In this document: piece by piece, positions 1-64,000 of the stretch
How positions within the stretch are numbered: position 1 is the stretch's first letter
Layout of the letters: each line of letters opens with the position of its first letter
From: an uncultured bacterium
Lineage (GTDB): Bacteria > Patescibacteriota > Minisyncoccia > Phycocordibacterales > CAIRYW01
Direction of reading: 5' to 3'
Length of the DNA stretch: 64,000 nucleotides
Assembly (NCBI GenBank): GCA_963766885.1
Contig: CAVYBO010000002.1
Location: forward strand, 293,048 to 357,047
Notes under the pieces: generated by a model
What the model saw: the letters and a program-made list of their open reading frames with translations, nothing else
Told to the model about the DNA's origin: nothing
Databases searched by the model: none
Made by a program: the position numbers and the translations under genes

Positions 1-402
1 CATAGCCTCCACTTCAATTTCATGCATAACTTTAACCAAAATCGCTCCCTGCTCTTTGACCACAGGAGCAATGCCGACGAATTCCACAGGAATTTTAACT
101 TGCACTTTCTTGCCTTTTTCCATCACGTAAAAGTCGGCGTGGATGATTTTGCCAGTCACAGGATCGCGAGCTACGTCGTGAATCAAAGCATCATGCTCTC
201 CAGCATCTCCAACAATGGAAATAACACTGGATTCTCCCGCGTGGCTCAAAACCTTCTCAAACTGTAAATAATCCAATGAAATTGAGGTTGATTTTTCCTT
301 TGGACCATAAAAAACAGCAGGAATTCTGCCCAAAGCGCGAAGCTTCTCGTTTTTTATGCTTGTGTCTCGTTTTTCGGCTTGTAGCGTTACCATAAATTCC
401 AT
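1..402 (-). CDS. rplY: 50S ribosomal protein bL25 / general stress protein Ctc, N-terminal part; gene runs off the window start
   Basis: Reverse-complement translation from ATG (rc of 400-402, alternative ATG at 391-393) gives MEFMVTLQAEKRDTSIKNEKLRALGRIPAVFYGPKEKSTSISLDYLQFEKVL...HADFYVMEKGKKVQVKIPVEFVGIAPVVKEQGAIL, typical of bL25/Ctc. Absent from the ORF track because it has no in-window stop. Confidence 0.8.
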   Translation of the reverse strand, partial: MEFMVTLQAEKRDTSIKNEKLRALGRIPAVFYGPKEKSTSISLDYLQFEKVLSHAGESSVISIVGDAGEHDALIHDVARDPVTGKIIHADFYVMEKGKKVQVKIPVEFVGIAPVVKEQGAILVKVMHEIEVEAM

Positions 403-436
403 TATATATAGATTTTTGGGAAAATCAAATTATTTA

Positions 437-465
437 TTGACTTGAACTAGATAAAAAGTAATATA
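437..465 (+). promoter_or_regulatory. Candidate sigma70-like promoter (TTGACT, 17 bp spacer, AATATA) driving the 466-722 transcript
   Basis: TTGACT at 437-442 and AATATA at 460-465 with a 17-nt spacer. The downstream GC-rich segment begins about 7 nt later. Confidence 0.3.
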
Positions 466-696
466 GGCCTATGAGTGCAAATGAGATCCTTGAGCATCTG
501 AAAAGGGAAATCGTAAGGCCGCAAGAAGCCCTAGCCACGGTGACCTGCGACCCAATCGGCATCGCCATACCTTTTCCGGAGGAGATTTCTCCGGAAGCGG
601 TAAAAGAAGTGGAAACCGGATTAGTTCATCTTCACTGGCGGTTCGAAATCCTCAAAATCCAGAGCAAGACACACTGCGTGTTCTTCCCTTTTTAAT
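466..696 (+). ncRNA. Candidate structured non-coding RNA or long regulatory leader of unknown family, GC-rich relative to its surroundings
   Basis: An approx. 230-nt segment with much higher GC than the flanks, bounded by a promoter-like element and a strong intrinsic terminator. The predicted 74-aa ORF (471-695) has atypical GC-rich codon usage and no recognisable protein features. Internal complementarity: GAAAAGGGAA (512-521) pairs with TTCCCTTTTT (683-692). Confidence 0.35.
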
Positions 697-722
697 CGCA
701 TCTCCGGATGCGAATTTTTTAT
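697..722 (+). terminator. Rho-independent terminator (CGCATC-TCCG-GATGCG followed by a T run)
   Basis: Perfect 6-bp GC-rich stem 697-702/707-712 with a 4-nt loop, followed by AATTTTTTAT. Confidence 0.6.
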
Positions 723-740
723 ATTTGATATACTTTTAGA

Positions 741-1355
741 ATGAAGAATAAAATTCAAATACTAATGATTCACGGAGGAATGACCTTCAAAAACAGAAAG
801 GACTATTTGCATTATCTAAAGACTAGAGAAATACGTATTAAAAAGAAAGTATATTGGTCTATAGATTATTTAGACAAAAAAATAGGCAAAGACTTTGGAA
901 TCATCAGGCCCCGCATGCCCATGCAAGATAATGCCAAGTATGAGGACTGGAAGATTTATTTTGAAAGATTTATTCCGTATTTAAAATCTCCTTTTATCTT
1001 GATCGGGAGTTCGCTTGGTGGAATTTTCTTGGCTCAATATTTATCTGAACACAAGTTACCCAAGAAAGCGCTCTCCACTTATCTTATATGTCCCCCTTTT
1101 GACAATGAAATAACTGAAGAAGATTTGGTTGGCGGATTTAAACTCAAGTCTGATTTATCTCTTCTTGAAAAGAATTCCAAAAATCTCTACCTGCTATTCT
1201 CAAAAGATGATGACGTTGTGCCTGTCAATCATGCAGAAAAATATAGAAAGAAACTAAAAAATGCAAAGATTATTATCTACGAGAGTAAAGGCGGACATTT
1301 TGATGTGACTGAGTTTCCTGAGATTGTGAAGATGATTAAGGATGATGTAAAGTAG
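741..1355 (+). CDS. YdeN/RBBP9-type alpha/beta serine hydrolase
   Basis: 204 aa. ILMIHGG start, nucleophile elbow GSSLGG, and C-terminal SKDDDVVP...KGGHF, matching the YdeN-like Ser_hydrolase layout. Confidence 0.7.
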   Translation: MKNKIQILMIHGGMTFKNRKDYLHYLKTREIRIKKKVYWSIDYLDKKIGKDFGIIRPRMPMQDNAKYEDWKIYFERFIPYLKSPFILIGSSLGGIFLAQYLSEHKLPKKALSTYLICPPFDNEITEEDLVGGFKLKSDLSLLEKNSKNLYLLFSKDDDVVPVNHAEKYRKKLKNAKIIIYESKGGHFDVTEFPEIVKMIKDDVK

Positions 1356-1383
1356 GACTTCTTAGCCACCTGATTAAGGAATT

Positions 1384-3033
1384 TTATTGTTGAGCTATAT
1401 GATCCTCAATATACTTTTTGGTATCACCTACTTTTTTGCCAGGATTGAAGATGTTTAATGGGTCAAAAATATTTTTAAGGTCTTTGAAAAATCCGTAAAC
1501 TTTTTCTCCGTACATTTCTTCCAAATACGGCGTGCGGATTATTCCGTCGTTGTGCTCGGCTGTCATTGAGCCACCGAATTCTTTAATTAGAGCAAAAACC
1601 TTTTCTTCCACAGGCACAATTTTTGCTCGCTCGCTTTCTTGAGTCAAATCCATAAGAGGAATTATGTGATAATTCCCGTCCCCGGCGTGGCCTGCAATAT
1701 TGGCTTTGATTCCAGCGTCTTTGAGAATTTTAAGAAGTCTTGGCAAAAACTTTGGCATATTTTCTGGCAGAATCGAAAAGTCGTCCACAAAAGGCGCCGT
1801 GCGTTTGCCGTGCACATGGCTTCGCAAAAGATTAAAGCTCTCTCGCCTCATCACCCAATATTTCTCCTCGTCCTTTTCAGTTTCAAGTACCCGAATTTGG
1901 ATGTCTTTAAAGCCTTTTAGCGTTTCAACAATACTTTTTGTTTTTTCTGTAATTGTTTCTTGCTGCTCTTCTGCCAGTTCAATCATCACAATAAGTTTTG
2001 GAAGTCGAAACATCTTGATTCCAACCCACACTTCCGGCAAAAACTGCAGAGCAAATTTAATAAAACTTTCTCCAACTTTTTTGGCAATCTCGGGCATAAA
2101 CCTAATGCCAAGTTTGAGCGTTGCGTCATCAAAAGTTTCCAAGCTCTCCGGCTGAAACGGCAAAACTTTGTTCACAACACTTGGAAGCGCATCCCAGCTT
2201 TTGAAAAACACCACAATCATTTTCCTAAACGGCTTTTCTTTAATGACACGAACTTTAGCTTCTGCCAAAATTCCAAGCGTGCCCTGAGAGCCAACAAACG
2301 CTTGAGTGAGGTCAAAAATCTTTTTGTCTTTATCCCAAATTCTCCACAGAGCATATCCTGAAGAATTTTTGTGGACGTGCGGCTCCGCTGCTTTGATTGC
2401 GTCATAATTTTGATCGACAAGATCAAATGTTTTTTTGTACAATTGCCCCTCAAAATCATTTTGCGAAATTTTTTGCTGCAACTCATTCTCTGACAGCGCT
2501 TTGATTGTGTATTCATTGCCGTCCGCAAGAATCATCTTCAATTCTTTGACAAAGTCTCTTGCTTGGCCATAGCGCAAAGTCTTTTCTCCAGCAGAATTAT
2601 TCATCATCATTCCTCCAAAGGCAGCAAGCTGCTTGGATGCAGGATAAACTGGATATTCAACTTTTTTGGACATCGAGTCCTTTTCAAAATCTCTGAAAAA
2701 CACTCCCGGCTCAACTGTTGCCTCCAATTTTGCCGTGTCTATGGATTCTTTTTTGAAATATTTTGTGAAGTCCAAAATAATTGATTCGTTTAGCGGTCCT
2801 CCTGTCATATCGCTTCCAGCAGATCGACCAGTTAGGGAAAGAGTTGGATCGGATTTTTTGTTCTGATTAATAAAATTTACAAGTTTTTTTACATCTTCTG
2901 TATCTTTAGGATAAACAATTACTTTGGGACACACTTCAAACAAACTCGCATCATGGCTGTATTTTGTGAGCGTGTCTGCATCATCCAAAACATCGCCTTC
3001 TATAATTTTCTGTATTTCTTCTTTTAAATTCAT
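1384..3033 (-). CDS. FAD-linked oxidase (GlcD / D-lactate dehydrogenase family)
   Basis: 549 aa. FAD_binding_4-like GRSAGSDMTGGP motif and C-terminal FAD-oxidase_C signature AEHNDGIIRTPYL...DPLNIFNPGK. Confidence 0.85.
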   Translation of the reverse strand: MNLKEEIQKIIEGDVLDDADTLTKYSHDASLFEVCPKVIVYPKDTEDVKKLVNFINQNKKSDPTLSLTGRSAGSDMTGGPLNESIILDFTKYFKKESIDTAKLEATVEPGVFFRDFEKDSMSKKVEYPVYPASKQLAAFGGMMMNNSAGEKTLRYGQARDFVKELKMILADGNEYTIKALSENELQQKISQNDFEGQLYKKTFDLVDQNYDAIKAAEPHVHKNSSGYALWRIWDKDKKIFDLTQAFVGSQGTLGILAEAKVRVIKEKPFRKMIVVFFKSWDALPSVVNKVLPFQPESLETFDDATLKLGIRFMPEIAKKVGESFIKFALQFLPEVWVGIKMFRLPKLIVMIELAEEQQETITEKTKSIVETLKGFKDIQIRVLETEKDEEKYWVMRRESFNLLRSHVHGKRTAPFVDDFSILPENMPKFLPRLLKILKDAGIKANIAGHAGDGNYHIIPLMDLTQESERAKIVPVEEKVFALIKEFGGSMTAEHNDGIIRTPYLEEMYGEKVYGFFKDLKNIFDPLNIFNPGKKVGDTKKYIEDHIAQQ

Positions 3034-3060
3034 GTTTTTATTCTAACACGCCGCAAAAGA

Positions 3061-4128
3061 TTACTGATTTATAAGATACTGCTTTATGTTTGCATCCTGT
3101 TCTTCTAGAGTAGCGGCGCAATGGGTTATATGGTTTGAGTCGTGAATATAATACAAACAGTCAGTTTGAGTTGGATTGAGCACCGCCTCAATTGCCGGCA
3201 AACCTGGATTTGAAATCGGATGTGGAGGCAAGCCTTTATTTGTATAACTATTAAATGGTGAGTCAATTTGTTCATCACTTGCTTTAATAGGCGCCCACCA
3301 GCCGCTGCCAGTATTGCCTCTTGCATATTGCAATGTCGAATCAACATCCAAATACATATTATTGTTCAGTCTGTTCCAGAGAATTCCAGCAATCAAAGGC
3401 ATATCTGCATCTCCGGATGCTTCCCGCTGAACAATTGATGCAAGAGTGAGCGCCGTTGTCCATTTAACATTTTGCGCCGCAAACTGAGGCAAAAGCGGAG
3501 CGAACTTTTCATTAAACATCGCAATCAATCTTTTAGCTGTATCAGCAGGTTTTTCATTAACAGGAATCAAATACGTATCCGGAAAATATACTCCTTCGAC
3601 ATAATCAGGATTACTTGTAGTGTCTACATTTATCCATTCGTTTTCTTCTGCTTTTGTCCATCCCAAAGTCTCTGCCAAAAGCGCTGCAATTTCTTCTTTT
3701 CGTAGACCTTCTGGAATTACAACCCATTTCATATACGGATTGCCATCAAGCACTTGAACAATTTGATTTGGCGTCATTTTTGTTGAAAGCATATACGCCC
3801 CAGGTTCAATTGCATTGCTTCCAGATGAATTAAAAGCTGAAACAAAATCCGACGTGGTTGCCACAAATCCCGCTTGAAAAAGATTTTCTGCAATATCATC
3901 TGTAGTGGTTGCATTAAGCGCGATTACAAACTGAGTATCACCTAAAGGCATAGGCAGAGCAGCAGGAGCAGTTGAAGTTCCAACAACAGCAGTTTGAATT
4001 ATTTTTTTGGGTTGGATAATTTCTAAATTTGAATTTTTGTGGCCTAGCAAATTAAACACCAAAAACCCGCCAACTATCATGATAAGCAGAATAAAAACAC
4101 TTAAAATTATTTTCGGATAAATGCCCAT
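3061..4128 (-). CDS. mltG: Endolytic murein transglycosylase MltG (YceG-like)
   Basis: N-terminal TM segment and a YceG domain with the GLPPHPISNPG motif near the C-terminus. Confidence 0.8.
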   Translation of the reverse strand: MGIYPKIILSVFILLIMIVGGFLVFNLLGHKNSNLEIIQPKKIIQTAVVGTSTAPAALPMPLGDTQFVIALNATTTDDIAENLFQAGFVATTSDFVSAFNSSGSNAIEPGAYMLSTKMTPNQIVQVLDGNPYMKWVVIPEGLRKEEIAALLAETLGWTKAEENEWINVDTTSNPDYVEGVYFPDTYLIPVNEKPADTAKRLIAMFNEKFAPLLPQFAAQNVKWTTALTLASIVQREASGDADMPLIAGILWNRLNNNMYLDVDSTLQYARGNTGSGWWAPIKASDEQIDSPFNSYTNKGLPPHPISNPGLPAIEAVLNPTQTDCLYYIHDSNHITHCAATLEEQDANIKQYLINQ

Positions 4129-4134
4129 TATTTA

Positions 4135-4539
4135 TTATTTCTTTTCCTCAAGATCCAAGCAGACAGAATTCAAGCAATATCTTTTGCCGGTCTTTGTTGG
4201 TCCATCATCAAACATATGACCCAAATGCGATCCGCACTTGGCGCATACTACTTCAATACGATTCATTCCATGCGAATGGTCTTCATTTAAAATTACAGCC
4301 CCTGGAAGCGCTTCATCAAAACTCGGCCATCCAGTACCCGAATCAAATTTTGCATCTGAAGCAAACAAAGGATTGCCACAGGCCATGCAGCGATAAATTC
4401 CATCTTTGTCGGAGTGCAAAAGCTTTCCAGAAAAAGGCGCCTCTGTGCCCTTCTGCCGAAGCACCTGATACTGCTCTGGAGTTAAAACTTTTTTCCACTC
4501 TTCTTCTGTTTGGGGCATTGGCTTATTGTCTTTGTCCAT
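4135..4539 (-). CDS. msrB: Peptide-methionine (R)-S-oxide reductase MsrB
   Basis: 134 aa. CxxC...CxxC zinc site (CMACGNPLF / CAKCGSHLGHMFDDGP), a classic SelR/MsrB fold. Confidence 0.95.
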   Translation of the reverse strand: MDKDNKPMPQTEEEWKKVLTPEQYQVLRQKGTEAPFSGKLLHSDKDGIYRCMACGNPLFASDAKFDSGTGWPSFDEALPGAVILNEDHSHGMNRIEVVCAKCGSHLGHMFDDGPTKTGKRYCLNSVCLDLEEKK

Positions 4540-4554
4540 AAATTTAAAAATTAT

Positions 4555-5094
4555 TTAGTACAACTTATCTAATAACTGCGCAAAATTTTTTTGAACTTTT
4601 TCCAGCTTTGGATTTATCACAACTTCGCAATACGGATTGCCAGGGTGGGTGGCAAAATAATCGTGGTGATAATTTTCCGCTTCATAAAAATTCTCCAAAG
4701 GTACCACTTCAGTTACTACGGATTTGCCATCCTTGTTTGATGCATTTATTTCTTTGATAAAATCCTCTGCTTGTTTTTGCTGCTCTGGAGTGGTGTAAAA
4801 AATAACAGAACGATATTGAGTGCCGACATCATTGCCCTGCCTGTTTAAAGTTGTCGGATCGTGGCTTCCAAAAAATACCGTCAGCAAATCCCTGTATTTG
4901 ACAAGACTTGGATCATATTCGATTTTGACAACTTCTGCGTGTCCTGTGGTTCCCGAACAAACTTGTTCATAAGTTGGATTTGGATTTTTGCCGCCCGAAT
5001 ATCCGGGCAATACCGAAGAAACGCCTTTCATCATTTTGAAGACTGCTTCCGTACACCAAAAACATCCTCCTCCAAAAATTGCTGTTTCTTTCAT
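4555..5094 (-). CDS. msrA: Peptide-methionine (S)-S-oxide reductase MsrA
   Basis: 179 aa. N-terminal [12 protein letters not shown] active-site motif. Confidence 0.95.
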
Positions 5095-5118
5095 AAATTT
5101 TTATATTTATTTATAAAA

Positions 5119-6327
5119 TTATCCGAATGTGAATGTATACGCATCAAGTCCGCCGCTTGGAACTGTGATTTGCAAAGTATGTTCTCCATAACTTGTTCCG
5201 TTAACAAGACTATAAAGCTTGTTGGCTTGAATCAAAGCCGTGCTGTCGCTTGAGACATCTGCCCCCGCTTGATTTCCCAAAGGTTTGCCATCTAAAAGAA
5301 TTTGAATCTTTGTTCCATTTACGGAACTAGCTACCATATAGACATTCTTAGCGTCATATTGATACGTAATTGTGTCGTCGGTTGTGCCTGTCGGCGCTGA
5401 CTCTGCATATTGGCTTTGAAAATTCCAAGTGCCGCCCAAATAAAGAGTGTTCAAAGTAATATTCACTGGAATTGTCAAAGTTTGTGTGCCTATCGTGGCT
5501 TGCGTTCCGTCGCCAAGATACTGGTTTCTTTCTGCTCCAAAATACGTTTCTGGACTTTGCACGCCATTTGCATCCATCGAAACAATATCAGAAGGACTGA
5601 CGATTCCTGCTGGAATATTATCCGGCAATCCCAAAACTTCTGCGCGTTCCTTGAGCGCGGCTTGAATTGCTTGTTCTGTCTCAGCGTAATTTCCTTCGCC
5701 AATATTGTTGTGTACAACATAGCCATCAATGTCTATCAGATATTCTTCCGGCCAATATTCATTGTTGTATGCATTCCAAGTTCCCATATTGCTGTCTAAA
5801 ACAACAGGATATATTACACCGTCTGCTTTTACAGCAGACGCAACATTGCTGTAAACTTTTTCAAAATCAAATTCCGGAGTATGAACGCCTACAATCACTA
5901 GTCCGTAATCTTTGTATTTTTGATACCAGGCTTTGAGATACGGCAGAGTCCTCTGGCAATTAATGCAGCTGTATGTCCAAAAATCTAACAGCACAACTTT
6001 ATTGCCAACCAAAGATGAAAGCGTGAATGGCGGAGTATTTATAAATCCTGTCGGATCAACAAATTCTTTGGCCTTTGAATATTCTGAAGCTTTGGCTGCC
6101 AAAATAGCCGATCTGTTTACAACATTTTTAACCGAGGTTTGAGTTGAAGTTGCTTCGCTTGTGGTTGCTGCAGTAGTGGTCGCCGGCTCAGAAAGAATCG
6201 GCTTTGAAACAACCTCAGGGGCCGGACCAACAAGCGTCGGCGCCTTCTCGGCTTCCAAATACCAAATTGCTCCTCCGATGATTATCAAAACCAAAACTAA
6301 AATTATATTCCTTGTGTTATTTGTCAT
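5119..6327 (-). CDS. Membrane-anchored thioredoxin-like (TlpA/Etrx/ResA-type) protein with an extra approx. 180-aa C-terminal beta-rich domain
   Basis: N-terminal TM, then LLDFWTYSCINCQRTLPYL (CxxC redoxin motif). Sits in an operon between ccdA and msrA. The C-terminal 180 aa (YLGGTWNFQ...YTFTFG) do not belong to the Trx fold. Confidence 0.75.
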   Translation of the reverse strand: MTNNTRNIILVLVLIIIGGAIWYLEAEKAPTLVGPAPEVVSKPILSEPATTTAATTSEATSTQTSVKNVVNRSAILAAKASEYSKAKEFVDPTGFINTPPFTLSSLVGNKVVLLDFWTYSCINCQRTLPYLKAWYQKYKDYGLVIVGVHTPEFDFEKVYSNVASAVKADGVIYPVVLDSNMGTWNAYNNEYWPEEYLIDIDGYVVHNNIGEGNYAETEQAIQAALKERAEVLGLPDNIPAGIVSPSDIVSMDANGVQSPETYFGAERNQYLGDGTQATIGTQTLTIPVNITLNTLYLGGTWNFQSQYAESAPTGTTDDTITYQYDAKNVYMVASSVNGTKIQILLDGKPLGNQAGADVSSDSTALIQANKLYSLVNGTSYGEHTLQITVPSGGLDAYTFTFG

Positions 6328-6332
6328 ATTTT

Positions 6333-7100
6333 TTATATTTTTTCTTGCTTAATTGCTGTTGAGGCAAGATATGAAAGAAATCCGGGAATAATCGGCAGAA
6401 TGCACGGACTTAAAAACGAACTTAAACCTGCAATAAATGCGATACCCAAGTTAATAATTGAAACTGAATTTATGTTTCCTCCGGCGTTTGTGCCAAAATT
6501 AAGTTTATCCAAAACACCGGCAAGTATTGGCAGATTCGCAATATTGCTCAATTCCCCGACAAAAATAAAAATTCCGATTATTATAAGCAGAATACCGAAA
6601 AAATATTCAAAATATTTCAGCCACTTGCCCGCTTTATCAATCAAACTCTGGGCTTGATTGGTAAAAAGTCCTACAAGCAAAAACGGAATTCCGATTCCAA
6701 GGGTGTATGCAAAGAGCAAAAGAAACGCGCTTGAAGCATCTGTTGCAGCCAGCGCAAGAATAGCTCCAAGAGCCGCACTGACACACGGTGTCCATCCCAC
6801 GGCAAAGGCAGCTCCAAAAACAAATGATGTTATGTAATAAGAGCCGAACTTTTTTTTGACAGCGATTTTGTGATCGCGCATCAAAAAGCTCGGACGAAAT
6901 AAATCCAAAAGAAATAGCCCGAAAAGAATTATTATAACACCGCCGATTCTGCCGAGCCACATTTGAAATTCTTTGGAAGAATGGACCAAAACAGTCTGAA
7001 GCAAAATTCCAACAATAGAAAAAACCACAGAAAATCCCAGAACAAAAAACACGCTGCTAAAGAATATGCTCCAGTCTCTCTTTTTATTTGACTCCTCCAT
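6333..7100 (-). CDS. ccdA: Cytochrome c-type biogenesis / thiol-disulfide electron transporter CcdA (DsbD family)
   Basis: 255 aa polytopic membrane protein with the two transmembrane Cys motifs GWTPCVSAALGA and LSPCILPIIPGF. Confidence 0.85.
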   Translation of the reverse strand: MEESNKKRDWSIFFSSVFFVLGFSVVFSIVGILLQTVLVHSSKEFQMWLGRIGGVIIILFGLFLLDLFRPSFLMRDHKIAVKKKFGSYYITSFVFGAAFAVGWTPCVSAALGAILALAATDASSAFLLLFAYTLGIGIPFLLVGLFTNQAQSLIDKAGKWLKYFEYFFGILLIIIGIFIFVGELSNIANLPILAGVLDKLNFGTNAGGNINSVSIINLGIAFIAGLSSFLSPCILPIIPGFLSYLASTAIKQEKI

Positions 7101-7330
7101 ACCTATATTATAGTTTTAACCGAACAATTTTGCCACTCCATAAAACTATTCTCCGTAAAAGACGTATATTATCAGTATGATGAAGAAAACCCTTTATATA
7201 ATACTGATTTTGATAACCATACTAATGCTGGTCCTATTGTTTTACTTGTATAGCCTAAATCAAAAAATAGAACATGCCGCAAGTAGATCAACCTCAAATT
7301 CGGTATATTTGAGTAATACTTAAAACAAAA

Positions 7331-8866
7331 ATGATGCGGAAAAACCAAAAAACGCCCCGTCAACAATTTGGAAAATTGTTTGATGAAATACAACTCTCTA
7401 GAGCGCTGATAGACAGCAAGACTTTTGTTGACTGCACACCAAAGATAGATCCTGAAAAAATTATTCTTGATTATAAAGAAGGCGAAATAAAAAAAGAAAG
7501 CATCAGGGAATTCGTAGAAAAGCATTTCTCTTTTCCAAAAGAACCGGAAACTCCGCACGCTCGAAATCACCACCACAGAGACACAAACGACGCACGAGCA
7601 TATATAGAAAAAATGTGGGATTTTTTGACCCGTGAAGCTGATATTTATCAAGAAAATTCTTCGCTTATTGCGCTGCCATACAAATACGTGGTCCCCGGAG
7701 GACGCTTTAGGGAAATTTATTATTGGGATTCGTATTTTACAATGCTAGGACTCAAAGAAAGCGGCCGATTTGATTTGATTTTCGATATGGTAAAAAACTT
7801 TTTATCTCTGATTGATACTCACGGTTTCATACCAAACGGCAATAGAAATTATTATCTTTCCAGGTCACAACCACCGATGTTTGCACTGATGATCCAGCTT
7901 CTCGAAACTTCCAAAGACATCAGTATTTATGAAATTTATCTTTCTGCCATGATCAAGGAATATGAATACTGGATGAATGGTGCAAAAAACATCAAATTTA
8001 AAATAGGGATATCAGAAACTGCGGAGCATGTTGTTAAAATGCCAGGCGGAGAAATTTTAAACAGATACTTTGACCAATTCGCGGAACCAAGAGAAGAGGC
8101 TTTTGCCGAAGATGTTGATCTGGCAACAGAAGTTTTGGATAAAAAATATTTTTGGCAGAATATGCGAGCCGGAGCCGAGAGCGGATGGGATTACTCAAGC
8201 CGCTGGTTTGCAGATGAAACAACCCGTGCAACAGCGCGCACAATAGACATTCTTCCTGTTGACCTAAATTGCCTTCTTTTTATGACAGAACTCATCATTG
8301 CGGATGCATGTGATGTATGCGAGCAAACAGAAGACGCTTTGAGATTCAGAGAAAAAGCTGAAGCAAGGAAAAAAGCAATCCAAAAATATTGCTGGAGCGG
8401 CAAAGACGGCTGGTTTTGCGATTATCTTTTAAAAGAAAACTCTCATTCTCCGAACCTTTCGCTTGCCGGCGTATTCCCTCTTTTTGCGGGAATTGCCACA
8501 GACAGACAAGCTGAAATTATAAAGGAAAATATTATGAAAAAATTTTTAAGAGACGGCGGACTTCTAACCACCCTCAAAGAAACCGGTGAACAATGGGATG
8601 CGCCAAACGGCTGGGCGCCCCTTCATTACATTTCAATAATCGGATTGGAAAAATACGGATTCAAAAATGAAGCAGAGGAAATAGCAAAGAAGTGGATTGG
8701 CACAAATATCAATGCATTCCAAAAAACTGGAACTTTTTTTGAAAAATATAATGTTCGTAATCCAGAATCTTTTGCTTCCGGAGGAGAATACCCCGTCCAA
8801 GACGGATTCGGATGGACAAACGGAGTACTGCTTTATCTTTTGAATAGGTATAGTAACTTTATTTAA
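7331..8866 (+). CDS. treA: Alpha,alpha-trehalase (GH37)
   Basis: 511 aa. GH37 signature PGGRFREIYYWDSYFTMLGL and a C-terminal GH37 catalytic region (WAGAESGWDYSSRW, GWTNGV). Confidence 0.9.
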   Translation: MMRKNQKTPRQQFGKLFDEIQLSRALIDSKTFVDCTPKIDPEKIILDYKEGEIKKESIREFVEKHFSFPKEPETPHARNHHHRDTNDARAYIEKMWDFLTREADIYQENSSLIALPYKYVVPGGRFREIYYWDSYFTMLGLKESGRFDLIFDMVKNFLSLIDTHGFIPNGNRNYYLSRSQPPMFALMIQLLETSKDISIYEIYLSAMIKEYEYWMNGAKNIKFKIGISETAEHVVKMPGGEILNRYFDQFAEPREEAFAEDVDLATEVLDKKYFWQNMRAGAESGWDYSSRWFADETTRATARTIDILPVDLNCLLFMTELIIADACDVCEQTEDALRFREKAEARKKAIQKYCWSGKDGWFCDYLLKENSHSPNLSLAGVFPLFAGIATDRQAEIIKENIMKKFLRDGGLLTTLKETGEQWDAPNGWAPLHYISIIGLEKYGFKNEAEEIAKKWIGTNINAFQKTGTFFEKYNVRNPESFASGGEYPVQDGFGWTNGVLLYLLNRYSNFI

Positions 8867-8915
8867 ACTGCGAACTATTGACATATCAAAATAATTATTA
8901 TATCAATAATGCGAA

Positions 8916-9365
8916 ATGAACATTCTCAAAAAAATAGCTATGGTGCTAACTGGCTTGCTATACGCAATCGCCATGTTTAAAGCAGAAGACTTCAATTACA
9001 ATCTTCAAACCGCTCAATACCAAGATTACTTCGGTATCGTTACTTCAGATGCTCCGTATTGGATGCATCTGGTGCTGCTTCCGGCAGCGGTAACTATGGT
9101 GCTCGGCGTGATAAATGTCGGCGTTTGGCTACGACTCATCGGGTTGAGCCTCAGTTCTCTCTTTGTTTGGAATGAACTGACATCGTCTTTGAGCTTTCTC
9201 AAGGAAGCCAGTCAAATGGCTGACTACTGGAAAGCTGTCGGGCCGGTCCCTCAACCTCCTGTTATGCTTCTCTACCTTATTCTTTACGCTACGGCCATCT
9301 GGGCAAGCGTGGCGATCATTGAGAAAATCCTGAAAAGAGAAGGTCCTTCTCTGCTTGACGATTAG
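8916..9365 (+). CDS. Hypothetical membrane protein
   Basis: 149 aa with 3-4 predicted TM helices and AT-rich codon usage consistent with a host gene. No recognisable domain. Confidence 0.4.
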   Translation: MNILKKIAMVLTGLLYAIAMFKAEDFNYNLQTAQYQDYFGIVTSDAPYWMHLVLLPAAVTMVLGVINVGVWLRLIGLSLSSLFVWNELTSSLSFLKEASQMADYWKAVGPVPQPPVMLLYLILYATAIWASVAIIEKILKREGPSLLDD

Positions 9366-9381
9366 CGTCGTACGTTCTCAC

Positions 9382-9410
9382 ACGCACTAAATTAGGTGCG
9401 TATTTTTTAT
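9382..9410 (+). terminator. Intrinsic terminator (ACGCAC-taaattag-GTGCGT followed by a T run)
   Basis: 6-bp stem 9382-9387/9396-9401 followed by ATTTTTTAT. Lies between convergent genes. Confidence 0.5.
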
Positions 9411-10135
9411 TTCAAATTTTTGGAAAGAAATTCTAAAGTTTTTTTCCATGCGTCATCGGCTGCTTCTTTGTTATACATTCGCGTATTATTCTCATTCATA
9501 AAAGCATGACCGCAGTTTGGATACACGATTGCTTCAAAATTCTTATCAGCAATTTTCATATTTTCTTTGAGCTCTGGAAGTGTTTCTATAAGTCGCGTAT
9601 CTTGTTCTCCATAAAAAGCCAAAACCGGACAATTTAGATTTGGAATTTTGTCTTTCTCCAAAGGCTGTCCATAAAACGGCACTGAAGCTTTGATTCTTTG
9701 TTCTGCAGCTGCTAGCGCAAAGCTGTATGTACCGCCAAAACAAAATCCCAGAACTCCGATGTTGCCATTTACATTTTCATCATCCAAAAGATATTCAAAA
9801 CAGTCCTTAAGTTTATTGACAGCTTGCTTTGCAAATTCCGGACTTCTCATTGGACCAAACTGTTCGCGCATTTTCTTCTGCGCTTCGTCCCGGGTTTCTG
9901 GATCTTGAGCTTCTTTAAAAAGCTTTTCTCCCGCCAAACTTTCAAGTGGAGTATCAAAAAATAAATCTGGCGCAAGCACAGAGTAACCTTCCTTTGCAAA
10001 CCTGTCAGAAATATTTTTGATGTTTGGAATCAATCCCCAGATTTCGTGGATGACGATAAGCCCTGGATGCTTGCCTCCTTTGTCCGGATAAGAGTGATAC
10101 GCGGGAATATTTTTTATATTGACTGTTTTATTCAT
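9407..10135 (-). CDS. Dienelactone hydrolase family protein
   Basis: 242 aa. GLIVIHEIWGL and a GFCFGG nucleophile elbow typical of DLH-type alpha/beta hydrolases. Confidence 0.8.
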   Translation of the reverse strand: MNKTVNIKNIPAYHSYPDKGGKHPGLIVIHEIWGLIPNIKNISDRFAKEGYSVLAPDLFFDTPLESLAGEKLFKEAQDPETRDEAQKKMREQFGPMRSPEFAKQAVNKLKDCFEYLLDDENVNGNIGVLGFCFGGTYSFALAAAEQRIKASVPFYGQPLEKDKIPNLNCPVLAFYGEQDTRLIETLPELKENMKIADKNFEAIVYPNCGHAFMNENNTRMYNKEAADDAWKKTLEFLSKNLK

Positions 10136-10184
10136 GTTATTTATTATAAAAAAATTAACTGTTTTACCTATTAATTTGATTGTA

Positions 10185-11000
10185 TTACTTTGAAGTAAAT
10201 ATTACTCGCGCGGGTCCATCCGCTTGATTGTCTGAATAATCATAATCGTGGAGTGATGACATATACGTGTTGTAGTCGTAATAATGGTTCACTCCGTCAG
10301 TTTCATCGCCCGGGTCGTTCACAATAAATGAATTCTTGCCGTCATCATAACCGGCAATTACCGTTGAGTGATATGCGGAACCGTTCGGCAAAAATGGAAT
10401 ATCGGGATTATTAAGATCGAAGCCGTCATGAAATGCGATCACGGGATGTCCTTCGTTCAACTGCTCTTTTATCTGCTCGATTGTCGGATCGGTTACAATT
10501 GTGCCTTTGAAATCTGAATAATTATTAATTATATAAGCGCTCTCCTCCGCAGATTCATTGACATTTGAACCGTAAATTTTATCTTCAGCGGCAAAAAGTG
10601 TTTCCATAAACTGTTTGGCTTCTGACACGCTTGTCGTCGCAACGCCCGCATAATATTTATCCACCATGGTCATTGAGGCTTCTTCGCAGGCGTTTTTCCA
10701 AGGGCCAGTCCAATAGTTTCCTGGCGCTTCGGCCGCGTATGGCACGGCAAGCAAAACTTTTGCAGGCAGCGCATTTTTTGGAGTCGATGAGGCCGCTAAT
10801 GATTTTGCGCTTTGCAAATTATTTGGAGAAGCGTTTTGCGAAGACGATGCGGCAATAGAATCTTGACTTTGCGGCAAATGCTTGAACAATTCAAATAATC
10901 CCACTATGACAATGGCAGGAATAAGAAAAACAATCAGAAATGCTTTTAAATTCTTTTGCAACAAATAAATATTCGCGCTGTTAGACGAATTTTTGCTCAT
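10185..11000 (-). CDS. Membrane-anchored protein with a C39-like (papain-fold) peptidase domain
   Basis: 271 aa. N-terminal TM, Ser/Ala-rich linker, then WTGPWKNACEEAS ... HSTVIAGYDD...FIVNDPG, resembling a Peptidase_C39_2 Cys/His arrangement. Confidence 0.45.
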   Translation of the reverse strand: MSKNSSNSANIYLLQKNLKAFLIVFLIPAIVIVGLFELFKHLPQSQDSIAASSSQNASPNNLQSAKSLAASSTPKNALPAKVLLAVPYAAEAPGNYWTGPWKNACEEASMTMVDKYYAGVATTSVSEAKQFMETLFAAEDKIYGSNVNESAEESAYIINNYSDFKGTIVTDPTIEQIKEQLNEGHPVIAFHDGFDLNNPDIPFLPNGSAYHSTVIAGYDDGKNSFIVNDPGDETDGVNHYYDYNTYMSSLHDYDYSDNQADGPARVIFTSK

Positions 11001-11060
11001 ACACTTAAATAAAAAGACGATTGAAAATATTTGTTCTTACTTTTAAATAAGTTGAGGAAA

Positions 11061-12326
11061 TTAAATAAAAGTTATCGCCTTTCCTTTTTTGCCGGCGCGG
11101 CCGGTTCGGCCTATGCGGTGAACATAATCTTCGTATGTGGCAGGAATATCGTAGTTGATGACATGGCTCACGTCGCTCACGTCAATTCCACGAGCAGCAA
11201 CGTCTGTAGCCACCAAGACTTGAATGTGATTGTCCTTGAAGAGTCCTAAAGCTTTTTGCCTTTTGGATTGATTTTTGTTGCCGTGGATTGATTCTGCTTT
11301 GAAGCCTCTAGAAATAAGCTCCTTGCTTAATCTTTCAACTCCATGCTTGGTTTCTCCAAAGACAAGGACTTTTGTAAAACCATCTTTTAGAAGAAGTTCG
11401 TGAAGAACGTCAACTTTGTTTTTCCCCGCTTCAACTTTGACAACATCTTGATCCACGCTCTTTGCGGTGTCTCCAGTTTTTACAGAAATTGATACCGGCT
11501 CTTTCAAAAATTCTTTGATCAAAATTTCAATCTCGCGAGACATTGTTGCAGAGAAAAATAAAGTGTGGCGATCATGAGGCATTTTGGACATAAAAAACCT
11601 CATATCGTTCACAAATCCCATATCAAGCATTCTGTCAGCTTCATCAAGCACAACTGTTTTAAACAGCGAAAGATTCAAAGCCCTTTTTTCCACAAGGTCT
11701 TTGATTCTGCCTGGCGTTCCAATAACAAAGCTGTGCTGGCGTCTGAGGCCTGCAAGCTGTTTGGAAATCGGCGCTCCGCCGACAGCGCACACAGAAAATA
11801 TCGGCAGGTTTTTGGCAAAGCCGTAAAGCTCTTCTTCAATCTGCTGGGCCAGTTCGCGAGTTGGAACAGCTACAATTATTTTTTCCGATGAATTTTTTAA
11901 AACTTTATCAATTAACGGAATCAAAAACGCCGCGGTTTTGCCTGTGCCGGTGTTTGCAATTCCAACCAAGTCAACACCTTTGAGCACATGAGGAATAGCC
12001 CTGTCCTGAATCGGAGTCGGAGTTTTGTATCCTTTGGTTATGATATTTTCTTTCAGACGATGATCAATAACAAAATCCACAAAATTGTGCTCGGGTACAA
12101 AGTTTACTGTTTCTTCTGTGATAACAGCTTTATTTATAAACTTAGCAGGATCAATTGATCGTCTAAATCTACTGCCTCCGCCACCGCGACCGCCTTTGAA
12201 TCCTCCACCTCTTCCGCCACCAAAAGAACGTCCTTTTGAAGGACCTCTTGATGAGCCGCTACGTGAGGGTCCTCTAAAAGAAGAACCTCTATTACTGGAG
12301 TTTCCCCCAAAACTTTTTTTATACAT
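11061..12326 (-). CDS. DEAD-box ATP-dependent RNA helicase with an N-terminal Gly/Arg/Ser-rich tail
   Basis: Motifs ATGTGKTAAF (motif I), DEAD (LDEADRML), SAT, HRIGRTGRAG. The first approx. 60 aa are an RGG/GS-rich low-complexity region. Confidence 0.95.
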   Translation of the reverse strand: MYKKSFGGNSSNRGSSFRGPSRSGSSRGPSKGRSFGGGRGGGFKGGRGGGGSRFRRSIDPAKFINKAVITEETVNFVPEHNFVDFVIDHRLKENIITKGYKTPTPIQDRAIPHVLKGVDLVGIANTGTGKTAAFLIPLIDKVLKNSSEKIIVAVPTRELAQQIEEELYGFAKNLPIFSVCAVGGAPISKQLAGLRRQHSFVIGTPGRIKDLVEKRALNLSLFKTVVLDEADRMLDMGFVNDMRFFMSKMPHDRHTLFFSATMSREIEILIKEFLKEPVSISVKTGDTAKSVDQDVVKVEAGKNKVDVLHELLLKDGFTKVLVFGETKHGVERLSKELISRGFKAESIHGNKNQSKRQKALGLFKDNHIQVLVATDVAARGIDVSDVSHVINYDIPATYEDYVHRIGRTGRAGKKGKAITFI

Positions 12327-12516
12327 ATTATTAAACGCAGAAACTGCGTCTTTTCTAATCTTTAAAATAAAAGTAAGGCGATTAGATGTTCTCGCCAGTT
12401 TTTAAAGATTTTTAGCCCTCGAATCCGCACATTTGCGAACAAAACCAATGAGATTTAACTTACCTTTATATAATATACTAAAAATTGATTGATGTCAAAT
12501 TTATTTCCTAGTATGT

Positions 12517-12846
12517 TTAGTCATCAATATTTTTATTTTTCCCTAACACCCTAGCCCTAGCAAAAATTTTATGTATTTGTGATGGATTAAATCCTTGATC
12601 TATAAGCGTTTGCTGATAAGTCTGCTTTGACTCCGAATTGGTTATCTCATCATCTGCCCTAACTCCGACATCTATAGATACAGAATCTGATGAATCGGTT
12701 CCATTTTCAGTATCCGAGTCTCCAACAGCTTCCAACTGAGTTCTGACTTGTGGAACTTGAATTGTTTGAGCGCCAGCTTGATGAATACTGCTAAGCAAAA
12801 ACGTGGTTGCGATTGCCCCAGTGGCTAATATTTTTCTTTTTTTCAT
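12517..12846 (-). CDS. Small secreted hypothetical protein
   Basis: 109 aa with an N-terminal signal peptide (MKKRKILATGAIATTFLLSSIHQAGA) and an acidic S/D-rich body. Confidence 0.4.
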   Translation of the reverse strand: MKKRKILATGAIATTFLLSSIHQAGAQTIQVPQVRTQLEAVGDSDTENGTDSSDSVSIDVGVRADDEITNSESKQTYQQTLIDQGFNPSQIHKIFARARVLGKNKNIDD

Positions 12847-12938
12847 TGTTCTGTGTAATTATTTAATATTAATGTTCTAAGACACTCTTACTAATACGAA
12901 CGAAATAGGAATTTGTTTCAAATAGGGACACGAAAAAA

Positions 12939-13415
12939 TTATCTGTTTATTTCGACAAGCAGGACCCAAGCGTCAAACACAGCTTTACTGAAAGAGAAAA
13001 CAATAGCCAGCACAAGCCAATAGAAGCCGACAAGGCCTTGATTCAAGATTACGACACCAGAGATAACATATGGAAAAACGGCAAGCTCGGTTAATACCAT
13101 TTGCCAGAGAAATTCTTTTTTGTACTGTTTGTCCGTATTCCTGAGAATTCTCAAATCAAGCCTGAGTGTAGTAATCCAAACAACAAGACCTATGCCTAAA
13201 ATCTCAATGCCAATGAAAAGAACGGGCTGGCTTGGCACCAGGCAAAGTAAGGAGACGATCAAAACTGTAAGCATTAAAAGGATTGCCTGAAAAGCTCGGT
13301 CTGGCAATCGGGAAATGGAAATTATCCTGGTGAGATTGATAGACACGCCAACAAAGATGAGTCCTGTAAGAGCGGCCGCAGCACCGGCTATAGCGACAAA
13401 AAAATCATTCCACAT
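12939..13415 (-). CDS. Hypothetical integral membrane protein
   Basis: 158 aa with 4-5 TM helices. No recognisable domain. Confidence 0.4.
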   Translation of the reverse strand: MWNDFFVAIAGAAAALTGLIFVGVSINLTRIISISRLPDRAFQAILLMLTVLIVSLLCLVPSQPVLFIGIEILGIGLVVWITTLRLDLRILRNTDKQYKKEFLWQMVLTELAVFPYVISGVVILNQGLVGFYWLVLAIVFSFSKAVFDAWVLLVEINR

Positions 13416-13499
13416 ACATTTAATTATACCTCTCCCCTATAAATTCTTACAGGCCCGACTAAATCAAATGGAAATCTGGGAGTTGATTAAGTATGAAAA

Positions 13500-14276
13500 C
13501 TAAATCACTACCTTCGGATACATATAGGCGCTGAGCGCGGAGATTATTATTGCAGTCACAAAAAGAATTCCTATGTCAGTGCCGAGTCCTGCTGTGCTGC
13601 CGTTTATTAAGAGCGCTCGCAGTCCATTGACCATATAACTCAGCGGATTGACTTTGGCCACCACTTGGAGCCAGCCCGGCATTATGCTTATCGGATAAAT
13701 CGCGCTTGATGCAAAAAATAAAGGCAATGTGATGACTTGCCCAATTCCCATAAATCGTTCGCGAGTTTTTACAATTGAAGCAATAATCAAAGAAATTCCT
13801 GTAAAACAGCTCGCGCCAAGAATAACAATCACAATAACTCCAATAATTGAAAGAATATTTATATGAAGCCCAATACCGAGTATTAAAGCAAAAACGAGCA
13901 CGATAACCGCTTGGCAAAGTCCGCGCACTGCTGCAGAAAGCATCTTGCCCCAAACGATTGCAAGCCTTGGCGTTGGCGTAACCAAAAGTTTTTGAAGAGT
14001 TCCTGCGTCTCTATCCATAATAATGTAGAGTCCATAAAAAATCGCAACAAACGTGACCGATTGAGTCAGAATTCCTGGAGTAATGAATTGCAAATACGTT
14101 GCGCCTCCGGTTGGAATGGCACGAATTTTGCTCAGCGCTTCTCCAAAAATTCCAAGCCACAGAATCGGCTGCACTGCGCGAGAAATAAGTTCTGTTGGAT
14201 CATGAAAAAGCTTGCGAGTTTCCATCTCGGTGAGAATGTATGCTTTTTTGAAACTTTCTATAAAATATTTGATCAT
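13500..14276 (-). CDS. ABC-2 type transporter permease
   Basis: 258 aa, six TM helices, ABC-2 family topology. Its start overlaps the end of the ATPase gene upstream. Confidence 0.8.
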   Translation of the reverse strand: MIKYFIESFKKAYILTEMETRKLFHDPTELISRAVQPILWLGIFGEALSKIRAIPTGGATYLQFITPGILTQSVTFVAIFYGLYIIMDRDAGTLQKLLVTPTPRLAIVWGKMLSAAVRGLCQAVIVLVFALILGIGLHINILSIIGVIVIVILGASCFTGISLIIASIVKTRERFMGIGQVITLPLFFASSAIYPISIMPGWLQVVAKVNPLSYMVNGLRALLINGSTAGLGTDIGILFVTAIIISALSAYMYPKVVI

Positions 14277-14280
14277 AAAT

Positions 14281-15108
14281 TTATCCTAGTTTTTGCTCAT
14301 TGCGACGCATTCTTCTGGTTTCCTTAAAGCTTGCCGGCATATTTTCTTCCAATTCTTTGCCGGTAAAAAATATAAATGCTTCTTCAAGAGTTTTTGCGTT
14401 CGCTTTTTGTTTTAATTCCGTTGCTGTGCCGATTTCTGCAAGCTTGCCGCTGTGCATAATAGCCACACGACTTGAAACGCTTTCCGCTTCTTCCATTTGA
14501 TGGGTGGAAAAGAAAATCGTAGTTTTGTATTTATCTTTCAGTTCAAGCAAGTGCTCCCAGACATTTTGTTTGGCCAGAGGATCCAAGCCCGAAGTCGGCT
14601 CATCCAAAAACAAAACTTGCGGATGGTGGATTATTGCCTGCCCGACTTCTATGCGTCTAATCATTCCACCGGAAAAAGTTCGAACCAAAGAATCTGCATG
14701 TTTTTCCAATTTCATAAAAGAAAGTATTTCTGCAACTCTGTCTTTTCTGATTTTTGCTGGGACGTCATAAAGCCGCGCCATCAGCATCAAGTTTTCGTAG
14801 GCAGTCAAAGTGCCGTCAACAGAGATAAGCTGCGGCACATAGCCAATAGCGCGGCGGACTTCAGCCGGCTCCAAATTAATGTCATGTCCAGCCACAGTTC
14901 CCTGGCCGCTTGTGGACTTGATCAAAGTAATAAGCATTTTGATAGTTGTGGACTTGCCCGCGCCGTTTGGCCCAAGAAAAGCAAAAACTTCTCCCCTTTT
15001 TACAGAAAAAGAAATATTATCCACAGCTTTGAACTCTCCAAAACTTTTGGTCAGTCCTGAAACCTCGATTATTGTGCTATCTATTGTGCTCTTTGCCGAT
15101 TCGTTCAT
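14281..15108 (-). CDS. ABC transporter ATP-binding protein
   Basis: Walker A GPNGAGKST, signature LSGGMIRR, Walker B LFLDEPTSGLD. Confidence 0.95.
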   Translation of the reverse strand: MNESAKSTIDSTIIEVSGLTKSFGEFKAVDNISFSVKRGEVFAFLGPNGAGKSTTIKMLITLIKSTSGQGTVAGHDINLEPAEVRRAIGYVPQLISVDGTLTAYENLMLMARLYDVPAKIRKDRVAEILSFMKLEKHADSLVRTFSGGMIRRIEVGQAIIHHPQVLFLDEPTSGLDPLAKQNVWEHLLELKDKYKTTIFFSTHQMEEAESVSSRVAIMHSGKLAEIGTATELKQKANAKTLEEAFIFFTGKELEENMPASFKETRRMRRNEQKLG

Positions 15109-15170
15109 ATTTTTTTATTATATTACTAACTTCATACGAATTGAAGATTAATTTAGTTTCAAATTTGGGT

Positions 15171-15176
15171 TATAAT
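15171..15176 (+). promoter_or_regulatory. TATAAT -10 element 6 nt upstream of the bcp ATG (possible leaderless transcript)
   Basis: Exact TATAAT at 15171-15176 with the ATG at 15183. No SD sequence fits in the intervening 6 nt. Confidence 0.3.
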
Positions 15177-15182
15177 GTCAGT

Positions 15183-15626
15183 ATGTTAGAAACAAACACT
15201 ATCGCTCCTGATTTTAAACTCCCTGACCAAGACAACAAGACTCATTCCCTTTCCGATTATCGCGGCAATTATGTGCTTGTTTATTTTTATCCTAAAGACG
15301 ACACGGCAGGATGTACCAAAGAAGCCTGTACCATCCGCGATATGTACAAAGACTTTGAAAGCAATAATGTAAAAGTTTTTGGTATAAGCAAAGATTCAAC
15401 AGAAAGCCACAAAGAATTTGCCGAAAAATATCAGCTTCCGTTTACATTACTTGCAGATACTTCAGAAGAAGTCATCAAAAAATACGGAGCGGACGGCACG
15501 CTGTTTAACAAAAGAATTTCATATCTAATTGATCCAGAAGGAAAAATTGTCAAATCGTATCCAAAAGTTGATCCCACCGAACACGGCGACGAAATATTAA
15601 AAGATATTTACGCTCTGAAAAAATAA
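15183..15626 (+). CDS. bcp: Thiol peroxidase Bcp (peroxiredoxin Q-type)
   Basis: MLETNTIAPDFKLPDQDNKTHSLSDYRGNYVLVYFYPKDDTAGCTKEAC, with the catalytic Cys in an AhpC/TSA fold. Start taken at the internal ATG 15183, in frame with the 15072 ORF. Confidence 0.9.
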   Translation: MLETNTIAPDFKLPDQDNKTHSLSDYRGNYVLVYFYPKDDTAGCTKEACTIRDMYKDFESNNVKVFGISKDSTESHKEFAEKYQLPFTLLADTSEEVIKKYGADGTLFNKRISYLIDPEGKIVKSYPKVDPTEHGDEILKDIYALKK

Positions 15627-15639
15627 CAAGGTAGTATTA

Positions 15640-15668
15640 TTGACAAAACTCAAATAATTTGGTATTAT
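15640..15668 (+). promoter_or_regulatory. Near-consensus sigma70 promoter (TTGACA, 17 bp spacer, TGgTATTAT extended -10)
   Basis: TTGACA 15640-15645, a 17-nt spacer, then TGG + TATTAT at 15660-15668. A predicted approx. 120-nt leader precedes the 15798 ATG. Confidence 0.5.
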
Positions 15669-15797
15669 ATCGACTGAAATTCCTCTTGCACAAGTTGCTT
15701 TATTAACGTACAAATCTTGTCGGCCTGAAGCCGAATTAAGAGGGCCTGAAGCCCCGTTGGCAATAAGTGTGAGTTGGATAGTTAGAAAGTTAGTACC

Positions 15798-16469
15798 ATG
15801 AAAAACAGTGAAGTTTATTTCCTATTGAAAAAAGGACTCATCCCTGAGCACCTTCTAAATGGATGGAACAAGAGCAGAAGGTTTGACGATGATATGGAGC
15901 CTAAAGCCTCCGACTCGCAGATGAAATACCAAGTCGCTGCAGGCTGGTTCGCAACTATCATTAGCATAATCACGCCCGTGGTTATATCGCTTGATATGTT
16001 CGACCGCCAACAATACCACAGCTACCTCAACTGGAAGAATTGTGCCGTTGATGTCTTCATATGGTGTCTTTTTCTCATCGCGCTCTCAGCCTTCTGGAGA
16101 ATGGAGCGTGCCAAGAAAAGCATGTTCGGCGTCAAGCTGGTCAGACTGTACACGTTTTTGGCCACGACACTCCGGGATATCCTGACAGCAGAAAAGCAGG
16201 AACTGATCGACCGCGTCAACGTGCGATTGATTGGCAGAGCCTCGATGATTCTCTACGCCGAGAAAACATTCGGCAGAGACTCTGAGTCCGCTAACAAACT
16301 GCGGGAGTGGTTCAGAGAATGCCACAAGCTGTGCCTTGCATTCGGACTGGCTGAAGCGAAGTTCGATACTTATTACGAGCAAGCTTCACTCGATCACCCG
16401 ATTCTTTCTCCAGTGAATGAGGGCTGGATACGGGAACTCGAGCATGGCAAAATCATCACTGAACTGTAA
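15798..16469 (+). CDS. Hypothetical 2-TM protein, GC-rich relative to the genome (probable horizontal acquisition)
   Basis: 223 aa with two TM helices (approx. residues 45-65 and 80-100) and a C-terminal helical soluble region. Long ORFs in all overlapping frames (15991-16382) indicate much higher GC than neighbouring genes. Confidence 0.5.
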   Translation: MKNSEVYFLLKKGLIPEHLLNGWNKSRRFDDDMEPKASDSQMKYQVAAGWFATIISIITPVVISLDMFDRQQYHSYLNWKNCAVDVFIWCLFLIALSAFWRMERAKKSMFGVKLVRLYTFLATTLRDILTAEKQELIDRVNVRLIGRASMILYAEKTFGRDSESANKLREWFRECHKLCLAFGLAEAKFDTYYEQASLDHPILSPVNEGWIRELEHGKIITEL

Positions 16470-16493
16470 AAGGAGCGTTAAATCGTTCTCCAA

Positions 16494-16525
16494 CCCCATC
16501 TCGCAAGAGCTCTGGGGAATTTTTT
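16494..16525 (+). terminator. Intrinsic terminator (CCCCA-loop-TGGGG followed by a T run)
   Basis: Stem 16494-16498/16513-16517 followed by AATTTTTTAT. Sits between convergent genes. Confidence 0.45.
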
Positions 16526-16529
16526 ATAT

Positions 16530-17309
16530 TTAATTTTTATTTCTTTTCTCCGTTCTTCCCTTCAGCCACCAGACAGCAAGCGTGGTTGAGGTTGGCATTG
16601 CGATGATGAGTCCGATTGTGCCGACAAGCATACGGATTATTTCGCTGACCAAAGGTTCGTAATTCAATGTGTTATAAAGCGAGGCGCTACTGCCAGCATA
16701 AATTATTATCAAAGGAAAAGAAACTCCGGCATAAACTAAAAATAAAGTATTAATAATTGAACCGAGGTGCGCAATTCCCACTTTGTATGATTGATTATAA
16801 ATTTGTTTGCTCTCTGCGGCGGGATTGCTTTTTATGAATTCCAAAACAGTTGCAATTTGGGTGACAACCATTTCAGTCAAGATTCCAAGAGTGCCTAGCA
16901 TAATCCCAGCAATCAAAAGTTCTTGAAGATTTATTCCAGTAAGGCCGAGGAAACTGGCGTCTGTTGAAACAAGCCCCGTAAGCCCGGCCAAAGAAACCGA
17001 AAAATACGACAAAACACAAACAATCAAAAAATTAAGAGCCACAGCAATGACAGAAATATGGGACAAAACAGAAAACCCTTCTGTCAGATAAACTATGCAA
17101 AGCATAATTATCAAACCAGAAAAAAATATCACAAGTTCAGGATTGTAGTTGTGAACAATAAGCGGAGTGATGATCCAAATAATCGCAACGATTGTCAGAG
17201 CCAAAGAAAAAACCAATCTCAATCCTTTTTTTCCGCAGACAATAAAAAGCAGAATCAAAAATATTATCGATAACAAGAAAACCGTGGGTTCCATATTATT
17301 TTTTAGCAT
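16530..17309 (-). CDS. Polytopic membrane protein (YibE/F-like)
   Basis: 259 aa with about 8 TM helices. The arrangement and LGILTEMVVTQIA segment resemble the YibE/F family. Tentative. Confidence 0.4.
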   Translation of the reverse strand: MLKNNMEPTVFLLSIIFLILLFIVCGKKGLRLVFSLALTIVAIIWIITPLIVHNYNPELVIFFSGLIIMLCIVYLTEGFSVLSHISVIAVALNFLIVCVLSYFSVSLAGLTGLVSTDASFLGLTGINLQELLIAGIMLGTLGILTEMVVTQIATVLEFIKSNPAAESKQIYNQSYKVGIAHLGSIINTLFLVYAGVSFPLIIIYAGSSASLYNTLNYEPLVSEIIRMLVGTIGLIIAMPTSTTLAVWWLKGRTEKRNKN

Positions 17310-19158
17310 TTAAAAGCGACAATAAATTATACCTCACTGCTATGTCCGAAGCCTTGATCGTGTTTGACTCTTCGTCATACAAAGTTTTGCAGGAATCAGT
17401 TGGCAAAGTGTTATCTTTTGGAACGCTAAGGCACGTTCCATCCTCAAAAACGCCGTCCGCAGAAGCTGTGTACTTGAGACTTGGACTCAAAATAAATTTT
17501 ATCGCTCCAGTGCCGATGACTCTTTGGACTGCAACTGGAGTTTTGGTGCTAAAAAGATCCTGTCCGAGAGCTGTAATGGGATATTGAATTCCAAGTAAAC
17601 TTGCCGCGGTCGGATACAAATCCAAATGGCTTGCCGGTTCGGTTTCTATACCTTTAAACGTACTGTCGGGTGTCAGGACAATAAGCGGCACATGCTCGGT
17701 CTGCGAATCCGGCGTGCCAATGAAAGCTGTATGATCTCCAAAAATAAATATTATTGAATTTTGATAAAGACCGTCTTTTTTGAGGCTCGCGACAAAGTTC
17801 CCAAGCGCGGCATCGCTGTAGTGAATTGCTTCCAAATACTGCTCCTGCGTTGGAGTGAGATTTGTATTTTGAGGAATTTTCAAAGTCTCCAGATCGGCAG
17901 GCAGTGTAAAAGGAGTATGAGTGCTCAAGGTGATAAGGGTTGCCATAAACGGCTGTTTAAGCGCTTGAAGCTTTGGCAAAGACTGCGACAGGAAATCGGC
18001 ATCGCCCAAGTTTTCATATCCAACCGGACGCGGAATTGTGTAGGAGTCCTGGCTTATTTGATGTCCATAGCCGATTGGCGGATATGCATTGGATCGATTC
18101 CAAAATGTGGCAACATCCCCGTGCATGGCAACAGTTGTGTAGCCGTTATTATCCAAAAGCTTAGGCAGCGCATCTGTTTTGATGTTCGGTTCTGTGATAA
18201 AAACAACAGAATCAGGTAAAGGATAAAGCGAATTAAGAGTCGAAAATTCCGCGTCCGCGGTGTTGCCCACTCCGATTTGAGAATAATAATTTGTGAAATA
18301 TTTTCCTTGTTCTGAAAGGGCGGTTAAATTTGGCGCCACGTCTACTCCGTTTATTTTGTAGCCTATTACCCAATTTTCCAGAGATTCAACCTGGATAAAA
18401 ATCAGATTTTTGCCTTTGAATTTTCCAAACTCCACTCCCTCTGGAGGCAATGCCCTGGAATTTGCCCAACTGATAAGAAAATCTTTGTCTTTTGGACTTA
18501 TCTTGTGTGATCCAAAAAAATATTCTGCAAAACTTTCCAGATAGAAATTAACAACGCCCGCTTTGCCCACCAAAGTTGAGAGATTATACATTTCACTGTT
18601 ATCATAAAGCCTGCCTAAATCTCCGGAATCGGCTTCCTCATCTTTCAAAAGAATTCCATACCCAACACAAAAAATGATCATCATCAAAATGATTGTGACG
18701 ATTTTTTCTTTGACAGAAAGTTTTGCTTCTCTATCGATTTTCACCGCAAAAAATCCGATGATTAATAGAAAAATCGGACTTATAAATAAAAGCAGTTTGT
18801 AAGAAAGCAAAGTCTGAATTGTGCCAAAAAGGGTAAAGGCCTGTCCGGCGTATCCCAAGGACGAAGCTTCAAGAAATCCGTTTGAATATTTGTAATAAAG
18901 AAATTCGGAAACAAAAATCAAGGAAACGATTATAGAAACCAAAGACAAATACATGTACCTGAAATTTCTTTTGGAGAAAAACACTGCAGGGAAAAACAAA
19001 AGCATGCTTAAGCCGACCGATGCGGCAACTAGGCGCGGAAAATAATACTGATTTGCAAGATTGAGCCAGACATTAAAAAAATTTGTTTCTACTGCCAGCA
19101 AAACAGAGAGCACTATAGGCAGCCAAAAAAATTCAATCTGACGTTTAATAAATTGCAT
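17296..19158 (-). CDS. LtaS-like sulfatase-family membrane protein (phosphoglycerol transferase / lipoteichoic acid synthase family)
   Basis: 620 aa. Five N-terminal TM helices followed by an extracytoplasmic sulfatase / alkaline-phosphatase-fold domain (IFIQVESLENW..., HTPF). Confidence 0.8.
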   Translation of the reverse strand: MQFIKRQIEFFWLPIVLSVLLAVETNFFNVWLNLANQYYFPRLVAASVGLSMLLFFPAVFFSKRNFRYMYLSLVSIIVSLIFVSEFLYYKYSNGFLEASSLGYAGQAFTLFGTIQTLLSYKLLLFISPIFLLIIGFFAVKIDREAKLSVKEKIVTIILMMIIFCVGYGILLKDEEADSGDLGRLYDNSEMYNLSTLVGKAGVVNFYLESFAEYFFGSHKISPKDKDFLISWANSRALPPEGVEFGKFKGKNLIFIQVESLENWVIGYKINGVDVAPNLTALSEQGKYFTNYYSQIGVGNTADAEFSTLNSLYPLPDSVVFITEPNIKTDALPKLLDNNGYTTVAMHGDVATFWNRSNAYPPIGYGHQISQDSYTIPRPVGYENLGDADFLSQSLPKLQALKQPFMATLITLSTHTPFTLPADLETLKIPQNTNLTPTQEQYLEAIHYSDAALGNFVASLKKDGLYQNSIIFIFGDHTAFIGTPDSQTEHVPLIVLTPDSTFKGIETEPASHLDLYPTAASLLGIQYPITALGQDLFSTKTPVAVQRVIGTGAIKFILSPSLKYTASADGVFEDGTCLSVPKDNTLPTDSCKTLYDEESNTIKASDIAVRYNLLSLLNAKK

Positions 19159-19208
19159 TTGTAGTTTTTATTAATACGCCCAGACTCGTCATATAGTTTC
19201 GGAAAATA

Positions 19209-19568
19209 TTATATGGAAAGATCGCTCTCAGCGCTATTGACCGAAGACTGAACAAACTGCTTGGTCCACACTATTGCGTACCACACAGTAACAATCGTAG
19301 AAAGCGCCAAAAGAATTGAAGCGATTATTCCAATCATTCTGGCTTTTTGCTCTTTTGACTTCAGATACTTTCCACCGGGCCATTTGGAAACCATCACATA
19401 GCAAATTATCGGCAAAATAATACTGAAAGCATATATCCAGCACTGTGTCCAAAAAGAGGTAGAAAGCGGAGCCGAATTCAATTTGTTGCCGCAGTTCGGG
19501 CAAAAATACCATTCCGTCTTTGTAGGCTGATGGCAATAAGAACAAATCGTTTCGGTAGTTGATTCCAT
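19209..19568 (-). CDS. Zinc-ribbon membrane protein
   Basis: 119 aa. N-terminal CxxC-x11-CxxC (CSYCHQ...CPNCGNKL) followed by two TM helices. Confidence 0.5.
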   Translation of the reverse strand: MESTTETICSYCHQPTKTEWYFCPNCGNKLNSAPLSTSFWTQCWIYAFSIILPIICYVMVSKWPGGKYLKSKEQKARMIGIIASILLALSTIVTVWYAIVWTKQFVQSSVNSAESDLSI

Positions 19569-19572
19569 ATTT

Positions 19573-20184
19573 TTATTTATTTAAGACAAGTGTCCGGCGA
19601 ATCTGATTGAAATCATTCACAATGGCGTTCTCATCGAATTGCTTGACTATCCCCGCAGGATAATTTTCAATTGCTCCATAGTGGATAAAATATCGTACCG
19701 CAACACAAGGGTTTGTGCCTGGGATTGCATAAACAGTTTCGTCGTATCTGTTGCCTGCAGCCGCGCCGTCTGAAGAAGCGACAGAATACGTCACCCCATC
19801 ATCAATAACTGTCTTTGGTGTTTGCGCGGGATAAAGAAATAGCGAAGCAGAACAACTCGGCGCTTGCGGAATTTCTTCAACGCTTATGTACGAATCACTT
19901 GAAAGATTTGTGCCTGTTGCAACCGAATCAGGAATTGTAAACTTGACCCCATTTATATCTTTTCCCGGGCCAAGTTCTTGATATTGATACGACTCGTCAG
20001 GCTCATATCCGATTGGCAGGCTGATTGAGAATCCTAATTTAGTATTTGTGTACCTTAGCAGAAGATTTGATACTGGCGGTTTATTTATAACAACTGGACT
20101 AATGGCTGCTTGTGGACGAGTTAAATACCAGCCGATAAATGCGAGAGTGATTAAAATTATAAAGATAATTAAATATTTTTTCAC
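19573..20184 (-). CDS. Hypothetical membrane-anchored extracytoplasmic protein
   Basis: 203 aa with an N-terminal signal anchor and a beta-rich body. No known domain. Confidence 0.4.
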   Translation of the reverse strand: MKKYLIIFIILITLAFIGWYLTRPQAAISPVVINKPPVSNLLLRYTNTKLGFSISLPIGYEPDESYQYQELGPGKDINGVKFTIPDSVATGTNLSSDSYISVEEIPQAPSCSASLFLYPAQTPKTVIDDGVTYSVASSDGAAAGNRYDETVYAIPGTNPCVAVRYFIHYGAIENYPAGIVKQFDENAIVNDFNQIRRTLVLNK

Positions 20185-20269
20185 AAGATAATTATATCAG
20201 AATTAATCTTCATCGAATGCAAAAGAAAGCAACCCAAGCCCGGCCGTCTGCCTTAAATAAAATTTAATA

Positions 20270-20671
20270 TTACTTTCCCGACCACCTACCGCGGGCGACC
20301 AATACGCAGAGTATTCCAACAACCAACGGCATTATTGCAGGTACTAACCCCATAGTCATAACCGTCACTACAACCGCGCCGATCATAATTATTACGAGTC
20401 CTATTGCAGCAAGCGGCGTCAGAAACAACTGTTTTTTAAAAATTCCTGGTAATACAAGTCCGAGTCCACCAAGTATTTCACAAACACCGATAAATCTTAC
20501 AAAAAGCACTGGCAGTGGAAACTCCTTAATCAATGCCGCGATCGGACTAATCAGTTTTATCACTCCGCTAAAAATAAAAAGTGCTGCGAGCAATGATTGA
20601 ATAATCCATAGCGCCCAAATTTTAAAACCAGCTTTTTTCTTTACCTCTCCGCCTAAAATTTCTTCGGTCAT
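20270..20671 (-). CDS. DoxX-family membrane protein
   Basis: 133 aa with 4 TM helices and a DoxX-like N-terminal pattern (FKIWALWIIQSLLAALFIFSGVIKL). Confidence 0.5.
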   Translation of the reverse strand: MTEEILGGEVKKKAGFKIWALWIIQSLLAALFIFSGVIKLISPIAALIKEFPLPVLFVRFIGVCEILGGLGLVLPGIFKKQLFLTPLAAIGLVIIMIGAVVVTVMTMGLVPAIMPLVVGILCVLVARGRWSGK

Positions 20672-20742
20672 TTTATTTTTAAATTATTTTTTAATTAAGT
20701 AAATTATAACACGAAACAGCATCTTTGTGATAAGATGCCGCA

Positions 20743-22011
20743 ATGGAAACAAAATCTACAGAAATTATTTGGGATGTGGCTGTGATTGGTGGCGGACCAG
20801 CTGGAATGATGGCAGCAGGAAGAGCAGCCGAACGAGGCTTGAAGGTAATTTTGATTGAAAAAAATGAAATCCTCGGCAAAAAACTTTTGATCACTGGTGG
20901 AGGCAGATGCAATGTCAGCAACGCCGAATTTGATACCAGAAAATTGCTAGAAAAATTCAAAGAAGATGGAAAGTTTTTGTTTTCCGCCTTTTCGCAGTGG
21001 AACGTAAAGGAAAGTTTAGAATTTTTTAATTCCAGAGGCATGGAAACAAAAGTAGAAAAAGAAAATCGCGTATTCCCTCTCAGTAATAAATCTCAATCCG
21101 TCCTGGATGTCCTTGTAAAATATATTGAAGTTAGCAAGGTTACTATCCTCAAAAATTCTCCTGTGTCAGAAATTATTTTGTCAGATGATAAAAATGAGGT
21201 TGTAGGAGTTAAACTCAAAAGCAAAAAGATTATTTGCGCAAAATCAACAATCATCGCAACCGGCGGCACTTCCCGACCAGAAACAGGTTCAACTGGCGAC
21301 GCCTACGCTTGGCTCCAAAAAATTGGGCACAAAATAATTCAGCCGACACCATCTCTTGTGCCTCTTGCAACAAAAGATGTTTGGATTAAAAGGCTTGCGG
21401 GAGTAAGTTTGACCGACATCAAACTGACAGTATTTCAAAACGAAGAAAAACAGGATATTAAAAAGGGGAAAATTCTTTTTACACACGTTGGAGTAAGTGG
21501 ACCTACAATTTTAAATATGAGCAAAGACGTTGGAGAACTTTTGAAATATGGTGAAGTTGTAGTTTCCTTAGACGTACTACCAAAACTTGATTACAGTATG
21601 CTCAATTCCAAACTTCAAGAAATATTTAAAGCAGATGCAAACAAGAAATTAAAAAACTCTTTGGGGAGCTTGCTTCCAGGAGCCTTAGTTCCTGTTTTAA
21701 TTGAACTTTCAGGAATCGATGCCGAAACTAAATGCAACAGTATAACCCGCGAAGAGCGTCTGCTGCTTGTAAAATTATTAAAAGATATTCCGATTCATAT
21801 TGATAAACTGCTTGGAGTGGACAAAGCCATCATCTCAAGCGGCGGAGTGGATCTCTCTGAAGTAGATTTTAAAACAATGCAATCGAGAATTTTTCCAAAC
21901 CTTTATCTCATTGGAGATATCTTAAATATTGATCGCCCTTCGGGCGGATTCAGCCTGCAGCTTTGTTGGACTACCGGTTTTGTCGCAGGAAATTCTGCTG
22001 GGAATAAATAG
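20743..22011 (+). CDS. HI0933/BaiN-like NAD(P)/FAD-dependent flavoprotein
   Basis: 422 aa. Dinucleotide-binding VIGGGPAGMMAA and the family signature GGGRCNVSN. Confidence 0.85.
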   Translation: METKSTEIIWDVAVIGGGPAGMMAAGRAAERGLKVILIEKNEILGKKLLITGGGRCNVSNAEFDTRKLLEKFKEDGKFLFSAFSQWNVKESLEFFNSRGMETKVEKENRVFPLSNKSQSVLDVLVKYIEVSKVTILKNSPVSEIILSDDKNEVVGVKLKSKKIICAKSTIIATGGTSRPETGSTGDAYAWLQKIGHKIIQPTPSLVPLATKDVWIKRLAGVSLTDIKLTVFQNEEKQDIKKGKILFTHVGVSGPTILNMSKDVGELLKYGEVVVSLDVLPKLDYSMLNSKLQEIFKADANKKLKNSLGSLLPGALVPVLIELSGIDAETKCNSITREERLLLVKLLKDIPIHIDKLLGVDKAIISSGGVDLSEVDFKTMQSRIFPNLYLIGDILNIDRPSGGFSLQLCWTTGFVAGNSAGNK

Positions 22012-22019
22012 AAAGATTT

Positions 22020-22562
22020 TTACTTCTTCTTTTTTGGAGCTGCTTTTTTGAGAGATTTTTTCTTTTCTGGAGTTTCAATAACCGCTGCGACAGGCTTTGG
22101 AGTAGGTTCTGAAGATTTGTTTGCAGGAGCCTTGTCGGATAATATTTCAATAAGTTTATCTAGCTTAATGTTCATAAATTCCATCTGCTTTTTCAAATCG
22201 CCTATTCCATTGCTTCCTTCTAGTTTAAATGTTTGCTTACTTTCATTATTGTATTGAGGCTTGTTGAATGATGGTTTGGAACCAAAATCTCTTTTTGGAG
22301 CGAAGTCTCTAGACCCTCCGTCTTGTCCTCCGTTTGCCGCAAAACATTCCTTGCAATAAACAGGTTTTCTGCCGTTTGGTTTAAAAGGCACTTCGCAGGT
22401 CTTGCCGCAAGATGCGCAAATAGCCTGAAACATTTCTTTTGGTCCAGAATCTCTACCTCTATCACCACCGAAGCTTGGACGGCCAAATTCCCTTTTGTTA
22501 CCAAAATTTCCTCCACCTCTGTTGTCTCTGCCACCAAATGGTTTTTTCTTGAAATCGTTCAT
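22020..22562 (-). CDS. Gly/Arg-rich zinc-ribbon protein, possibly nucleic-acid binding
   Basis: 180 aa. RGG-like N-terminus, CASCGKTCEVPF...RKPVYCKECF (CxxC-x17-CxxC), and a Lys-rich C-terminus. Confidence 0.5.
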   Translation of the reverse strand: MNDFKKKPFGGRDNRGGGNFGNKREFGRPSFGGDRGRDSGPKEMFQAICASCGKTCEVPFKPNGRKPVYCKECFAANGGQDGGSRDFAPKRDFGSKPSFNKPQYNNESKQTFKLEGSNGIGDLKKQMEFMNIKLDKLIEILSDKAPANKSSEPTPKPVAAVIETPEKKKSLKKAAPKKKK

Positions 22563-22612
22563 AAAAAAACTATATCAGGTTTTTTAAAAAAATCAATACT
22601 AGAGTTTCAGTA

Positions 22613-23275
22613 CTATAATTTATTGAGCTCTATCTCCGCTCCGCGGTTATTTCGATAATAATACCTAAATCCCATTCGCAGAAAGAAAAGTACAACCCAA
22701 AGAACTTCTGCGGCATAAGTCGAAACAAGTGCAACAAAAATAGAGATTATGAACACGACAGGCGTGCTTAAAGTATAAAAAGTGAATATTTTTAAGAAAT
22801 TGCGGTCTCGCAAATCATCGCTTATAAGCAATCCATTCCTGTTGGCATGCCTGCCAATTAGATACTGCAAGATACCGACTATCGCAAAACAAGCGGCGTA
22901 CATTATCACTGCGTCTTTATTTTCAATATGTGTTCCAAATATTGAAACAACAAATGGAAATATGGTAATAAAAAATAACAGCGTGTTATTGAGCATTATT
23001 ATTGCTCTATCAACTTCTTTTATTATTGCAAACAAGCGAGTATGAGACATCCAAAAACGAGCAATGATAACAAACGTTGCCACAAAAATTATAAGTGCGG
23101 AGGCATTTGTCTTAAATATTGGCATAAGAGATCCGTCACCTGCTGGAACGTGCAGATCTATTAAGTTCAATACCAAAAGTGTAATCGCAAACGCAAAAAT
23201 CCCATCCGTAAAACCAAATAGTCTCTGCTGCGGCCACATACTAATTTTTTCTTTTCGTGTTTCTTCTTCTGCCAT
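22613..23275 (-). CDS. TMEM175/DUF1211-family potassium channel homolog
   Basis: 220 aa. N-terminal RLFGFTDGIFAFAITLLVLNL matches the RxxxFSDGVFAIAITLLV signature, with 6 TM helices. Confidence 0.75.
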   Translation of the reverse strand: MAEEETRKEKISMWPQQRLFGFTDGIFAFAITLLVLNLIDLHVPAGDGSLMPIFKTNASALIIFVATFVIIARFWMSHTRLFAIIKEVDRAIIMLNNTLLFFITIFPFVVSIFGTHIENKDAVIMYAACFAIVGILQYLIGRHANRNGLLISDDLRDRNFLKIFTFYTLSTPVVFIISIFVALVSTYAAEVLWVVLFFLRMGFRYYYRNNRGAEIELNKL

Positions 23276-23312
23276 GTTTAGGATTATAGCAAATTATTTT
23301 ATATGGATGTCT

Positions 23313-23344
23313 GGAACTATATCCGAACGGAATTGATAATAAAA
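23313..23344. repeat. Copy 1 of a 32-nt intergenic motif (GGAACTATATCCGAACGGAATTGATAATAAAA); 26/32 identical to 37791-37822
   Basis: Shared 12-mer core CCGAACGGAATT plus flanks. Both copies are intergenic between same-strand minus genes, immediately 3' of a stop codon, and contain a -10-like TATAAT/TATTAT on the minus strand. Confidence 0.35.
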
Positions 23345-23375
23345 TTATAAAAATAGCCAAGTCCTATGCTTGGCG

Positions 23376-23867
23376 CTAGTTGAATCCTGCTGGGTCGGTA
23401 ACCTGAACCACTTCCTCACGGTTTAGAGTGTAACCGAAGCGGGTGTAAGGAACGTTGTGAAGAACGAGATATTTCTCGAACCATTCCGCAAGTTCGTAGA
23501 CTGGCGCAACCTTGGAGCGTATATCTTCGTGATCGCGCATCACAATACCCTTTTTATCTTCTCCGAATCCACGTTCTCCACCGTCGTAAACGTAGAGCTT
23601 GCAACTATCGAAGTATTTCTCCCCGATGTGGATACCGCCGACACCACCCTGCTGTCCTACCGCCGAAAAGTAGAACCGACTGGCAGCAGATTCATTCCTC
23701 ATGTTGTTCGACAGAAAGCGAATAAACGCTTGAAAGTGGTCAGTGAGCCATCGAACATATTCGCAACCGGTCAAATCAGAAACAATGTGGAAGTGAACTC
23801 GAGGTGTGTAGGTCTCAAAAAAATTATCCTTATTTTCCCCGAACACGAACATAATTGGTTTATTCAT
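23376..23867 (-). CDS. Hypothetical protein, GC-rich relative to the genome
   Basis: 163 aa with no recognised domain. A long antisense ORF (23457-23891) and GC-rich codons suggest a foreign origin. Confidence 0.45.
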   Translation of the reverse strand: MNKPIMFVFGENKDNFFETYTPRVHFHIVSDLTGCEYVRWLTDHFQAFIRFLSNNMRNESAASRFYFSAVGQQGGVGGIHIGEKYFDSCKLYVYDGGERGFGEDKKGIVMRDHEDIRSKVAPVYELAEWFEKYLVLHNVPYTRFGYTLNREEVVQVTDPAGFN

Positions 23868-23963
23868 AGGTCAAAGATTTCCTGCCTATAAACTACATTC
23901 AAAATACAAAAAGTCAATTGCTGGACATCTGAGAAGATATTATAAAAAATAATCTATTCTAAT

Positions 23964-24530
23964 CTAATACTTCCTTATCACCCCCTTCACTACTGCGGCG
24001 ATGTTGAGTTCTTCTTTGGGATAAATATTTTTGTATTTTTTGTTGGCGGGCTCGAGATACGGCTTGCCGTTGTTTTTGCGCAGATACTTCATCGTCCATC
24101 CACCATCCACTTCAGCAATTACAATGTCTCCCTCTTTGGGTTCCTTTTTGCGTTCCACAATCACCAAGTCGCCCTCACGAATCCCTTCATCAATCATTGA
24201 ATCTCCTTTGACTTCCAAAATATAAGTCGCTTCTTTATGTTCAATCAAATATTCATCAATACTCATCGTGTCTGAATTATCTTCCTCAGCAGCAGACGGA
24301 AATCCCGCTTCAACCAATCCAAGTATTGGAACTTCGCTCAAAGATTTATTTAAAGTTATCCTACCCTCTGCATCTTTGGAAACAATCCCCGCTTCAACAA
24401 GCTTATTGATCAGTTTATAAACCGCATTCTTGGATTTGAAACCTGTGATGTCCATTAACTCTTTATACCCCGGCATCCTTTTGTGCTTATGATAAAAAGA
24501 AATGATTTTTTCTTTGTAGGTATTAAACAT
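23964..24530 (-). CDS. lexA: LexA repressor (S24 peptidase)
   Basis: 188 aa. N-terminal winged HTH and C-terminal S24 domain with GDSM (Ser nucleophile) and catalytic Lys (MKYLRK). Confidence 0.9.
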   Translation of the reverse strand: MFNTYKEKIISFYHKHKRMPGYKELMDITGFKSKNAVYKLINKLVEAGIVSKDAEGRITLNKSLSEVPILGLVEAGFPSAAEEDNSDTMSIDEYLIEHKEATYILEVKGDSMIDEGIREGDLVIVERKKEPKEGDIVIAEVDGGWTMKYLRKNNGKPYLEPANKKYKNIYPKEELNIAAVVKGVIRKY

Positions 24531-24542
24531 GTGTTAAGAAAT

Positions 24543-24746
24543 TTAAAAAATAAAAGTTGAAACAAATTGCATTGACCTGGCGAAAATAAATCTAGGCTTT
24601 GAGAGTCTGGCAAGCTGTGCCATCAGAATTTTGTGATGCCTTGATTCTATTCTATATGAAAGACCTTTAATTATTTTAAAATCGATCGCTTTGTTAATTC
24701 TAATTATTTCCCTCTCGATCTCTTTTATTGTTTGTTGCTTGCTCAT
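24543..24746 (-). CDS. Small hypothetical protein co-transcribed upstream of lexA
   Basis: 67 aa, 12 nt upstream of lexA on the same strand. The promoter and SOS box lie immediately upstream. Confidence 0.35.
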   Translation of the reverse strand: MSKQQTIKEIEREIIRINKAIDFKIIKGLSYRIESRHHKILMAQLARLSKPRFIFARSMQFVSTFIF

Positions 24747-24752
24747 ACAATT

Positions 24753-24781
24753 AGTATAGGTGAACTCTAGTTCACTTGCAA
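24753..24781 (-). promoter_or_regulatory. Promoter of the small-ORF/lexA operon (minus strand: TTGCAA, 17 bp spacer, TATACT) with the LexA box in the spacer
   Basis: The minus strand reads TTGCAA-gtgaactagagttcacc-TATACT. The -10 lies about 7 nt before the ATG region. Confidence 0.45.
24762..24773. promoter_or_regulatory. LexA operator, Cheo-box type (GAAC-N4-GTTC; extended palindrome TGAACTCTAGTTCA)
   Basis: Perfect GAACTCTAGTTC at 24762-24773, located 16 nt upstream of the 24746 start codon and inside the promoter spacer. Confidence 0.65.
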
Positions 24782-24830
24782 GTTCGTAACTGTGGATAAC
24801 TCAACGTATGACCCTTAACAACATAATTTT

Positions 24831-25304
24831 ATGAACAAATTAAATCAACGTATAAAAGATTTAGGAAATTACCCAAGTTTTCTAAGAAGTGGTAATATGA
24901 TAAATAAGCATATGAAAACGCAAGTATCTTATCTTTTAACCACAGGGAGAGTTGTTAAGGATGAATATAAAGGGGGGCTTTATTCTTATATAGATATTTT
25001 TGAATCTATACTTATCCCTAAGAATCAAAATTTTTGGATACAAAGCTTTGTTGTAGCGGGTAAAATTTATACTTCTAAAAATGGACTTTTAAATATTGAG
25101 GTATCAATTTTAGACCCTGAAAATATAGAGTTCAAAACAAATAAACTTTCAGGTACTTTTGTAGTGGGAGATATTGAAGTAACTACGGCTTTTAACCTTA
25201 TGAAATTTGAAAAATTAGGTAGATATTTAATAAAAATAAAGGTAGATGGAGAACTCTTGGAAGATAATGATAAATTTTATCTTGAAGTGGTGAAAGAAAA
25301 ATAA
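24831..25304 (+). CDS. Hypothetical protein (passenger ORF inside the IS element)
   Basis: 157 aa, AT-rich. Begins 3 nt after the left IR. No known domain. Confidence 0.4.
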   Translation: MNKLNQRIKDLGNYPSFLRSGNMINKHMKTQVSYLLTTGRVVKDEYKGGLYSYIDIFESILIPKNQNFWIQSFVVAGKIYTSKNGLLNIEVSILDPENIEFKTNKLSGTFVVGDIEVTTAFNLMKFEKLGRYLIKIKVDGELLEDNDKFYLEVVKEK

Positions 25305-25306
25305 AT

Positions 25307-25657
25307 ATGAGTTCAAATGAACAAAAAGGGGCTTCTGATTTAGGTAAATCCGGACAAGGAGTTGATAGTCTTATTGACTTAGGTCAAATTGTTGATGATA
25401 TACAAGAACTTTCCAAATCAACAAAGGAGCTTTTTGATTCTACTAAGAAACTTCAAGAAGATGCTAAAGCTCAACAAGGAATAATTGCCAATATGTTAGC
25501 TGAATTGAGACACTCCCAAGGAATAGTATACTTTGGATTTATTATATTAATATTTATGATGATTGCTGTAATTGTAGATGTTATGGTAAATGTTTGGAAA
25601 CCAACACCCCAACTGACCACAACTATCCCCCAAATAATTTATGTCAAAGGACAATAA
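25307..25657 (+). CDS. Hypothetical protein with a C-terminal TM helix (passenger ORF inside the IS element)
   Basis: 116 aa. N-terminal coiled-coil-like region, C-terminal TM (IVYFGFIILIFMMIAVIVDVMVNVW). Starts 2 nt after the previous ORF. Confidence 0.4.
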   Translation: MSSNEQKGASDLGKSGQGVDSLIDLGQIVDDIQELSKSTKELFDSTKKLQEDAKAQQGIIANMLAELRHSQGIVYFGFIILIFMMIAVIVDVMVNVWKPTPQLTTTIPQIIYVKGQ

Positions 25658-25671
25658 GTCAGATTTTCTTT

Positions 25672-26541
25672 CTATCTTGAAGCGTGCAATAAGGCACCCA
25701 TTAAAGCGGAAAAACGCTGATTGTCGTTGTGCCGATTGTTATAATGAAAGACAAAAGCATCAAGGTAAGACTGCAAATGCTCCTTTGAAATAGCCTTGTA
25801 GGTGCCTTTTATACTTCTTTTCAAATGAGCAAAAAAGGTCTCAATCGTATTGATGTGAATATCACCTCTGGCAAATTCTCTTTTGTGGTGGTCTACTGCT
25901 ACTCTGTCGTGTGTCTTGTCGCTTCTTAAGTAAACTTTGCTACTGTCCGTCATTATTGTTGTAGCTTTGATTTCTATGTTCCTTGCTACAAAGTCGCTCA
26001 TACTTTTTGCTGTAGCATCTGGCATAACTTCCGCTTTGATGTTTCCTCCTCGTTCTACTGCGATTGTAACAACAGATTTTTTAGCCATTACCTCGCTCAA
26101 ATTCTCATTGTTTTTTCCAGCGTAGTGTCTGCCTCCAAAGTATCCAGTATCAATTTCAATATCGCCTCTTAATTTTGTATCGCTTTGCTTTAAAGCTTTT
26201 CTAATCATTGAAAGGATCCTCCAAGCACATTTGTAGGTTACGCCAAGCTGTCTTTCCAATTCTTTTGCTGAAATTCCGCTTTTAGCGTTAGAGAAAACAA
26301 AGACAGCGTGGAACCATAGAGAAAGCGGAGTATCTGACTTATGGAATATAGTGTTAGCTGTAGGTGCAATCTGATAACGGCACTTACTGCATTGATACTG
26401 CTTTCTGCCCTTAATCCTCTTGTATTCGCCGCCACAAGAGCATTTCTTGGAATGTAGAGTGTTATAGATAAAATCAAGGCAAGCTTCTTCATTAGGGAAA
26501 TCCGCCTTTAGATTTCTAATGGAATATTTTGTGTTTTTCAT
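25672..26541 (-). CDS. IS1595-family transposase (N-terminal zinc ribbon + DDE domain)
   Basis: 289 aa. N-terminal C-x2-C...C-x2-C ribbon (KCSCGGEY...CSKCRYQ) and a DDE region with IEIDTGYFGG, typical of DDE_Tnp_IS1595. Confidence 0.85.
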   Translation of the reverse strand: MKNTKYSIRNLKADFPNEEACLDFIYNTLHSKKCSCGGEYKRIKGRKQYQCSKCRYQIAPTANTIFHKSDTPLSLWFHAVFVFSNAKSGISAKELERQLGVTYKCAWRILSMIRKALKQSDTKLRGDIEIDTGYFGGRHYAGKNNENLSEVMAKKSVVTIAVERGGNIKAEVMPDATAKSMSDFVARNIEIKATTIMTDSSKVYLRSDKTHDRVAVDHHKREFARGDIHINTIETFFAHLKRSIKGTYKAISKEHLQSYLDAFVFHYNNRHNDNQRFSALMGALLHASR

Positions 26542-26619
26542 AAATACAGTATATACCCTGTAATTATGTTGTCAAGGGATAAGCTTGGATAACTCTTGGA
26601 AATTGAGAGTTTAATCTCC

Positions 26620-27036
26620 CTAAGACTTTATTTTTGTATATGTTTGAACGATTATAAAACGGGTATGCTCTGGCATTGCCAAAGAAACAGCCTTATCTCT
26701 AAATGTATCGACATCAACAAGTCCATAATACATCATATCCCTTAACTCCTCACTTGACGGTCCAAGTAGCTTGCTTGCAAGAAAATATCCAGCGGTTATT
26801 CCGACTTCTTCCTTAGTCAAATCATTTTCTTTTTTAGCCAATAAATATGAAACTAGATCCTGGTCAAGAGTTTGAAGCCTTATAAATATTTGATCAAGAA
26901 TATCTGCTTCTTCTTCAGAAGGTTTTTTATCCTCAATAATTCTTTGCGCGTAATCATTCAGAAAGAAATGCAACTCCGGTTTAACAGCTGGCATTGAATC
27001 AAGGCTTTGTTGAAATGAGTCTGGGTTATACGGCAT
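26620..27036 (-). CDS. Hypothetical protein
   Basis: 138 aa. Overlaps the end of the 1188-aa gene by 11 nt, suggesting an operon. No domain recognised. Confidence 0.4.
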   Translation of the reverse strand: MPYNPDSFQQSLDSMPAVKPELHFFLNDYAQRIIEDKKPSEEEADILDQIFIRLQTLDQDLVSYLLAKKENDLTKEEVGITAGYFLASKLLGPSSEELRDMMYYGLVDVDTFRDKAVSLAMPEHTRFIIVQTYTKIKS

Positions 27037-30000
27037 AATTTTTTGTCTTGGCAGAATTATTTGTAATAGAATCTTTATTATCCTTTAAAAGCTCCTCCAT
27101 TCTCTTATTAAAATTATTTAATAAAATTTGGGATTTGTGGGTAATCATTTCCTCCGACGCGCCTTGGACATAATAATATCCTTCCCGCATTTTTCCATCT
27201 CTATCAAAAATTGACTGCTGAGGAGTCCCGCTATCGTCTGAAATTTTATATCCCTCATTTTTCATGACAGAAAGCATTGAGGCGGCATTAACTGAACTGT
27301 TATCAAGCTGTGTCTTTCTTTTGCCTGTTGGAGCCTTTAGAAAAAGATTATTGACTCTGACCAAACCATTTACAAAATCAGTTTGTTGACCCTGAAAAAG
27401 AAGATTCTCGTTAATTTTAAATCTTTCCCTAAATTCATCTGAATCAGCATCCAAATTACCAAGCAGTTTCTTGTTTCGCGCAATATCAATATGTTCAGCT
27501 GTGTCAACAAATTCGCCATCGGGCAAAACCACATAACCATTAAACTCACTGTCGCCAAATGATTCATTGTGCTCGCGCAAAGCATTGGTAATTTGTTTTT
27601 CCAATTGCAACCATTCAAAAAGTATCTGCCGTTCTTGATTTGAACTAAACGGTTCAGCAAGCATTTTGCGCTCTTTTAAAAACCCATCAAGTTCCTCTTC
27701 ATAATCTGGAAGCTGATCAATAAATTCATTATTAAATAATTCGCTTTGTCTGGTGTACTTGGAATAACCTGTGTATTTATTAAACAACTGAATTGCGATT
27801 CCAGCATGGTATGAAGTCAGAATTGATCTCTCAAATTGCTCAAAGCTGTCTGTTGCCATTCCTTTGATCTCTACCCTTTCTCCGCGTGTTTGAGCAAAAT
27901 ATTTATCCAGACTATTTGAAACAGGATACTTAGCGCGCAACACTTCTCTACCGGCATTAATTCCGGTGAGGCTTGCCATAGTCATAGCATTATGCAAAAA
28001 ACATGCACTTGAATCTGCCGCCAACCCACCCTCTCCACCCAAGTTGAGATGATATCCTCTGGCAGCCGATGGATATTTCTCAAAATTAAAATCCAAAAAT
28101 CCTGCGTCCTGCAAAAGTTTTACTTCGGCGATCAATATGTATGGGTTATCAGTCGGCCTTATTGCAATTTCATGCACCCCATCACCTCCAGAAGAAATTC
28201 CCGCACTTCTATTAACAAGCTCAATATCACCGTTGTATCCAAACGCACTTATTTTAGAATATTCTGTTGCCAAAGAATGCCCCACTTCATACTCAATGCC
28301 AAAAGAGACTTTGGTTCCCGAGGGAATATTGTCCCGACTATACAAATCCAAAACTTTTTCTATTTTAGCCATTTTTTCTATGAACGCATCCTCATCGTCC
28401 AATCCGTATGCCACAATAGCCAGTGCCATCAAAGTCTCGCCTTTTGGCCCGTATTTATCTCTAAACAACTCCACTTTTTCCTTTACCCTAGGACTTAAAT
28501 CTTCTGGGTTTTCTTTTACTGAAAAAGATTGCTCTATTCGCTTTATTTTTGAAAGCTTGGTTTCTCTTTCTTGATTTTCTTCAATTTTCCCAAAATCGGC
28601 TAATTTCTTTTCAAAGAAAATATCTCGATATTGTTTTGATTCCAGAAAACCGAATCTTCTGGAATTAAAATCATTTACTAAAAATATCTCCATAGCTTTT
28701 TCAACCGGCAATGCAATAATATCAGGTGTTAAATTTTGAAACGTCTCTATTGTTAGTACTCTATCGCTATATTTAATCATTCTGTCTACGAACTCAAGTG
28801 CGCCAGGCATTTTGATAAGATGAATATATAAATAATAATCGTTATAACTTAGAGGCCGTTCTCCAAATAATTTTTTAATCTCTAAAAACTTTTCTAGTTG
28901 GTCTAGAACACCGGATTCAGATAATTCCAAAATAGTTCTAGGATCGCTGATCGTATAACCAAAGATAGTTTTCATTTTTTCAAGAATTTCAGCGCAGTTG
29001 TCTATCTTCGCCAGCTCTATATATTTTGGATAGTTATGAAAAAAGTTCTCCCCCTTGAATAAACCTGCAATTTCTACAACCTTCGGAGTAAGTACAAGCT
29101 CCATATCCTGTTTATAATTTTTATATAAAAAAAATACATCCTGCCACTCTGTTTTAAAATTAAAAGATGTTGTTCCTTCAAAAGCATCACGAAATTTTTT
29201 GGCAAATGGATCAAAAATAAACTGCTTAAAATCATTATCTTTCATCCTCTCAGCAATAGTTTTTAGACCTTCTAAAACAGAATATCGATTATCCATGTAA
29301 ATCTGAAGAAGATTCACTTCTTCCATAATTGAAAAATAAGCGAAGACCTCCTTCCAATAAGGCTTAATATCACTAATTATTCGAACATTTTCAACCATTC
29401 CTTCAATATATAATTTTTCACCCACTATCTCAGAAATCTTTTCCAGATAGGAAATACTTTCTTGGTCTTTCAAAATTATTTCCATTTTTTTGACCTTGGC
29501 AGTCAAATCTTCTTCAGTACTTCCCTCGTAAAAACCGTCAAATATCCTATTAACAAGGCTTTGCGTGTCGGAAAAAGAATCCAATTTGATAATATCTTCC
29601 AAAACGCTTTTGTCTTTCAAAGATAAAATTCTCTCCAAAATGGCGTTATTTCTTTCAAAGGAGTATGTTACAAAATTGCCGTTGAATTTTTTGCAAAAGT
29701 CCATAGCTGTAGCATCTTCAAGCAATTTCTTCATTATTTTGAGAGATTCTGGACTAGGATACAGCTTTATTCCTGTTTCGGCGAAAAACTTCTCCAGAGT
29801 TTCTTTGTTTTTTTCTGCAAAATCAAGATCTTCTTTGTCGCCAACAAGTACTTTCGCTAAATCAACCGCATTTACATCCTCAGCAAAAGAACTTCGGCCC
29901 AGGCTTGCAGGAATAGTAAATCCACTCTCTTTCATTTTTTCAAGCGCATCGATCGCCCCATCTGAATCAGCAAAATAAAGCAGAGAATCAAAATCCCTGT

Positions 30001-30592
30001 ATCGAAAGGTGTCCGGATGAAATCCAAATCCCATGCGTTCCAGGCGTGTAATCGTGGTTATTGGATCATTAGTCTTCCCTATCAACTCTGGCAATTTCGC
30101 CACCGATTCTCTATCTAATTTGCGGGACTCCCTTTTATATACGTCTGATTGGTAGTAAACAGGACTTTCAATAAATTCCTGCAAAGCCACAACATCTTCT
30201 GGGTTCTTTATTCCTTTAATTTCATTTATTTTAACCCTGAAAGAATTTTTTATTCTGGAAATAAAAGAGCTTTTTGCCACAGCTTCTTTTTCTTCTTCAA
30301 GGCTGCTAATTTTTACAGGCTCAGAATTGCTTTTGTTTTCTGAAGATTTCGGCGGTGTTTTTTCTGCAGCCACCTTTGCTTTGAGCTTATTTCTTTCGGC
30401 AATCATATGCCCGAAACGAAGCATGGATTTTTGATATGCAATTTCGACTTGCTCTTTGTATTTTCTCTCCCGAGCCGATTCAGGGCTTTCTAAATCTGAG
30501 ATTTGCTCTTCGGTCGTCGTCAATTCTTGTTTCCCCTCCTCTGATTCAAAGTCAGTATTTTCTTTTCTGTTTTTTAAGAGATTTTCCGTCAT
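27026..30592 (-). CDS. Large (1188 aa) cytoplasmic hypothetical protein; C-terminal region possibly glutamine-synthetase-like carboxylate-amine ligase (amidoligase)
   Basis: Acidic/KE-rich disordered N-terminus, a long alpha-helical middle, and a C-terminal segment with GIEYEVGH ... VHEIAIRP ... ARGYHLNLGGEGG, reminiscent of the GxExE strand of GS/GCS2-type ligases. The domain call is tentative. Confidence 0.5.
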   Translation of the reverse strand: MTENLLKNRKENTDFESEEGKQELTTTEEQISDLESPESARERKYKEQVEIAYQKSMLRFGHMIAERNKLKAKVAAEKTPPKSSENKSNSEPVKISSLEEEKEAVAKSSFISRIKNSFRVKINEIKGIKNPEDVVALQEFIESPVYYQSDVYKRESRKLDRESVAKLPELIGKTNDPITTITRLERMGFGFHPDTFRYRDFDSLLYFADSDGAIDALEKMKESGFTIPASLGRSSFAEDVNAVDLAKVLVGDKEDLDFAEKNKETLEKFFAETGIKLYPSPESLKIMKKLLEDATAMDFCKKFNGNFVTYSFERNNAILERILSLKDKSVLEDIIKLDSFSDTQSLVNRIFDGFYEGSTEEDLTAKVKKMEIILKDQESISYLEKISEIVGEKLYIEGMVENVRIISDIKPYWKEVFAYFSIMEEVNLLQIYMDNRYSVLEGLKTIAERMKDNDFKQFIFDPFAKKFRDAFEGTTSFNFKTEWQDVFFLYKNYKQDMELVLTPKVVEIAGLFKGENFFHNYPKYIELAKIDNCAEILEKMKTIFGYTISDPRTILELSESGVLDQLEKFLEIKKLFGERPLSYNDYYLYIHLIKMPGALEFVDRMIKYSDRVLTIETFQNLTPDIIALPVEKAMEIFLVNDFNSRRFGFLESKQYRDIFFEKKLADFGKIEENQERETKLSKIKRIEQSFSVKENPEDLSPRVKEKVELFRDKYGPKGETLMALAIVAYGLDDEDAFIEKMAKIEKVLDLYSRDNIPSGTKVSFGIEYEVGHSLATEYSKISAFGYNGDIELVNRSAGISSGGDGVHEIAIRPTDNPYILIAEVKLLQDAGFLDFNFEKYPSAARGYHLNLGGEGGLAADSSACFLHNAMTMASLTGINAGREVLRAKYPVSNSLDKYFAQTRGERVEIKGMATDSFEQFERSILTSYHAGIAIQLFNKYTGYSKYTRQSELFNNEFIDQLPDYEEELDGFLKERKMLAEPFSSNQERQILFEWLQLEKQITNALREHNESFGDSEFNGYVVLPDGEFVDTAEHIDIARNKKLLGNLDADSDEFRERFKINENLLFQGQQTDFVNGLVRVNNLFLKAPTGKRKTQLDNSSVNAASMLSVMKNEGYKISDDSGTPQQSIFDRDGKMREGYYYVQGASEEMITHKSQILLNNFNKRMEELLKDNKDSITNNSAKTKNYAV

Positions 30593-30646
30593 AGTTTCAT
30601 TGGTATAATTTTAACATAACCAAAGAAACCTTCGTCTTTATTATAA

Positions 30647-31132
30647 CTACTCTCCGTCGTAAGCTCTCTTTAAAACCTCTATATCCAGCTTAGTCATTTT
30701 GAGCATTGCGGCCATTACCCTGTCTGATTTTACGGGATCAGGATCACTCATTAATTCTCCCAAAGCTTCTGGAACAACTTGCCAAGACAAGCCTAATTTG
30801 TCTTTCAACCATCCGCATTGGCTTTTTTGGCCGCCTTCTGAAAGTTTTTCCCAATAATAATCCACCTCTGCCTGATCCTTGCAATCAATTGAAAAAGACA
30901 CGGCTTCTGTGAATTTAAAATGCGGTCCGCCGTTTAGTGCAGAAAATTTCTGCCCATCAAGTTCAAACTGAACAACCATAATCTCTCCCTTTGGTTTGCC
31001 ATGAATCTCTTGACCTTCGTCTCCGTATTGCGAAGAGTCTAGAATTTTTGAGTTCTTAAAAATAGAAACGTAAAACTTTGCCGCTTCCTCTGCTTGCGTA
31101 TCAAACCACAAAAATGGTGTAATTTTTTGCAT
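30647..31132 (-). CDS. VOC-superfamily protein, PhnB / 3-demethylubiquinone-9 3-methyltransferase-like domain
   Basis: 161 aa. [25 protein letters not shown] is the characteristic start of this family. Confidence 0.8.
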
Positions 31133-31187
31133 AATTTTATTTATTAGTTTTTAACCTACTAATTATAACGAACGACAAGCAAAAAAA

Positions 31188-32965
31188 TTAACTCTCCCTC
31201 TTTCCATGCAAAAGCATATCTACAGCGTGCTCCATTGAACCGGCCTCTGTCACTTCGCCGGCGTTGACGAAGAAAATATCATCGGCGTTTTCAATTGTGT
31301 TCAAACGGTGAGCAATAATGACTTTGGTAGTTTTTACCGGCAGTTGATTTAAAATTTCATCCAAAAGTTGTTCAGTAACAGTATCAATATTGGCCGTGGC
31401 TTCATCCAAAATCAAAATATCCGGATTGCGGAGCGCGGCGCGGATAAAAGCAATCAATTGCTTCTGCCCCAAACTTATAGCATCCCCACCAGAAGCAATC
31501 TTTGTATCCAAACCTTCAGAAAATCTTTCAAGAAGCTTTGTCAGATGAGCTTTTTCCAAAACTTCTACTAATTCTTCGTTTGAATATCCTTTGTGCTCTT
31601 CATTGCCATAGAGAATATTTTCGCGGACAGTGCCGGTAAAAAGAAACGGTTCTTGAAGAATAAATCCGATTTTTTTGGCGCGCTCGGCCGGATCATAGCA
31701 GCGCATATCCTTGCCTTCCAAATACACTACGCCTTCGGTTGGATCATACAAGCGAGCCATTAGAGACGCGGTGGTGGTTTTGCCACCTCCTGTTGGCCCG
31801 ACAAGAGCGTAAGTTTTGCCCGCTTCTAGCGCAAAATTAATATTTTTTAAAATATCTTTGCCCTCCACGTATCTGAAAAATACATTTTTGAATTCAAGGA
31901 CAGCTTTGGATTCGGAGTCGGAACTGCAATTTTCTTTTGGAATTTTTTGGATATTGGATTCAAGAGAAAGCACTTCAGAAATTCGGTCCAATCCGGCAAG
32001 CGCAAGCTGAAGCGAAGACCAGACAGACGCAAGCTGCCTGAGCGGCGTATAAAAGTTGTTGACATAAAGCAAAAATCCAATGAGCAGACCGACAGTGAAA
32101 TTGCCGTGGGATATCAAATAAATTCCGTAAGCCAAAACTGCAAGCTGCGCCAAGGACTGAAACAAGGACATATATCGGGTTGAATACGTTGCTTGAAATT
32201 CCAGCTGAAACGGAAGCTGAATAATTCAGTTGGTTTGATTCCTTGAATTTGTCGCGGAAATAATCAAGGCGATTGAAAGCCACGATGACTTTGAAATTAT
32301 TTATGCTCTCTTGGATTTCTCCGCTCATCGCTCCCAGTGTGCGGAGACTTTTTAAACTGGTGCGCTTGACCCAAGGAGAAAGCAATTGGGTGGCAATCAA
32401 GAGCAAGAATCGCCGGGACGAGTGCAACAATGCCGAGACTGATAATCAATTGCCACTAGAAATATTCCAGCGCCGATGATAAGCACGATGTTGCTCACAA
32501 ATTGCATCAGAGCCTGAGCAAAAAATTGGTTGAGCTTGTCGGTGTCGTTGTTGATGCGGGAAACAAGGTCGCCAGCTTTGTTTTGGTTGAAGAACGCCAC
32601 AGGAAGCTCTTGGAGCTTGCCAAATATTTTATTTCGCAAATTAAAAACAGTCGCCTGCCCAATCCTCCCATCGTTTTGACTTGGACATAGCTGGCAACAA
32701 GACCAAAAAGAAAAACAACAAACAGAAGTCCGGAAAAAACCAATACTCCATGAAAATCTTTGCCCACAATATAAGTATCCACGATGTGCGCAATGATTAT
32801 CGGCACCACAAGGGTGGATGTGGCATTTACAAGTATTGCCATAAACGCTATGGTCACGGATTTGCCTTCTTCCGCCATCAGAGGAACAAGTCTCTTCCAC
32901 GCGGTCGTCAAAACGCCTTTTTCTTTTTCTCTTTCTACATCTGTTTTGATTAATGAATAGTTCAT
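31188..32965 (-). pseudogene. ABC exporter (TMD-NBD fusion) disrupted by multiple frameshifts; the NBD is intact in ORF 31188-32171
   Basis: TMD pieces lie in three different frames (32507-32965, 32397-32900, 31975-32430). An intact NBD follows (GPTGGGKTT, LSGGQKQ-like ISLGQKQ, ILDEATANID). It is the immediate neighbour of an intact paralogous exporter, the typical heterodimer layout. Assembly error cannot be excluded. Confidence 0.55.
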
Positions 32966-32970
32966 ATCTT

Positions 32971-34725
32971 TTATTCGTATTGATTGGTGCTTCGCTGCGA
33001 CTGATAAATCTGAACGTACTCCGGACAGGATTCCATCAATTCCTGATGGGTGCCTTTGGCAATCAACTCGCCTTCCATCAAAAGGATAATTTGATCGTAA
33101 TGTTCAATAGACGAAATTTTTTGGGTAACGGAAATGAGAGTCAGGTCTGGGTAATTTTTGGACAAATTATCCAAAATTTTTCGCTCGGTATTAGTATCAA
33201 CACGTGCAGTAAAATCATCAAGAAGCAACACCTTTGGATTAAGCGCCAGGGCTCGGGCAAGCATGATGCGCTGCTTCTGTCCGCCGGATAAACTTGTGCC
33301 TCGCTCTGAGACAATAGTGTCCAGTTTTTGCGGCAGGGCGTCAATAAAATCTCTGAGCTCTGCGGTCTCGATCGCCATTTCAATGTCTTGGTCTTTGACA
33401 GTATTGCTGAAAGCGATGTTTTCTCGCAGGCTCAAGTTGAACATCACACTGTCTTGAAAAACAAATCCGACTTGGCTGTGCAGGTTTTCCTTGTCGTATT
33501 CATTTAGATCCTTGCCGTCAAAATCTATAGCGCCTTCTGTGGGCGTCAAAAGTCCCGTCATCAAATACAAAAGCTGGGTTTTGCCTGCGGCTGTCGGGCC
33601 GATGACTGCTGTTTTGCTTCCGGCTGAAACATCAAAAGAAACGTCTTTGAGCGCAGACTTTTGGCCGAATTTGACGATTATGTTTTTGACTTCAATGTCT
33701 CCTCGGAGCTTTGCCTTTAATCCGCCTGTCTTTTTTTCAACCGGAGCCTTCAGAACTTGGAGAATACGGCCGTATGAGGCTTCAGCTTGAGCAATGACGT
33801 TGCTCATAAATCCAATGATTAGAATCGGGAAAATAAGGATTGCCAAGTAGCTGTTGAATGCGGTGAAATTTCCCAAAGACATTGTTCCCTGAATGACAAA
33901 ATGTCCGCCCATTAGGACAATGGCGAGAGTCGCAATGTTGGTAAAGAAAGTAATTACAGGCACAAGGCTGGCAAAAAGCCCTAAAATCTGCAAACTGATC
34001 CTCTTGGCTTCGGTGTTGGCCGGAAGAAATTTTTCGTATTCGTAATTTTGCGAGTTAAGCAAGCGAATCAGGGCTGCGCCCAAAATGCTTTCGCTGATTA
34101 CTTTGTTGAGCCAGTCAATCGCTTCCTGCGATTTTACAAACAGTTTGCGGACTTTGCTCAATACAAAAAAGAAAACTATTCCGATAATCGGTACGACAGC
34201 AATTACAGTGAGTCCGAGTTTCCAGTTGGTGATAATAAGCAACACCGCAGTGCCCAAAATCAAAAATATTGAAGAAATAATCGATGCGATGGCTGTGGAT
34301 ACAAAAGTTTTGACCGCGTCCGTATCAGATGTAAGATTGGTCAAAAGTTTTGCGGGAGTAGCGGTTTCAATATATGAATAAGGCTGGACCGATATTTTGG
34401 CCGCAATGTCATCTCTAATATCGCGAGCAACGCGCTCGGACGCGTAAACCTGCACAATGTTTTGCAGATAGGTAAAGATAAAAATAAAAACCGCAATGAT
34501 AGAAAATTCAACAACAAGATGTTCGGATGAAAAACTTCCCTTTGTGAATGTATCAATCGCCTTTGAAATAATTTCAGGAACGGCAAGAGAAAGTCCGTTG
34601 GCAACAATAGTCAGGACTACAAGCATGCTTATGAGAAATCCATATCTGCCAAGCAGTCCCCAAATTGTCGGCGCCGGTGAACTTATATTTATTTGTTTAC
34701 TGTTTTGTTGTCGTTTTTCTTTCAT
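32971..34725 (-). CDS. ABC transporter permease/ATP-binding protein (type I exporter half-transporter)
   Basis: 584 aa. Six N-terminal TM helices and an NBD with GPTAAGKTQ, LSGGQKQR, LLLDDFTARVD. Confidence 0.9.
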   Translation of the reverse strand: MKEKRQQNSKQINISSPAPTIWGLLGRYGFLISMLVVLTIVANGLSLAVPEIISKAIDTFTKGSFSSEHLVVEFSIIAVFIFIFTYLQNIVQVYASERVARDIRDDIAAKISVQPYSYIETATPAKLLTNLTSDTDAVKTFVSTAIASIISSIFLILGTAVLLIITNWKLGLTVIAVVPIIGIVFFFVLSKVRKLFVKSQEAIDWLNKVISESILGAALIRLLNSQNYEYEKFLPANTEAKRISLQILGLFASLVPVITFFTNIATLAIVLMGGHFVIQGTMSLGNFTAFNSYLAILIFPILIIGFMSNVIAQAEASYGRILQVLKAPVEKKTGGLKAKLRGDIEVKNIIVKFGQKSALKDVSFDVSAGSKTAVIGPTAAGKTQLLYLMTGLLTPTEGAIDFDGKDLNEYDKENLHSQVGFVFQDSVMFNLSLRENIAFSNTVKDQDIEMAIETAELRDFIDALPQKLDTIVSERGTSLSGGQKQRIMLARALALNPKVLLLDDFTARVDTNTERKILDNLSKNYPDLTLISVTQKISSIEHYDQIILLMEGELIAKGTHQELMESCPEYVQIYQSQRSTNQYE

Positions 34726-34798
34726 AAAATACCTATTCTACCGTGTTTTTATAGACGTTAGGCGCTGCAATATATTTCGATTAATTTCTCATGAAAAC

Positions 34799-34818
34799 AG
34801 CAGGCTTTGCGTCCTGCT
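34799..34818 (-). terminator. Hairpin AGCAGG-ctttgcgt-CCTGCT downstream of gene 34869-35372; possibly a bidirectional terminator
   Basis: 6-bp stem with T-rich flanks on both strands (TTTTAC on plus, TGTTTTC on minus). Confidence 0.35.
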
Positions 34819-34868
34819 TTTACTTTCAACTTATTTATTATATCTTAATTTTCTTTAAGTTATAAATT

Positions 34869-35372
34869 TTATTGCTGTTCACTTATATCTCCGCAAGTGG
34901 CGTAGGTATCGGGTTGGGCGCTTGAGTCTTGCACATTTATCGCCAGAGGAAGCTGTTGATACAAAAGTTCAGAAAAAGGGACATCTATTGTGGTTGTTGA
35001 GCTGCCACCGACGAGATTGTTTAAAGTATAAGCGATTCCTCCAACAAGATTACATGAACCTGTATCAATAGTCACCGGTTCACTGGTTGCAGTCGGTTCC
35101 CCTTCTATATCGATCACTACTTTTGATTCATTGCTTCCGTTGTCTGTAATTACCGCGGTGCCGTTTTGTCCAGACTCATCTTGGTCTATCATTTGAACTG
35201 TTGTGCTTGCAAAATATGCCGGCTTGATTTCACTTGCTTTTGTAGTCTGTTTTCCAATATCCTGATCATTAAAAATTACAATTGCCATGAGAATTAAAAT
35301 AAGAACTATTATTATAAACATTACTATCCTATTTCTTATTTTTTTTATTCTTTGTCTTCTTAACATAATCAA
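34869..35372 (-). CDS. Hypothetical membrane-anchored extracytoplasmic protein
   Basis: 167 aa. N-terminal TM followed by a Thr/Ser-rich beta-rich domain. Translationally coupled (ATGA overlap) to the upstream M15 peptidase gene. Confidence 0.4.
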   Translation of the reverse strand: MIMLRRQRIKKIRNRIVMFIIIVLILILMAIVIFNDQDIGKQTTKASEIKPAYFASTTVQMIDQDESGQNGTAVITDNGSNESKVVIDIEGEPTATSEPVTIDTGSCNLVGGIAYTLNNLVGGSSTTTIDVPFSELLYQQLPLAINVQDSSAQPDTYATCGDISEQQ

Positions 35373-36058
35373 TCATTGTTAAAATCCGGCGCTCCACACT
35401 GCTGTAAATCTTGAAGAGTTAATGGTGTTCCAGATGCTACACGCGAAGCCATAACAGAACACGGAAGCTTGAGAATAGACGGTCTCTGACCTGCCATAAA
35501 TTGTTCGGTTGACAAGCCACCCCTTTCTTCAAAATGGGGCAGATCACCAATGCCTCCCGATTCAAGAGAGCAATATTGCCCGATTTTTACCAATTCTGTC
35601 CAATCGATATCATATCCTTTATACCTATCAACAACATCCACCGCATAACCGTAATTGTGCAAACTGTGACCCGGCGAAGCTTCAGAAACTACGTGGCCGT
35701 CAACTGTGCGCCCTTGATCAAACATAGCTGTCTGGTCAGCAATTGATCTGTATGCAGCCGTAATTCGCAAGTCATATCCGTAAACAGCTGCTGTCGGAAG
35801 AAAACAATCATCAACTTGAGTAAGAAAATTTGGATCCTCTCCTGTTGGATAAGTAACTGGTTTATTCATACTTGTCCAGGAAATTTGATTGCTAAAAAAG
35901 AAACCTGCAATTATACAAATGATGCAAATCAAAAAAAACAAAATGCTAAATATATAAAAGTGGCGTCGCCGATTTTTCCTTTTCTTTCTAAACCTCCGCA
36001 CCTTAATTGCTATTTCTTTACTATTTATATGAATATTCGGATTGTTTTCTGGCTCCAT
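35369..36058 (-). CDS. M15-family zinc D-Ala-D-Ala carboxypeptidase-like peptidase (VanY/endolysin-type), membrane-anchored
   Basis: 229 aa. N-terminal TM, then SPGHSLHNYGYAVDV (SxHxxGxAxD zinc-ligand motif) and a downstream His/Asp region. Confidence 0.7.
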   Translation of the reverse strand: MEPENNPNIHINSKEIAIKVRRFRKKRKNRRRHFYIFSILFFLICIICIIAGFFFSNQISWTSMNKPVTYPTGEDPNFLTQVDDCFLPTAAVYGYDLRITAAYRSIADQTAMFDQGRTVDGHVVSEASPGHSLHNYGYAVDVVDRYKGYDIDWTELVKIGQYCSLESGGIGDLPHFEERGGLSTEQFMAGQRPSILKLPCSVMASRVASGTPLTLQDLQQCGAPDFNND

Positions 36059-36115
36059 AAAAGCGATCTATTGATATTATATCCCAAGTTTTACAAAACG
36101 CTGATAACTGGAATT

Positions 36116-37501
36116 TTAATTTTGAACAATAGTCTTCTCTTTCTCAATATAATTTCCGTTCAGAGCAAATATTGTGTGATCATTTGCAGCCAGCGCAACC
36201 ACGATAGTGTGCGGGCCTTTTGTCAAATCAATCGTGTGATACCACGGTCCGTAAACCACAAACAAATTGCCGTCAATGTACAAGTGCGCGTGTCCCTGAT
36301 CAAGAACTACCGCCTGATTTACATTTTGCGGCGTCCAGGTGAAATTTGTTGTTGTAATATGAATGTCCCAGCCGCCCATTGCCACAGGATCTTCAGTGAT
36401 CTGAAAATCAACAGTTGGTACTGGGTCAGTGGGCTTAAGATTGTATGTTTTGACCATCATACCCATCGGAGCCATGGCGCCCGGACCCATTGAAGCGGGT
36501 TTTGGCGCGGTTAAATACGGAGTAATAATTATTGCCAAAAGAATAATGATAACAAGAACCAGGAATTTAATTATAGAATCTTTTTTAATATTTTGCATAC
36601 CGCCCATATTAGCATTAAACTTATTTTTATTTTCAAAATCTAATTTGTAATCAAAGAATATGGGCAACATAAAAAGAGCTAAGATTGGGGCGGTATTTGG
36701 ATCGGTACTTGTTCCTGTAATCAGGGTGCTAAGCATCCCAAAATCCTGTCCAAGCCACCAGACAAAGAAAAGAAAAAACAGTCCTATCGTTCCAGTTATA
36801 CGATTCGGTTTGATAATAATTGCCAAGCCAACAATGAGTGGAATTAAAGCAAGCAGAGAGTTTCCTAATACAGGATTTATAGAAAGTAGATTTGAAATAT
36901 ACATTGGAAAACTACTGAGAAAACGTAGGGATTCCATACTCGACGCCATTATATTTCCTTGCACGCCGTCAGACGTCCAAAAAGCAGCTTGTAGTTGCAA
37001 AGCCGATTCAAGAATCAATGTCCAACCGGCGATTTTTGGAAACCACTCGAGTTTTATTTTCTCTTCCCAAAGCAAAAATGCTGAAATCAGGACATAAATT
37101 AAAACAGAACCTGGAGCGCCGGTGTAGAAACTGGCGCTGCCCGCAAAAAGATCACCCAATCCTTCTCCAAAAATCCAAACTATTAGACCCCATATAATTG
37201 ACAGATACAATCCTGTTTTGAATTTCTTGCATGAAGCAGGAAAAAATAAAAGAACCCCTATTGCGATTTGAATAAGCGCAGCCAGAATATTTGCAAGACT
37301 TGTATTTATATTCCAGAGATATATTCCAAATGCGATTGTCGCATGGATAAAAAACGGCTGACCGCTTAAATTAGGAGAAAGTACTGAGTTTACAAAATCC
37401 GCCCCAAACATTTTGGGCTGAAACTGCAACAAACCATCCAGTATCCAAAAAGCCCCTAGAGCTTTAGCAATAATATTTCTTACTACCAACATATTTTTCA
37501 T
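36116..37501 (-). CDS. Hypothetical polytopic membrane protein with a C-terminal extracytoplasmic beta domain
   Basis: 461 aa. About 9 TM helices in the first 330 aa, then a Pro/Met-rich linker and an approx. 120-aa beta-rich C-terminal domain. Confidence 0.5.
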   Translation of the reverse strand: MKNMLVVRNIIAKALGAFWILDGLLQFQPKMFGADFVNSVLSPNLSGQPFFIHATIAFGIYLWNINTSLANILAALIQIAIGVLLFFPASCKKFKTGLYLSIIWGLIVWIFGEGLGDLFAGSASFYTGAPGSVLIYVLISAFLLWEEKIKLEWFPKIAGWTLILESALQLQAAFWTSDGVQGNIMASSMESLRFLSSFPMYISNLLSINPVLGNSLLALIPLIVGLAIIIKPNRITGTIGLFFLFFVWWLGQDFGMLSTLITGTSTDPNTAPILALFMLPIFFDYKLDFENKNKFNANMGGMQNIKKDSIIKFLVLVIIILLAIIITPYLTAPKPASMGPGAMAPMGMMVKTYNLKPTDPVPTVDFQITEDPVAMGGWDIHITTTNFTWTPQNVNQAVVLDQGHAHLYIDGNLFVVYGPWYHTIDLTKGPHTIVVALAANDHTIFALNGNYIEKEKTIVQN

Positions 37502-37548
37502 TATTCAATTATAAACCTAAAAGCACTTCATGAGGATGAAGTGCTTGC

Positions 37549-37664
37549 GAGAGAAAGAGAGGAGAAAGAAGAGAAAGTTGGTTGAGTTGGGTGGGTTGGT
37601 GGGGTTTGGGGTGAAAAAGGGATTGGTTGGTGGTTGTGGTGAGTGGATTTTGGAGATTGTAAAT
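37549..37664 (+). repeat. 116-nt cytosine-free purine/G-tract region with strong G-quadruplex potential (GGGTGGGTTGGTGGGGTTTGGGG)
   Basis: No C on the plus strand from 37549 to 37664, read directly from the sequence. GA-repeat (gagagaaagagaggagaaag) followed by G-tracts. Preceded by a perfect 9-bp hairpin GCACTTCAT-gagg-ATGAAGTGC (37522-37543). Confidence 0.5.
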
Positions 37665-37790
37665 CTCCCAACTTTGTTTGCTTGCGCAAGTTTTCTTTCC
37701 TCAATTTGAAATAACTTACTGAGGTAATAATACTCTCTGTCAAAAAGCTGTCAAATAGGGGGTGTGGATAACTTTTTTAGTCTTCTTTAA

Positions 37791-37822
37791 GGACTCATAC
37801 CCGAACGGAATTAATTATAAAA
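37791..37822. repeat. Copy 2 of the 32-nt intergenic motif (GGACTCATACCCGAACGGAATTAATTATAAAA)
   Basis: 26/32 identity to 23313-23344 with a shared CCGAACGGAATT core, in an equivalent intergenic position. Confidence 0.35.
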
Positions 37823-37924
37823 AATTGCTCCGCAGTGTAAGTGCGAAGCGTGGTTAAGAAAGATCGTCGTTATGCGGCTATCCTATTACCTGCCGCACGT
37901 AGTGGTCCCCCTCATAAATGGCGT

Positions 37925-38551
37925 TTACCTTTTAAGTCCAATGGCAACAAATACGACTGTGCTTCCAATCATGATTCCTAAAACATTCAGCAAAAAAACT
38001 ATAAATGTGTTTACAGGTGAAAAACTATTTACATCTACAAGTCCAATGCCAGTGGCAACAAGTGGCGGCATAAGCGACACAGCGATTCCAATGCCTGTCA
38101 TCACCCCACCAACTTTGGAGCGCACAAGTCCATACGCTGCAGTACATCCGGCAATTATTGCGATCGCTAGAGACAAATAAAGATTTGATTCAAAAGATAT
38201 GAACACATTATCTACTCGAACATCGCCGAATAATATTGTCAAAATCCCCGCTCCAAAAATTGCCAGAAGAAGTGAAATAAAAAGCATTATCACACAACGC
38301 CAAAATAATTTTCCGTCCATAGAGACAATTCCAAAACTCATGCCAAGTATTGGATACGCCAGCGGCGCCACAATCATAGCGGCAATAAGTACTGCGATAC
38401 TGTCGGAAAAAATACCAGCTACGGCCAAGAGAATTGCTCCGATTACCAAAATATAGAAATCCCGATCAGGAATTGTATTATTTAAAAGGTTCGCTACGGC
38501 ATCTCGTTTGTCTTGTTCGCTCAAAGAACGAGAGGTGTATATAAAATTCAC
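37925..38551 (-). CDS. DUF389-like hydrophobic membrane protein
   Basis: 208 aa with 5-6 TM helices. The pattern resembles the DUF389/TIGR00341 family. Tentative. Confidence 0.4.
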   Translation of the reverse strand: MNFIYTSRSLSEQDKRDAVANLLNNTIPDRDFYILVIGAILLAVAGIFSDSIAVLIAAMIVAPLAYPILGMSFGIVSMDGKLFWRCVIMLFISLLLAIFGAGILTILFGDVRVDNVFISFESNLYLSLAIAIIAGCTAAYGLVRSKVGGVMTGIGIAVSLMPPLVATGIGLVDVNSFSPVNTFIVFLLNVLGIMIGSTVVFVAIGLKR

Positions 38552-38620
38552 TCTTTTATTGTATCATAAATATTTTCTGGACGTATGGCCTGCCTGCCAC
38601 AGGCAGGGACAATCTTGAAA

Positions 38621-39046
38621 CTATTTTGTTAATCCCGTAAGACCCGGAGATTTTGCTGCAAGCTTGATAACTTTTTCCAAGACTTTAAGATTTAAGTCCT
38701 CAACTTTTTTAAAACTGATGCACGTTTTACCTACAGTTACCTTACCCAATTCTTTTTTATAACTTTCTACTAGATACTTTCCATCTGCTACTGAGCAAAC
38801 AAATATACTTATGTGATTCTTCTGGCTTGCCAAAGAAATAATTGGCCAGTCAAGCATTTCTTTTTTATTGTTTTTATATTTGAAGCTCCCATACCCGGGC
38901 ATATTATAAATAAAATTTGATTTTAATTTAGGTGCAGCCTTTTTGATAAATGTATGTAAAAATTTCATCGGTGCCACGCGCTCTTTGGGAAGAATGTCAA
39001 AATATTCTTTAACGGATTCTGCCTTTGCAGGCTTAAACATGTTCAT
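38621..39046 (-). CDS. DUF1801 (YdhG-like) domain protein
   Basis: 141 aa. ESVKEYFDILPKERVAPMKFLHTFIKKAAPKLKSNFIYNMPGYG resembles the DUF1801 N-terminal pattern. Confidence 0.45.
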   Translation of the reverse strand: MNMFKPAKAESVKEYFDILPKERVAPMKFLHTFIKKAAPKLKSNFIYNMPGYGSFKYKNNKKEMLDWPIISLASQKNHISIFVCSVADGKYLVESYKKELGKVTVGKTCISFKKVEDLNLKVLEKVIKLAAKSPGLTGLTK

Positions 39047-39064
39047 GTTTTTAGTATAAAATTA

Positions 39065-40003
39065 CTATGTGTATTTAATTAGGATACTCATGAAATCTCC
39101 AGACTTTTGAGCCTCTTGTAGATCTTTTGTAAAATCGGCTCCGAATATTTCGTCTAAATCACTCAAAAAAATGTTGTCTCCGTTTATATACGCTACAAGT
39201 GCCTCATCAACGATATCCTTGAAAATCTCCTTAAACGGGCGACTTGGCCCATTCGTTGATTTAAGTCTTTTTTCAGCTTTTCTTAAAAGATAACTATGAA
39301 CAAAAATAGCTTCCGCCTCGTACGGCTTTGGCCTTTTTTCTGAAAGCAAAAATAGCCAATCTACTTTCTTCTGTTCTAATGAAGCTCTAACTTTTTCATA
39401 AAAATCCAGATCAATCTGCTCGGCAGAAGTTCTAGGGTCAATTTTTTTTAAATCTTTAATCCACTTTGTTACTTTTGCACTTTCATCATCGTACTGTTTT
39501 TCACACAACTGAATCATCTCATCCTTGTGATCATCATATTCGTCTTCCATACCTTCTGAAAACCTTCTCGCAAAAAACTCAGTGAATCCTTCATTTAGAT
39601 CGCGATACTCCTCTTCTTCATTAACCCCTCTCTTGATTGAAAATCCTGATTGATACTCGTGAAATTTTCCTAATTTATTTTTCTGCCAAAATCTCCAATT
39701 CGAGGCAAAATGTAACCCTTCATGAATTACTATTGCTGGAGTATACATAGACGAAGGAAGCATAGATATTTTCTCTTCAACCTGCGAAACACCGCCATGA
39801 GCGTGAGTCATCTCAGGAAATCTTTTAATTTCAAAATTCTCTATCGTAATATTTTCACCCCCATATTTTCCTTGTCGTTTCAAATCTTCTAAAACATTAT
39901 TCAATTTTTCCAAAGCCTCTCTAAACGCCGGAGATTCAAAATTTGAAGCTGTAATTTCTGCTTCTTCTGTCTGATTTTGTATATAGGTTTGTTCTGATTC
40001 CAC
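39065..40003 (-). CDS. Hypothetical protein with an HExxH motif (HEGLH)
   Basis: 312 aa, acidic, with no signal peptide. VIHEGLHFAS could be a zinc-peptidase motif or coincidence. Confidence 0.4.
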   Translation of the reverse strand: MESEQTYIQNQTEEAEITASNFESPAFREALEKLNNVLEDLKRQGKYGGENITIENFEIKRFPEMTHAHGGVSQVEEKISMLPSSMYTPAIVIHEGLHFASNWRFWQKNKLGKFHEYQSGFSIKRGVNEEEEYRDLNEGFTEFFARRFSEGMEDEYDDHKDEMIQLCEKQYDDESAKVTKWIKDLKKIDPRTSAEQIDLDFYEKVRASLEQKKVDWLFLLSEKRPKPYEAEAIFVHSYLLRKAEKRLKSTNGPSRPFKEIFKDIVDEALVAYINGDNIFLSDLDEIFGADFTKDLQEAQKSGDFMSILIKYT

Positions 40004-40067
40004 AAACTAATTATATCAAAAGTTCGAGTCCCAGCTATTTTCTGGCTGACTCAAGCAGATAAAATAT

Positions 40068-40529
40068 CTATAATCCTGCCATTGTGAGAATTTCCTTATA
40101 ATGCGTTTCTGAAACAGGTTGGACAGAAAGTCTCGATCCTGGAGCCGCGACCCTAATCCCCCTTAGTTTTGGGTTAAATTTTATCTGAGGCAATGTAACT
40201 GGTTTTGCTAATTTCTTTTTGAATTTGATTTGAGCAGCATACCAAATTGGATTTTCTTTTGTCGCTTTTGGATCAAAATGATCATCCCTTTTGTTAAGTG
40301 CTGTCATGTCGAACATAGACGAGCCAGAAATTTCAGCAACGCCTACAACACCTACCACCCCAGCGCTTGAATGGTAAAACAAAACAAGATCGCCAGATTT
40401 CATAGAATCTCTCATAAAATTTCTGGCCTGATAATTTCTGACACCAGTCCAAAGTGTCTGCTTATCCTTGGCAAGATCATCAATTGAATAGGCAGAAGGT
40501 TCGCTTTTAATCAGCCAGTAATTTTTCAT
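40068..40529 (-). CDS. EVE (PUA-like) domain protein
   Basis: 153 aa. MKNYWLIKSEP...WTGVRNYQARNFMRDSMKSGDLVLFYHSS is a near-textbook EVE-domain N-terminus. Confidence 0.85.
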   Translation of the reverse strand: MKNYWLIKSEPSAYSIDDLAKDKQTLWTGVRNYQARNFMRDSMKSGDLVLFYHSSAGVVGVVGVAEISGSSMFDMTALNKRDDHFDPKATKENPIWYAAQIKFKKKLAKPVTLPQIKFNPKLRGIRVAAPGSRLSVQPVSETHYKEILTMAGL

Positions 40530-40538
40530 ACTATAGGA

Positions 40539-40976
40539 CTACACTATGAAGCTGAAGACGAGGATGATCACGAAATAAGTGACGAGGTTAGATAAAATGT
40601 CTGAGAAGAACTTCTTCCATCGTAATTTCTTTTCACAATTTCCCCAGAGCAAAGATTGTCCAACTATTGGCACGGTGAAGCAGAGCCACGCAAGACCTAC
40701 TTCTCCGTAAATAACTCCCAAACCCAGGCCTTGCTGCTCAATCATAATAAAAGCTATAAAGAGAGAGGTTAGAAAAGCTAAGAATGCCTGCGCAAGAAGA
40801 TATTTCCACATATGCGGCTTCATGTCTTCCATACGCTTCAGCTGTTCCTCCTTGGAAAGGTTTCCATGGCCAGTTGTTGCCATTTGAATTCTGCCCATCG
40901 GCGTATTCAATGAATACCAAAACATACCGATTAGCATGCTAATAATCACACCCAGGATTCCAAGTAATATAATCAT
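40539..40976 (-). CDS. Hypothetical membrane protein (DUF1761-like)
   Basis: 145 aa with 4 TM helices. Confidence 0.4.
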   Translation of the reverse strand: MIILLGILGVIISMLIGMFWYSLNTPMGRIQMATTGHGNLSKEEQLKRMEDMKPHMWKYLLAQAFLAFLTSLFIAFIMIEQQGLGLGVIYGEVGLAWLCFTVPIVGQSLLWGNCEKKLRWKKFFSDILSNLVTYFVIILVFSFIV

Positions 40977-41103
40977 TGTAATTTATAATTTACCTTTTAA
41001 AACTTGTTATGGATAAATTATAACATGGAGAAATTAGCTATCTTACTTACAAAAGACTGGAGCGTGGACGGCTTATGATATAGTCTTAGAAATTATAAAC
41101 TAA

Positions 41104-41361
41104 TTACCAGATTCCCGGACCATCCCCTTCCAAATACCACTTCCTATTTATCTCAACTATTTTAATAGTCTGCCCAGAAGAAGTTTTGCAAATTCCATAT
41201 GTGTCAGTTTTTTCCAGCAATTGAACACAGCCTCTAAAGTTATAGTAATTTTCAAAAGTGCTGTGGGCTTTCTGCAAAAACAAAAATTGATTAATACCAA
41301 AAATAATCACGAGTAGTATAACTAAAACAAATAGTAGTAAAAATATTTTCTTTCTTGTCAT
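41104..41361 (-). CDS. Small secreted hypothetical protein
   Basis: 85 aa with an N-terminal signal/TM segment. Confidence 0.35.
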   Translation of the reverse strand: MTRKKIFLLLFVLVILLVIIFGINQFLFLQKAHSTFENYYNFRGCVQLLEKTDTYGICKTSSGQTIKIVEINRKWYLEGDGPGIW

Positions 41362-41421
41362 ATTTCAATTATAACTCAAGAAATATTACGCATGTTACGA
41401 ACTGGAATGTCTAAACCCGTG

Positions 41422-41775
41422 TTATAACTTTTTTGAATTCTCCTTAACCCTAAACTTCACGATCTTAGTAATGAGATTAAACGGGATCGGCTTATTGATT
41501 GGAAATCGCACTGTACCTTTCGAGTTTTCATATTTTGAAATCTCTTTTTTAAAAGCCGAGATACCAGATGAAGTCGGATAAAACCCGATATGTTTTTCAA
41601 ACGCTCCAAAGTGGACTAAGTTGCCATTAAGTGTAAAAGTAGGAATTCCATAACTGATCTTTTCTTCGGCTTTTGGTACGGCTTTTTTGATTGTCGCTCG
41701 CAGTTGCTCCAAAATTTTTTGGGTAGATTTTGGATAGTTCTTTATATAGTCGTCTATAGTTTTTGAATCCTTCAT
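41422..41775 (-). CDS. DUF1801 (YdhG-like) domain protein
   Basis: 117 aa. IDDYIKNYPKSTQKILEQLRATIKKAVPKAEEKISYGIPTF is the canonical DUF1801 pattern. Confidence 0.65.
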   Translation of the reverse strand: MKDSKTIDDYIKNYPKSTQKILEQLRATIKKAVPKAEEKISYGIPTFTLNGNLVHFGAFEKHIGFYPTSSGISAFKKEISKYENSKGTVRFPINKPIPFNLITKIVKFRVKENSKKL

Positions 41776-41843
41776 AATTTTATTATATCAAAAGTATTTG
41801 CTGGGTGTGTGGGACGATGTTGGAACCTTTATAAAGCAAGAAA

Positions 41844-42926
41844 TTACTTTAAAATCCTAACGGCTCCATTATCTGCATCAACTTCCACCAAATCTCCATC
41901 TTTAATTTTCTGCGTTGCGTTTTGCGTACCCACAATGCAAGGTATTTTAAACTCTCTACTTACAATTGCTGCATGAGACATCATACCACCCTGATTTGTG
42001 ACAATGGCAGAAGCCTTTTTGCAAGCCATTAAAAGCTCTGGGGAGGTTGTATCCGCAACCAAAACATTACCCTTTGGCATAGCTGCTAATACAGTCTTCA
42101 AATTTTTAAACAAACTTGGTCCATATTCAATAACTGTGGCTTTTGCTCGAACCTTACCTTTATAAACAGGTATGCCTCTAATTTCTTTTTCATTATGATT
42201 CTTTTTTGAGAAAAATTCATTGGCAATTTTCGAAGCTTCAGATCCATCAAAATAAATGATTTTATTTCCATAACTATAATGAATGTATGCTTTCTTTCTG
42301 TTATTAATTACAACTTGAGGTAATTTCTTACCTTTATACAGATTTAAGATATCTAGCTTTGAGTATCCAAGGATATTTTGAAAAGGAAGGCTAAATTGTT
42401 CAGATATTTTTTTCAAAAACATTATCCTGTGAGAATCTTTACTAAAAAGCAATTTATTCATCCTAAGACGAGCTGTATTTTTTATTTTCTCAAACTGTTT
42501 TAAATTGTCGGCTATAGTTTTGTTGCTATCCTTAAATTGATAGGCTTTATCAACATAAAAGAATTCTGTTTTTGAATAATATTTATGATTATCAGAAAGC
42601 CAATTTAATGCCTGTTTACATTCTGACAAAGAAATTTCTTTTTTCTTTAAAAGATCGTTGAAGAATTTGTCTGCATGATCGTAGTATGAATAAATTTCAT
42701 TTTTGAAATCTGAGAATTTATTTGTGTTTTTAAAAAGCTTAAGTCCGTCATCTAGAGTTTCTTTGATTACTTTTTCTGGTAGAAAAGTTGTCCAGGTATT
42801 ATTTGAAAATACAGCAAGACCATGCAACTTTTTGTAATTTGTCATGAATAAATCAGAGCCGAGATATGAAGTGTTTGTGGTAGAAAAAAGCTGTCTGTAT
42901 TTAGAATAATCTAGTTTTAGATTCAT
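41844..42926 (-). CDS. PEP-utilizing-enzyme mobile (phosphohistidine swivel) domain protein, paralog 5 of a tandem array (RPH-like substrate module)
   Basis: 360 aa. C-terminus EIRGIPVYKGKVRAKATVI ... TNQGGMMSHAAIVSREFKIPCIVGT...DGDLVEVDADNGAVRILK matches PF00391-type GG-x-TSHAAI-ARE-GIP-VVG. The N-terminal approx. 240 aa are paralogous to the other array members. Confidence 0.8.
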   Translation of the reverse strand: MNLKLDYSKYRQLFSTTNTSYLGSDLFMTNYKKLHGLAVFSNNTWTTFLPEKVIKETLDDGLKLFKNTNKFSDFKNEIYSYYDHADKFFNDLLKKKEISLSECKQALNWLSDNHKYYSKTEFFYVDKAYQFKDSNKTIADNLKQFEKIKNTARLRMNKLLFSKDSHRIMFLKKISEQFSLPFQNILGYSKLDILNLYKGKKLPQVVINNRKKAYIHYSYGNKIIYFDGSEASKIANEFFSKKNHNEKEIRGIPVYKGKVRAKATVIEYGPSLFKNLKTVLAAMPKGNVLVADTTSPELLMACKKASAIVTNQGGMMSHAAIVSREFKIPCIVGTQNATQKIKDGDLVEVDADNGAVRILK

Positions 42927-44593
42927 TTGATTATTTTCACAATCCCTTTATCTGCATCAACTTCCACCACATCACCATCTTTTAAAACCTTAGTAGCAAT
43001 TTTTGTGCCAATTATACAAGGCTTCTTTAATTCCCGTGCAACAATTGCGGCATGGCAAGTTATCCCACCCTCATCAGTCACAAAAGCTGCCGCTTTTTTC
43101 ATTGCAGGAAGAAAATCTGGGGTGGTCATTGGAGAAACAATAATGGCATCCACGGGAACACTTTTGACTTGTTCTCTTCTGAATAGTAAGAAAACTTTTC
43201 CTTGAACCTTACCTTTAAAAGCAATGCCTCCTTTAATTTCTCTATTATCTTTTACTATTTCCTTTGAAAGAACTGTACCGATTTGTTCGGCAAAAATATC
43301 TAAACTAGCTTTTCCGTACTTAATACCGTCAACAAGAATATAATCATTTAATCTCTTTTTTAGCTCAACTTTATCCGGAGGGTTAGAAATCTCTGAACTC
43401 AAGATTGTTGTCTCAAAACCTTTAAGATTAGGATAAATATGTAGCAGGGAATTTCGGATTAATTCACTACTAGAAGCAAAAAATGTTTCTTTTTCTCTAA
43501 AACCTTGTGCCAAGGATTTAATAGCCTTAGGAGTCCTTTCATCTATTGCAGAGTAGTAATAAATGAGAAAACCAAACATCAATTTATCTACTTTTTCAAC
43601 AAATTTTTTCAGTTCTGTTTTTTTAGATAAATGTTTTTTATTTAAATACTCTTTCTTTAAAAGAGCGTAGTCTTTCTCAAATTTTTTACCTATCTTTTTG
43701 TAGAATTTATCACTTTTTTTATTCTCCTTGAGTATTTGATCCTTAAGCCATTCTGTACCTGAAATGTTTTCCCAAATCTCTATTGTCCCATTCTTAAAAT
43801 AATGAATTACTAGGGGTTTGTGTGGATTTTTCCAGCCCCAATTTTTTTGTACGTATTGTCGACAAGCTTTACCCCAAGATTCTTGAATTATAATCGTAGT
43901 ATCTCTTGTATATACTTTTTCAAAAACTTCTTTATTTACTTCAGGATTATTGATACCTTTTTTGGAACAAAAATCTGCGAAATTATTCCCATTCAAAATA
44001 TTTTCATCCTCTACAATGTATCCCTGAGAGCGTTTTCGAATTTTTTGCTGATTTATACTTTTACCTTTTAATAATTGTTGGATTTCCTTATATGAAATTA
44101 TATGTTTCAAGTTTTTATTTATATTGCTCTTCTTCAATAAAGAATTAACTGTATCTTCTATTTTTGAGTCAAAAGAATACAAAATTCCTTCTGACAAAAC
44201 TCTTGAATCCCAAGCTTCTGGAATTGCTTTTACAAATCGATCACTGACAACAAAAATGTAGAAAGACATTATCTGGCCAATTAATCTGAAGATATTTTCT
44301 AAGTTTTCAGAAGTAACATTAATTTTTTTTAATTTATTTATACTGCTGATAAATTCCGAATTCAACTCTTTGAAAAGTTTTTTATTATCAATTATCTTCC
44401 CCGTAATAATCTCTTTAAAATATTTGAAGTCATTATTGGAATGGTAAAAATTAACTTTTTCACCATCATAATGAAAAATCACAGGGTAGTACCAATCTAA
44501 GGACTTTTTTAAATATTTACCATATCCTTGTTGCCAGGCCTGCACTGAAAATAGACTTAAATCTCTTTTAACTGTTGGCTTAAGTTCCTTCAT
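42923..44593 (-). CDS. PEP-utilizing-enzyme mobile-domain protein, paralog 4
   Basis: 556 aa. C-terminus EIKGGIAFKGKVQGKV ... TDEGGITCHAAIVARELKKPCIIGTKIATKVLKDGDVVEVDADKGIVKIIK. 4-nt overlaps with both neighbours. Confidence 0.8.
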   Translation of the reverse strand: MKELKPTVKRDLSLFSVQAWQQGYGKYLKKSLDWYYPVIFHYDGEKVNFYHSNNDFKYFKEIITGKIIDNKKLFKELNSEFISSINKLKKINVTSENLENIFRLIGQIMSFYIFVVSDRFVKAIPEAWDSRVLSEGILYSFDSKIEDTVNSLLKKSNINKNLKHIISYKEIQQLLKGKSINQQKIRKRSQGYIVEDENILNGNNFADFCSKKGINNPEVNKEVFEKVYTRDTTIIIQESWGKACRQYVQKNWGWKNPHKPLVIHYFKNGTIEIWENISGTEWLKDQILKENKKSDKFYKKIGKKFEKDYALLKKEYLNKKHLSKKTELKKFVEKVDKLMFGFLIYYYSAIDERTPKAIKSLAQGFREKETFFASSSELIRNSLLHIYPNLKGFETTILSSEISNPPDKVELKKRLNDYILVDGIKYGKASLDIFAEQIGTVLSKEIVKDNREIKGGIAFKGKVQGKVFLLFRREQVKSVPVDAIIVSPMTTPDFLPAMKKAAAFVTDEGGITCHAAIVARELKKPCIIGTKIATKVLKDGDVVEVDADKGIVKIIK

Positions 44594-45999
44594 TGAATTA
44601 ATTTAACAATCCCTTTATCTGCATCGACTTCTACTAAATCTCCATCTTTGAGAATTGAAGTAATTCTAGGAATTCCAACTATTGAGGGAATATTAAGCTC
44701 TCTAGTAATAACGGAAACATGGGCAGTTATTCCTCCTTCTTCTGCTAAAACCGCAGAAACCTTGTGAAGTATGGGGACAAAATCTGGACTGGTATTATGA
44801 ACCACCAAAATATCTCCTTTCTCGACTTTTTTAAATTGTTCCGGCAATAAGACGATTTTTACCCTTCCTTTGGCTTTACCCTTACAAGCAGATCTGCCTT
44901 TTATTTCCTTATTTGCATCTGCTTTAGGCTCAATATATTTATTAATGAAATCTTCTGCTTTATCTCCAGAAATATAAAACTTATATCCTTTCGGCTTAGC
45001 AACAAAAACAATAGTTTTTTTGTAAAGATTTAATTTATCTTTTGAAAGTTTTTTACCCTTAAGAAGATTAATTAGATCTTCATGCATTAGATTTTTCAAT
45101 TGGCCAACAGGAAGACCTATTTGTTTGGAAGCAATTTTCCATAATTTTTCAAATTCAAACTGCGCTTTATTTATATAGAACTTGTAACAATCTTTCATCC
45201 AAGAAGTCTCACCAATCAACTTTAAAATGACTTGGTCTCCAGAATATTTCTTTAAGTATCCATTGAGCTCTTTTAACCTAGATTTGTGTTCTGAAATAAT
45301 TTTTTTCTTGATAATCTCTGGCTTTTCTTTTTTGAGAGCATCTAGTCTTTTTTTGTAATATCCGTATGTTCGTGGTTGTTCGTCGTAATAACCGAGAGTT
45401 ATGTGTTTGTATGAATTAAATATTTTATTTAATTCTAATGATAAATCTTTCTTTGGGTTGTTTTTAATCTTAAGCACTAAATCACACAAAGCAATCTCTT
45501 CTTCGGCAAAAAAACTTAATCTATTCGAAACATTACAAGCAGAAAGAATATTTACTGATTCGCTTCCGAACTTATCAGTTATTTTATTAATTATAGCTTT
45601 ATCAATTTTTCTAAGATATGTAGCCGTGTGATGCATATACTCAAAAAGATCAAAGCAACTTGCAAATGACTTTGAAAGAGATTTGCTTGGGTCTGATTCA
45701 TTAATACAAATATTTTGGATTTTTGTTGAAAGGGTTTTTATCTCCTTTTCCAGAGACTTCATTCCACCTGGTTTAGATAGTCTTTCAAAAGCTGAATTTA
45801 TTATTTTAGGAATAAATGAAAGATAAAGTTTAAAAGAAGTATTTTTAAATACAACTACTCCAGGAAGATCTAGGCTCCACGAACCTTCTTTTGCCAAATA
45901 ATTATAAAGAACATTGGCAACCCAAAGATAACTTGCCCTTCCTGCTTCGTATTGAATTGGAACTTTTTCAATATCTTTTTCAAAATTTTTAATATCCAT
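44590..45999 (-). CDS. PEP-utilizing-enzyme mobile-domain protein, paralog 3
   Basis: 469 aa. C-terminus EIKGRSACKGKAKGRV ... EEGGITAHVSVITRELNIPSIVGIPRITSILKDGDLVEVDADKGIVKLIQ, with the His retained in an AH context. Confidence 0.8.
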   Translation of the reverse strand: MDIKNFEKDIEKVPIQYEAGRASYLWVANVLYNYLAKEGSWSLDLPGVVVFKNTSFKLYLSFIPKIINSAFERLSKPGGMKSLEKEIKTLSTKIQNICINESDPSKSLSKSFASCFDLFEYMHHTATYLRKIDKAIINKITDKFGSESVNILSACNVSNRLSFFAEEEIALCDLVLKIKNNPKKDLSLELNKIFNSYKHITLGYYDEQPRTYGYYKKRLDALKKEKPEIIKKKIISEHKSRLKELNGYLKKYSGDQVILKLIGETSWMKDCYKFYINKAQFEFEKLWKIASKQIGLPVGQLKNLMHEDLINLLKGKKLSKDKLNLYKKTIVFVAKPKGYKFYISGDKAEDFINKYIEPKADANKEIKGRSACKGKAKGRVKIVLLPEQFKKVEKGDILVVHNTSPDFVPILHKVSAVLAEEGGITAHVSVITRELNIPSIVGIPRITSILKDGDLVEVDADKGIVKLIQ

Positions 46000-46001
46000 A
46001 A

Positions 46002-47012
46002 TTATTTAAGAATTTTCACTATTCCCCTATCTGCATCCACTTCCACTAAATCTCCGTCTTTCAAAACCTTTGTCGCTATCTTAGTACCAACAATGCAAGG
46101 CTTTTGAAGCTCTCTTGCAACAATTGCAGCATGACAAGTTACACCGCCCTCATCTGTAATAAAAGCTGAGGCTCTTTGCATGGCAGGAAGAAATGATGTT
46201 CTTGTCATTGGACTAACTAGAATGTCTCCATCACTAACATTTACTAAATCATTTTCGTTAGTAATGATAATCACTTTACCTGAAACTTTACCTTTGAAAG
46301 CTGGGTTTCCTTTAAACTCAGAAATATTCTCATCAATTTCATTCTTGATATTTTTTAGAAATTCTTTGGTATAGGCTACAGCCTCTTCTCCGATTAATAA
46401 GCGTGCTTTTCCTGCTATCGATTCTATAACGTATTGCTTTTGCCTTAGGGTTAATAAACCTGCATCAAGATTTAAAGATACAATTTCATCAGGTAGAGCG
46501 TATTTGAGTAGCTCGGTATCAATATTCAAAGTTTCTGAAATCTGTTTATATAACTTTGGAAGAAATTCCGAAGTTGCTATATGCTGCGCGCTTTTCGTTC
46601 CTCTTAAGTCCGAAATCATATCAATCGACTCTTGGTCTGTGACATAAAATCCCAGGAAAAAAGAAGTAATCTCATGGATCCATAACTGTCTAAATATTTT
46701 CATGAATTCCTCTCTGTTTTCAAGAGGATCTTTTTCAAAAAAAGGAAATACTAACTCTTCGTATTTTTTAAATCCTTTCAGAAGCTCCAAAAAACTTCCT
46801 GCTTTTGCTAGATTTTCAAATCCATCTAATTCTTTCTGATCCACATACCTTTCCATGATGCCATGCTTACCTAAGACAATCGTATCCAGGTTAAAACCAC
46901 CCTCTTTTATAGGAAAATTTGGATATACTTCAGTAGCTAACCATATTTCGAAAAGTCCAAACACTCTCGTTGCCACAAGATTCCAAGCTCTATTTTCATC
47001 AGTATTATCCAT
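46002..47012 (-). CDS. PEP-utilizing-enzyme mobile-domain protein, paralog 2
   Basis: 336 aa. C-terminus EFKGNPAFKGKVSGKV ... TDEGGVTCHAAIVARELQKPCIVGTKIATKVLKDGDLVEVDADRGIVKILK. Confidence 0.8.
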   Translation of the reverse strand: MDNTDENRAWNLVATRVFGLFEIWLATEVYPNFPIKEGGFNLDTIVLGKHGIMERYVDQKELDGFENLAKAGSFLELLKGFKKYEELVFPFFEKDPLENREEFMKIFRQLWIHEITSFFLGFYVTDQESIDMISDLRGTKSAQHIATSEFLPKLYKQISETLNIDTELLKYALPDEIVSLNLDAGLLTLRQKQYVIESIAGKARLLIGEEAVAYTKEFLKNIKNEIDENISEFKGNPAFKGKVSGKVIIITNENDLVNVSDGDILVSPMTRTSFLPAMQRASAFITDEGGVTCHAAIVARELQKPCIVGTKIATKVLKDGDLVEVDADRGIVKILK

Positions 47013-47015
47013 ATT

Positions 47016-48527
47016 TTAAGAAGATTTATTTTTGATTATTCTTACTATTCCTTTGTCTGCATCCACTTCAACCATATCACCATCTTTCAGAATTTTAGTA
47101 GCAATCTTGGTGCCAATGATACAGGGCTTCTTCATTTCACGGGCAATTATAGAGGCATGACAAGTGACACCGCCCTCATCCGTGACAAAGGCGGCCGCTT
47201 TCTGCATCGCCGGTAAGTAATCAGGACGAGTCATAACAGCAACCAAAACATCACCAGTCTGAACTTTATAAATTTCCTCAACACTCTCAATTATTTTTAC
47301 TTTACCCCTGACAATACCTTTGCTCGCTACAAATCCTTTTAATTCTTGATTTCCTTTCTTATATTCTCCGGTACCGATGCGATCCAGTTTTTCAATCAAA
47401 GGTAAATCAGTTGTAACATCATATTTGCCCTTAACCCAGAGAATAATGCAGTAGTTTATTCTTCTATCCAATTCTTTAGTGTCTATCTTTTCATTTAAAA
47501 CTGCTTCCATTTCTGGAGGAAAAGCATACTTCAATTGTTCCAAAGAATATTTGGTTCTTTTTGATATTTCTTCAAGCAGTTTACTGAAGTAGTGCGTTGC
47601 CCAGAAAGTTCCCTTTTTACGTTCATCCTGCCACCAGTTGAAATCGTCCGTGATTGCAAGCAAAGTGATTTCTTCTTTGGGTAACATAAGCGTTTTGATA
47701 AGGTGTAATTTTTGTTTCTTGTGATCCGAAGCAATTGATTTAATTTCATTTATTTTCTTATCGATTCCTTTAACATCAAGTTTCAGGTATTGATTAATTC
47801 TTTTTTCAAAAAATTCCTCTGTAAGAATATTATCCTTAACATAATTGTTTTGAGTCCAGAAATAATTTTTCTGATGTTTTTTAATAAGAGGATTTTTAAG
47901 TTTTGGATTTGCTTTTACTTTCTTTGCGACTTTTAGTAGCTCAATATCTTCTAACTGTAGGAACGATGTAAAAATTGGAGACGTTAGGATTCCGAAATAT
48001 TCTACAAACCTATTTTCCAATCCTTTGCTTTCAAGAAAGGTTTTAATTTTTGAAGCAATCAATGTGTCAGTACTTAAAGTAAAACCGTCAATTAATCCGG
48101 AGCTGTTCAATTTCTTGGTGTAAATATCAGCCAAACTATTATATTTATCCAAAAGTTCTTTCTTGCTTAAAGAACCGAGGTCAAGACTGTTTAATTTTAA
48201 GCAGTCCTTATAAAACCTTTCTTGCCAAGGCATAAAGTTACTAATCATCTTTCTACTAACTTTAGGATCTTTTTTTGAAGCTTTGATTATTTTGGAAGTT
48301 GTATATTCAAGCTCACCCAAATTGTGATACCAATCCGCTCTATGCTTTGAAAAACCGGCGTATGCAATTCTTTGACCATATTGGTACTTAGTTCTCTGAA
48401 TAGATGATATATGCGAATCACCTAGGAAAAACATAAAGTGGGGACAAGCATCAAATCGTTGCCTGTACCAAAGACTTTTTTCTATCTCCGGCAATCTTGA
48501 TTGTAGTAATTTAGAGTACTTAATCAT
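47016..48527 (-). CDS. PEP-utilizing-enzyme mobile-domain protein, paralog 1
   Basis: 503 aa. C-terminus ELKGFVASKGIVRGKV ... TDEGGVTCHASIIAREMKKPCIIGTKIATKILKDGDMVEVDADKGIVRIIK. Confidence 0.8.
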   Translation of the reverse strand: MIKYSKLLQSRLPEIEKSLWYRQRFDACPHFMFFLGDSHISSIQRTKYQYGQRIAYAGFSKHRADWYHNLGELEYTTSKIIKASKKDPKVSRKMISNFMPWQERFYKDCLKLNSLDLGSLSKKELLDKYNSLADIYTKKLNSSGLIDGFTLSTDTLIASKIKTFLESKGLENRFVEYFGILTSPIFTSFLQLEDIELLKVAKKVKANPKLKNPLIKKHQKNYFWTQNNYVKDNILTEEFFEKRINQYLKLDVKGIDKKINEIKSIASDHKKQKLHLIKTLMLPKEEITLLAITDDFNWWQDERKKGTFWATHYFSKLLEEISKRTKYSLEQLKYAFPPEMEAVLNEKIDTKELDRRINYCIILWVKGKYDVTTDLPLIEKLDRIGTGEYKKGNQELKGFVASKGIVRGKVKIIESVEEIYKVQTGDVLVAVMTRPDYLPAMQKAAAFVTDEGGVTCHASIIAREMKKPCIIGTKIATKILKDGDMVEVDADKGIVRIIKNKSS

Positions 48528-49549
48528 TTTAGTGTTGTAATGGGCCTGCTTTGAGTAATATAGAATTTTCTTTTCTCATATGCCCATTCGATATCACAAG
48601 GGAAATCGTAGTGATTTTCTATTTTTAAGATGAGATCTGAAAATTTCAATATTTCTTTGATAGAAAGGCATTGCTCATTAGCTTTTTTATTTGGGATGTT
48701 TTTCCAAACGTTGCCTCCAGTGGATTTTCTAAATAGCCCTTTTGATTTTTCTGAAACATTTACATCAATGATATTCCTTGGTTCTTTTTCAATTACATAG
48801 CTGTCTGGGGTGATTTGTCCAGAAACAATAGCTTCTCCGAGTCCCCAAGAGGCTTCAATGATCATTTGATTTCTATCTTCCGTAACAGGATGAACAGAGA
48901 AGACGATTCCTGATTTTTCACTATTTACCATTTTTTGGACTACTACAGCCACAGAAATATGAGTATCATTTAATCCTTTTTCAAATCGATAAAATATAGC
49001 TCTCGGGGTAAAAAGTGAAGCAAAACATCTTTTGATATTTTCTTCCAGATTTTTACTTGTTGTATTGAGAAAACTATCTAGTTGACCAGCCCAAGCATGC
49101 ATTGCCCCATCCTCTGCCGTGGCACTTGAACGGACAGCAACAAACTTTGCATTTAATTTCTTAAATGAAGTTTTTACTTCTTTCAGCATTTCTTTGGGCA
49201 TTTTTGCCTCAAGAATCATTTCTTTGATATCTTCGGAAGCTTTTTCAACTTCTTCCATTTCCTTATGGTTTATCTTGTCCAAAATTGCATCAATTTCTTG
49301 AGTTAGATCATTTTCGGATAGAAAGTATTCAAAAGAGCTTGAAAGTATTACAAATCCTGGTGGAACTGGGATTTTGGCATTTATCATTTCACCCAAAGAT
49401 GCCCCTTTACCACCGGCTATTGGAGAGTCGTTTTTGCCCAAATCCTTGAAAAATTTGATGTATTTCACACCAATATTATGCAGTAAATTCACATTATTAT
49501 AAAGGCTAAGAATAAGGCGTCTCGGGCGCAATAACCTAGCTCGTGTCAA
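48524..49549 (-). CDS. Stand-alone PPDK_N-type ATP-binding (ATP-grasp, pyruvate phosphate dikinase / PEP synthase / rifampin phosphotransferase N-terminal) domain protein
   Basis: 341 aa. VKYIKFFKDLGKNDSPIAGGKGASLGEMINAKIPVPPGFVI ... DIEWAY...ITQSRPIT matches the PF01326 start and end. No swivel or TIM-barrel domain. The true start may be an internal GTG (VNLLHNIGVKY), as the annotated N-terminal 25 aa are encoded by a GC-rich patch. Confidence 0.8.
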   Translation of the reverse strand: MTRARLLRPRRLILSLYNNVNLLHNIGVKYIKFFKDLGKNDSPIAGGKGASLGEMINAKIPVPPGFVILSSSFEYFLSENDLTQEIDAILDKINHKEMEEVEKASEDIKEMILEAKMPKEMLKEVKTSFKKLNAKFVAVRSSATAEDGAMHAWAGQLDSFLNTTSKNLEENIKRCFASLFTPRAIFYRFEKGLNDTHISVAVVVQKMVNSEKSGIVFSVHPVTEDRNQMIIEASWGLGEAIVSGQITPDSYVIEKEPRNIIDVNVSEKSKGLFRKSTGGNVWKNIPNKKANEQCLSIKEILKFSDLILKIENHYDFPCDIEWAYEKRKFYITQSRPITTLK

Positions 49550-49666
49550 CTGCGATCTAAGGTCTGGTGCGTACGTAGTTAGACGTCGTAAGGGTATTCT
49601 GACAACTTTTCATCTTCATGAGACACCCGTCTAGGTCTAAGTAAATTTCAAAATATAATGAACAGT
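49550..49666 (-). other. GC-rich, potentially structured 5' leader/intergenic element upstream of the phosphotransferase array
   Basis: An approx. 115-nt patch (plus strand ...cgtctcgggcgc...ggtctggtgcgtacgtagttagacgtcgtaagggtattctgac...gagacacccgtctaggtc) is far above local GC. Contains complementary TAGACG/CGTCTA and palindromic ACGTACGT. Confidence 0.3.
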
Positions 49667-50806
49667 TTATTGCTCTAGAGTCTTTCTCCCTTCCTCAAGT
49701 TCACTACCAGAAAAAACCGTGCTCTTTTTATCCCAATCATTTGTGATTAAATCTGCCTTACGTTTTAACAATTCTATCAATTTGTCGGTATCAATATCTC
49801 CTTCAAAAAGAAAAGCGTAATTTGGATCTTGTTTCAGAATTTTTACCATTTTTTCTTTAGTTGTCCATGGATCATTATCATGTAGAACAACTTTTACATG
49901 ACTAAGGGAATCTTCAAATAAAACAGTATTCTTACTTCCTACTTCTGAGCCGATTGAAACAACCATGCTTTCAGGTGCATCTAATTTTCCAACTGATGTA
50001 ATCTTAACCTGAACCCTAGTATCTTTATGATCTTCTCGTTGGTGATGACGACCAAGGATATATGAATCCTCGTATTGAATCTCGGCTTCACTCACTTTAT
50101 CTTGACGCATTCTTAAATATCTAAGCCACCTTACTGGTGTTTTTGCAGAATCCCACTCAAAAATACCTTCATCCATCCGATTGAATTCTGAATTAACTAG
50201 TTTTTTACTTCCAACTGGATCAAGTTCATAAACCATTTCAGCTGAACCGTACGGAGAATCAGTTTGATTTTCTGAGGCTGTGTTTATAGTCGCAAACGAT
50301 TTATTCATTAAAGAATCTCTAACAAACATAAATTGAATATTCCCGAGGCCTTCACTAGGCGCAGGTTCAGATACACTGATCTCGCGAATCTTATCATCAG
50401 TTTGGGATCGCTTAGGAACCGTAGACAATTTAATGAGCCGCATATTAGTGCCCTTTGCATAATACGGATCAAATCGATCTTCAAAGGAAACTGCCCAATA
50501 TTTTCCTGGATATTCAGCAATAATTGGATAAAATTTCTGCGGCAATTCTATCGCAAACGGATTATCTGAAAACTCATTATTCACATCAGAATATCTAAAA
50601 CCTCCTTCATGTCCCAAATTATTATCCTGAGCAAATTCAAAAAGTTCTCTAGTAAGCCCGAAGAGATTCATCACCTCTTGCCTATTAACAGTAGCAAGAG
50701 TTTCTGGTTGTTCAGAAAGAGTATCTGGCGCCTCTTCAACATTATCGGGCTGATCACCTTGTTTAACTTTAAAAGCTTTTAGACTTCTTTCGAAAGGATT
50801 GTCCAT
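49667..50806 (-). CDS. Hypothetical protein (379 aa), immediately upstream of and co-oriented with the phosphotransferase array
   Basis: No recognisable domain. Acidic N-terminus. Confidence 0.45.
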   Translation of the reverse strand: MDNPFERSLKAFKVKQGDQPDNVEEAPDTLSEQPETLATVNRQEVMNLFGLTRELFEFAQDNNLGHEGGFRYSDVNNEFSDNPFAIELPQKFYPIIAEYPGKYWAVSFEDRFDPYYAKGTNMRLIKLSTVPKRSQTDDKIREISVSEPAPSEGLGNIQFMFVRDSLMNKSFATINTASENQTDSPYGSAEMVYELDPVGSKKLVNSEFNRMDEGIFEWDSAKTPVRWLRYLRMRQDKVSEAEIQYEDSYILGRHHQREDHKDTRVQVKITSVGKLDAPESMVVSIGSEVGSKNTVLFEDSLSHVKVVLHDNDPWTTKEKMVKILKQDPNYAFLFEGDIDTDKLIELLKRKADLITNDWDKKSTVFSGSELEEGRKTLEQ

Positions 50807-50993
50807 GTAAAAAATATAACATATTTCTCACTATTAGACCGAGTTCGGCTAGTGTGAATCCTTGTCCCTGACCAGTCATGGACTCCCACCAAATTAGACT
50901 TGTAAGCAGTTTTTATAAATACACCTATTTTATAGCCCATTTTATATGGAGTGTTTGGAATTTTCAAATACAATGCGCTACAATTAAATTGCT

Positions 50994-51443
50994 ATGAAAG
51001 TAGGAGATGACACTAGAGAAAGGTATAAAAAAGCTATTAATGAGTCCTTCGTTAAGGACCCTTTTATGCCCTTGAGAGATTTACAAAAATATCTTGAAAA
51101 GAAAGGGGTCTATATTTCGAATTTGAATTACCTCAGTGAACTACGTAAAGAAGTCACAAAAGATAATGCTAAAAACGTTAAGGAAGAAACTCGATATAAA
51201 AAATACTCAGAATATTCAGAAAGCTGTCGTATCCTTAGAACTGAGTTATTTAAAATTGCTATTCCTGGATGTCTTGGTGGAAATGATCCTGAAACGACCC
51301 CCAAAGAAAAAATTGCTGCTATAAATGAACTCATGAAACTTGACAAGAACTTAGTTGAAGTTGGATTTATTCTCGGAATATTTGAAGAACATGAGCCCCC
51401 AGTAAATCTAAGAACTGGTAAAGTAAACTATAAACCTCATTGA
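50994..51443 (+). CDS. Hypothetical protein
   Basis: 149 aa, Lys/Glu-rich. No domain recognised. Confidence 0.4.
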   Translation: MKVGDDTRERYKKAINESFVKDPFMPLRDLQKYLEKKGVYISNLNYLSELRKEVTKDNAKNVKEETRYKKYSEYSESCRILRTELFKIAIPGCLGGNDPETTPKEKIAAINELMKLDKNLVEVGFILGIFEEHEPPVNLRTGKVNYKPH

Positions 51444-51453
51444 TTAATTTTCC

Positions 51454-52278
51454 CTAAACAAATTTTTGATTGTTTAATATTAAGTTATAAATCTCTGAAA
51501 GAAAATGTGCAAAAGATAATTCATCCATTATATAAGAAGATGGATGAGCGCAACTATTTCTTATATCAAAAAGATGTAAGATTGCTTGAAGTTGATTTAA
51601 ATCTAGAGAAATCATACCGGAAATTATAATAGTTAGGTCTTTTTCAAAAACCTCTTGTAATTCATTTTCAATTTTAATATTAAATTCTTTATTAAATTTT
51701 TTATAAAATCCAGACTGACTTGCTTTTAGTTTTTTTGATGTTGAGTTGAAACTAGCAAAACCTTTTTTTATTACAAAATCACGAAGTCTATCGACAACGG
51801 CACATCCTGCCATAACAGTCGCTGCTTTATAACATTGATTTTTTGCAGCCCTAAAAGCTTCTTCGTAGTATTGTCTTTCATCATTCGAAGTAATCTTTAC
51901 AAGAATTTTTTGAGATATACCTTCCCAAACCATCGGCGAGGAGCGCCCAGTTCTAATCATCGGGATCAAAATATCTCTCTGTATATTTTTTCTTAAGGGA
52001 CTCAAAAGCGCAATGTATGAACTTTTTCTGTTATTAGCAGTTGACATTTGGATCATCTTTTCCATTACTGAATCTACTTTGTTTATCTCTTCGTCAGAAA
52101 TAACAGACTCTTTTCTTATTTTGGTCGAAAACTCCTCAAACCAACGGCTTGAAAGATTAGATATTTTATCTTTAAGATTTTTTTGAGAGATAAAAGCAGA
52201 TTTGTTTGCTCTTATCTTGTTTACTACATCATCGACATACGTTAGATAGGTCTCAAGTTCCTCTATTATTTCTTTCAT
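51454..52278 (-). CDS. Putative HEPN-domain protein (Rx4H motif), abortive-infection-like
   Basis: 274 aa. C-terminal LHLFDIRNSCAHPSSY contains R-x4-H in the context typical of HEPN RNase motifs. Otherwise alpha-helical. Confidence 0.45.
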   Translation of the reverse strand: MKEIIEELETYLTYVDDVVNKIRANKSAFISQKNLKDKISNLSSRWFEEFSTKIRKESVISDEEINKVDSVMEKMIQMSTANNRKSSYIALLSPLRKNIQRDILIPMIRTGRSSPMVWEGISQKILVKITSNDERQYYEEAFRAAKNQCYKAATVMAGCAVVDRLRDFVIKKGFASFNSTSKKLKASQSGFYKKFNKEFNIKIENELQEVFEKDLTIIISGMISLDLNQLQAILHLFDIRNSCAHPSSYIMDELSFAHFLSEIYNLILNNQKFV

Positions 52279-52286
52279 TTAATTTC

Positions 52287-52889
52287 CTAAGAGGCAAGCT
52301 CTTTTACCAAATCTGCAGCTAACTTTTTACCAATTGGAGAAAGTTTGTTTGTTGTTCCAGGTTTAAATCCAGCAAAAATTTCTTTCATTGCTTTAAGATT
52401 TGTTGTAAAATTTGCAGCGTCATATGTACCATAAGTCACACACATTTCTCTAAGCTCCTCAGTTGGGACATCAAAAGAGCCCTCCATAAATTGATGTCTT
52501 ATTCCTATAAGCAATGCAAGATTTTTTTGTCTTCGGCTAGTTTTATTAGATTTAAGATCAGTGACTTCAATACTTATATTCCCTAATTCATCTATACTAA
52601 AAACTTTACGGATTAAATCATCACTAATACCGTTTGGGGTTGTAAAGACTTTTATTCTTTTGTTTACTTCATTAGGAATATCTGATACACCCGCAACAAT
52701 AGTATCAGTTATTGAAACCGGAGGTTTATGAGATTCTCCTTTTAGCAAAGAATTTAAGAGAATTTCGAAGCATTTTTCCTGAAGGTTTTGGGGGCACAAT
52801 TTAACTAGTTCAAGAATTTCCTTTAACTCTTTTTTAAAATCATCTTTTTGCATGGCTAAAATAATAACACAAATTTCTTTATAGGCCAA
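52287..52889 (-). CDS. Hypothetical protein (200 aa), in an operon with the flanking defence-like genes
   Basis: 8-nt gap to the downstream HEPN gene. No known domain. Confidence 0.4.
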   Translation of the reverse strand: MAYKEICVIILAMQKDDFKKELKEILELVKLCPQNLQEKCFEILLNSLLKGESHKPPVSITDTIVAGVSDIPNEVNKRIKVFTTPNGISDDLIRKVFSIDELGNISIEVTDLKSNKTSRRQKNLALLIGIRHQFMEGSFDVPTEELREMCVTYGTYDAANFTTNLKAMKEIFAGFKPGTTNKLSPIGKKLAADLVKELAS

Positions 52890-52958
52890 GCTTATTTTGA
52901 ACTACTCTTAGATCTTCTAACATAATTCTAAACAGCCGTATCTCTTGATAAATAATTA

Positions 52959-54359
52959 TTAATATCTTGTATCTACATAATATCCATTCCTACCATTGCA
53001 AGGATAGCCATCTTTAGTTTTATGGGGACTTAATGTCACATTACCATATGTGCTTCTAGTAAAGCGTCTACCACAATAACTACATTCATAAATATATTTC
53101 GGACCAGAAAAACTTCTCGCTATAACAGATCTATGTCTTGCCGCACGAAATGGTTTGTTTATATCAAAAAAATAAGGATTTTCTGGTCTTTCTCCGGATT
53201 TGGATAACTCTATTTGATATCGAGGAATAAATTTTTCTTCTGTGTTTACTATCCCTTCAACTTTATCTGCAACAAAACATCTTACACCGACTCCGCTACC
53301 ACCACTAAGATTATAGGCGTAAAAATACTCCCGTTGAGATCCGTCCTTGCGTTGCATATATTTTAGCGAGTATGGTTCAATCATTCTATCTGAATCTGTG
53401 TAACGGATTTTCAAAAGAGTTTGTTCTCTTGCACCTTTCATTATTACTGCACGCGCCTCAGGACTGAAATATACAAACTGAGCATACCCGTTGTCGGTAT
53501 AAATACCAAAAAGAGATTCAACGTCAGATACAAAAGATGTGATAGCATCTTCTACATCAATAAAAAGTTGTTTTGCACAGACTATACCTTTTACCCAATA
53601 GGTTCTGAAATAATCAAAAGCTGTCATCTTCAGTACATCTTTTAACGCGTAAGGATTTCTTTCAAAAATGGTCTTTTTTACAAAGGTTTGTACCACCTCC
53701 TCTTTATTCAAGTTTCCTCCTAACAACCGGATTGAGTGGACATAGTCAAACAAATCTGGAGCATGCTGTCTTTGCATTAAACATTTTAGTTTTGTTGCAA
53801 TTATCTCCTCAAGTTTCATACACCTGATCTTACATACGACCTCAGCAGCATCAGAATAAGGATGAATAAGATAAACATCTTGTATATCGAGAAGAACTTT
53901 ATCGAATCTAGTGATATCCATCGATATCTTTATTTTCATATGATCTGATCCTCCATTAAAATCCTTAAAATAGATTCGTGCTTCATATACTTTCAAGCCA
54001 GGTATTGGGGCTTCGGCTGCTGCAAACTTTTCTTCAATTTTATTATCTTCTTTAACAAAAGTTATACCTGCTTTTTCCTGAATAAAATCACAAACCTTAT
54101 TGATTTCACCCAATAGTAAATTTTGATCAATATCACCCATGATTCCAAAATCTAAGTCTGAAGAAAATCGAGTATTTTCAAAATACCCTTTACGAAGAGC
54201 ATTTCCTCCTTTTAGAAAGATCTCATTTTTTAGATCACTTATTGTGAAAAGGCCAAAAAGAAACCAGCCAAATAGATAATCCCTTTCGACGTTGGTCGGG
54301 TGAATCTCAAATTCTTTTGATTTCGCTTCAATTTCGTCTCTTAGAATCATAACCGCCAT
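52959..54359 (-). CDS. AbiEii/DUF1814-type nucleotidyltransferase fused to a WYL domain and C-terminal zinc ribbon
   Basis: 466 aa. NTase core FLKGGNALRKGYFENTRFSSDLDFG (AbiEii KGGTAL...RFSEDIDF-like pol-beta fold). WYL-like LLKIRYTDSDRMIEPYSLKYMQ...REYFYAYN...VRCFVADKVEGI. C-terminal YECSYCGRRF...CNGRNG. Confidence 0.7.
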   Translation of the reverse strand: MAVMILRDEIEAKSKEFEIHPTNVERDYLFGWFLFGLFTISDLKNEIFLKGGNALRKGYFENTRFSSDLDFGIMGDIDQNLLLGEINKVCDFIQEKAGITFVKEDNKIEEKFAAAEAPIPGLKVYEARIYFKDFNGGSDHMKIKISMDITRFDKVLLDIQDVYLIHPYSDAAEVVCKIRCMKLEEIIATKLKCLMQRQHAPDLFDYVHSIRLLGGNLNKEEVVQTFVKKTIFERNPYALKDVLKMTAFDYFRTYWVKGIVCAKQLFIDVEDAITSFVSDVESLFGIYTDNGYAQFVYFSPEARAVIMKGAREQTLLKIRYTDSDRMIEPYSLKYMQRKDGSQREYFYAYNLSGGSGVGVRCFVADKVEGIVNTEEKFIPRYQIELSKSGERPENPYFFDINKPFRAARHRSVIARSFSGPKYIYECSYCGRRFTRSTYGNVTLSPHKTKDGYPCNGRNGYYVDTRY

Positions 54360-54430
54360 TATACCCCTCTAGGTCATTTGGTACGATTTTTAAACGGCTG
54401 GACGTCTGGAACGATGTTGGAACTGTATTG

Positions 54431-55121
54431 CTAAGATAGCCAAGTGATACCATCTTTGTCTATTCGTGCCGAATTAATCGGTAATCCTATGTCTGGCGTG
54501 CCAGCGTCAATTTCAAGTTGTACAAGAAATCTCGCTCCTTTTTCTGTCGAAATGATACTCCCGGTACCATGTTTTTTTAGATATTCTTGAATTACTTTAG
54601 CGTGGCCAAGATAAAAAATATGTCTACCTGCAAGTCGCTCTGTGTCAATAATTAGTTCTCCTTTTTCATTTAACTTTGCAGCGAAACGAATAGCGATAGT
54701 AGAAGGCCCATCCATTCTCCCAATGAGCAAGAATGACACATGTTCCTTTCTTATCACCTTCAGTTTCATTTTTAAAAACATCTGGTTCATTAGTTTTAAT
54801 TTTAAGTAAGAATTTCTTAAGCGCTTCCGAAATATTTGTTTCTAATTTATTAATTGTACTAGGAACTGTCTGACCATCCTGTATGGAAGCTTCAACTATT
54901 TTAGCTACATCAAAATCCCCACCGTGATGTTTTACCAAACCACTTACCCCGAAGAGATTGTCTTTATATTCAAAAAGTTTTTTTACTTCACTTTGACTTT
55001 TTTGTTTTCCTCCACCAACAAAAGTACCCATTCCGTCAGCTGCAATTACAACCATTTGAGAATTTTGAATTGCAACAATAGTTGTTCCATAACGTATTGT
55101 TTTTTTGATTTTTTTTATCAT
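54431..55121 (-). pseudogene. HslV / proteasome-beta-like Ntn hydrolase with a 12-aa propeptide, split across two frames (frameshift or sequencing error)
   Basis: Frame 1 (55121-54666): MIKKIKKTIRYG|TTIVAIQNSQMVVIAADGMGTFVGGGKQ...[26 protein letters not shown] aligns with HslV [21 protein letters not shown]...[23 protein letters not shown]. Frame 2 (54790-54431) continues with HVSFLLIGRMDGPSTIAIRF..., proteasome-like. The two frames overlap by 125 nt. Confidence 0.6.
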
Positions 55122-55163
55122 TATAAATTGGAAACAATAAAATAGATACTCCTTTTAATTGGC

Positions 55164-55838
55164 TCAATTTTCTTCAATATTTTGTAGTAGTTTACTCATA
55201 AGAGTAAAAACCCTATCGAAATTCTTCTTCGAATCTAATTTAGTTTTTTGTCCTATCGGTACTAAAGATTTAATAACCCTTTTCATTTCATTTCGAAATT
55301 TTGAGTTTGTTTTATTCCCCGAATGCTGAATTATATTTCTTATAGAATTTAAAACATTAAAATAATGCCCCTGTTTATCATCTTTAAAGACTTTAATATT
55401 AAATTTTTCTAATAAAAATTTTTTCCACTCTTTGATTTCGTAGGATTTATTAATAGCAAATGCATCAATAAAATATTCTTTTACTTCCTCAACATTAGAA
55501 AAATCTTTTACGTCATCATATGTTGCCACTTTATCAGAAGAGTAGGACTCAGGATATTTAACAAAAAGCTCTTTCAAAAACTCAAACATAAAACATTCAA
55601 AATTAGAGAAAAAGGCAACAAAACCCAATTCGTAGAGTTTATCAATCTGTTTTGGATCTACTTCAAGTAAATCCTTAAATTTTTCATAATCAGGTCGCGT
55701 CTTTGCTTTTGTATAGTTCAAAAATTCTTGAGTGGCAATCGTTTGAGCTTCTAGTGCACGTATAAGTTTATAGGTAGCCTGAAGTTCACCCTTTAGATTT
55801 ATTACTGAATCAAATTTATTTAAGTTTTTTATAGTCAC
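55164..55838 (-). CDS. Putative HEPN-domain protein (Rx4H motif)
   Basis: 224 aa. C-terminal NVLNSIRNIIQHSGN contains R-x4-H. All-alpha. Confidence 0.45.
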   Translation of the reverse strand: MTIKNLNKFDSVINLKGELQATYKLIRALEAQTIATQEFLNYTKAKTRPDYEKFKDLLEVDPKQIDKLYELGFVAFFSNFECFMFEFLKELFVKYPESYSSDKVATYDDVKDFSNVEEVKEYFIDAFAINKSYEIKEWKKFLLEKFNIKVFKDDKQGHYFNVLNSIRNIIQHSGNKTNSKFRNEMKRVIKSLVPIGQKTKLDSKKNFDRVFTLMSKLLQNIEEN

Positions 55839-55922
55839 TTAAATGAAGATAGGTCTAATAGTTTGGGATTTTTCATAAAAGATGCTTATAATTTGTTTTT
55901 CATTCATATAACGACTTTTTAA

Positions 55923-57005
55923 CTATTCGTTCTCCTTTTTATCCTCTTTTTTGTAACCCTCTGATAGGAAACCACTACTTAATCCGTAAAATTTATTCTG
56001 CTGTAATTTAAATATTTTCTTATTTCTTAAATCAATTTGTTTTTTTGAATTGTATAAAGCCTTTTGTTCTTCCAAATGTTTTATGGTTTCCTCATCATCA
56101 TCAGCTTTTGGCTCGCGAGGTTTCTCAATGGTAGGGGTTATAACTTCTGCGCTTACACCATTTTCAAAATGTTTCAGCAATAACTTAAAAAGTATTCTTA
56201 TGTTACTTTTGTTTTCGTGGTTTTCAATTTTTAATTGTTTTGTAAGTTCTTCAATTATAGCTTCACTTTTTTCTTCCTTGTCAGCGTCATTAATATCATC
56301 CATAGCCTTCTTTCTGTCATCTCTGAGATGTTCGTAAGCCTTTTTTGCCGCCTCCGTCATTTGAATTGTTTCGTATATTTTAAGAGCGTGTTCAAGCGCA
56401 ATACCAAAATAATGTGCAAGTTGTTCACCTGTTTGTATAAATATTTGTATTGTTCCGTTACTTACATAACTAATTATGAATTCTTTATCCTGATTAGTCG
56501 CTGTTGCAATTTCAACCAAAAATAATTTTAAGTCATGTAGAACTTCTTCAAAATTTGTTAATTTTTGGTATTCAAGTGGAAAAGAAAATCCGATCTCATA
56601 TTCTTTTTCAGTTAGTTCTCTTGCTTCAATATCTAGAGCATTGAGAGAATTTTTAATTGTATTTAGTTTGTCTATAGCCTCTTGACGTTGTGTTGTAAAA
56701 TCTGTAAGTTTTTTTAAAACCTCATGTCCTTGGCTACTTAAGATATTGTTTAACTCTATCCATGTTCGATCTCCAAAAAAAGTTTCTATCTTCAAATCTT
56801 CAAGAATTTCAAAATCTGTTAAAGCATAGTTAGATAGGCGTGTTTTATTAAGTTCTTTTTCAAGAGAACTTAATTCAGTATTTAATACATCTGGTGTATT
56901 TTGAGTATAAAGGGCAAGTATATTTTGGAATTTAGCCTGAAGTCCAAAGTTTTTTTCGTCTTGTTGAATATCCTCTATAACTTTTAGTAGTTTACCTGTA
57001 TCCAT
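55923..57005 (-). CDS. Hypothetical acidic coiled-coil protein
   Basis: 360 aa, Glu/Lys-rich, predicted long coiled coils. Confidence 0.4.
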   Translation of the reverse strand: MDTGKLLKVIEDIQQDEKNFGLQAKFQNILALYTQNTPDVLNTELSSLEKELNKTRLSNYALTDFEILEDLKIETFFGDRTWIELNNILSSQGHEVLKKLTDFTTQRQEAIDKLNTIKNSLNALDIEARELTEKEYEIGFSFPLEYQKLTNFEEVLHDLKLFLVEIATATNQDKEFIISYVSNGTIQIFIQTGEQLAHYFGIALEHALKIYETIQMTEAAKKAYEHLRDDRKKAMDDINDADKEEKSEAIIEELTKQLKIENHENKSNIRILFKLLLKHFENGVSAEVITPTIEKPREPKADDDEETIKHLEEQKALYNSKKQIDLRNKKIFKLQQNKFYGLSSGFLSEGYKKEDKKENE

Positions 57006-57048
57006 ATTTTAGTTTATAACATATTTTTTCATTTTTATCAAAAATGTT

Positions 57049-57834
57049 CTAGTTTAACCTATTAACAATTTGATTAAGAAAATCTCTAGTCTGCGAATCC
57101 ACAGCACCATAATCAGTATTTATCGGCGTCCTTGTAATGACATTCTCGTAAACATCAGCAAAATCTTCTGAGGGAGAAGAAGCATAACTTTCAGTAGGAT
57201 CATTTCCATCATCGTCTTCTAAGGGCATATTTGCAGGTATACCTCTAAGTGCATAATATTCTTTCCATTCTTGAGCTGTTAAAGTACCTGCAACAGCATG
57301 GCCGAGTTCGTGTGTAAGATCTCCTGCAAAATTATTGTTTAACACAATTTTGTTTATGTATATCAATGACTGACCGCTTCTATATCTGCTATATGAAGCC
57401 CCTTCTGAAAGCCACATCGTATTTAGAGGTGGTAGCTTAGCGGATAAGCCGTTGCTTGGCTCGATGATGTATTGATTATCTGAGTATGCCAAACTATTGA
57501 CAATAATTATCGGAATATTTTTTAACATACTCTCAGGAAATTTTGCATTGTAAACAATTTGAGTAATCTGATTTTTTAAATCGTCAGTTAAGTCATTTGT
57601 ATTCGGGTAATCTATTTGTCCTAGATAAAAAGTGTAGCCGAGATTATTTACCTGTTCTAAAGGAATTTGATTAGATGATGAGGGGTTTGATTGTTTTTCA
57701 GAAAGATTGTTTACAAAAGCGTGTAGTTCATAGCAAAAAGTTTGCGTTGGACAGTCTGTAATTCTCCATTGAAAGAAGATATATGTTCCGATTAACAGAA
57801 TAAAAATTATTATGAATGAATATGTATTTTTCAT
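57049..57834 (-). CDS. Secreted/membrane-anchored putative zinc metallopeptidase (HExxH)
   Basis: 261 aa. N-terminal signal anchor and LTHELGHAVAG motif. Confidence 0.5.
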   Translation of the reverse strand: MKNTYSFIIIFILLIGTYIFFQWRITDCPTQTFCYELHAFVNNLSEKQSNPSSSNQIPLEQVNNLGYTFYLGQIDYPNTNDLTDDLKNQITQIVYNAKFPESMLKNIPIIIVNSLAYSDNQYIIEPSNGLSAKLPPLNTMWLSEGASYSRYRSGQSLIYINKIVLNNNFAGDLTHELGHAVAGTLTAQEWKEYYALRGIPANMPLEDDDGNDPTESYASSPSEDFADVYENVITRTPINTDYGAVDSQTRDFLNQIVNRLN

Positions 57835-58035
57835 TTTTTAAACGCAAAAAGCCCACCACATAGGTGATTGCTTTCGCAACCCATATCGGTTTCCCAATAT
57901 GACCAGTAACGGTGACCCCATATGATGGGTTCTTTATTCGTTACTGGTTTTTTGCCATGCCATTAAAAATTAATGGTTTAGGCCCTATTTAGTTGTAAAG
58001 AAATTATAACCCAAACTTTTAAAAATTACTCCTTC

Positions 58036-58908
58036 GTGTATTCTTATAGCACTCAAATGACAGACTTAGCCGAAAGCCTTAATACGCGCCTTAACTTAGC
58101 CGTCCAGAGCACATCGGACAGAGACTTTTACCAGTGTCTCTATCACTATTTTGATTTCATAGAAAAAACGCCAGAACTGAAAAAGATTTTTGAAGATAGT
58201 GAGAAAGACTATTCAGAAAAACACGGTAAGCGATGGGAAAAGCGTCCAATGACAGATGATGAAGCTGAAGAGGCAGAATCTCAAACCATTAAGTTAGAGC
58301 GTTTTAACTTGTATGCTGTGGGATGCACAATTTATGTAAGAATATATTTGCCGATTGACGATTACAAAAATACTGATGCGCCAGATAATAAACAAGACCC
58401 CGTTGCCCTTCTTCTTGTTCGCGGAATGGATTACACCGTCAAGCTAAAAAAATGGAGCGAAAAAACTTTGAAAATATATAACAAATGGTTTGATGGTAAG
58501 CGTAATCTTTACGAATCAGAACTGAAACGTTTTCATGTCATGCTTTTAGATGAGTTAGCAAAGCCAAAACCAAGGACAACAAGTAAACCAGAAATTATTT
58601 TTGATAAAGAAAACAGTATCTTAAAAATAGATGACAAAGAAGTCCATATAAAACTAAAAAATGATTTACCCAATTCGCATTATGTTTTAGAGTATGTTTT
58701 TACTAACGAAGACGGTCTAAAAGAAAAATCTTTTTATAGCGATATCCTAGAGTCAAAATTTCCTGCTGAAAAAATGGACTGGCGATCTATTTATCGTGCT
58801 TGTAACGACATAAACAAAAAAGTTAGCGAACAAGCCAACATAAATAAATTTTTTATAGTAAAAACTGGTAAAACAGGCTATGCGCAAATAAATTCTGACT
58901 ATTTGTAA
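58036..58908 (+). CDS. Hypothetical protein (290 aa), first gene of a plus-strand mobile module
   Basis: No known domain. Followed by a weak CCCC-GA-GGGG hairpin plus T run (58957-58979). Confidence 0.45.
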   Translation: MYSYSTQMTDLAESLNTRLNLAVQSTSDRDFYQCLYHYFDFIEKTPELKKIFEDSEKDYSEKHGKRWEKRPMTDDEAEEAESQTIKLERFNLYAVGCTIYVRIYLPIDDYKNTDAPDNKQDPVALLLVRGMDYTVKLKKWSEKTLKIYNKWFDGKRNLYESELKRFHVMLLDELAKPKPRTTSKPEIIFDKENSILKIDDKEVHIKLKNDLPNSHYVLEYVFTNEDGLKEKSFYSDILESKFPAEKMDWRSIYRACNDINKKVSEQANINKFFIVKTGKTGYAQINSDYL

Positions 58909-59113
58909 ATCGTACCCGTAAGATACCGTAATAGTGTTTAGAGACAATCTCCTCAACCCCGAGGGGATTTTATGTTTTTACAATTCAGCCAAATATTAAT
59001 AATACGCATCCAGAAATACTTTAAGCAGAAGCATAGTATCGATATTTCTGATGAAGTTGCCAATGAATACTTGCACTCTCTAGCAGGAATGTTTGCTGTG
59101 CTTGCAGAGATGG

Positions 59114-59168
59114 AAGGGGGCAAGTCCCCGCCCGATCCTCTTGAGAGGACGGGCGGGGCTGACCCCGT
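59114..59168 (+). other. Cluster of G+C-rich hairpins (GGGGG-caagt-CCCC; CCCCGCCCG-N15-CGGGCGGGG; GGGG-ctga-CCCC) immediately upstream of the rep gene; candidate double-strand origin / nick site or terminator
   Basis: 9-bp perfect GC stem 59126-59134/59150-59158 with nested and overlapping alternative stems. Exceptional GC for this genome. Sits 35-90 nt upstream of the Rep start. Confidence 0.4.
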
Positions 59169-59201
59169 TTGATGACTTGCTAATTACCCAACTCAATACA
59201 A

Positions 59202-59978
59202 ATGAAAAAGAAAAGTGAATACGTAAAAATTATTATTTCAGGAAAAAATTTAGAAACATATGAATACGAACGAAAACCAAACCCTATCAGACGGAGAAAT
59301 AGAAGAAAAAGCAAAGATACTGATGGTGATGAGAATCTGGGAGTTAGTGGACAAGATACATTTTCGGAAAGAAAGCTGGGGAAAAGACAAGATCACGCAC
59401 GACACGCTGGTATGGATTTCCGAAGGCTTGTTACATCTAACCTTGTCGGAACTGAACTTCCTGTACTCGTTACTCTTACCTATAAGGAAAACATCACCGA
59501 TATCAGTGTCGGATACAAGGACTATCGGTCTTTTATCCAGTCTCTCCGCTATAAATACGGAAAAGTTTTCAGGTACGTCTGTGTCCCAGAATTTCAAGGG
59601 CGTGGTGCCGTTCATTTTCACGCTTTGTTCTGGGGGCTACCCGCTGAATTATTTTTACATGAACGAAAAACTCGTCTCCTCGCAGGAATATGGGCAAAAG
59701 GATTTGTTTACGTAAAGTTTACTGATGGTCACGAAAAAATATCTTCTTACTTATCAAAATATATGCAAAAAGCTTTTATTGATCCAAGATTAAGAAATCA
59801 AAAGGCCTATGTGGCCTCTAGAAATATAAAGCGTCCATATGTAAAATCGGGCTCTTTTTCTGTTTCCTATATCATTGACGATTATGTTGGTGATGACAGC
59901 TCTCCTGTGATAGATAAGACCTACGACACTAAATGGCTAGGTAAATGTAGGTATCGGGTATTCAAGGCTTCCAATTAA
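59202..59978 (+). CDS. Rolling-circle replication initiator (HUH endonuclease; phiX174 gpA / Microviridae VP4-like Rep)
   Basis: 258 aa. Motif II KVFRYVCVPEFQGRGAVHFHALFWG (HUH) and motif III SYLSKYMQK (YxxKYxxK catalytic Tyr), with the spacing typical of superfamily I Rep proteins. Confidence 0.75.
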   Translation: MKKKSEYVKIIISGKNLETYEYERKPNPIRRRNRRKSKDTDGDENLGVSGQDTFSERKLGKRQDHARHAGMDFRRLVTSNLVGTELPVLVTLTYKENITDISVGYKDYRSFIQSLRYKYGKVFRYVCVPEFQGRGAVHFHALFWGLPAELFLHERKTRLLAGIWAKGFVYVKFTDGHEKISSYLSKYMQKAFIDPRLRNQKAYVASRNIKRPYVKSGSFSVSYIIDDYVGDDSSPVIDKTYDTKWLGKCRYRVFKASN

Positions 59979-60003
59979 TAAATAAAAGTGATTATATAAT
60001 GCT

Positions 60004-61518
60004 ATGAAATACATACTTTACTGCCGAAAATCAACAGAATCAGAAGACAGACAGGTTCTATCATTAGAATCCCAAAGAAAAGAACTCTTGGATTTGGCAA
60101 AATATGAAGACCTTGAAATTATTCTGACTCTTGAAGAAAGCAAATCGGCCAAAGAGCCAGGCCGTCCTATTTTTAACGAAATGCTTCAGATGATTTCTTC
60201 AGGAAAAGCAGATGCTATTCTCTGTTGGAAAATTGATCGTCTCACAAGAAATCCTGTTGATGGCGGACAAGTACAATGGCTTCTTCAAAACGGAATGATT
60301 AAACACATAAGAACTTTTGAAAAAAGTTTCTATTCTAACGATAATGTTTTGCTTATGGGTATTGAACAGGCTATGGCTAATCAATACGTTATAGATTTAA
60401 GTCTGAATGTTAAAAGAGGTCATCGTACAAAACTTGAAAAGGGCGACTGGCCTAATAAAGCTCCTTTTGGATATATCAACGATAAAGTCAGCAAAACTAT
60501 TAAGATTGATAAAAAATTTGGCTCATATGTTTTTAGAGCCTTTGAATTATATTCAACAGGTGGATACACGTTAAAACAAATTTCAGATATTTTGTATCAA
60601 GAAGGAATGAGAACAAAAACTGGAAATAAGATTAAGAAGAGCCAAATTCACAGAATTCTACACAATAAGCTTTACTGTGGCTTGATGGAGAAAGACGGAA
60701 AAACATATCATGGCAATCATGAAGCATTAATCTCTGTTTCTCTATTTAATAAAGTTGATGATGTTTTGCATGGCAGGCATCATCCTCGTCCAAATATACA
60801 CTTCTATTCTGCACGTGGATTTCTATCTTGTGCTTCTTGTGAATGTACTTTAACTACTGATACAAAAAAAGGTTACATTTATTATTACTGCACTAATGGC
60901 AAAGGAAACTGTGAGCAACATAAAAAATATCTAAGATCGGAAATGATTGATTCTCTTCTTTCAAGTATGTTCAAGGAACTGGCCTTTGACAAAGAGTTGA
61001 TTGAAATGGCTGCAGAAGCCTATAAAGAGAGAAATGAGCTCAAAAACGACTATACTGCTTCAAGCATAGAAAACCTCTCTAATGAGCTTAATTCTCTTCT
61101 GGAAAAAGAATCTGCCCTCGTAGATGGATATAGTTCTAAGATAATACGTGAAGAAGTTTATAGAGCCAAGGTTCAGGAAATACAAAACAAACGCATAGAA
61201 ATTGAGAAACAAATCAAAGAAACTGAAGCTAAAGGCGGAATAAGTAAAGTCACTTTCGAACAGATCAAAAATGTCTTTTTAGATAGTAGTAGAGCCTCAG
61301 AAACGTATTTGGAACTTACGGAAGAAGAAAAGAGAAAGATGCTAGAAAAATTACTTTCGAACGCTTCTATAGAAAACCAAAAAATCGTTAAATACCAATT
61401 CAAAAGTCCATATCAGATACTTGCAAATACCTCAAAAAATACCGATTTGGAAACACTACTGCGGGACCTGGATTCGAACCAAGATACCCTGCTCCAGAGG
61501 CAGATGTCCTACCATTAG
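60004..61518 (+). CDS. Large serine recombinase (resolvase/invertase catalytic domain + recombinase + zinc-ribbon + coiled coil)
   Basis: 504 aa. N-terminal YCRKSTESEDRQVLSLESQ (catalytic Ser), DRLTRN, and a downstream Cys cluster (CASCEC...CTNGKGNC). The last approx. 20 codons overlap tRNA-Gln on the opposite strand, so the true C-terminus may be shorter. Confidence 0.85.
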   Translation: MKYILYCRKSTESEDRQVLSLESQRKELLDLAKYEDLEIILTLEESKSAKEPGRPIFNEMLQMISSGKADAILCWKIDRLTRNPVDGGQVQWLLQNGMIKHIRTFEKSFYSNDNVLLMGIEQAMANQYVIDLSLNVKRGHRTKLEKGDWPNKAPFGYINDKVSKTIKIDKKFGSYVFRAFELYSTGGYTLKQISDILYQEGMRTKTGNKIKKSQIHRILHNKLYCGLMEKDGKTYHGNHEALISVSLFNKVDDVLHGRHHPRPNIHFYSARGFLSCASCECTLTTDTKKGYIYYYCTNGKGNCEQHKKYLRSEMIDSLLSSMFKELAFDKELIEMAAEAYKERNELKNDYTASSIENLSNELNSLLEKESALVDGYSSKIIREEVYRAKVQEIQNKRIEIEKQIKETEAKGGISKVTFEQIKNVFLDSSRASETYLELTEEEKRKMLEKLLSNASIENQKIVKYQFKSPYQILANTSKNTDLETLLRDLDSNQDTLLQRQMSYH

Positions 61519-61529
61519 ACGATCCCGCA
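61459..61529 (-). tRNA. tRNA-Gln (anticodon CUG)
   Basis: Minus-strand sequence TGCGGGATCGTCTAATGGTAGGACATCTGCCTCTGGAGCAGGGTATCTTGGTTCGAATCCAGGTCCCGCAG folds into a cloverleaf. 7-bp acceptor with U1-A72, D-loop AATGGTA, anticodon loop CTCTGGA (U33, CUG, G37), T-loop TTCGAAT, discriminator G. CCA not encoded. Confidence 0.85.
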
Positions 61530-61639
61530 AAATATTCAAGGAATACAAAAAAGCTGTTGTCAGCTTTTGAACCTATAGATTAGCGTTTTTTGGGTAAAAA
61601 ATCAAAAGCTGTGGATTTGTAATAAAGGAATAAGTGGTA

Positions 61640-61897
61640 AGATTATGTTGGTAATCCATTTAAATATGAACATTCCCACCTTTCCTCCACCACCCCCAGA
61701 ACACCCTCAAGAACAAGACCTTCGGCAATCTTTTGGGCAACTGCTTGAAGAACAAGTCGTGAAAAACTTTTTCCCCGAAAGCGGTCTGCCGATGGAACTT
61801 CCCCGCACACACGATACTGGAAACAGGCGTATGCGCAACCAGGAAAGCGGCGAGCAATCACCCTCCATACCACTTCTTTAGTTCTTTCAATAAAAAA
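61640..61897 (+). other. GC-rich segment (approx. 50% GC) of unknown nature adjacent to tRNA-Gln; candidate ncRNA or small Pro-rich ORF (61645-61881)
   Basis: Open in several frames on both strands, typical of a GC-rich patch. Ends at a strong plus-strand terminator. No match to tmRNA, RNase P or SRP motifs could be recognised by eye. Confidence 0.3.
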
Positions 61898-61931
61898 GCG
61901 GACGGCTCCCTCAAGCCCTCCGCGATTTTTT
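61898..61931 (+). terminator. Rho-independent terminator (GCGGACGGCT-ccctca-AGCCCTCCGC followed by GATTTTTT)
   Basis: 10-bp stem with one mismatch, followed by T6. Confidence 0.6.
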
Positions 61932-61949
61932 ATCTATATTTTTTAATTT

Positions 61950-62762
61950 TTAGTACCCGCTTGCTTGTGTTTGCGCGGAAGTGTTTGCGTTAACATTTGC
62001 GTTTGCGCTGCCGCTTAGATTGGAACGAAGTGTGTTGACCACAGCTTCCAGAACCTTAGCTTTAACTGCTAGAGATGACGTTGCGCTAGCAGTTGCGTTT
62101 GCATTCAATGTGGCTCTTGTATTGGATTGAAGATTGCTGTTAAGACTTGTATCATTAACCGACGCCAAGAATCTGTACCATGGGTAATGAAATTTGACAT
62201 TGCCGCTGTTATCAACACTGACAGAGACAGACATATTCATTGGAATAAATCCAAACAATTTTGCAGGCTCTTTGTAATTAACATTAACACTACTGGAATC
62301 CACAGCCACTCCGCTAACATTTGCGTTCGCATTCATTTCTGATTTTATAAACGAGTCAAGGCCAGCTGACGTTGAAACATTTGCGGCAGAAGTCACGGCA
62401 GTGTTTGAATTTGCGCTTGTATTTGAGCTTGTGTTTATATTTGCATTTGCGTTTAAATCCACACTTGGATTAGGCAAATCAATAGCTGAGCCCAAACTCA
62501 AACCTGTAGAGTTATTTGAGGAAGTAGATGCAGAAGACTGGTCACCAGCGTTAATTGTAGAACTAGAGCTTGTTTCCAAAGAAGATCCTAAATTCACGCT
62601 TAGAATATCTCCAGACGAGGATTCAGAAGCTCCTTGTGAAGTATCCGAGCCCGAAACATAAGTTGCGGCGCTTGCATACAACACTCCAGATAGAGGTAAG
62701 ACAGCAAGCAAACAGGCGGCTCCGCCATCCGCTAACAGTTTTTTGATTATTTTATTAGTCAT
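61950..62762 (-). CDS. Secreted low-complexity Ser/Ala/Asn/Thr-rich repeat protein
   Basis: 270 aa with an N-terminal signal peptide. Body dominated by S/N/A/T with ANANVN-type repeats. Likely a surface protein. Confidence 0.5.
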   Translation of the reverse strand: MTNKIIKKLLADGGAACLLAVLPLSGVLYASAATYVSGSDTSQGASESSSGDILSVNLGSSLETSSSSTINAGDQSSASTSSNNSTGLSLGSAIDLPNPSVDLNANANINTSSNTSANSNTAVTSAANVSTSAGLDSFIKSEMNANANVSGVAVDSSSVNVNYKEPAKLFGFIPMNMSVSVSVDNSGNVKFHYPWYRFLASVNDTSLNSNLQSNTRATLNANATASATSSLAVKAKVLEAVVNTLRSNLSGSANANVNANTSAQTQASGY

Positions 62763-62854
62763 AGTAAATTTTGTTTATGCACAATATGCCCGACAGCATA
62801 CAGTGTTGTAAACGGAGCAAAACCACAATTATTACAGCCAATTCAATTTTATGC

Positions 62855-64000
62855 CTACGATTTCTTCAGAGCGGCTTTTATGAACGAATTAAAAAGCGGC
62901 TGAGGATTGAGAGGCCTGGCTTTGAATTCGGGATGAAATTGTGTACCTAGGAAAAACGGATGTTTGGACTTTGGCAGCTCGGCAATTTCCATAAGCTTGC
63001 CACTTGGAGAAGTGCCAGAAAAAACAAGTCCGGCAATTTCCAAGTCTTTTATATACATAGGATTAACTTCGTATCGATGTCTATGTCTTTCGGAAATTTG
63101 TTCTTTTTTGTAGCTTTCATAAGCAATAGTGCCGTTCTTCAGGATAGCAGGGTAAGATCCAAGCCGCATTGAACCGCCGTAGTCTTTGTTCAAAAGCTTT
63201 TTTTCCTGATCAGGCATTATATCGATGACAAGACGGCTTGATTTTTTATTGATTTCAGAAGTGTTGGCGTCTTTCCAGTGCAAGACATTGCGCGCATATT
63301 CAATTACCATCAATTGCATTCCGTAGCAAAGTCCAAAATAAGGAATTTTGTTTTCGCGGGCAAATCTAATGGCCGATAGCTTGCCTTCAATGCCAGTTTC
63401 TCCAAACCCTCCAGGCACGACGATGCCGTCAAATTTTTTTAGATCCCTTAAGGCCACAGGATTCTTTTCAAAATCTTTAGAATTAATCCACGTCAGCCTG
63501 GCTTTGACTCCATGCTTGTATGCCGAGAATTTTATAGCTTCAATAACAGAAAGATACGCGTCTGACAATGTAAAATCTCCAGTATCAAAATATTTTCCGA
63601 CAATCCCGATGTTCACCGATTTTTCAGTTTCCTTGACACTTTGAACGAATTTTTTCCAAGAAGAAATATCAGGTTTCATTTTTTTCATGCTGAGAAGCTT
63701 CAGGATAATTCCGCTGATATTGTCTTTCTCCAAATTTTCAGAAACTTCATAAACAATATCAACATCTGGAGCAGAAATGACGTACTCGCTTGGAATGCTG
63801 CAAGAATTAGCGATTTTTTCTTTTCTTTTGGAATCCATACGTACTTCGCTGCGAGCCACCAAGATGTCGGCTTGCACTCCGTATGAATTAAGCATCCTCA
63901 TCGCGTTCTGTGTAGGCTTGCTTTTCATCTCGCCAAGTTTGCCCGGCACAGGTAAATACGAAACCATTATAAAAATTACATCTTTTGGATTTCTTAACTT
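62855..64000 (-). CDS. pyrG: CTP synthase, C-terminal part (glutamine amidotransferase domain and end of synthetase domain); N-terminus lies beyond the window
   Basis: GATase class I triad region (GLCYGMQ, HPEF) and upstream synthetase-domain sequence (GKYFDTGDFTLSDAYLSVIEAIKFSA). The reading frame stays open to the window edge. Confidence 0.9.
   Translation of the reverse strand, partial: KLRNPKDVIFIMVSYLPVPGKLGEMKSKPTQNAMRMLNSYGVQADILVARSEVRMDSKRKEKIANSCSIPSEYVISAPDVDIVYEVSENLEKDNISGIILKLLSMKKMKPDISSWKKFVQSVKETEKSVNIGIVGKYFDTGDFTLSDAYLSVIEAIKFSAYKHGVKARLTWINSKDFEKNPVALRDLKKFDGIVVPGGFGETGIEGKLSAIRFARENKIPYFGLCYGMQLMVIEYARNVLHWKDANTSEINKKSSRLVIDIMPDQEKKLLNKDYGGSMRLGSYPAILKNGTIAYESYKKEQISERHRHRYEVNPMYIKDLEIAGLVFSGTSPSGKLMEIAELPKSKHPFFLGTQFHPEFKARPLNPQPLFNSFIKAALKKS

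Follow-up and report, generated by a model that had tools for sequence, protein, structure and literature searches.

A candidate 7-kb integrated element at tRNA-Gln(CTG) in a Patescibacteria chromosome combines a filamentous-phage/plasmid-type rolling-circle Rep with a large serine recombinase

Introduction

What is the plus-strand gene block that runs into tRNA-Gln(CTG) in this chromosome, and how far does the element that it belongs to extend? Within the window (the whole 64,000-nucleotide stretch analyzed), the original prediction placed genes for a hypothetical protein, an HUH Rep, and a large serine recombinase. All three are present in the sequence at or near the positions it gave: 58036 to 58908 (290 aa), 59202 to 59978 (258 aa), and 60004 to 61518 (504 aa). 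Profile matches and about 190 related loci support reading them as a small integrative rolling-circle element, plasmid-like or ssDNA-phage-like, that targets a tRNA with a serine recombinase instead of a tyrosine one. We consider it probable (roughly 0.7) that a Patescibacteria (Paceibacteria-type) chromosome here carries, at the tRNA-Gln(CTG) 3' end, an integrated mobile element of ~7.06 kb (about 54.40 to 61.46 kb), with the block as its replication-integration core. The host belongs to the tiny-celled Patescibacteria. The element would represent a large family, apparently without prior description, that pairs a filamentous-phage/plasmid-type rolling-circle Rep with a large serine integrase at tRNA 3' ends.

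Results

The Rep and its candidate origin

The 258-aa Rep (59202 to 59978, plus strand) is an HUH rolling-circle replication initiator that matches PF23343 (REP_ORF2-G2P) with an E value of 3e-20 and a score of 72.7 bits (cutoff, 27.8). It also matches phrog_3419, annotated "rolling circle DNA replication initiation" (E value of 9e-29). The search for homologues returned 224. Motif II (AVHFHALFWG) and the two-tyrosine motif III (YLSKYMQK), quoted in the original prediction, are confirmed by profile search; residues H138, H140, Y183, K186, Y187, and K190, along with motif I (LVTLTY), are invariant in a 31-sequence alignment. The Rep is of the type found in inovirus/plectrovirus G2P and in small Bacillales rolling-circle plasmids; relatives among Microviridae VP4, one of the two affiliations that the original prediction raised for comparison, are more distant. 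The proteins closest to it, by profile and by sequence, are replication initiators from filamentous phages and from 1.5- to 8-kb rolling-circle plasmids that encode little besides Rep. PF20199 (RepSA) gives a subthreshold score against the window Rep (21 bits versus 34), and precomputed weak matches to the same family exist on its relatives.

GC-rich hairpins directly upstream of rep (59114 to 59168) had been predicted as origin or nick-site structures. A strong hairpin, CCCCGCCCGATCCTC-TTGA-GAGGACGGGCGGGG, does lie in this range, at 59126 to 59158 on the plus strand; folded as DNA, it reaches -22.8 kcal/mol (z-score of -5.9), a value equalled in none of 200 shuffles. Its setting is not pure intergenic spacer, as it falls within a conserved 66-aa open reading frame (ORF; 58972 to 59172), over the 3' part, which is variable. 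Many related loci carry a hairpin with a different stem but a CTT[N]A loop 20 to 120 nt upstream of Rep, and hairpins passing strict criteria occur in 30 of 149 upstream windows compared with 75 of 2,694 controls (Fisher P of 1e-15). The same type of hairpin precedes Rep in circular Zot-encoding contigs without a recombinase (L083, L174, and L176, in our numbering of related loci). The covarying stem, the conserved loop, and the presence in circular, filamentous-phage-like relatives with a Zot-like (pI) ATPase indicate that the hairpin is probably the double-strand origin, nicked within or beside its CTCTTGA loop. Once the element is excised, Rep would nick this loop just 5' of rep and start rolling-circle replication; its motifs and the comparative support for the origin point to this activity.

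HUH enzymes also act as relaxases and transposase-like nickases, and the protein could serve mobilization or single-strand transfer rather than replication of the element. A weak match to Helitron_like_N (E value of 6e-4, below cutoff) and the fact that no single-strand origin was identified are compatible with such a role. The closest relatives, however, are replication initiators, and the same combination of Rep and hairpin occurs in circular 5-kb phage-like genomes, making a dedicated nickase very unlikely. For the reading as a mobile element, it counts against us that the analysis identified neither a single-strand origin nor a recombination directionality factor or transfer function.

Candidate regulators upstream of rep

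The 290-aa protein (58036 to 58908, plus strand) is modeled by AlphaFold (pLDDT of 93.8) with a helical N-terminal domain and a C-terminal OmpR/ToxR-type winged-helix DNA-binding domain. The best Foldseek matches for residues ~185 to 290 are the DNA-binding domains of ToxR, ArlR, and VicR, with probabilities of 0.96 to 1.0 and E values (0.06 to 0.8) that are not significant. Trans_reg_C matches 2 of 16 homologues weakly, and JGI annotates one of the homologues as a wHTH protein. Homologues are encoded upstream of Rep in L004, L008, L011, L002, and L023 and also within prophages with a Zot-like (pI) ATPase. The modeled fold makes this protein a candidate regulator of the element. Directly 3' of its gene, TACC(C)GTAA repeats (58912 to 58932) form a possible operator; L150, L115, and L002 have TACCGTA/TACGGTA-like repeats after their copy of the gene.

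The 66-aa ORF lies on the plus strand, and about 45 loci have a homologue of it immediately before Rep. Its N-terminal ~45 residues are conserved, its C-terminal part, over the hairpin, is variable, and its profile matches are limited to weak ones to HTH_33; it may encode a regulator or a directionality factor. Together, the winged-helix protein and the 66-aa ORF would probably control the rep operon.

Integration at the tRNA 3' end

The 504-aa recombinase (60004 to 61518, plus strand) contains the Pfam domains Resolvase, Recombinase, and Zn_ribbon_recom and matches the integrase family phrog_95 (E value of 6e-79); SPbeta YokA/SprA is the best full-length match among PDB sequences. As predicted, its ORF runs into the minus-strand tRNA-Gln(CTG) (61458 to 61530; Rfam score of 57.4 bits), with an overlap of 61 nt according to ARAGORN and Rfam. 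This tRNA is intact, and its linkage to pyrG is kept in relatives. Conservation of the recombinase protein sequence stops ~25 nt short of the tRNA. Because the gene reaches the junction, tRNA antisense sequence makes up its final ~19 codons in the integrated state; in the circle, the C terminus is computed to read ...WNDVGTVLLR followed by a stop.

Junction alignment places the right junction (attR) at 61435 to 61483, where an element arm in the recombinase 3' end meets the tRNA acceptor/T-arm. Domains, gene order, and tRNA adjacency are those of a large serine recombinase that, by analogy with its family, would join the element attP to the tRNA acceptor/T-arm as attB. Sequence comparison suggests a crossover in the outermost 3' bases of the tRNA, probably in or near the shared CTG at 61459 to 61461; such a crossover would leave the tRNA intact and create no long direct repeat.

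Comparison of related loci argues for mobility. The window, L002, L039, and L168 carry an insertion at the orthologous pyrG-tRNA-Gln(CTG) site, which is empty in L192 and L194 to L196. Given this presence/absence pattern, the locus is not one where relatives simply share the same genes without an indel boundary. A Logan contig from the same strain ends at 61487, 30 nt past the tRNA 3' end (k = 31). Eleven JGI contigs of related elements also stop just past the tRNA, eight of them 120 to 127 nt after its 3' end and the others at 101, 173, and 234 nt. Independent assemblies break exactly one k-1 length past the tRNA 3' end, which we count as evidence of mobility, and the element may still be mobile.

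LOOT RNA, cargo, and the left boundary

Divergent from the rep operon lies a LOOT RNA (RF03000; 57866 to 57984, minus strand; 91.4 bits against a gathering score of 46.4), with covariation at 18 of 32 pairs in a 9-copy alignment. It starts a minus-strand operon that would be cargo. The first gene, 32 nt downstream of the RNA, encodes a 261-aa protein (57049 to 57834) that has a hydrophobic segment near its N terminus and carries the HExxH motif HELGH; in L112 and L147, too, LOOT is followed by a homologous HExxH protein. Next come a 360-aa protein (55923 to 57005) with no significant family match in Pfam or PADLOC and a 224-aa protein (55164 to 55838) with no Pfam match and weak HEPN-like similarity (PADLOC CARF_HEPN model, E value of 1.5e-4). 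The operon ends in two overlapping ORFs (54431 to 54790 and 54666 to 55121). A single 229-aa gene is called at 54431 to 55121 in the same-strain Logan contig, so the window copy may contain a frameshift in one cargo gene; the only match here is a subthreshold Proteasome-like one (E value of 3e-4).

Seven nucleotides past the stop of the last minus-strand gene is a site (54397 to 54424, plus strand; the M-site) reading G-CTG-GACGT-CTGGA-ACGATGTT-GGAAC, which mimics the 3'-terminal ~23 nt of tRNA-Gln (A-CTG-CGGGAC-CTGGA-TTC-GAACC). A site occupies the corresponding position in L002, L039, L168, and L112. The M-site belongs to repeat family D13 together with a second, outer tRNA-mimic copy in direct orientation (41800 to 41826, plus strand; the L-site), also matched by profile. 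Counted from the shared CTG, GAAC lies at 20 nt in the M-site compared with 15 nt in the tRNA, and this +5 spacing holds in both window sites and in L016 and L026. Serine integrases are known for a geometric difference between attP and attB half-sites, and the left arm, as a tRNA 3'-end mimic with its GAAC block 5 bp farther out, would fit that geometry. A profile of eight site copies finds 35 matches at an E value of <0.3 in related loci (a few of them duplicates), all on the plus strand and all upstream of Rep (binomial P of 6e-11). Clear tRNA 3'-end repeats, each joined to a conserved arm, mark the left ends of L026, L016, L147, L020, and L117. Half-sites of serine integrases are usually inverted repeats; no obvious inverted repeats occur between the two element-flanking arms, and the sequence left of the M-site resembles the right-end arm weakly (P of about 0.04). 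Left of the tRNA, relatives at 76 to 79% PyrG identity share no synteny.

Motif homology and position, rather than an empty-site comparison, suggest that the M-site is the left junction (attL/attP-like), which gives the length of ~7.06 kb and brings the LOOT-led operon into the element. The original prediction started the element at 58036; it most likely reaches left to about 54.4 kb instead. A 3.5-kb element confined to 58.0 to 61.5 kb, with LOOT and the genes to its left as host DNA, would account for the start of the plus-strand block at 58036 and for the genes at 54.4 to 57.0 kb, which no Rep-LSR (large serine recombinase) relative shares. Yet LOOT lies upstream of and antisense to Rep, 0.4 to 1.4 kb away, in 11 nonredundant loci with different tRNAs and hosts, and in L054 and L042 a weak LOOT and its gene are inverted but still next to Rep. 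The closest relatives, L112 and L117, keep the order of site, minus-strand operon, LOOT, regulator/small ORF, Rep, LSR, and tRNA-Gln, and the profile search finds no att-like site at 57.8 to 58.0 kb. We regard the shorter element as very unlikely.

The outer site raises the converse question of whether the whole 19.6 kb from there to the tRNA (about 41.8 to 61.46 kb) is one mobile island, with the 54.4-kb site an internal relic. The direct orientation of the two sites would suit such a unit, as would the Logan contig, which spans 41819 to 61487, from within the L-site to 30 nt into the tRNA. Its left end fits the outer site more closely than the inner one but neither exactly, starting 11 nt away from the predicted junction. 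Moreover, the closest relatives are 4- to 7-kb elements with the site right after a short LOOT-led operon (L112, L117, L039, L168, and L002), and serial sites in other loci (e.g., L030 and L158) mark off short segments. A single 19.6-kb unit is therefore unlikely.

Under the preferred ~7-kb reading, the segment between the two sites (41827 to 54396, minus strand) would stem from an earlier insertion that has since been displaced from the tRNA: insertions would have occurred in succession at the same tRNA, leaving an older, recombinase-less island. By Pfam and PADLOC, its genes comprise one for PPDK_N, five for PEP-utilizer proteins, and one each for a HEPN-like protein, AbiEii, and a 200-aa protein, besides two unknown ORFs; tblastn detects no Rep or recombinase remnants. 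The suggestion that a defense island at 51.4 to 57.8 kb is cargo would consequently hold for 54.4 to 57.8 kb, inside the element, and not for 51.4 to 54.4 kb (AbiEii and HEPN-like genes), which falls in this adjacent older segment bounded by the 41.8-kb att-like site.

A lineage without virion genes

An LSR gene lies directly downstream of Rep in 114 of 189 Rep loci, and a minus-strand tRNA overlaps the end of the LSR ORF in 75 of 89 evaluable pairs. The targets cover at least 13 specificities (Gln, Glu, Tyr, Ser, Leu, Asn, Trp, Asp, Lys, Arg, Ile, Pro, and Val), and a single MAG can hold several copies, each at a different tRNA, a further sign of mobility. In 43 loci, the gene immediately 5' of Rep is Zot-like (pI); among them are circular 4.9- to 5.2-kb contigs and 10 prophages that combine Zot, Rep, LSR, and tRNA.

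Pfam and PHROG profile searches find no virion-assembly (Zot-like [pI] or coat) or conjugation genes in the element. This, the existence of the related prophages, and the fact that no excised form is seen (none of 191 loci is a circular contig with both Rep and LSR) would also be expected of a decayed, immobile remnant of an inovirus-like prophage that had lost its morphogenesis genes. Against decay, the Zot-less Rep-LSR arrangement recurs in about 100 loci, where ORFs are intact, amino acid identity is 50 to 65%, and catalytic residues are conserved; this argues for a maintained lineage rather than independent decay. No window-clade Rep-LSR locus has a Zot-like gene, and the assemblies break at the tRNA junction. 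We judge a dead prophage quite unlikely. For a mobile element lacking morphogenesis genes, transfer is probably helper dependent: it would need a helper such as same-phylum filamentous phages with a Zot-like (pI) ATPase and the same Rep/origin type or, speculatively, DNA uptake.

Discussion

The filamentous phages phiRSM1 and phiRSM3 of Ralstonia solanacearum encode their own serine recombinase, and their attP matches the 3' end of tRNA-Ser (PMC4471427). The window element likewise has a self-encoded serine recombinase, a tRNA 3'-end target, and a Rep of the same broad family (~31% identity to Ralstonia filamentous-phage Reps by tblastn). The phiRSM recombinase is of the small resolvase/invertase type, whereas that described here is an LSR of ~500 aa with recombinase and zinc-ribbon domains, and phiRSM are complete viruses with morphogenesis genes, in contrast to an element without virion genes in a Patescibacteria host.

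A survey of inoviruses reported them in CPR hosts and found serine recombinases among their integration genes (Roux et al. 2019, PMC6813254); because it was anchored on the pI morphogenesis gene, pI-less Rep-LSR elements would have escaped its collection. Our circular 4.9- to 5.2-kb contigs and 10 tRNA-integrated prophages, with Zot-like (pI) directly upstream of a homologous Rep, resemble such inoviruses; the window element differs in having no pI.

The RS1 satellite of CTXphi keeps genes for replication, integration, and regulation, has no morphogenesis genes, and is packaged by a helper phage. The window element would resemble it in helper-dependent satellite behavior. Unlike the element described here, RS1 encodes no recombinase and relies on host XerCD to integrate at dif. 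AICEs of the pSAM2 type are small integrative elements that excise, replicate through a rolling-circle Rep, and then return to a tRNA gene. Size, target, predicted replication mode, and the weak RepSA matches on relatives of Rep recall these elements, but AICEs depend on Xis and a tyrosine integrase and on an FtsK-like protein for transfer, and the RepSA match of the window Rep is subthreshold.

Composite SCCmec islands and CIME/ICE accretion provide examples of tandem stacking at a conserved 3' gene end, with recombinase-less segments flanked by att-like direct repeats. The putatively stacked segments in the window, including a recombinase-less island bounded by such repeats, are similar, although those systems use CcrAB or tyrosine integrases, target rlmH, fda, or tRNA-Lys, and have no Rep.

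Finally, the recombinase shares its domain architecture with phage large serine integrases (A118/LI, Bxb1, phiC31, and SPbeta SprA). A 5-bp outward shift of the distal motif in attP relative to attB is reportedly a rule for these enzymes, said to have been formulated by Rutherford and Van Duyne in 2013, and the putative attP arm in the window has such a shift. To our knowledge, the characterized phage enzymes target mostly protein-coding genes or intergenic sites, and their attP is no tRNA mimic. Here, in contrast, the target is the conserved tRNA acceptor/T-arm, in many specificities within one clade.

A plus-strand block encodes Rep and a recombinase that runs into tRNA-Gln

The plus-strand block contains called open reading frames (ORFs) of 290 aa (58036-58908) and 66 aa (58972-59172), followed by genes for a 258-aa Rep (59202-59978) and a 504-aa large serine recombinase (LSR; 60004-61518). 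Rep matches Pfam family PF23343 (REP_ORF2-G2P) above its cutoff (E 3e-20) and phrog_3419 (E 9e-29). Motifs I (LVTLTY), II (HFHALFWG), and III (YLSKYMQK) are all present, and in a 31-sequence alignment motif I and residues H138, H140, Y183, K186, Y187, and K190 are invariant. The Rep motifs named in the original prediction are thus real, with profile support and catalytic residues conserved throughout the 31 homologues. By profile and motif, the protein is assigned to the HUH rolling-circle initiators of the G2P/ORF2 type; set against this assignment, the alternative that Rep acts as a relaxase is highly improbable. The Rep profile found no match among PDB sequences.

The recombinase has an N-terminal catalytic domain (PF00239, E 4e-18, residues 4-149) in which the motif YCRKSTESEDRQ holds the nucleophile serine, a recombinase domain (PF07508, E 8e-15), and a zinc ribbon that narrowly passes its cutoff (PF13408, 25.5 bits versus 25.3). 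It matches the phrog_95 integrases over residues 1 to 469 (E 6e-79), and its best full-length relative among PDB sequences is SPbeta YokA/SprA. This domain content identifies it, at the sequence level, as a large serine recombinase. As originally noticed, its ORF runs into tRNA-Gln(CTG), the sole tRNA in the window (61458-61530, minus strand), with an overlap of 61 nt.

Rep-LSR pairs recur at tRNA genes in Patescibacteria

We found 224 Rep homologues with 50 to 65% identity, almost all in Patescibacteria metagenome-assembled genomes (MAGs) and metagenomes; their names, together with the PyrG neighbors, put the host itself in Patescibacteria (Paceibacteria type). Searching genome, viral, and metagenome collections, with at most 80 loci taken per scan, we retrieved 191 loci. 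Among the matches listed, an LSR gene lies directly 3' of Rep in 114 of 189 Rep loci. Downstream sequence suffices for a test in 89 pairs, and in 75 of them the LSR ORF ends over or against a minus-strand tRNA; frameshifted LSRs account for several of the 14 exceptions. The target is most often tRNA-Gln (36) or tRNA-Glu (15), with Tyr, Ser, Leu, Asn, Trp, Asp, Lys, Arg, Ile, Pro, and Val tRNAs also represented, and single MAGs carry three or four Rep-LSR copies at different tRNAs. Our literature search, which was incomplete in coverage, found no description of a Rep-LSR-tRNA family or of its association with the LOOT RNA motif (Rfam RF03000), and an earlier description is possible.

Linkage of pyrG to tRNA-Gln(CTG) is the ancestral arrangement in the group. 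This site holds a Rep-LSR element in the window and in related loci L002, L039, and L168, and is empty in L192, L194, L195, and L196. With orthologous sites both occupied and empty, and with profile support for the Rep motifs, neither of the conditions named as refuting the original prediction holds, and over evolutionary time the element moves. Overall, the integrated element first read from the sequence is real and was correctly interpreted. A comparison with empty sites had also been proposed as a way to define its ends. Such sites exist, but the left boundary cannot be defined from them: in the genomes nearest by PyrG (76 to 79% identity), none of the DNA downstream of their tRNA has a counterpart in the window from which an empty-site junction could be drawn.

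The empty sites themselves vary. L194, L195, and L196 have identical PyrG, and immediately 3' of tRNA-Gln(CTG) they differ by a replacement of 45 to 115 nt (L194 12862-12980 versus L195 6591-6640 and L196), beyond which the sequences are identical again. The replacement may be a scar left when an element once integrated at, or excised from, an "empty" site.

A tRNA-mimic motif marks the predicted left end

Scans of the whole window on both strands (28-mer at up to 3 mismatches; k = 11 to 24) detected no displaced tRNA fragment or inverted repeat of at least 11 nt. A crossover at the extreme 3' end of the tRNA would account for the lack of a long repeat. Related loci provide left junctions for comparison: GTGATCCTACGGGGA|GCGATTTGGAACCG in L026 (tRNA-Glu), GTGCGCCG|TCTGGGACGAAGTGGGAACC in L016 (tRNA-Tyr), and tRNA repeats of 19 to 20 nt in L147 and L020 and of 14 nt in L117. 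Between L136 and L158, inter-element homology begins exactly at a tRNA-mimic motif, located 122 nt into the contig.

The window contains two such mimics of the tRNA 3' end, which are homologous and in direct orientation on the plus strand. The M-site, our proposed left junction, spans 54397-54424 (G-CTG-GACGT-CTGGA-ACGATGTT-GGAAC), and an outer copy, the L-site, spans 41800-41826 (G-CTG-GGTGT-GTGGGA-CGATGTT-GGAACC); the tRNA 3' end reads A-CTG-CGGGAC-CTGGA-TTC-GAACC. A profile built from eight copies yields 35 matches at E<0.3 across loci, with a few duplicate loci counted, and all 35 lie on the Rep strand upstream of Rep (p 6e-11). Each copy lies 5 to 20 nt past the stop codon of the last gene in a minus-strand block.

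Measured from the shared CTG, GAAC is 20 nt away in the M-site and L-site versus 15 nt in the tRNA. This +5-nt offset recurs in all four comparisons (both window sites, L016, and L026). In serine integrases, the zinc-ribbon-domain motif lies 5 bp farther out in attP half-sites than in attB half-sites. The recurrence of the mimic together with the 5-nt shift of GAAC therefore leads us to read the motif as a probable attP-derived left arm, although the two arms flanking the element lack clear inverted symmetry. Because the same deviations from the tRNA recur across genomes and tRNA loci, the sites appear to be borne by the element, and we rejected the alternative that the 27-nt motif is a decayed host tRNA fragment. 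An origin as a protein-coding remnant was likewise rejected, as the related Glu-type motif keeps its nucleotides and not its reading frame. We also set aside a reading of the sequence left of the M-site as what remains of an older recombinase 3' end: support is weak, with 85 of 2,000 shuffles scoring as well, and the L-site result is not significant. A tblastn search of the window from 1 to 58 kb detected no remnants of Rep or LSR.

The closest relatives, two loci at tRNA-Gln, share this gene order. L112 has the site, three minus-strand genes, LOOT, a plus-strand 232-aa ORF that matches the 290-aa gene by position alone, Rep, LSR, and the tRNA; L117 has the site, two genes, LOOT, a small ORF, Rep, LSR, and the tRNA. 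In L039 and L029, the motif coincides with the 3' terminus of another LSR gene farther upstream, indicating tandem elements. L030 (5613-7463) and L158 (127-1090) carry three or four motifs in series, 0.4 to 1.4 kb apart, delimiting very short segments without a recombinase; those of L030 lie beyond a 91-nt tRNA-Arg(TCT) gene.

The element is predicted to span about 7.06 kb

We locate the crossover at or close to the CTG shared by the two ends (54398-54400 and 61459-61461), which would give an element of about 7.06 kb at roughly 54.4-61.46 kb. The predicted attP of the circle joins 61439-61461 to 54401 onward (...ATACCGATTTGGAAACACTA-CTG-GACGTCTGGAACGATGTTGGAACTGTATTGC...), and the predicted empty attB joins 54381-54400 to 61462 onward (...GGTACGATTTTTAAACGG-CTG-CGGGACCTGGATTCGAACCAAG...). 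The original span of 58036-61529 therefore captured the Rep-LSR core correctly, and the element as read here reaches farther left, to about 54.4 kb. It is very unlikely that the 3.5-kb core by itself constitutes the element.

The outer site offers an alternative junction CTG at 41801-41803, from which the whole 19.6 kb up to the tRNA could move as a single island. The Logan contig, an independent assembly of the same strain, spans 41819-61487 and so starts inside the outer site, in keeping with this alternative. We consider movement of the whole island rather unlikely. The 7.06-kb element bounded by the M-site is the reading that we carry forward.

At the right end, conservation of the LSR protein (…FKxPxxILAKxPKN…) ends about 25 nt short of the tRNA. 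The Logan contig extends exactly 30 nt beyond the 3' end of the tRNA (k-1, k=31), and the neighboring Logan contig begins at 61563. Similarly, 8 of 11 JGI contigs with related elements that end just past the tRNA stop 120 to 127 nt after its 3' end, the others ending after 101, 173, and 234 nt. We take the assembler k values to be 123/127 for the JGI contigs and 31 for Logan, consistent with the 121- to 123-nt terminal overlaps of circular contigs. Most of these contigs thus break one k length past the tRNA, and therefore co-assembled alleles diverge at the tRNA 3' terminus.

The LSR ORF itself crosses the predicted att junction, and when integrated its last 19 codons are antisense to the tRNA. 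Across the predicted attP, the computed tail changes from …LLRDLDSNQDTLLQRQMSYH (integrated) to …LLR(D/V)WNDVGTVLLR (circle). Most copies of the left-arm motif keep a W-x-D-V-G-T reading.

A conserved hairpin upstream of Rep is a candidate origin

The GC-rich hairpin at 59126-59158 (CTCTTGAGA) has a predicted DNA fold of -22.8 kcal/mol (z = -5.9). Hairpins lie 20 to 120 nt 5' of Rep in many loci, with stem sequences that differ and a loop, CTT[N]A, that is kept, as in L004 (GCTTTAGC), L029 (CTCCTTGAGGA), L121 (CTCTTATGA), and L137 (GCTTAAGA); the loop of the L010 group is CTTGCTT. Circular contigs that encode Zot-like proteins, pI-type filamentous-phage assembly ATPases, share the hairpin (TGCCTTTAGGC). 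Counting perfect stems of at least 6 bp with the loop motif, we found the structure in 30 of 149 upstream windows versus 75 of 2,694 controls (Fisher p 1e-15). It lies inside the 66-aa ORF, the first ~45 residues of which are conserved in ~45 loci. Protein conservation does not extend over the hairpin, suggesting that DNA structure rather than peptide is selected there.

The origin-like structure suspected in the original prediction is thus supported by its stable fold, stem covariation, conserved loop, and enrichment 5' of Rep. We regard this covarying hairpin near rep as the probable cognate nick origin, with a putative nick in its loop. Known nick sites read CTTG|ATA in the pC194/phiX174 group and CTTT|AATAG in f1; we treat the resemblance of the loop to these sites as a lead only.

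Taken together, the element would excise as a 7-kb circle, Rep would nick the hairpin loop to drive rolling-circle replication (predicted cleavage within CTTG|A of CCTCTTGAGAGG), and the circle would reintegrate at a tRNA 3' end. Transfer might, speculatively, depend on a helper. Our search for excised circles among the loci retrieved found 14 circular contigs, none with an LSR; all are Rep-only and filamentous-phage-like or of microvirus size.

LOOT RNA precedes the cargo genes

The minus-strand segment 57866-57984 is a LOOT RNA, scoring 91.4 bits against a gathering threshold of 46.4 over the full-length model (positions 1 to 121). Compensatory changes affect 18 of 32 predicted pairs among nine copies. 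A covariance model built from these copies identified LOOT in 11 non-redundant loci, always antisense and 0.4 to 1.4 kb 5' of Rep (LOOT is noted in the window, L035, L030, L027, L004, L029, L040, L112, L113, L114, L117, and L147). We rejected LOOT as a universal component of the family, as it is confined to the subclade of the window plus two weak, distant matches. In every case it lies 18 to 60 nt 5' of, or slightly overlaps, a same-strand ORF. These adjacent ORFs are unrelated, encoding HExxH secreted/protease-like, PD-(D/E)xK-like, DUF2726-like, and DUF559-like proteins and small Zn-ribbon or membrane proteins. Rfam lists RF03000 as an sRNA, and the main text of the LOOT discovery paper contains no discussion of it. 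Its genomic placement suggests that LOOT acts in cis, as the 5' leader of the cargo operon in these elements.

The 290-aa protein was modeled with high confidence (AlphaFold-type model, pLDDT 93.8) as a helical domain followed by a C-terminal domain, for which the best folds are the winged-helix DNA-binding domains of ToxR, ArlR, and VicR (high Foldseek probability at nonsignificant E values of 0.06 to 0.8). The model supports, rather than establishes, a likely role as winged-helix regulator of the element. TACCGTA/TACGGTA repeats follow directly after the stop codon of its gene (58912-58932) and occupy the same position in L150, L115, and L002; they are a possible operator for this protein. 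No recombination directionality factor was identified in the element, and the winged-helix protein and the 66-aa ORF, for which sequence searches gave no assignment, are only candidates for one.

Part of the proposed cargo probably belongs to an older island

The minus-strand defense island at 51.4-57.8 kb had been proposed as cargo. Our proposed boundary would divide it: the part from 54.4 kb falls within the element, and 51.4-54.4 kb falls in an older segment. At 54431-55121 (minus strand), two overlapping ORFs in different frames correspond to a single 229-aa gene in the Logan contig; this cargo gene may have suffered a frameshift or carry a strain indel. Segment 41.8-54.4 kb encodes AbiEii, HEPN-like proteins, and a PPDK/PEP-utilizer array, and contains no recombinase and no Rep. 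We read it, provisionally, as an older island bounded by the outer site.

Within it, the minus-strand array at 41844-49549 is operon-like, with one PPDK_N (ATP-binding) gene followed by five paralogs of 336 to 556 aa, each ending in a PEP-utilizer mobile (phospho-histidine) domain; their 3' ends are 62 to 76% identical as DNA. At 51454-54359 (minus strand), the 466-aa AbiEii nucleotidyltransferase toxin has a long C-terminal extension with a Cys-rich end and is accompanied by a 200-aa protein and a 274-aa, weakly RiboL-PSP-HEPN-like protein. No AbiEi-like antitoxin was recognized beside it in this interval.

Related Reps occur in filamentous-phage-like circles

Five circular contigs of 4.9 to 5.2 kb with terminal overlaps of 121 to 123 nt (L083-L085, L174, and L176) carry a homologous Rep (47 to 49% identity), a P-loop ATPase of the Zot-like type, small membrane proteins, and one large secreted protein, a gene content that matches a filamentous-phage layout. 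In 43 loci, the gene directly 5' of Rep is Zot-like; ten of the 43 carry an LSR and a tRNA as well, which makes them complete prophages, and their Reps are 27 to 33% identical to that of the window. No Zot-like gene was found in the window element or in any Rep-LSR locus of its clade, and PHROG and Pfam searches detected no structural (virion) genes in the element. We did not classify the element as a phage because both pI/Zot-like and structural genes are absent. The same absences fit a dead prophage remnant; with an intact LSR ORF and invariant Rep catalytic residues, we consider that explanation quite unlikely.

The nearest annotated Reps are those of Bacillales rolling-circle plasmids of 1.5 to 8 kb (~34% identity, near full length), "bajarodino" viruses, and Ralstonia filamentous phages. 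The original description of the element as plasmid or ssDNA-phage-like agrees with this kinship as far as rolling-circle plasmids and filamentous phages are concerned; Microviridae VP4 is more distant.

Implications and comparison with known systems

Patescibacteria/CPR genomes are about 0.6 Mb, and to our knowledge very little is known of gene exchange among them. The loci described here appear to represent a compact, abundant element family in this group that combines filamentous-phage/rolling-circle-plasmid-like replication with a serine integrase at tRNAs and carries variable cargo, including nuclease-like genes, HEPN-like genes, and secreted proteases. For the window, the resulting annotation is an integrated element at ~54.4-61.46 kb next to an older island at 41.8-54.4 kb.

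The most far-reaching reading compatible with these data, to which we give roughly one chance in three of being right in full, is that filamentous phages gave rise, in Patescibacteria and some other lineages, to minimal integrative ssDNA replicons that form a large and as yet undescribed family. Its members may have shed all virion genes, persisting as helper-dependent satellites or in a plasmid-like state. The attP arm of the LSR may be a spacing-shifted mimic of the tRNA acceptor/T-arm, which would let one clade retarget among many tRNAs. Serial stacking at tRNA genes may build the defense and cargo islands of these tiny genomes, and cargo may be expressed through LOOT, which would then be the 5' leader of a mobile element and not an sRNA in its own right. 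If true, this would provide a concrete vehicle for gene flow and defense-island building in Patescibacteria/CPR. The natural series of related LSRs for different tRNA 3' ends would interest integrase engineers, especially if each attP mimics its tRNA, and the orphan LOOT motif gains a testable genomic context.

Parts of this arrangement have precedents. Filamentous phages of the phiRSM group integrate at tRNA-Ser via a small serine recombinase (PMC4471427), and inoviruses, some of whose integration genes encode serine recombinases, are reported from CPR (PMC6813254). Targeting of the tRNA 3' end is the sole feature that the phiRSM module has in common with the window element: its recombinase is of the small resolvase/invertase type, whereas ours is a 504-aa LSR. 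The element also differs from filamentous phages (Tubulavirales/inoviruses) in lacking pI, and from pSAM2-like AICEs in lacking a tyrosine integrase and an FtsK-like gene, with a RepSA score of 21 bits against a cutoff of 34. Element stacking resembles that of SCC/CIME elements. By analogy, the element may work like a cross between a phiRSM-type integrating filamentous phage and a satellite or AICE-like integrative rolling-circle replicon without virion genes.
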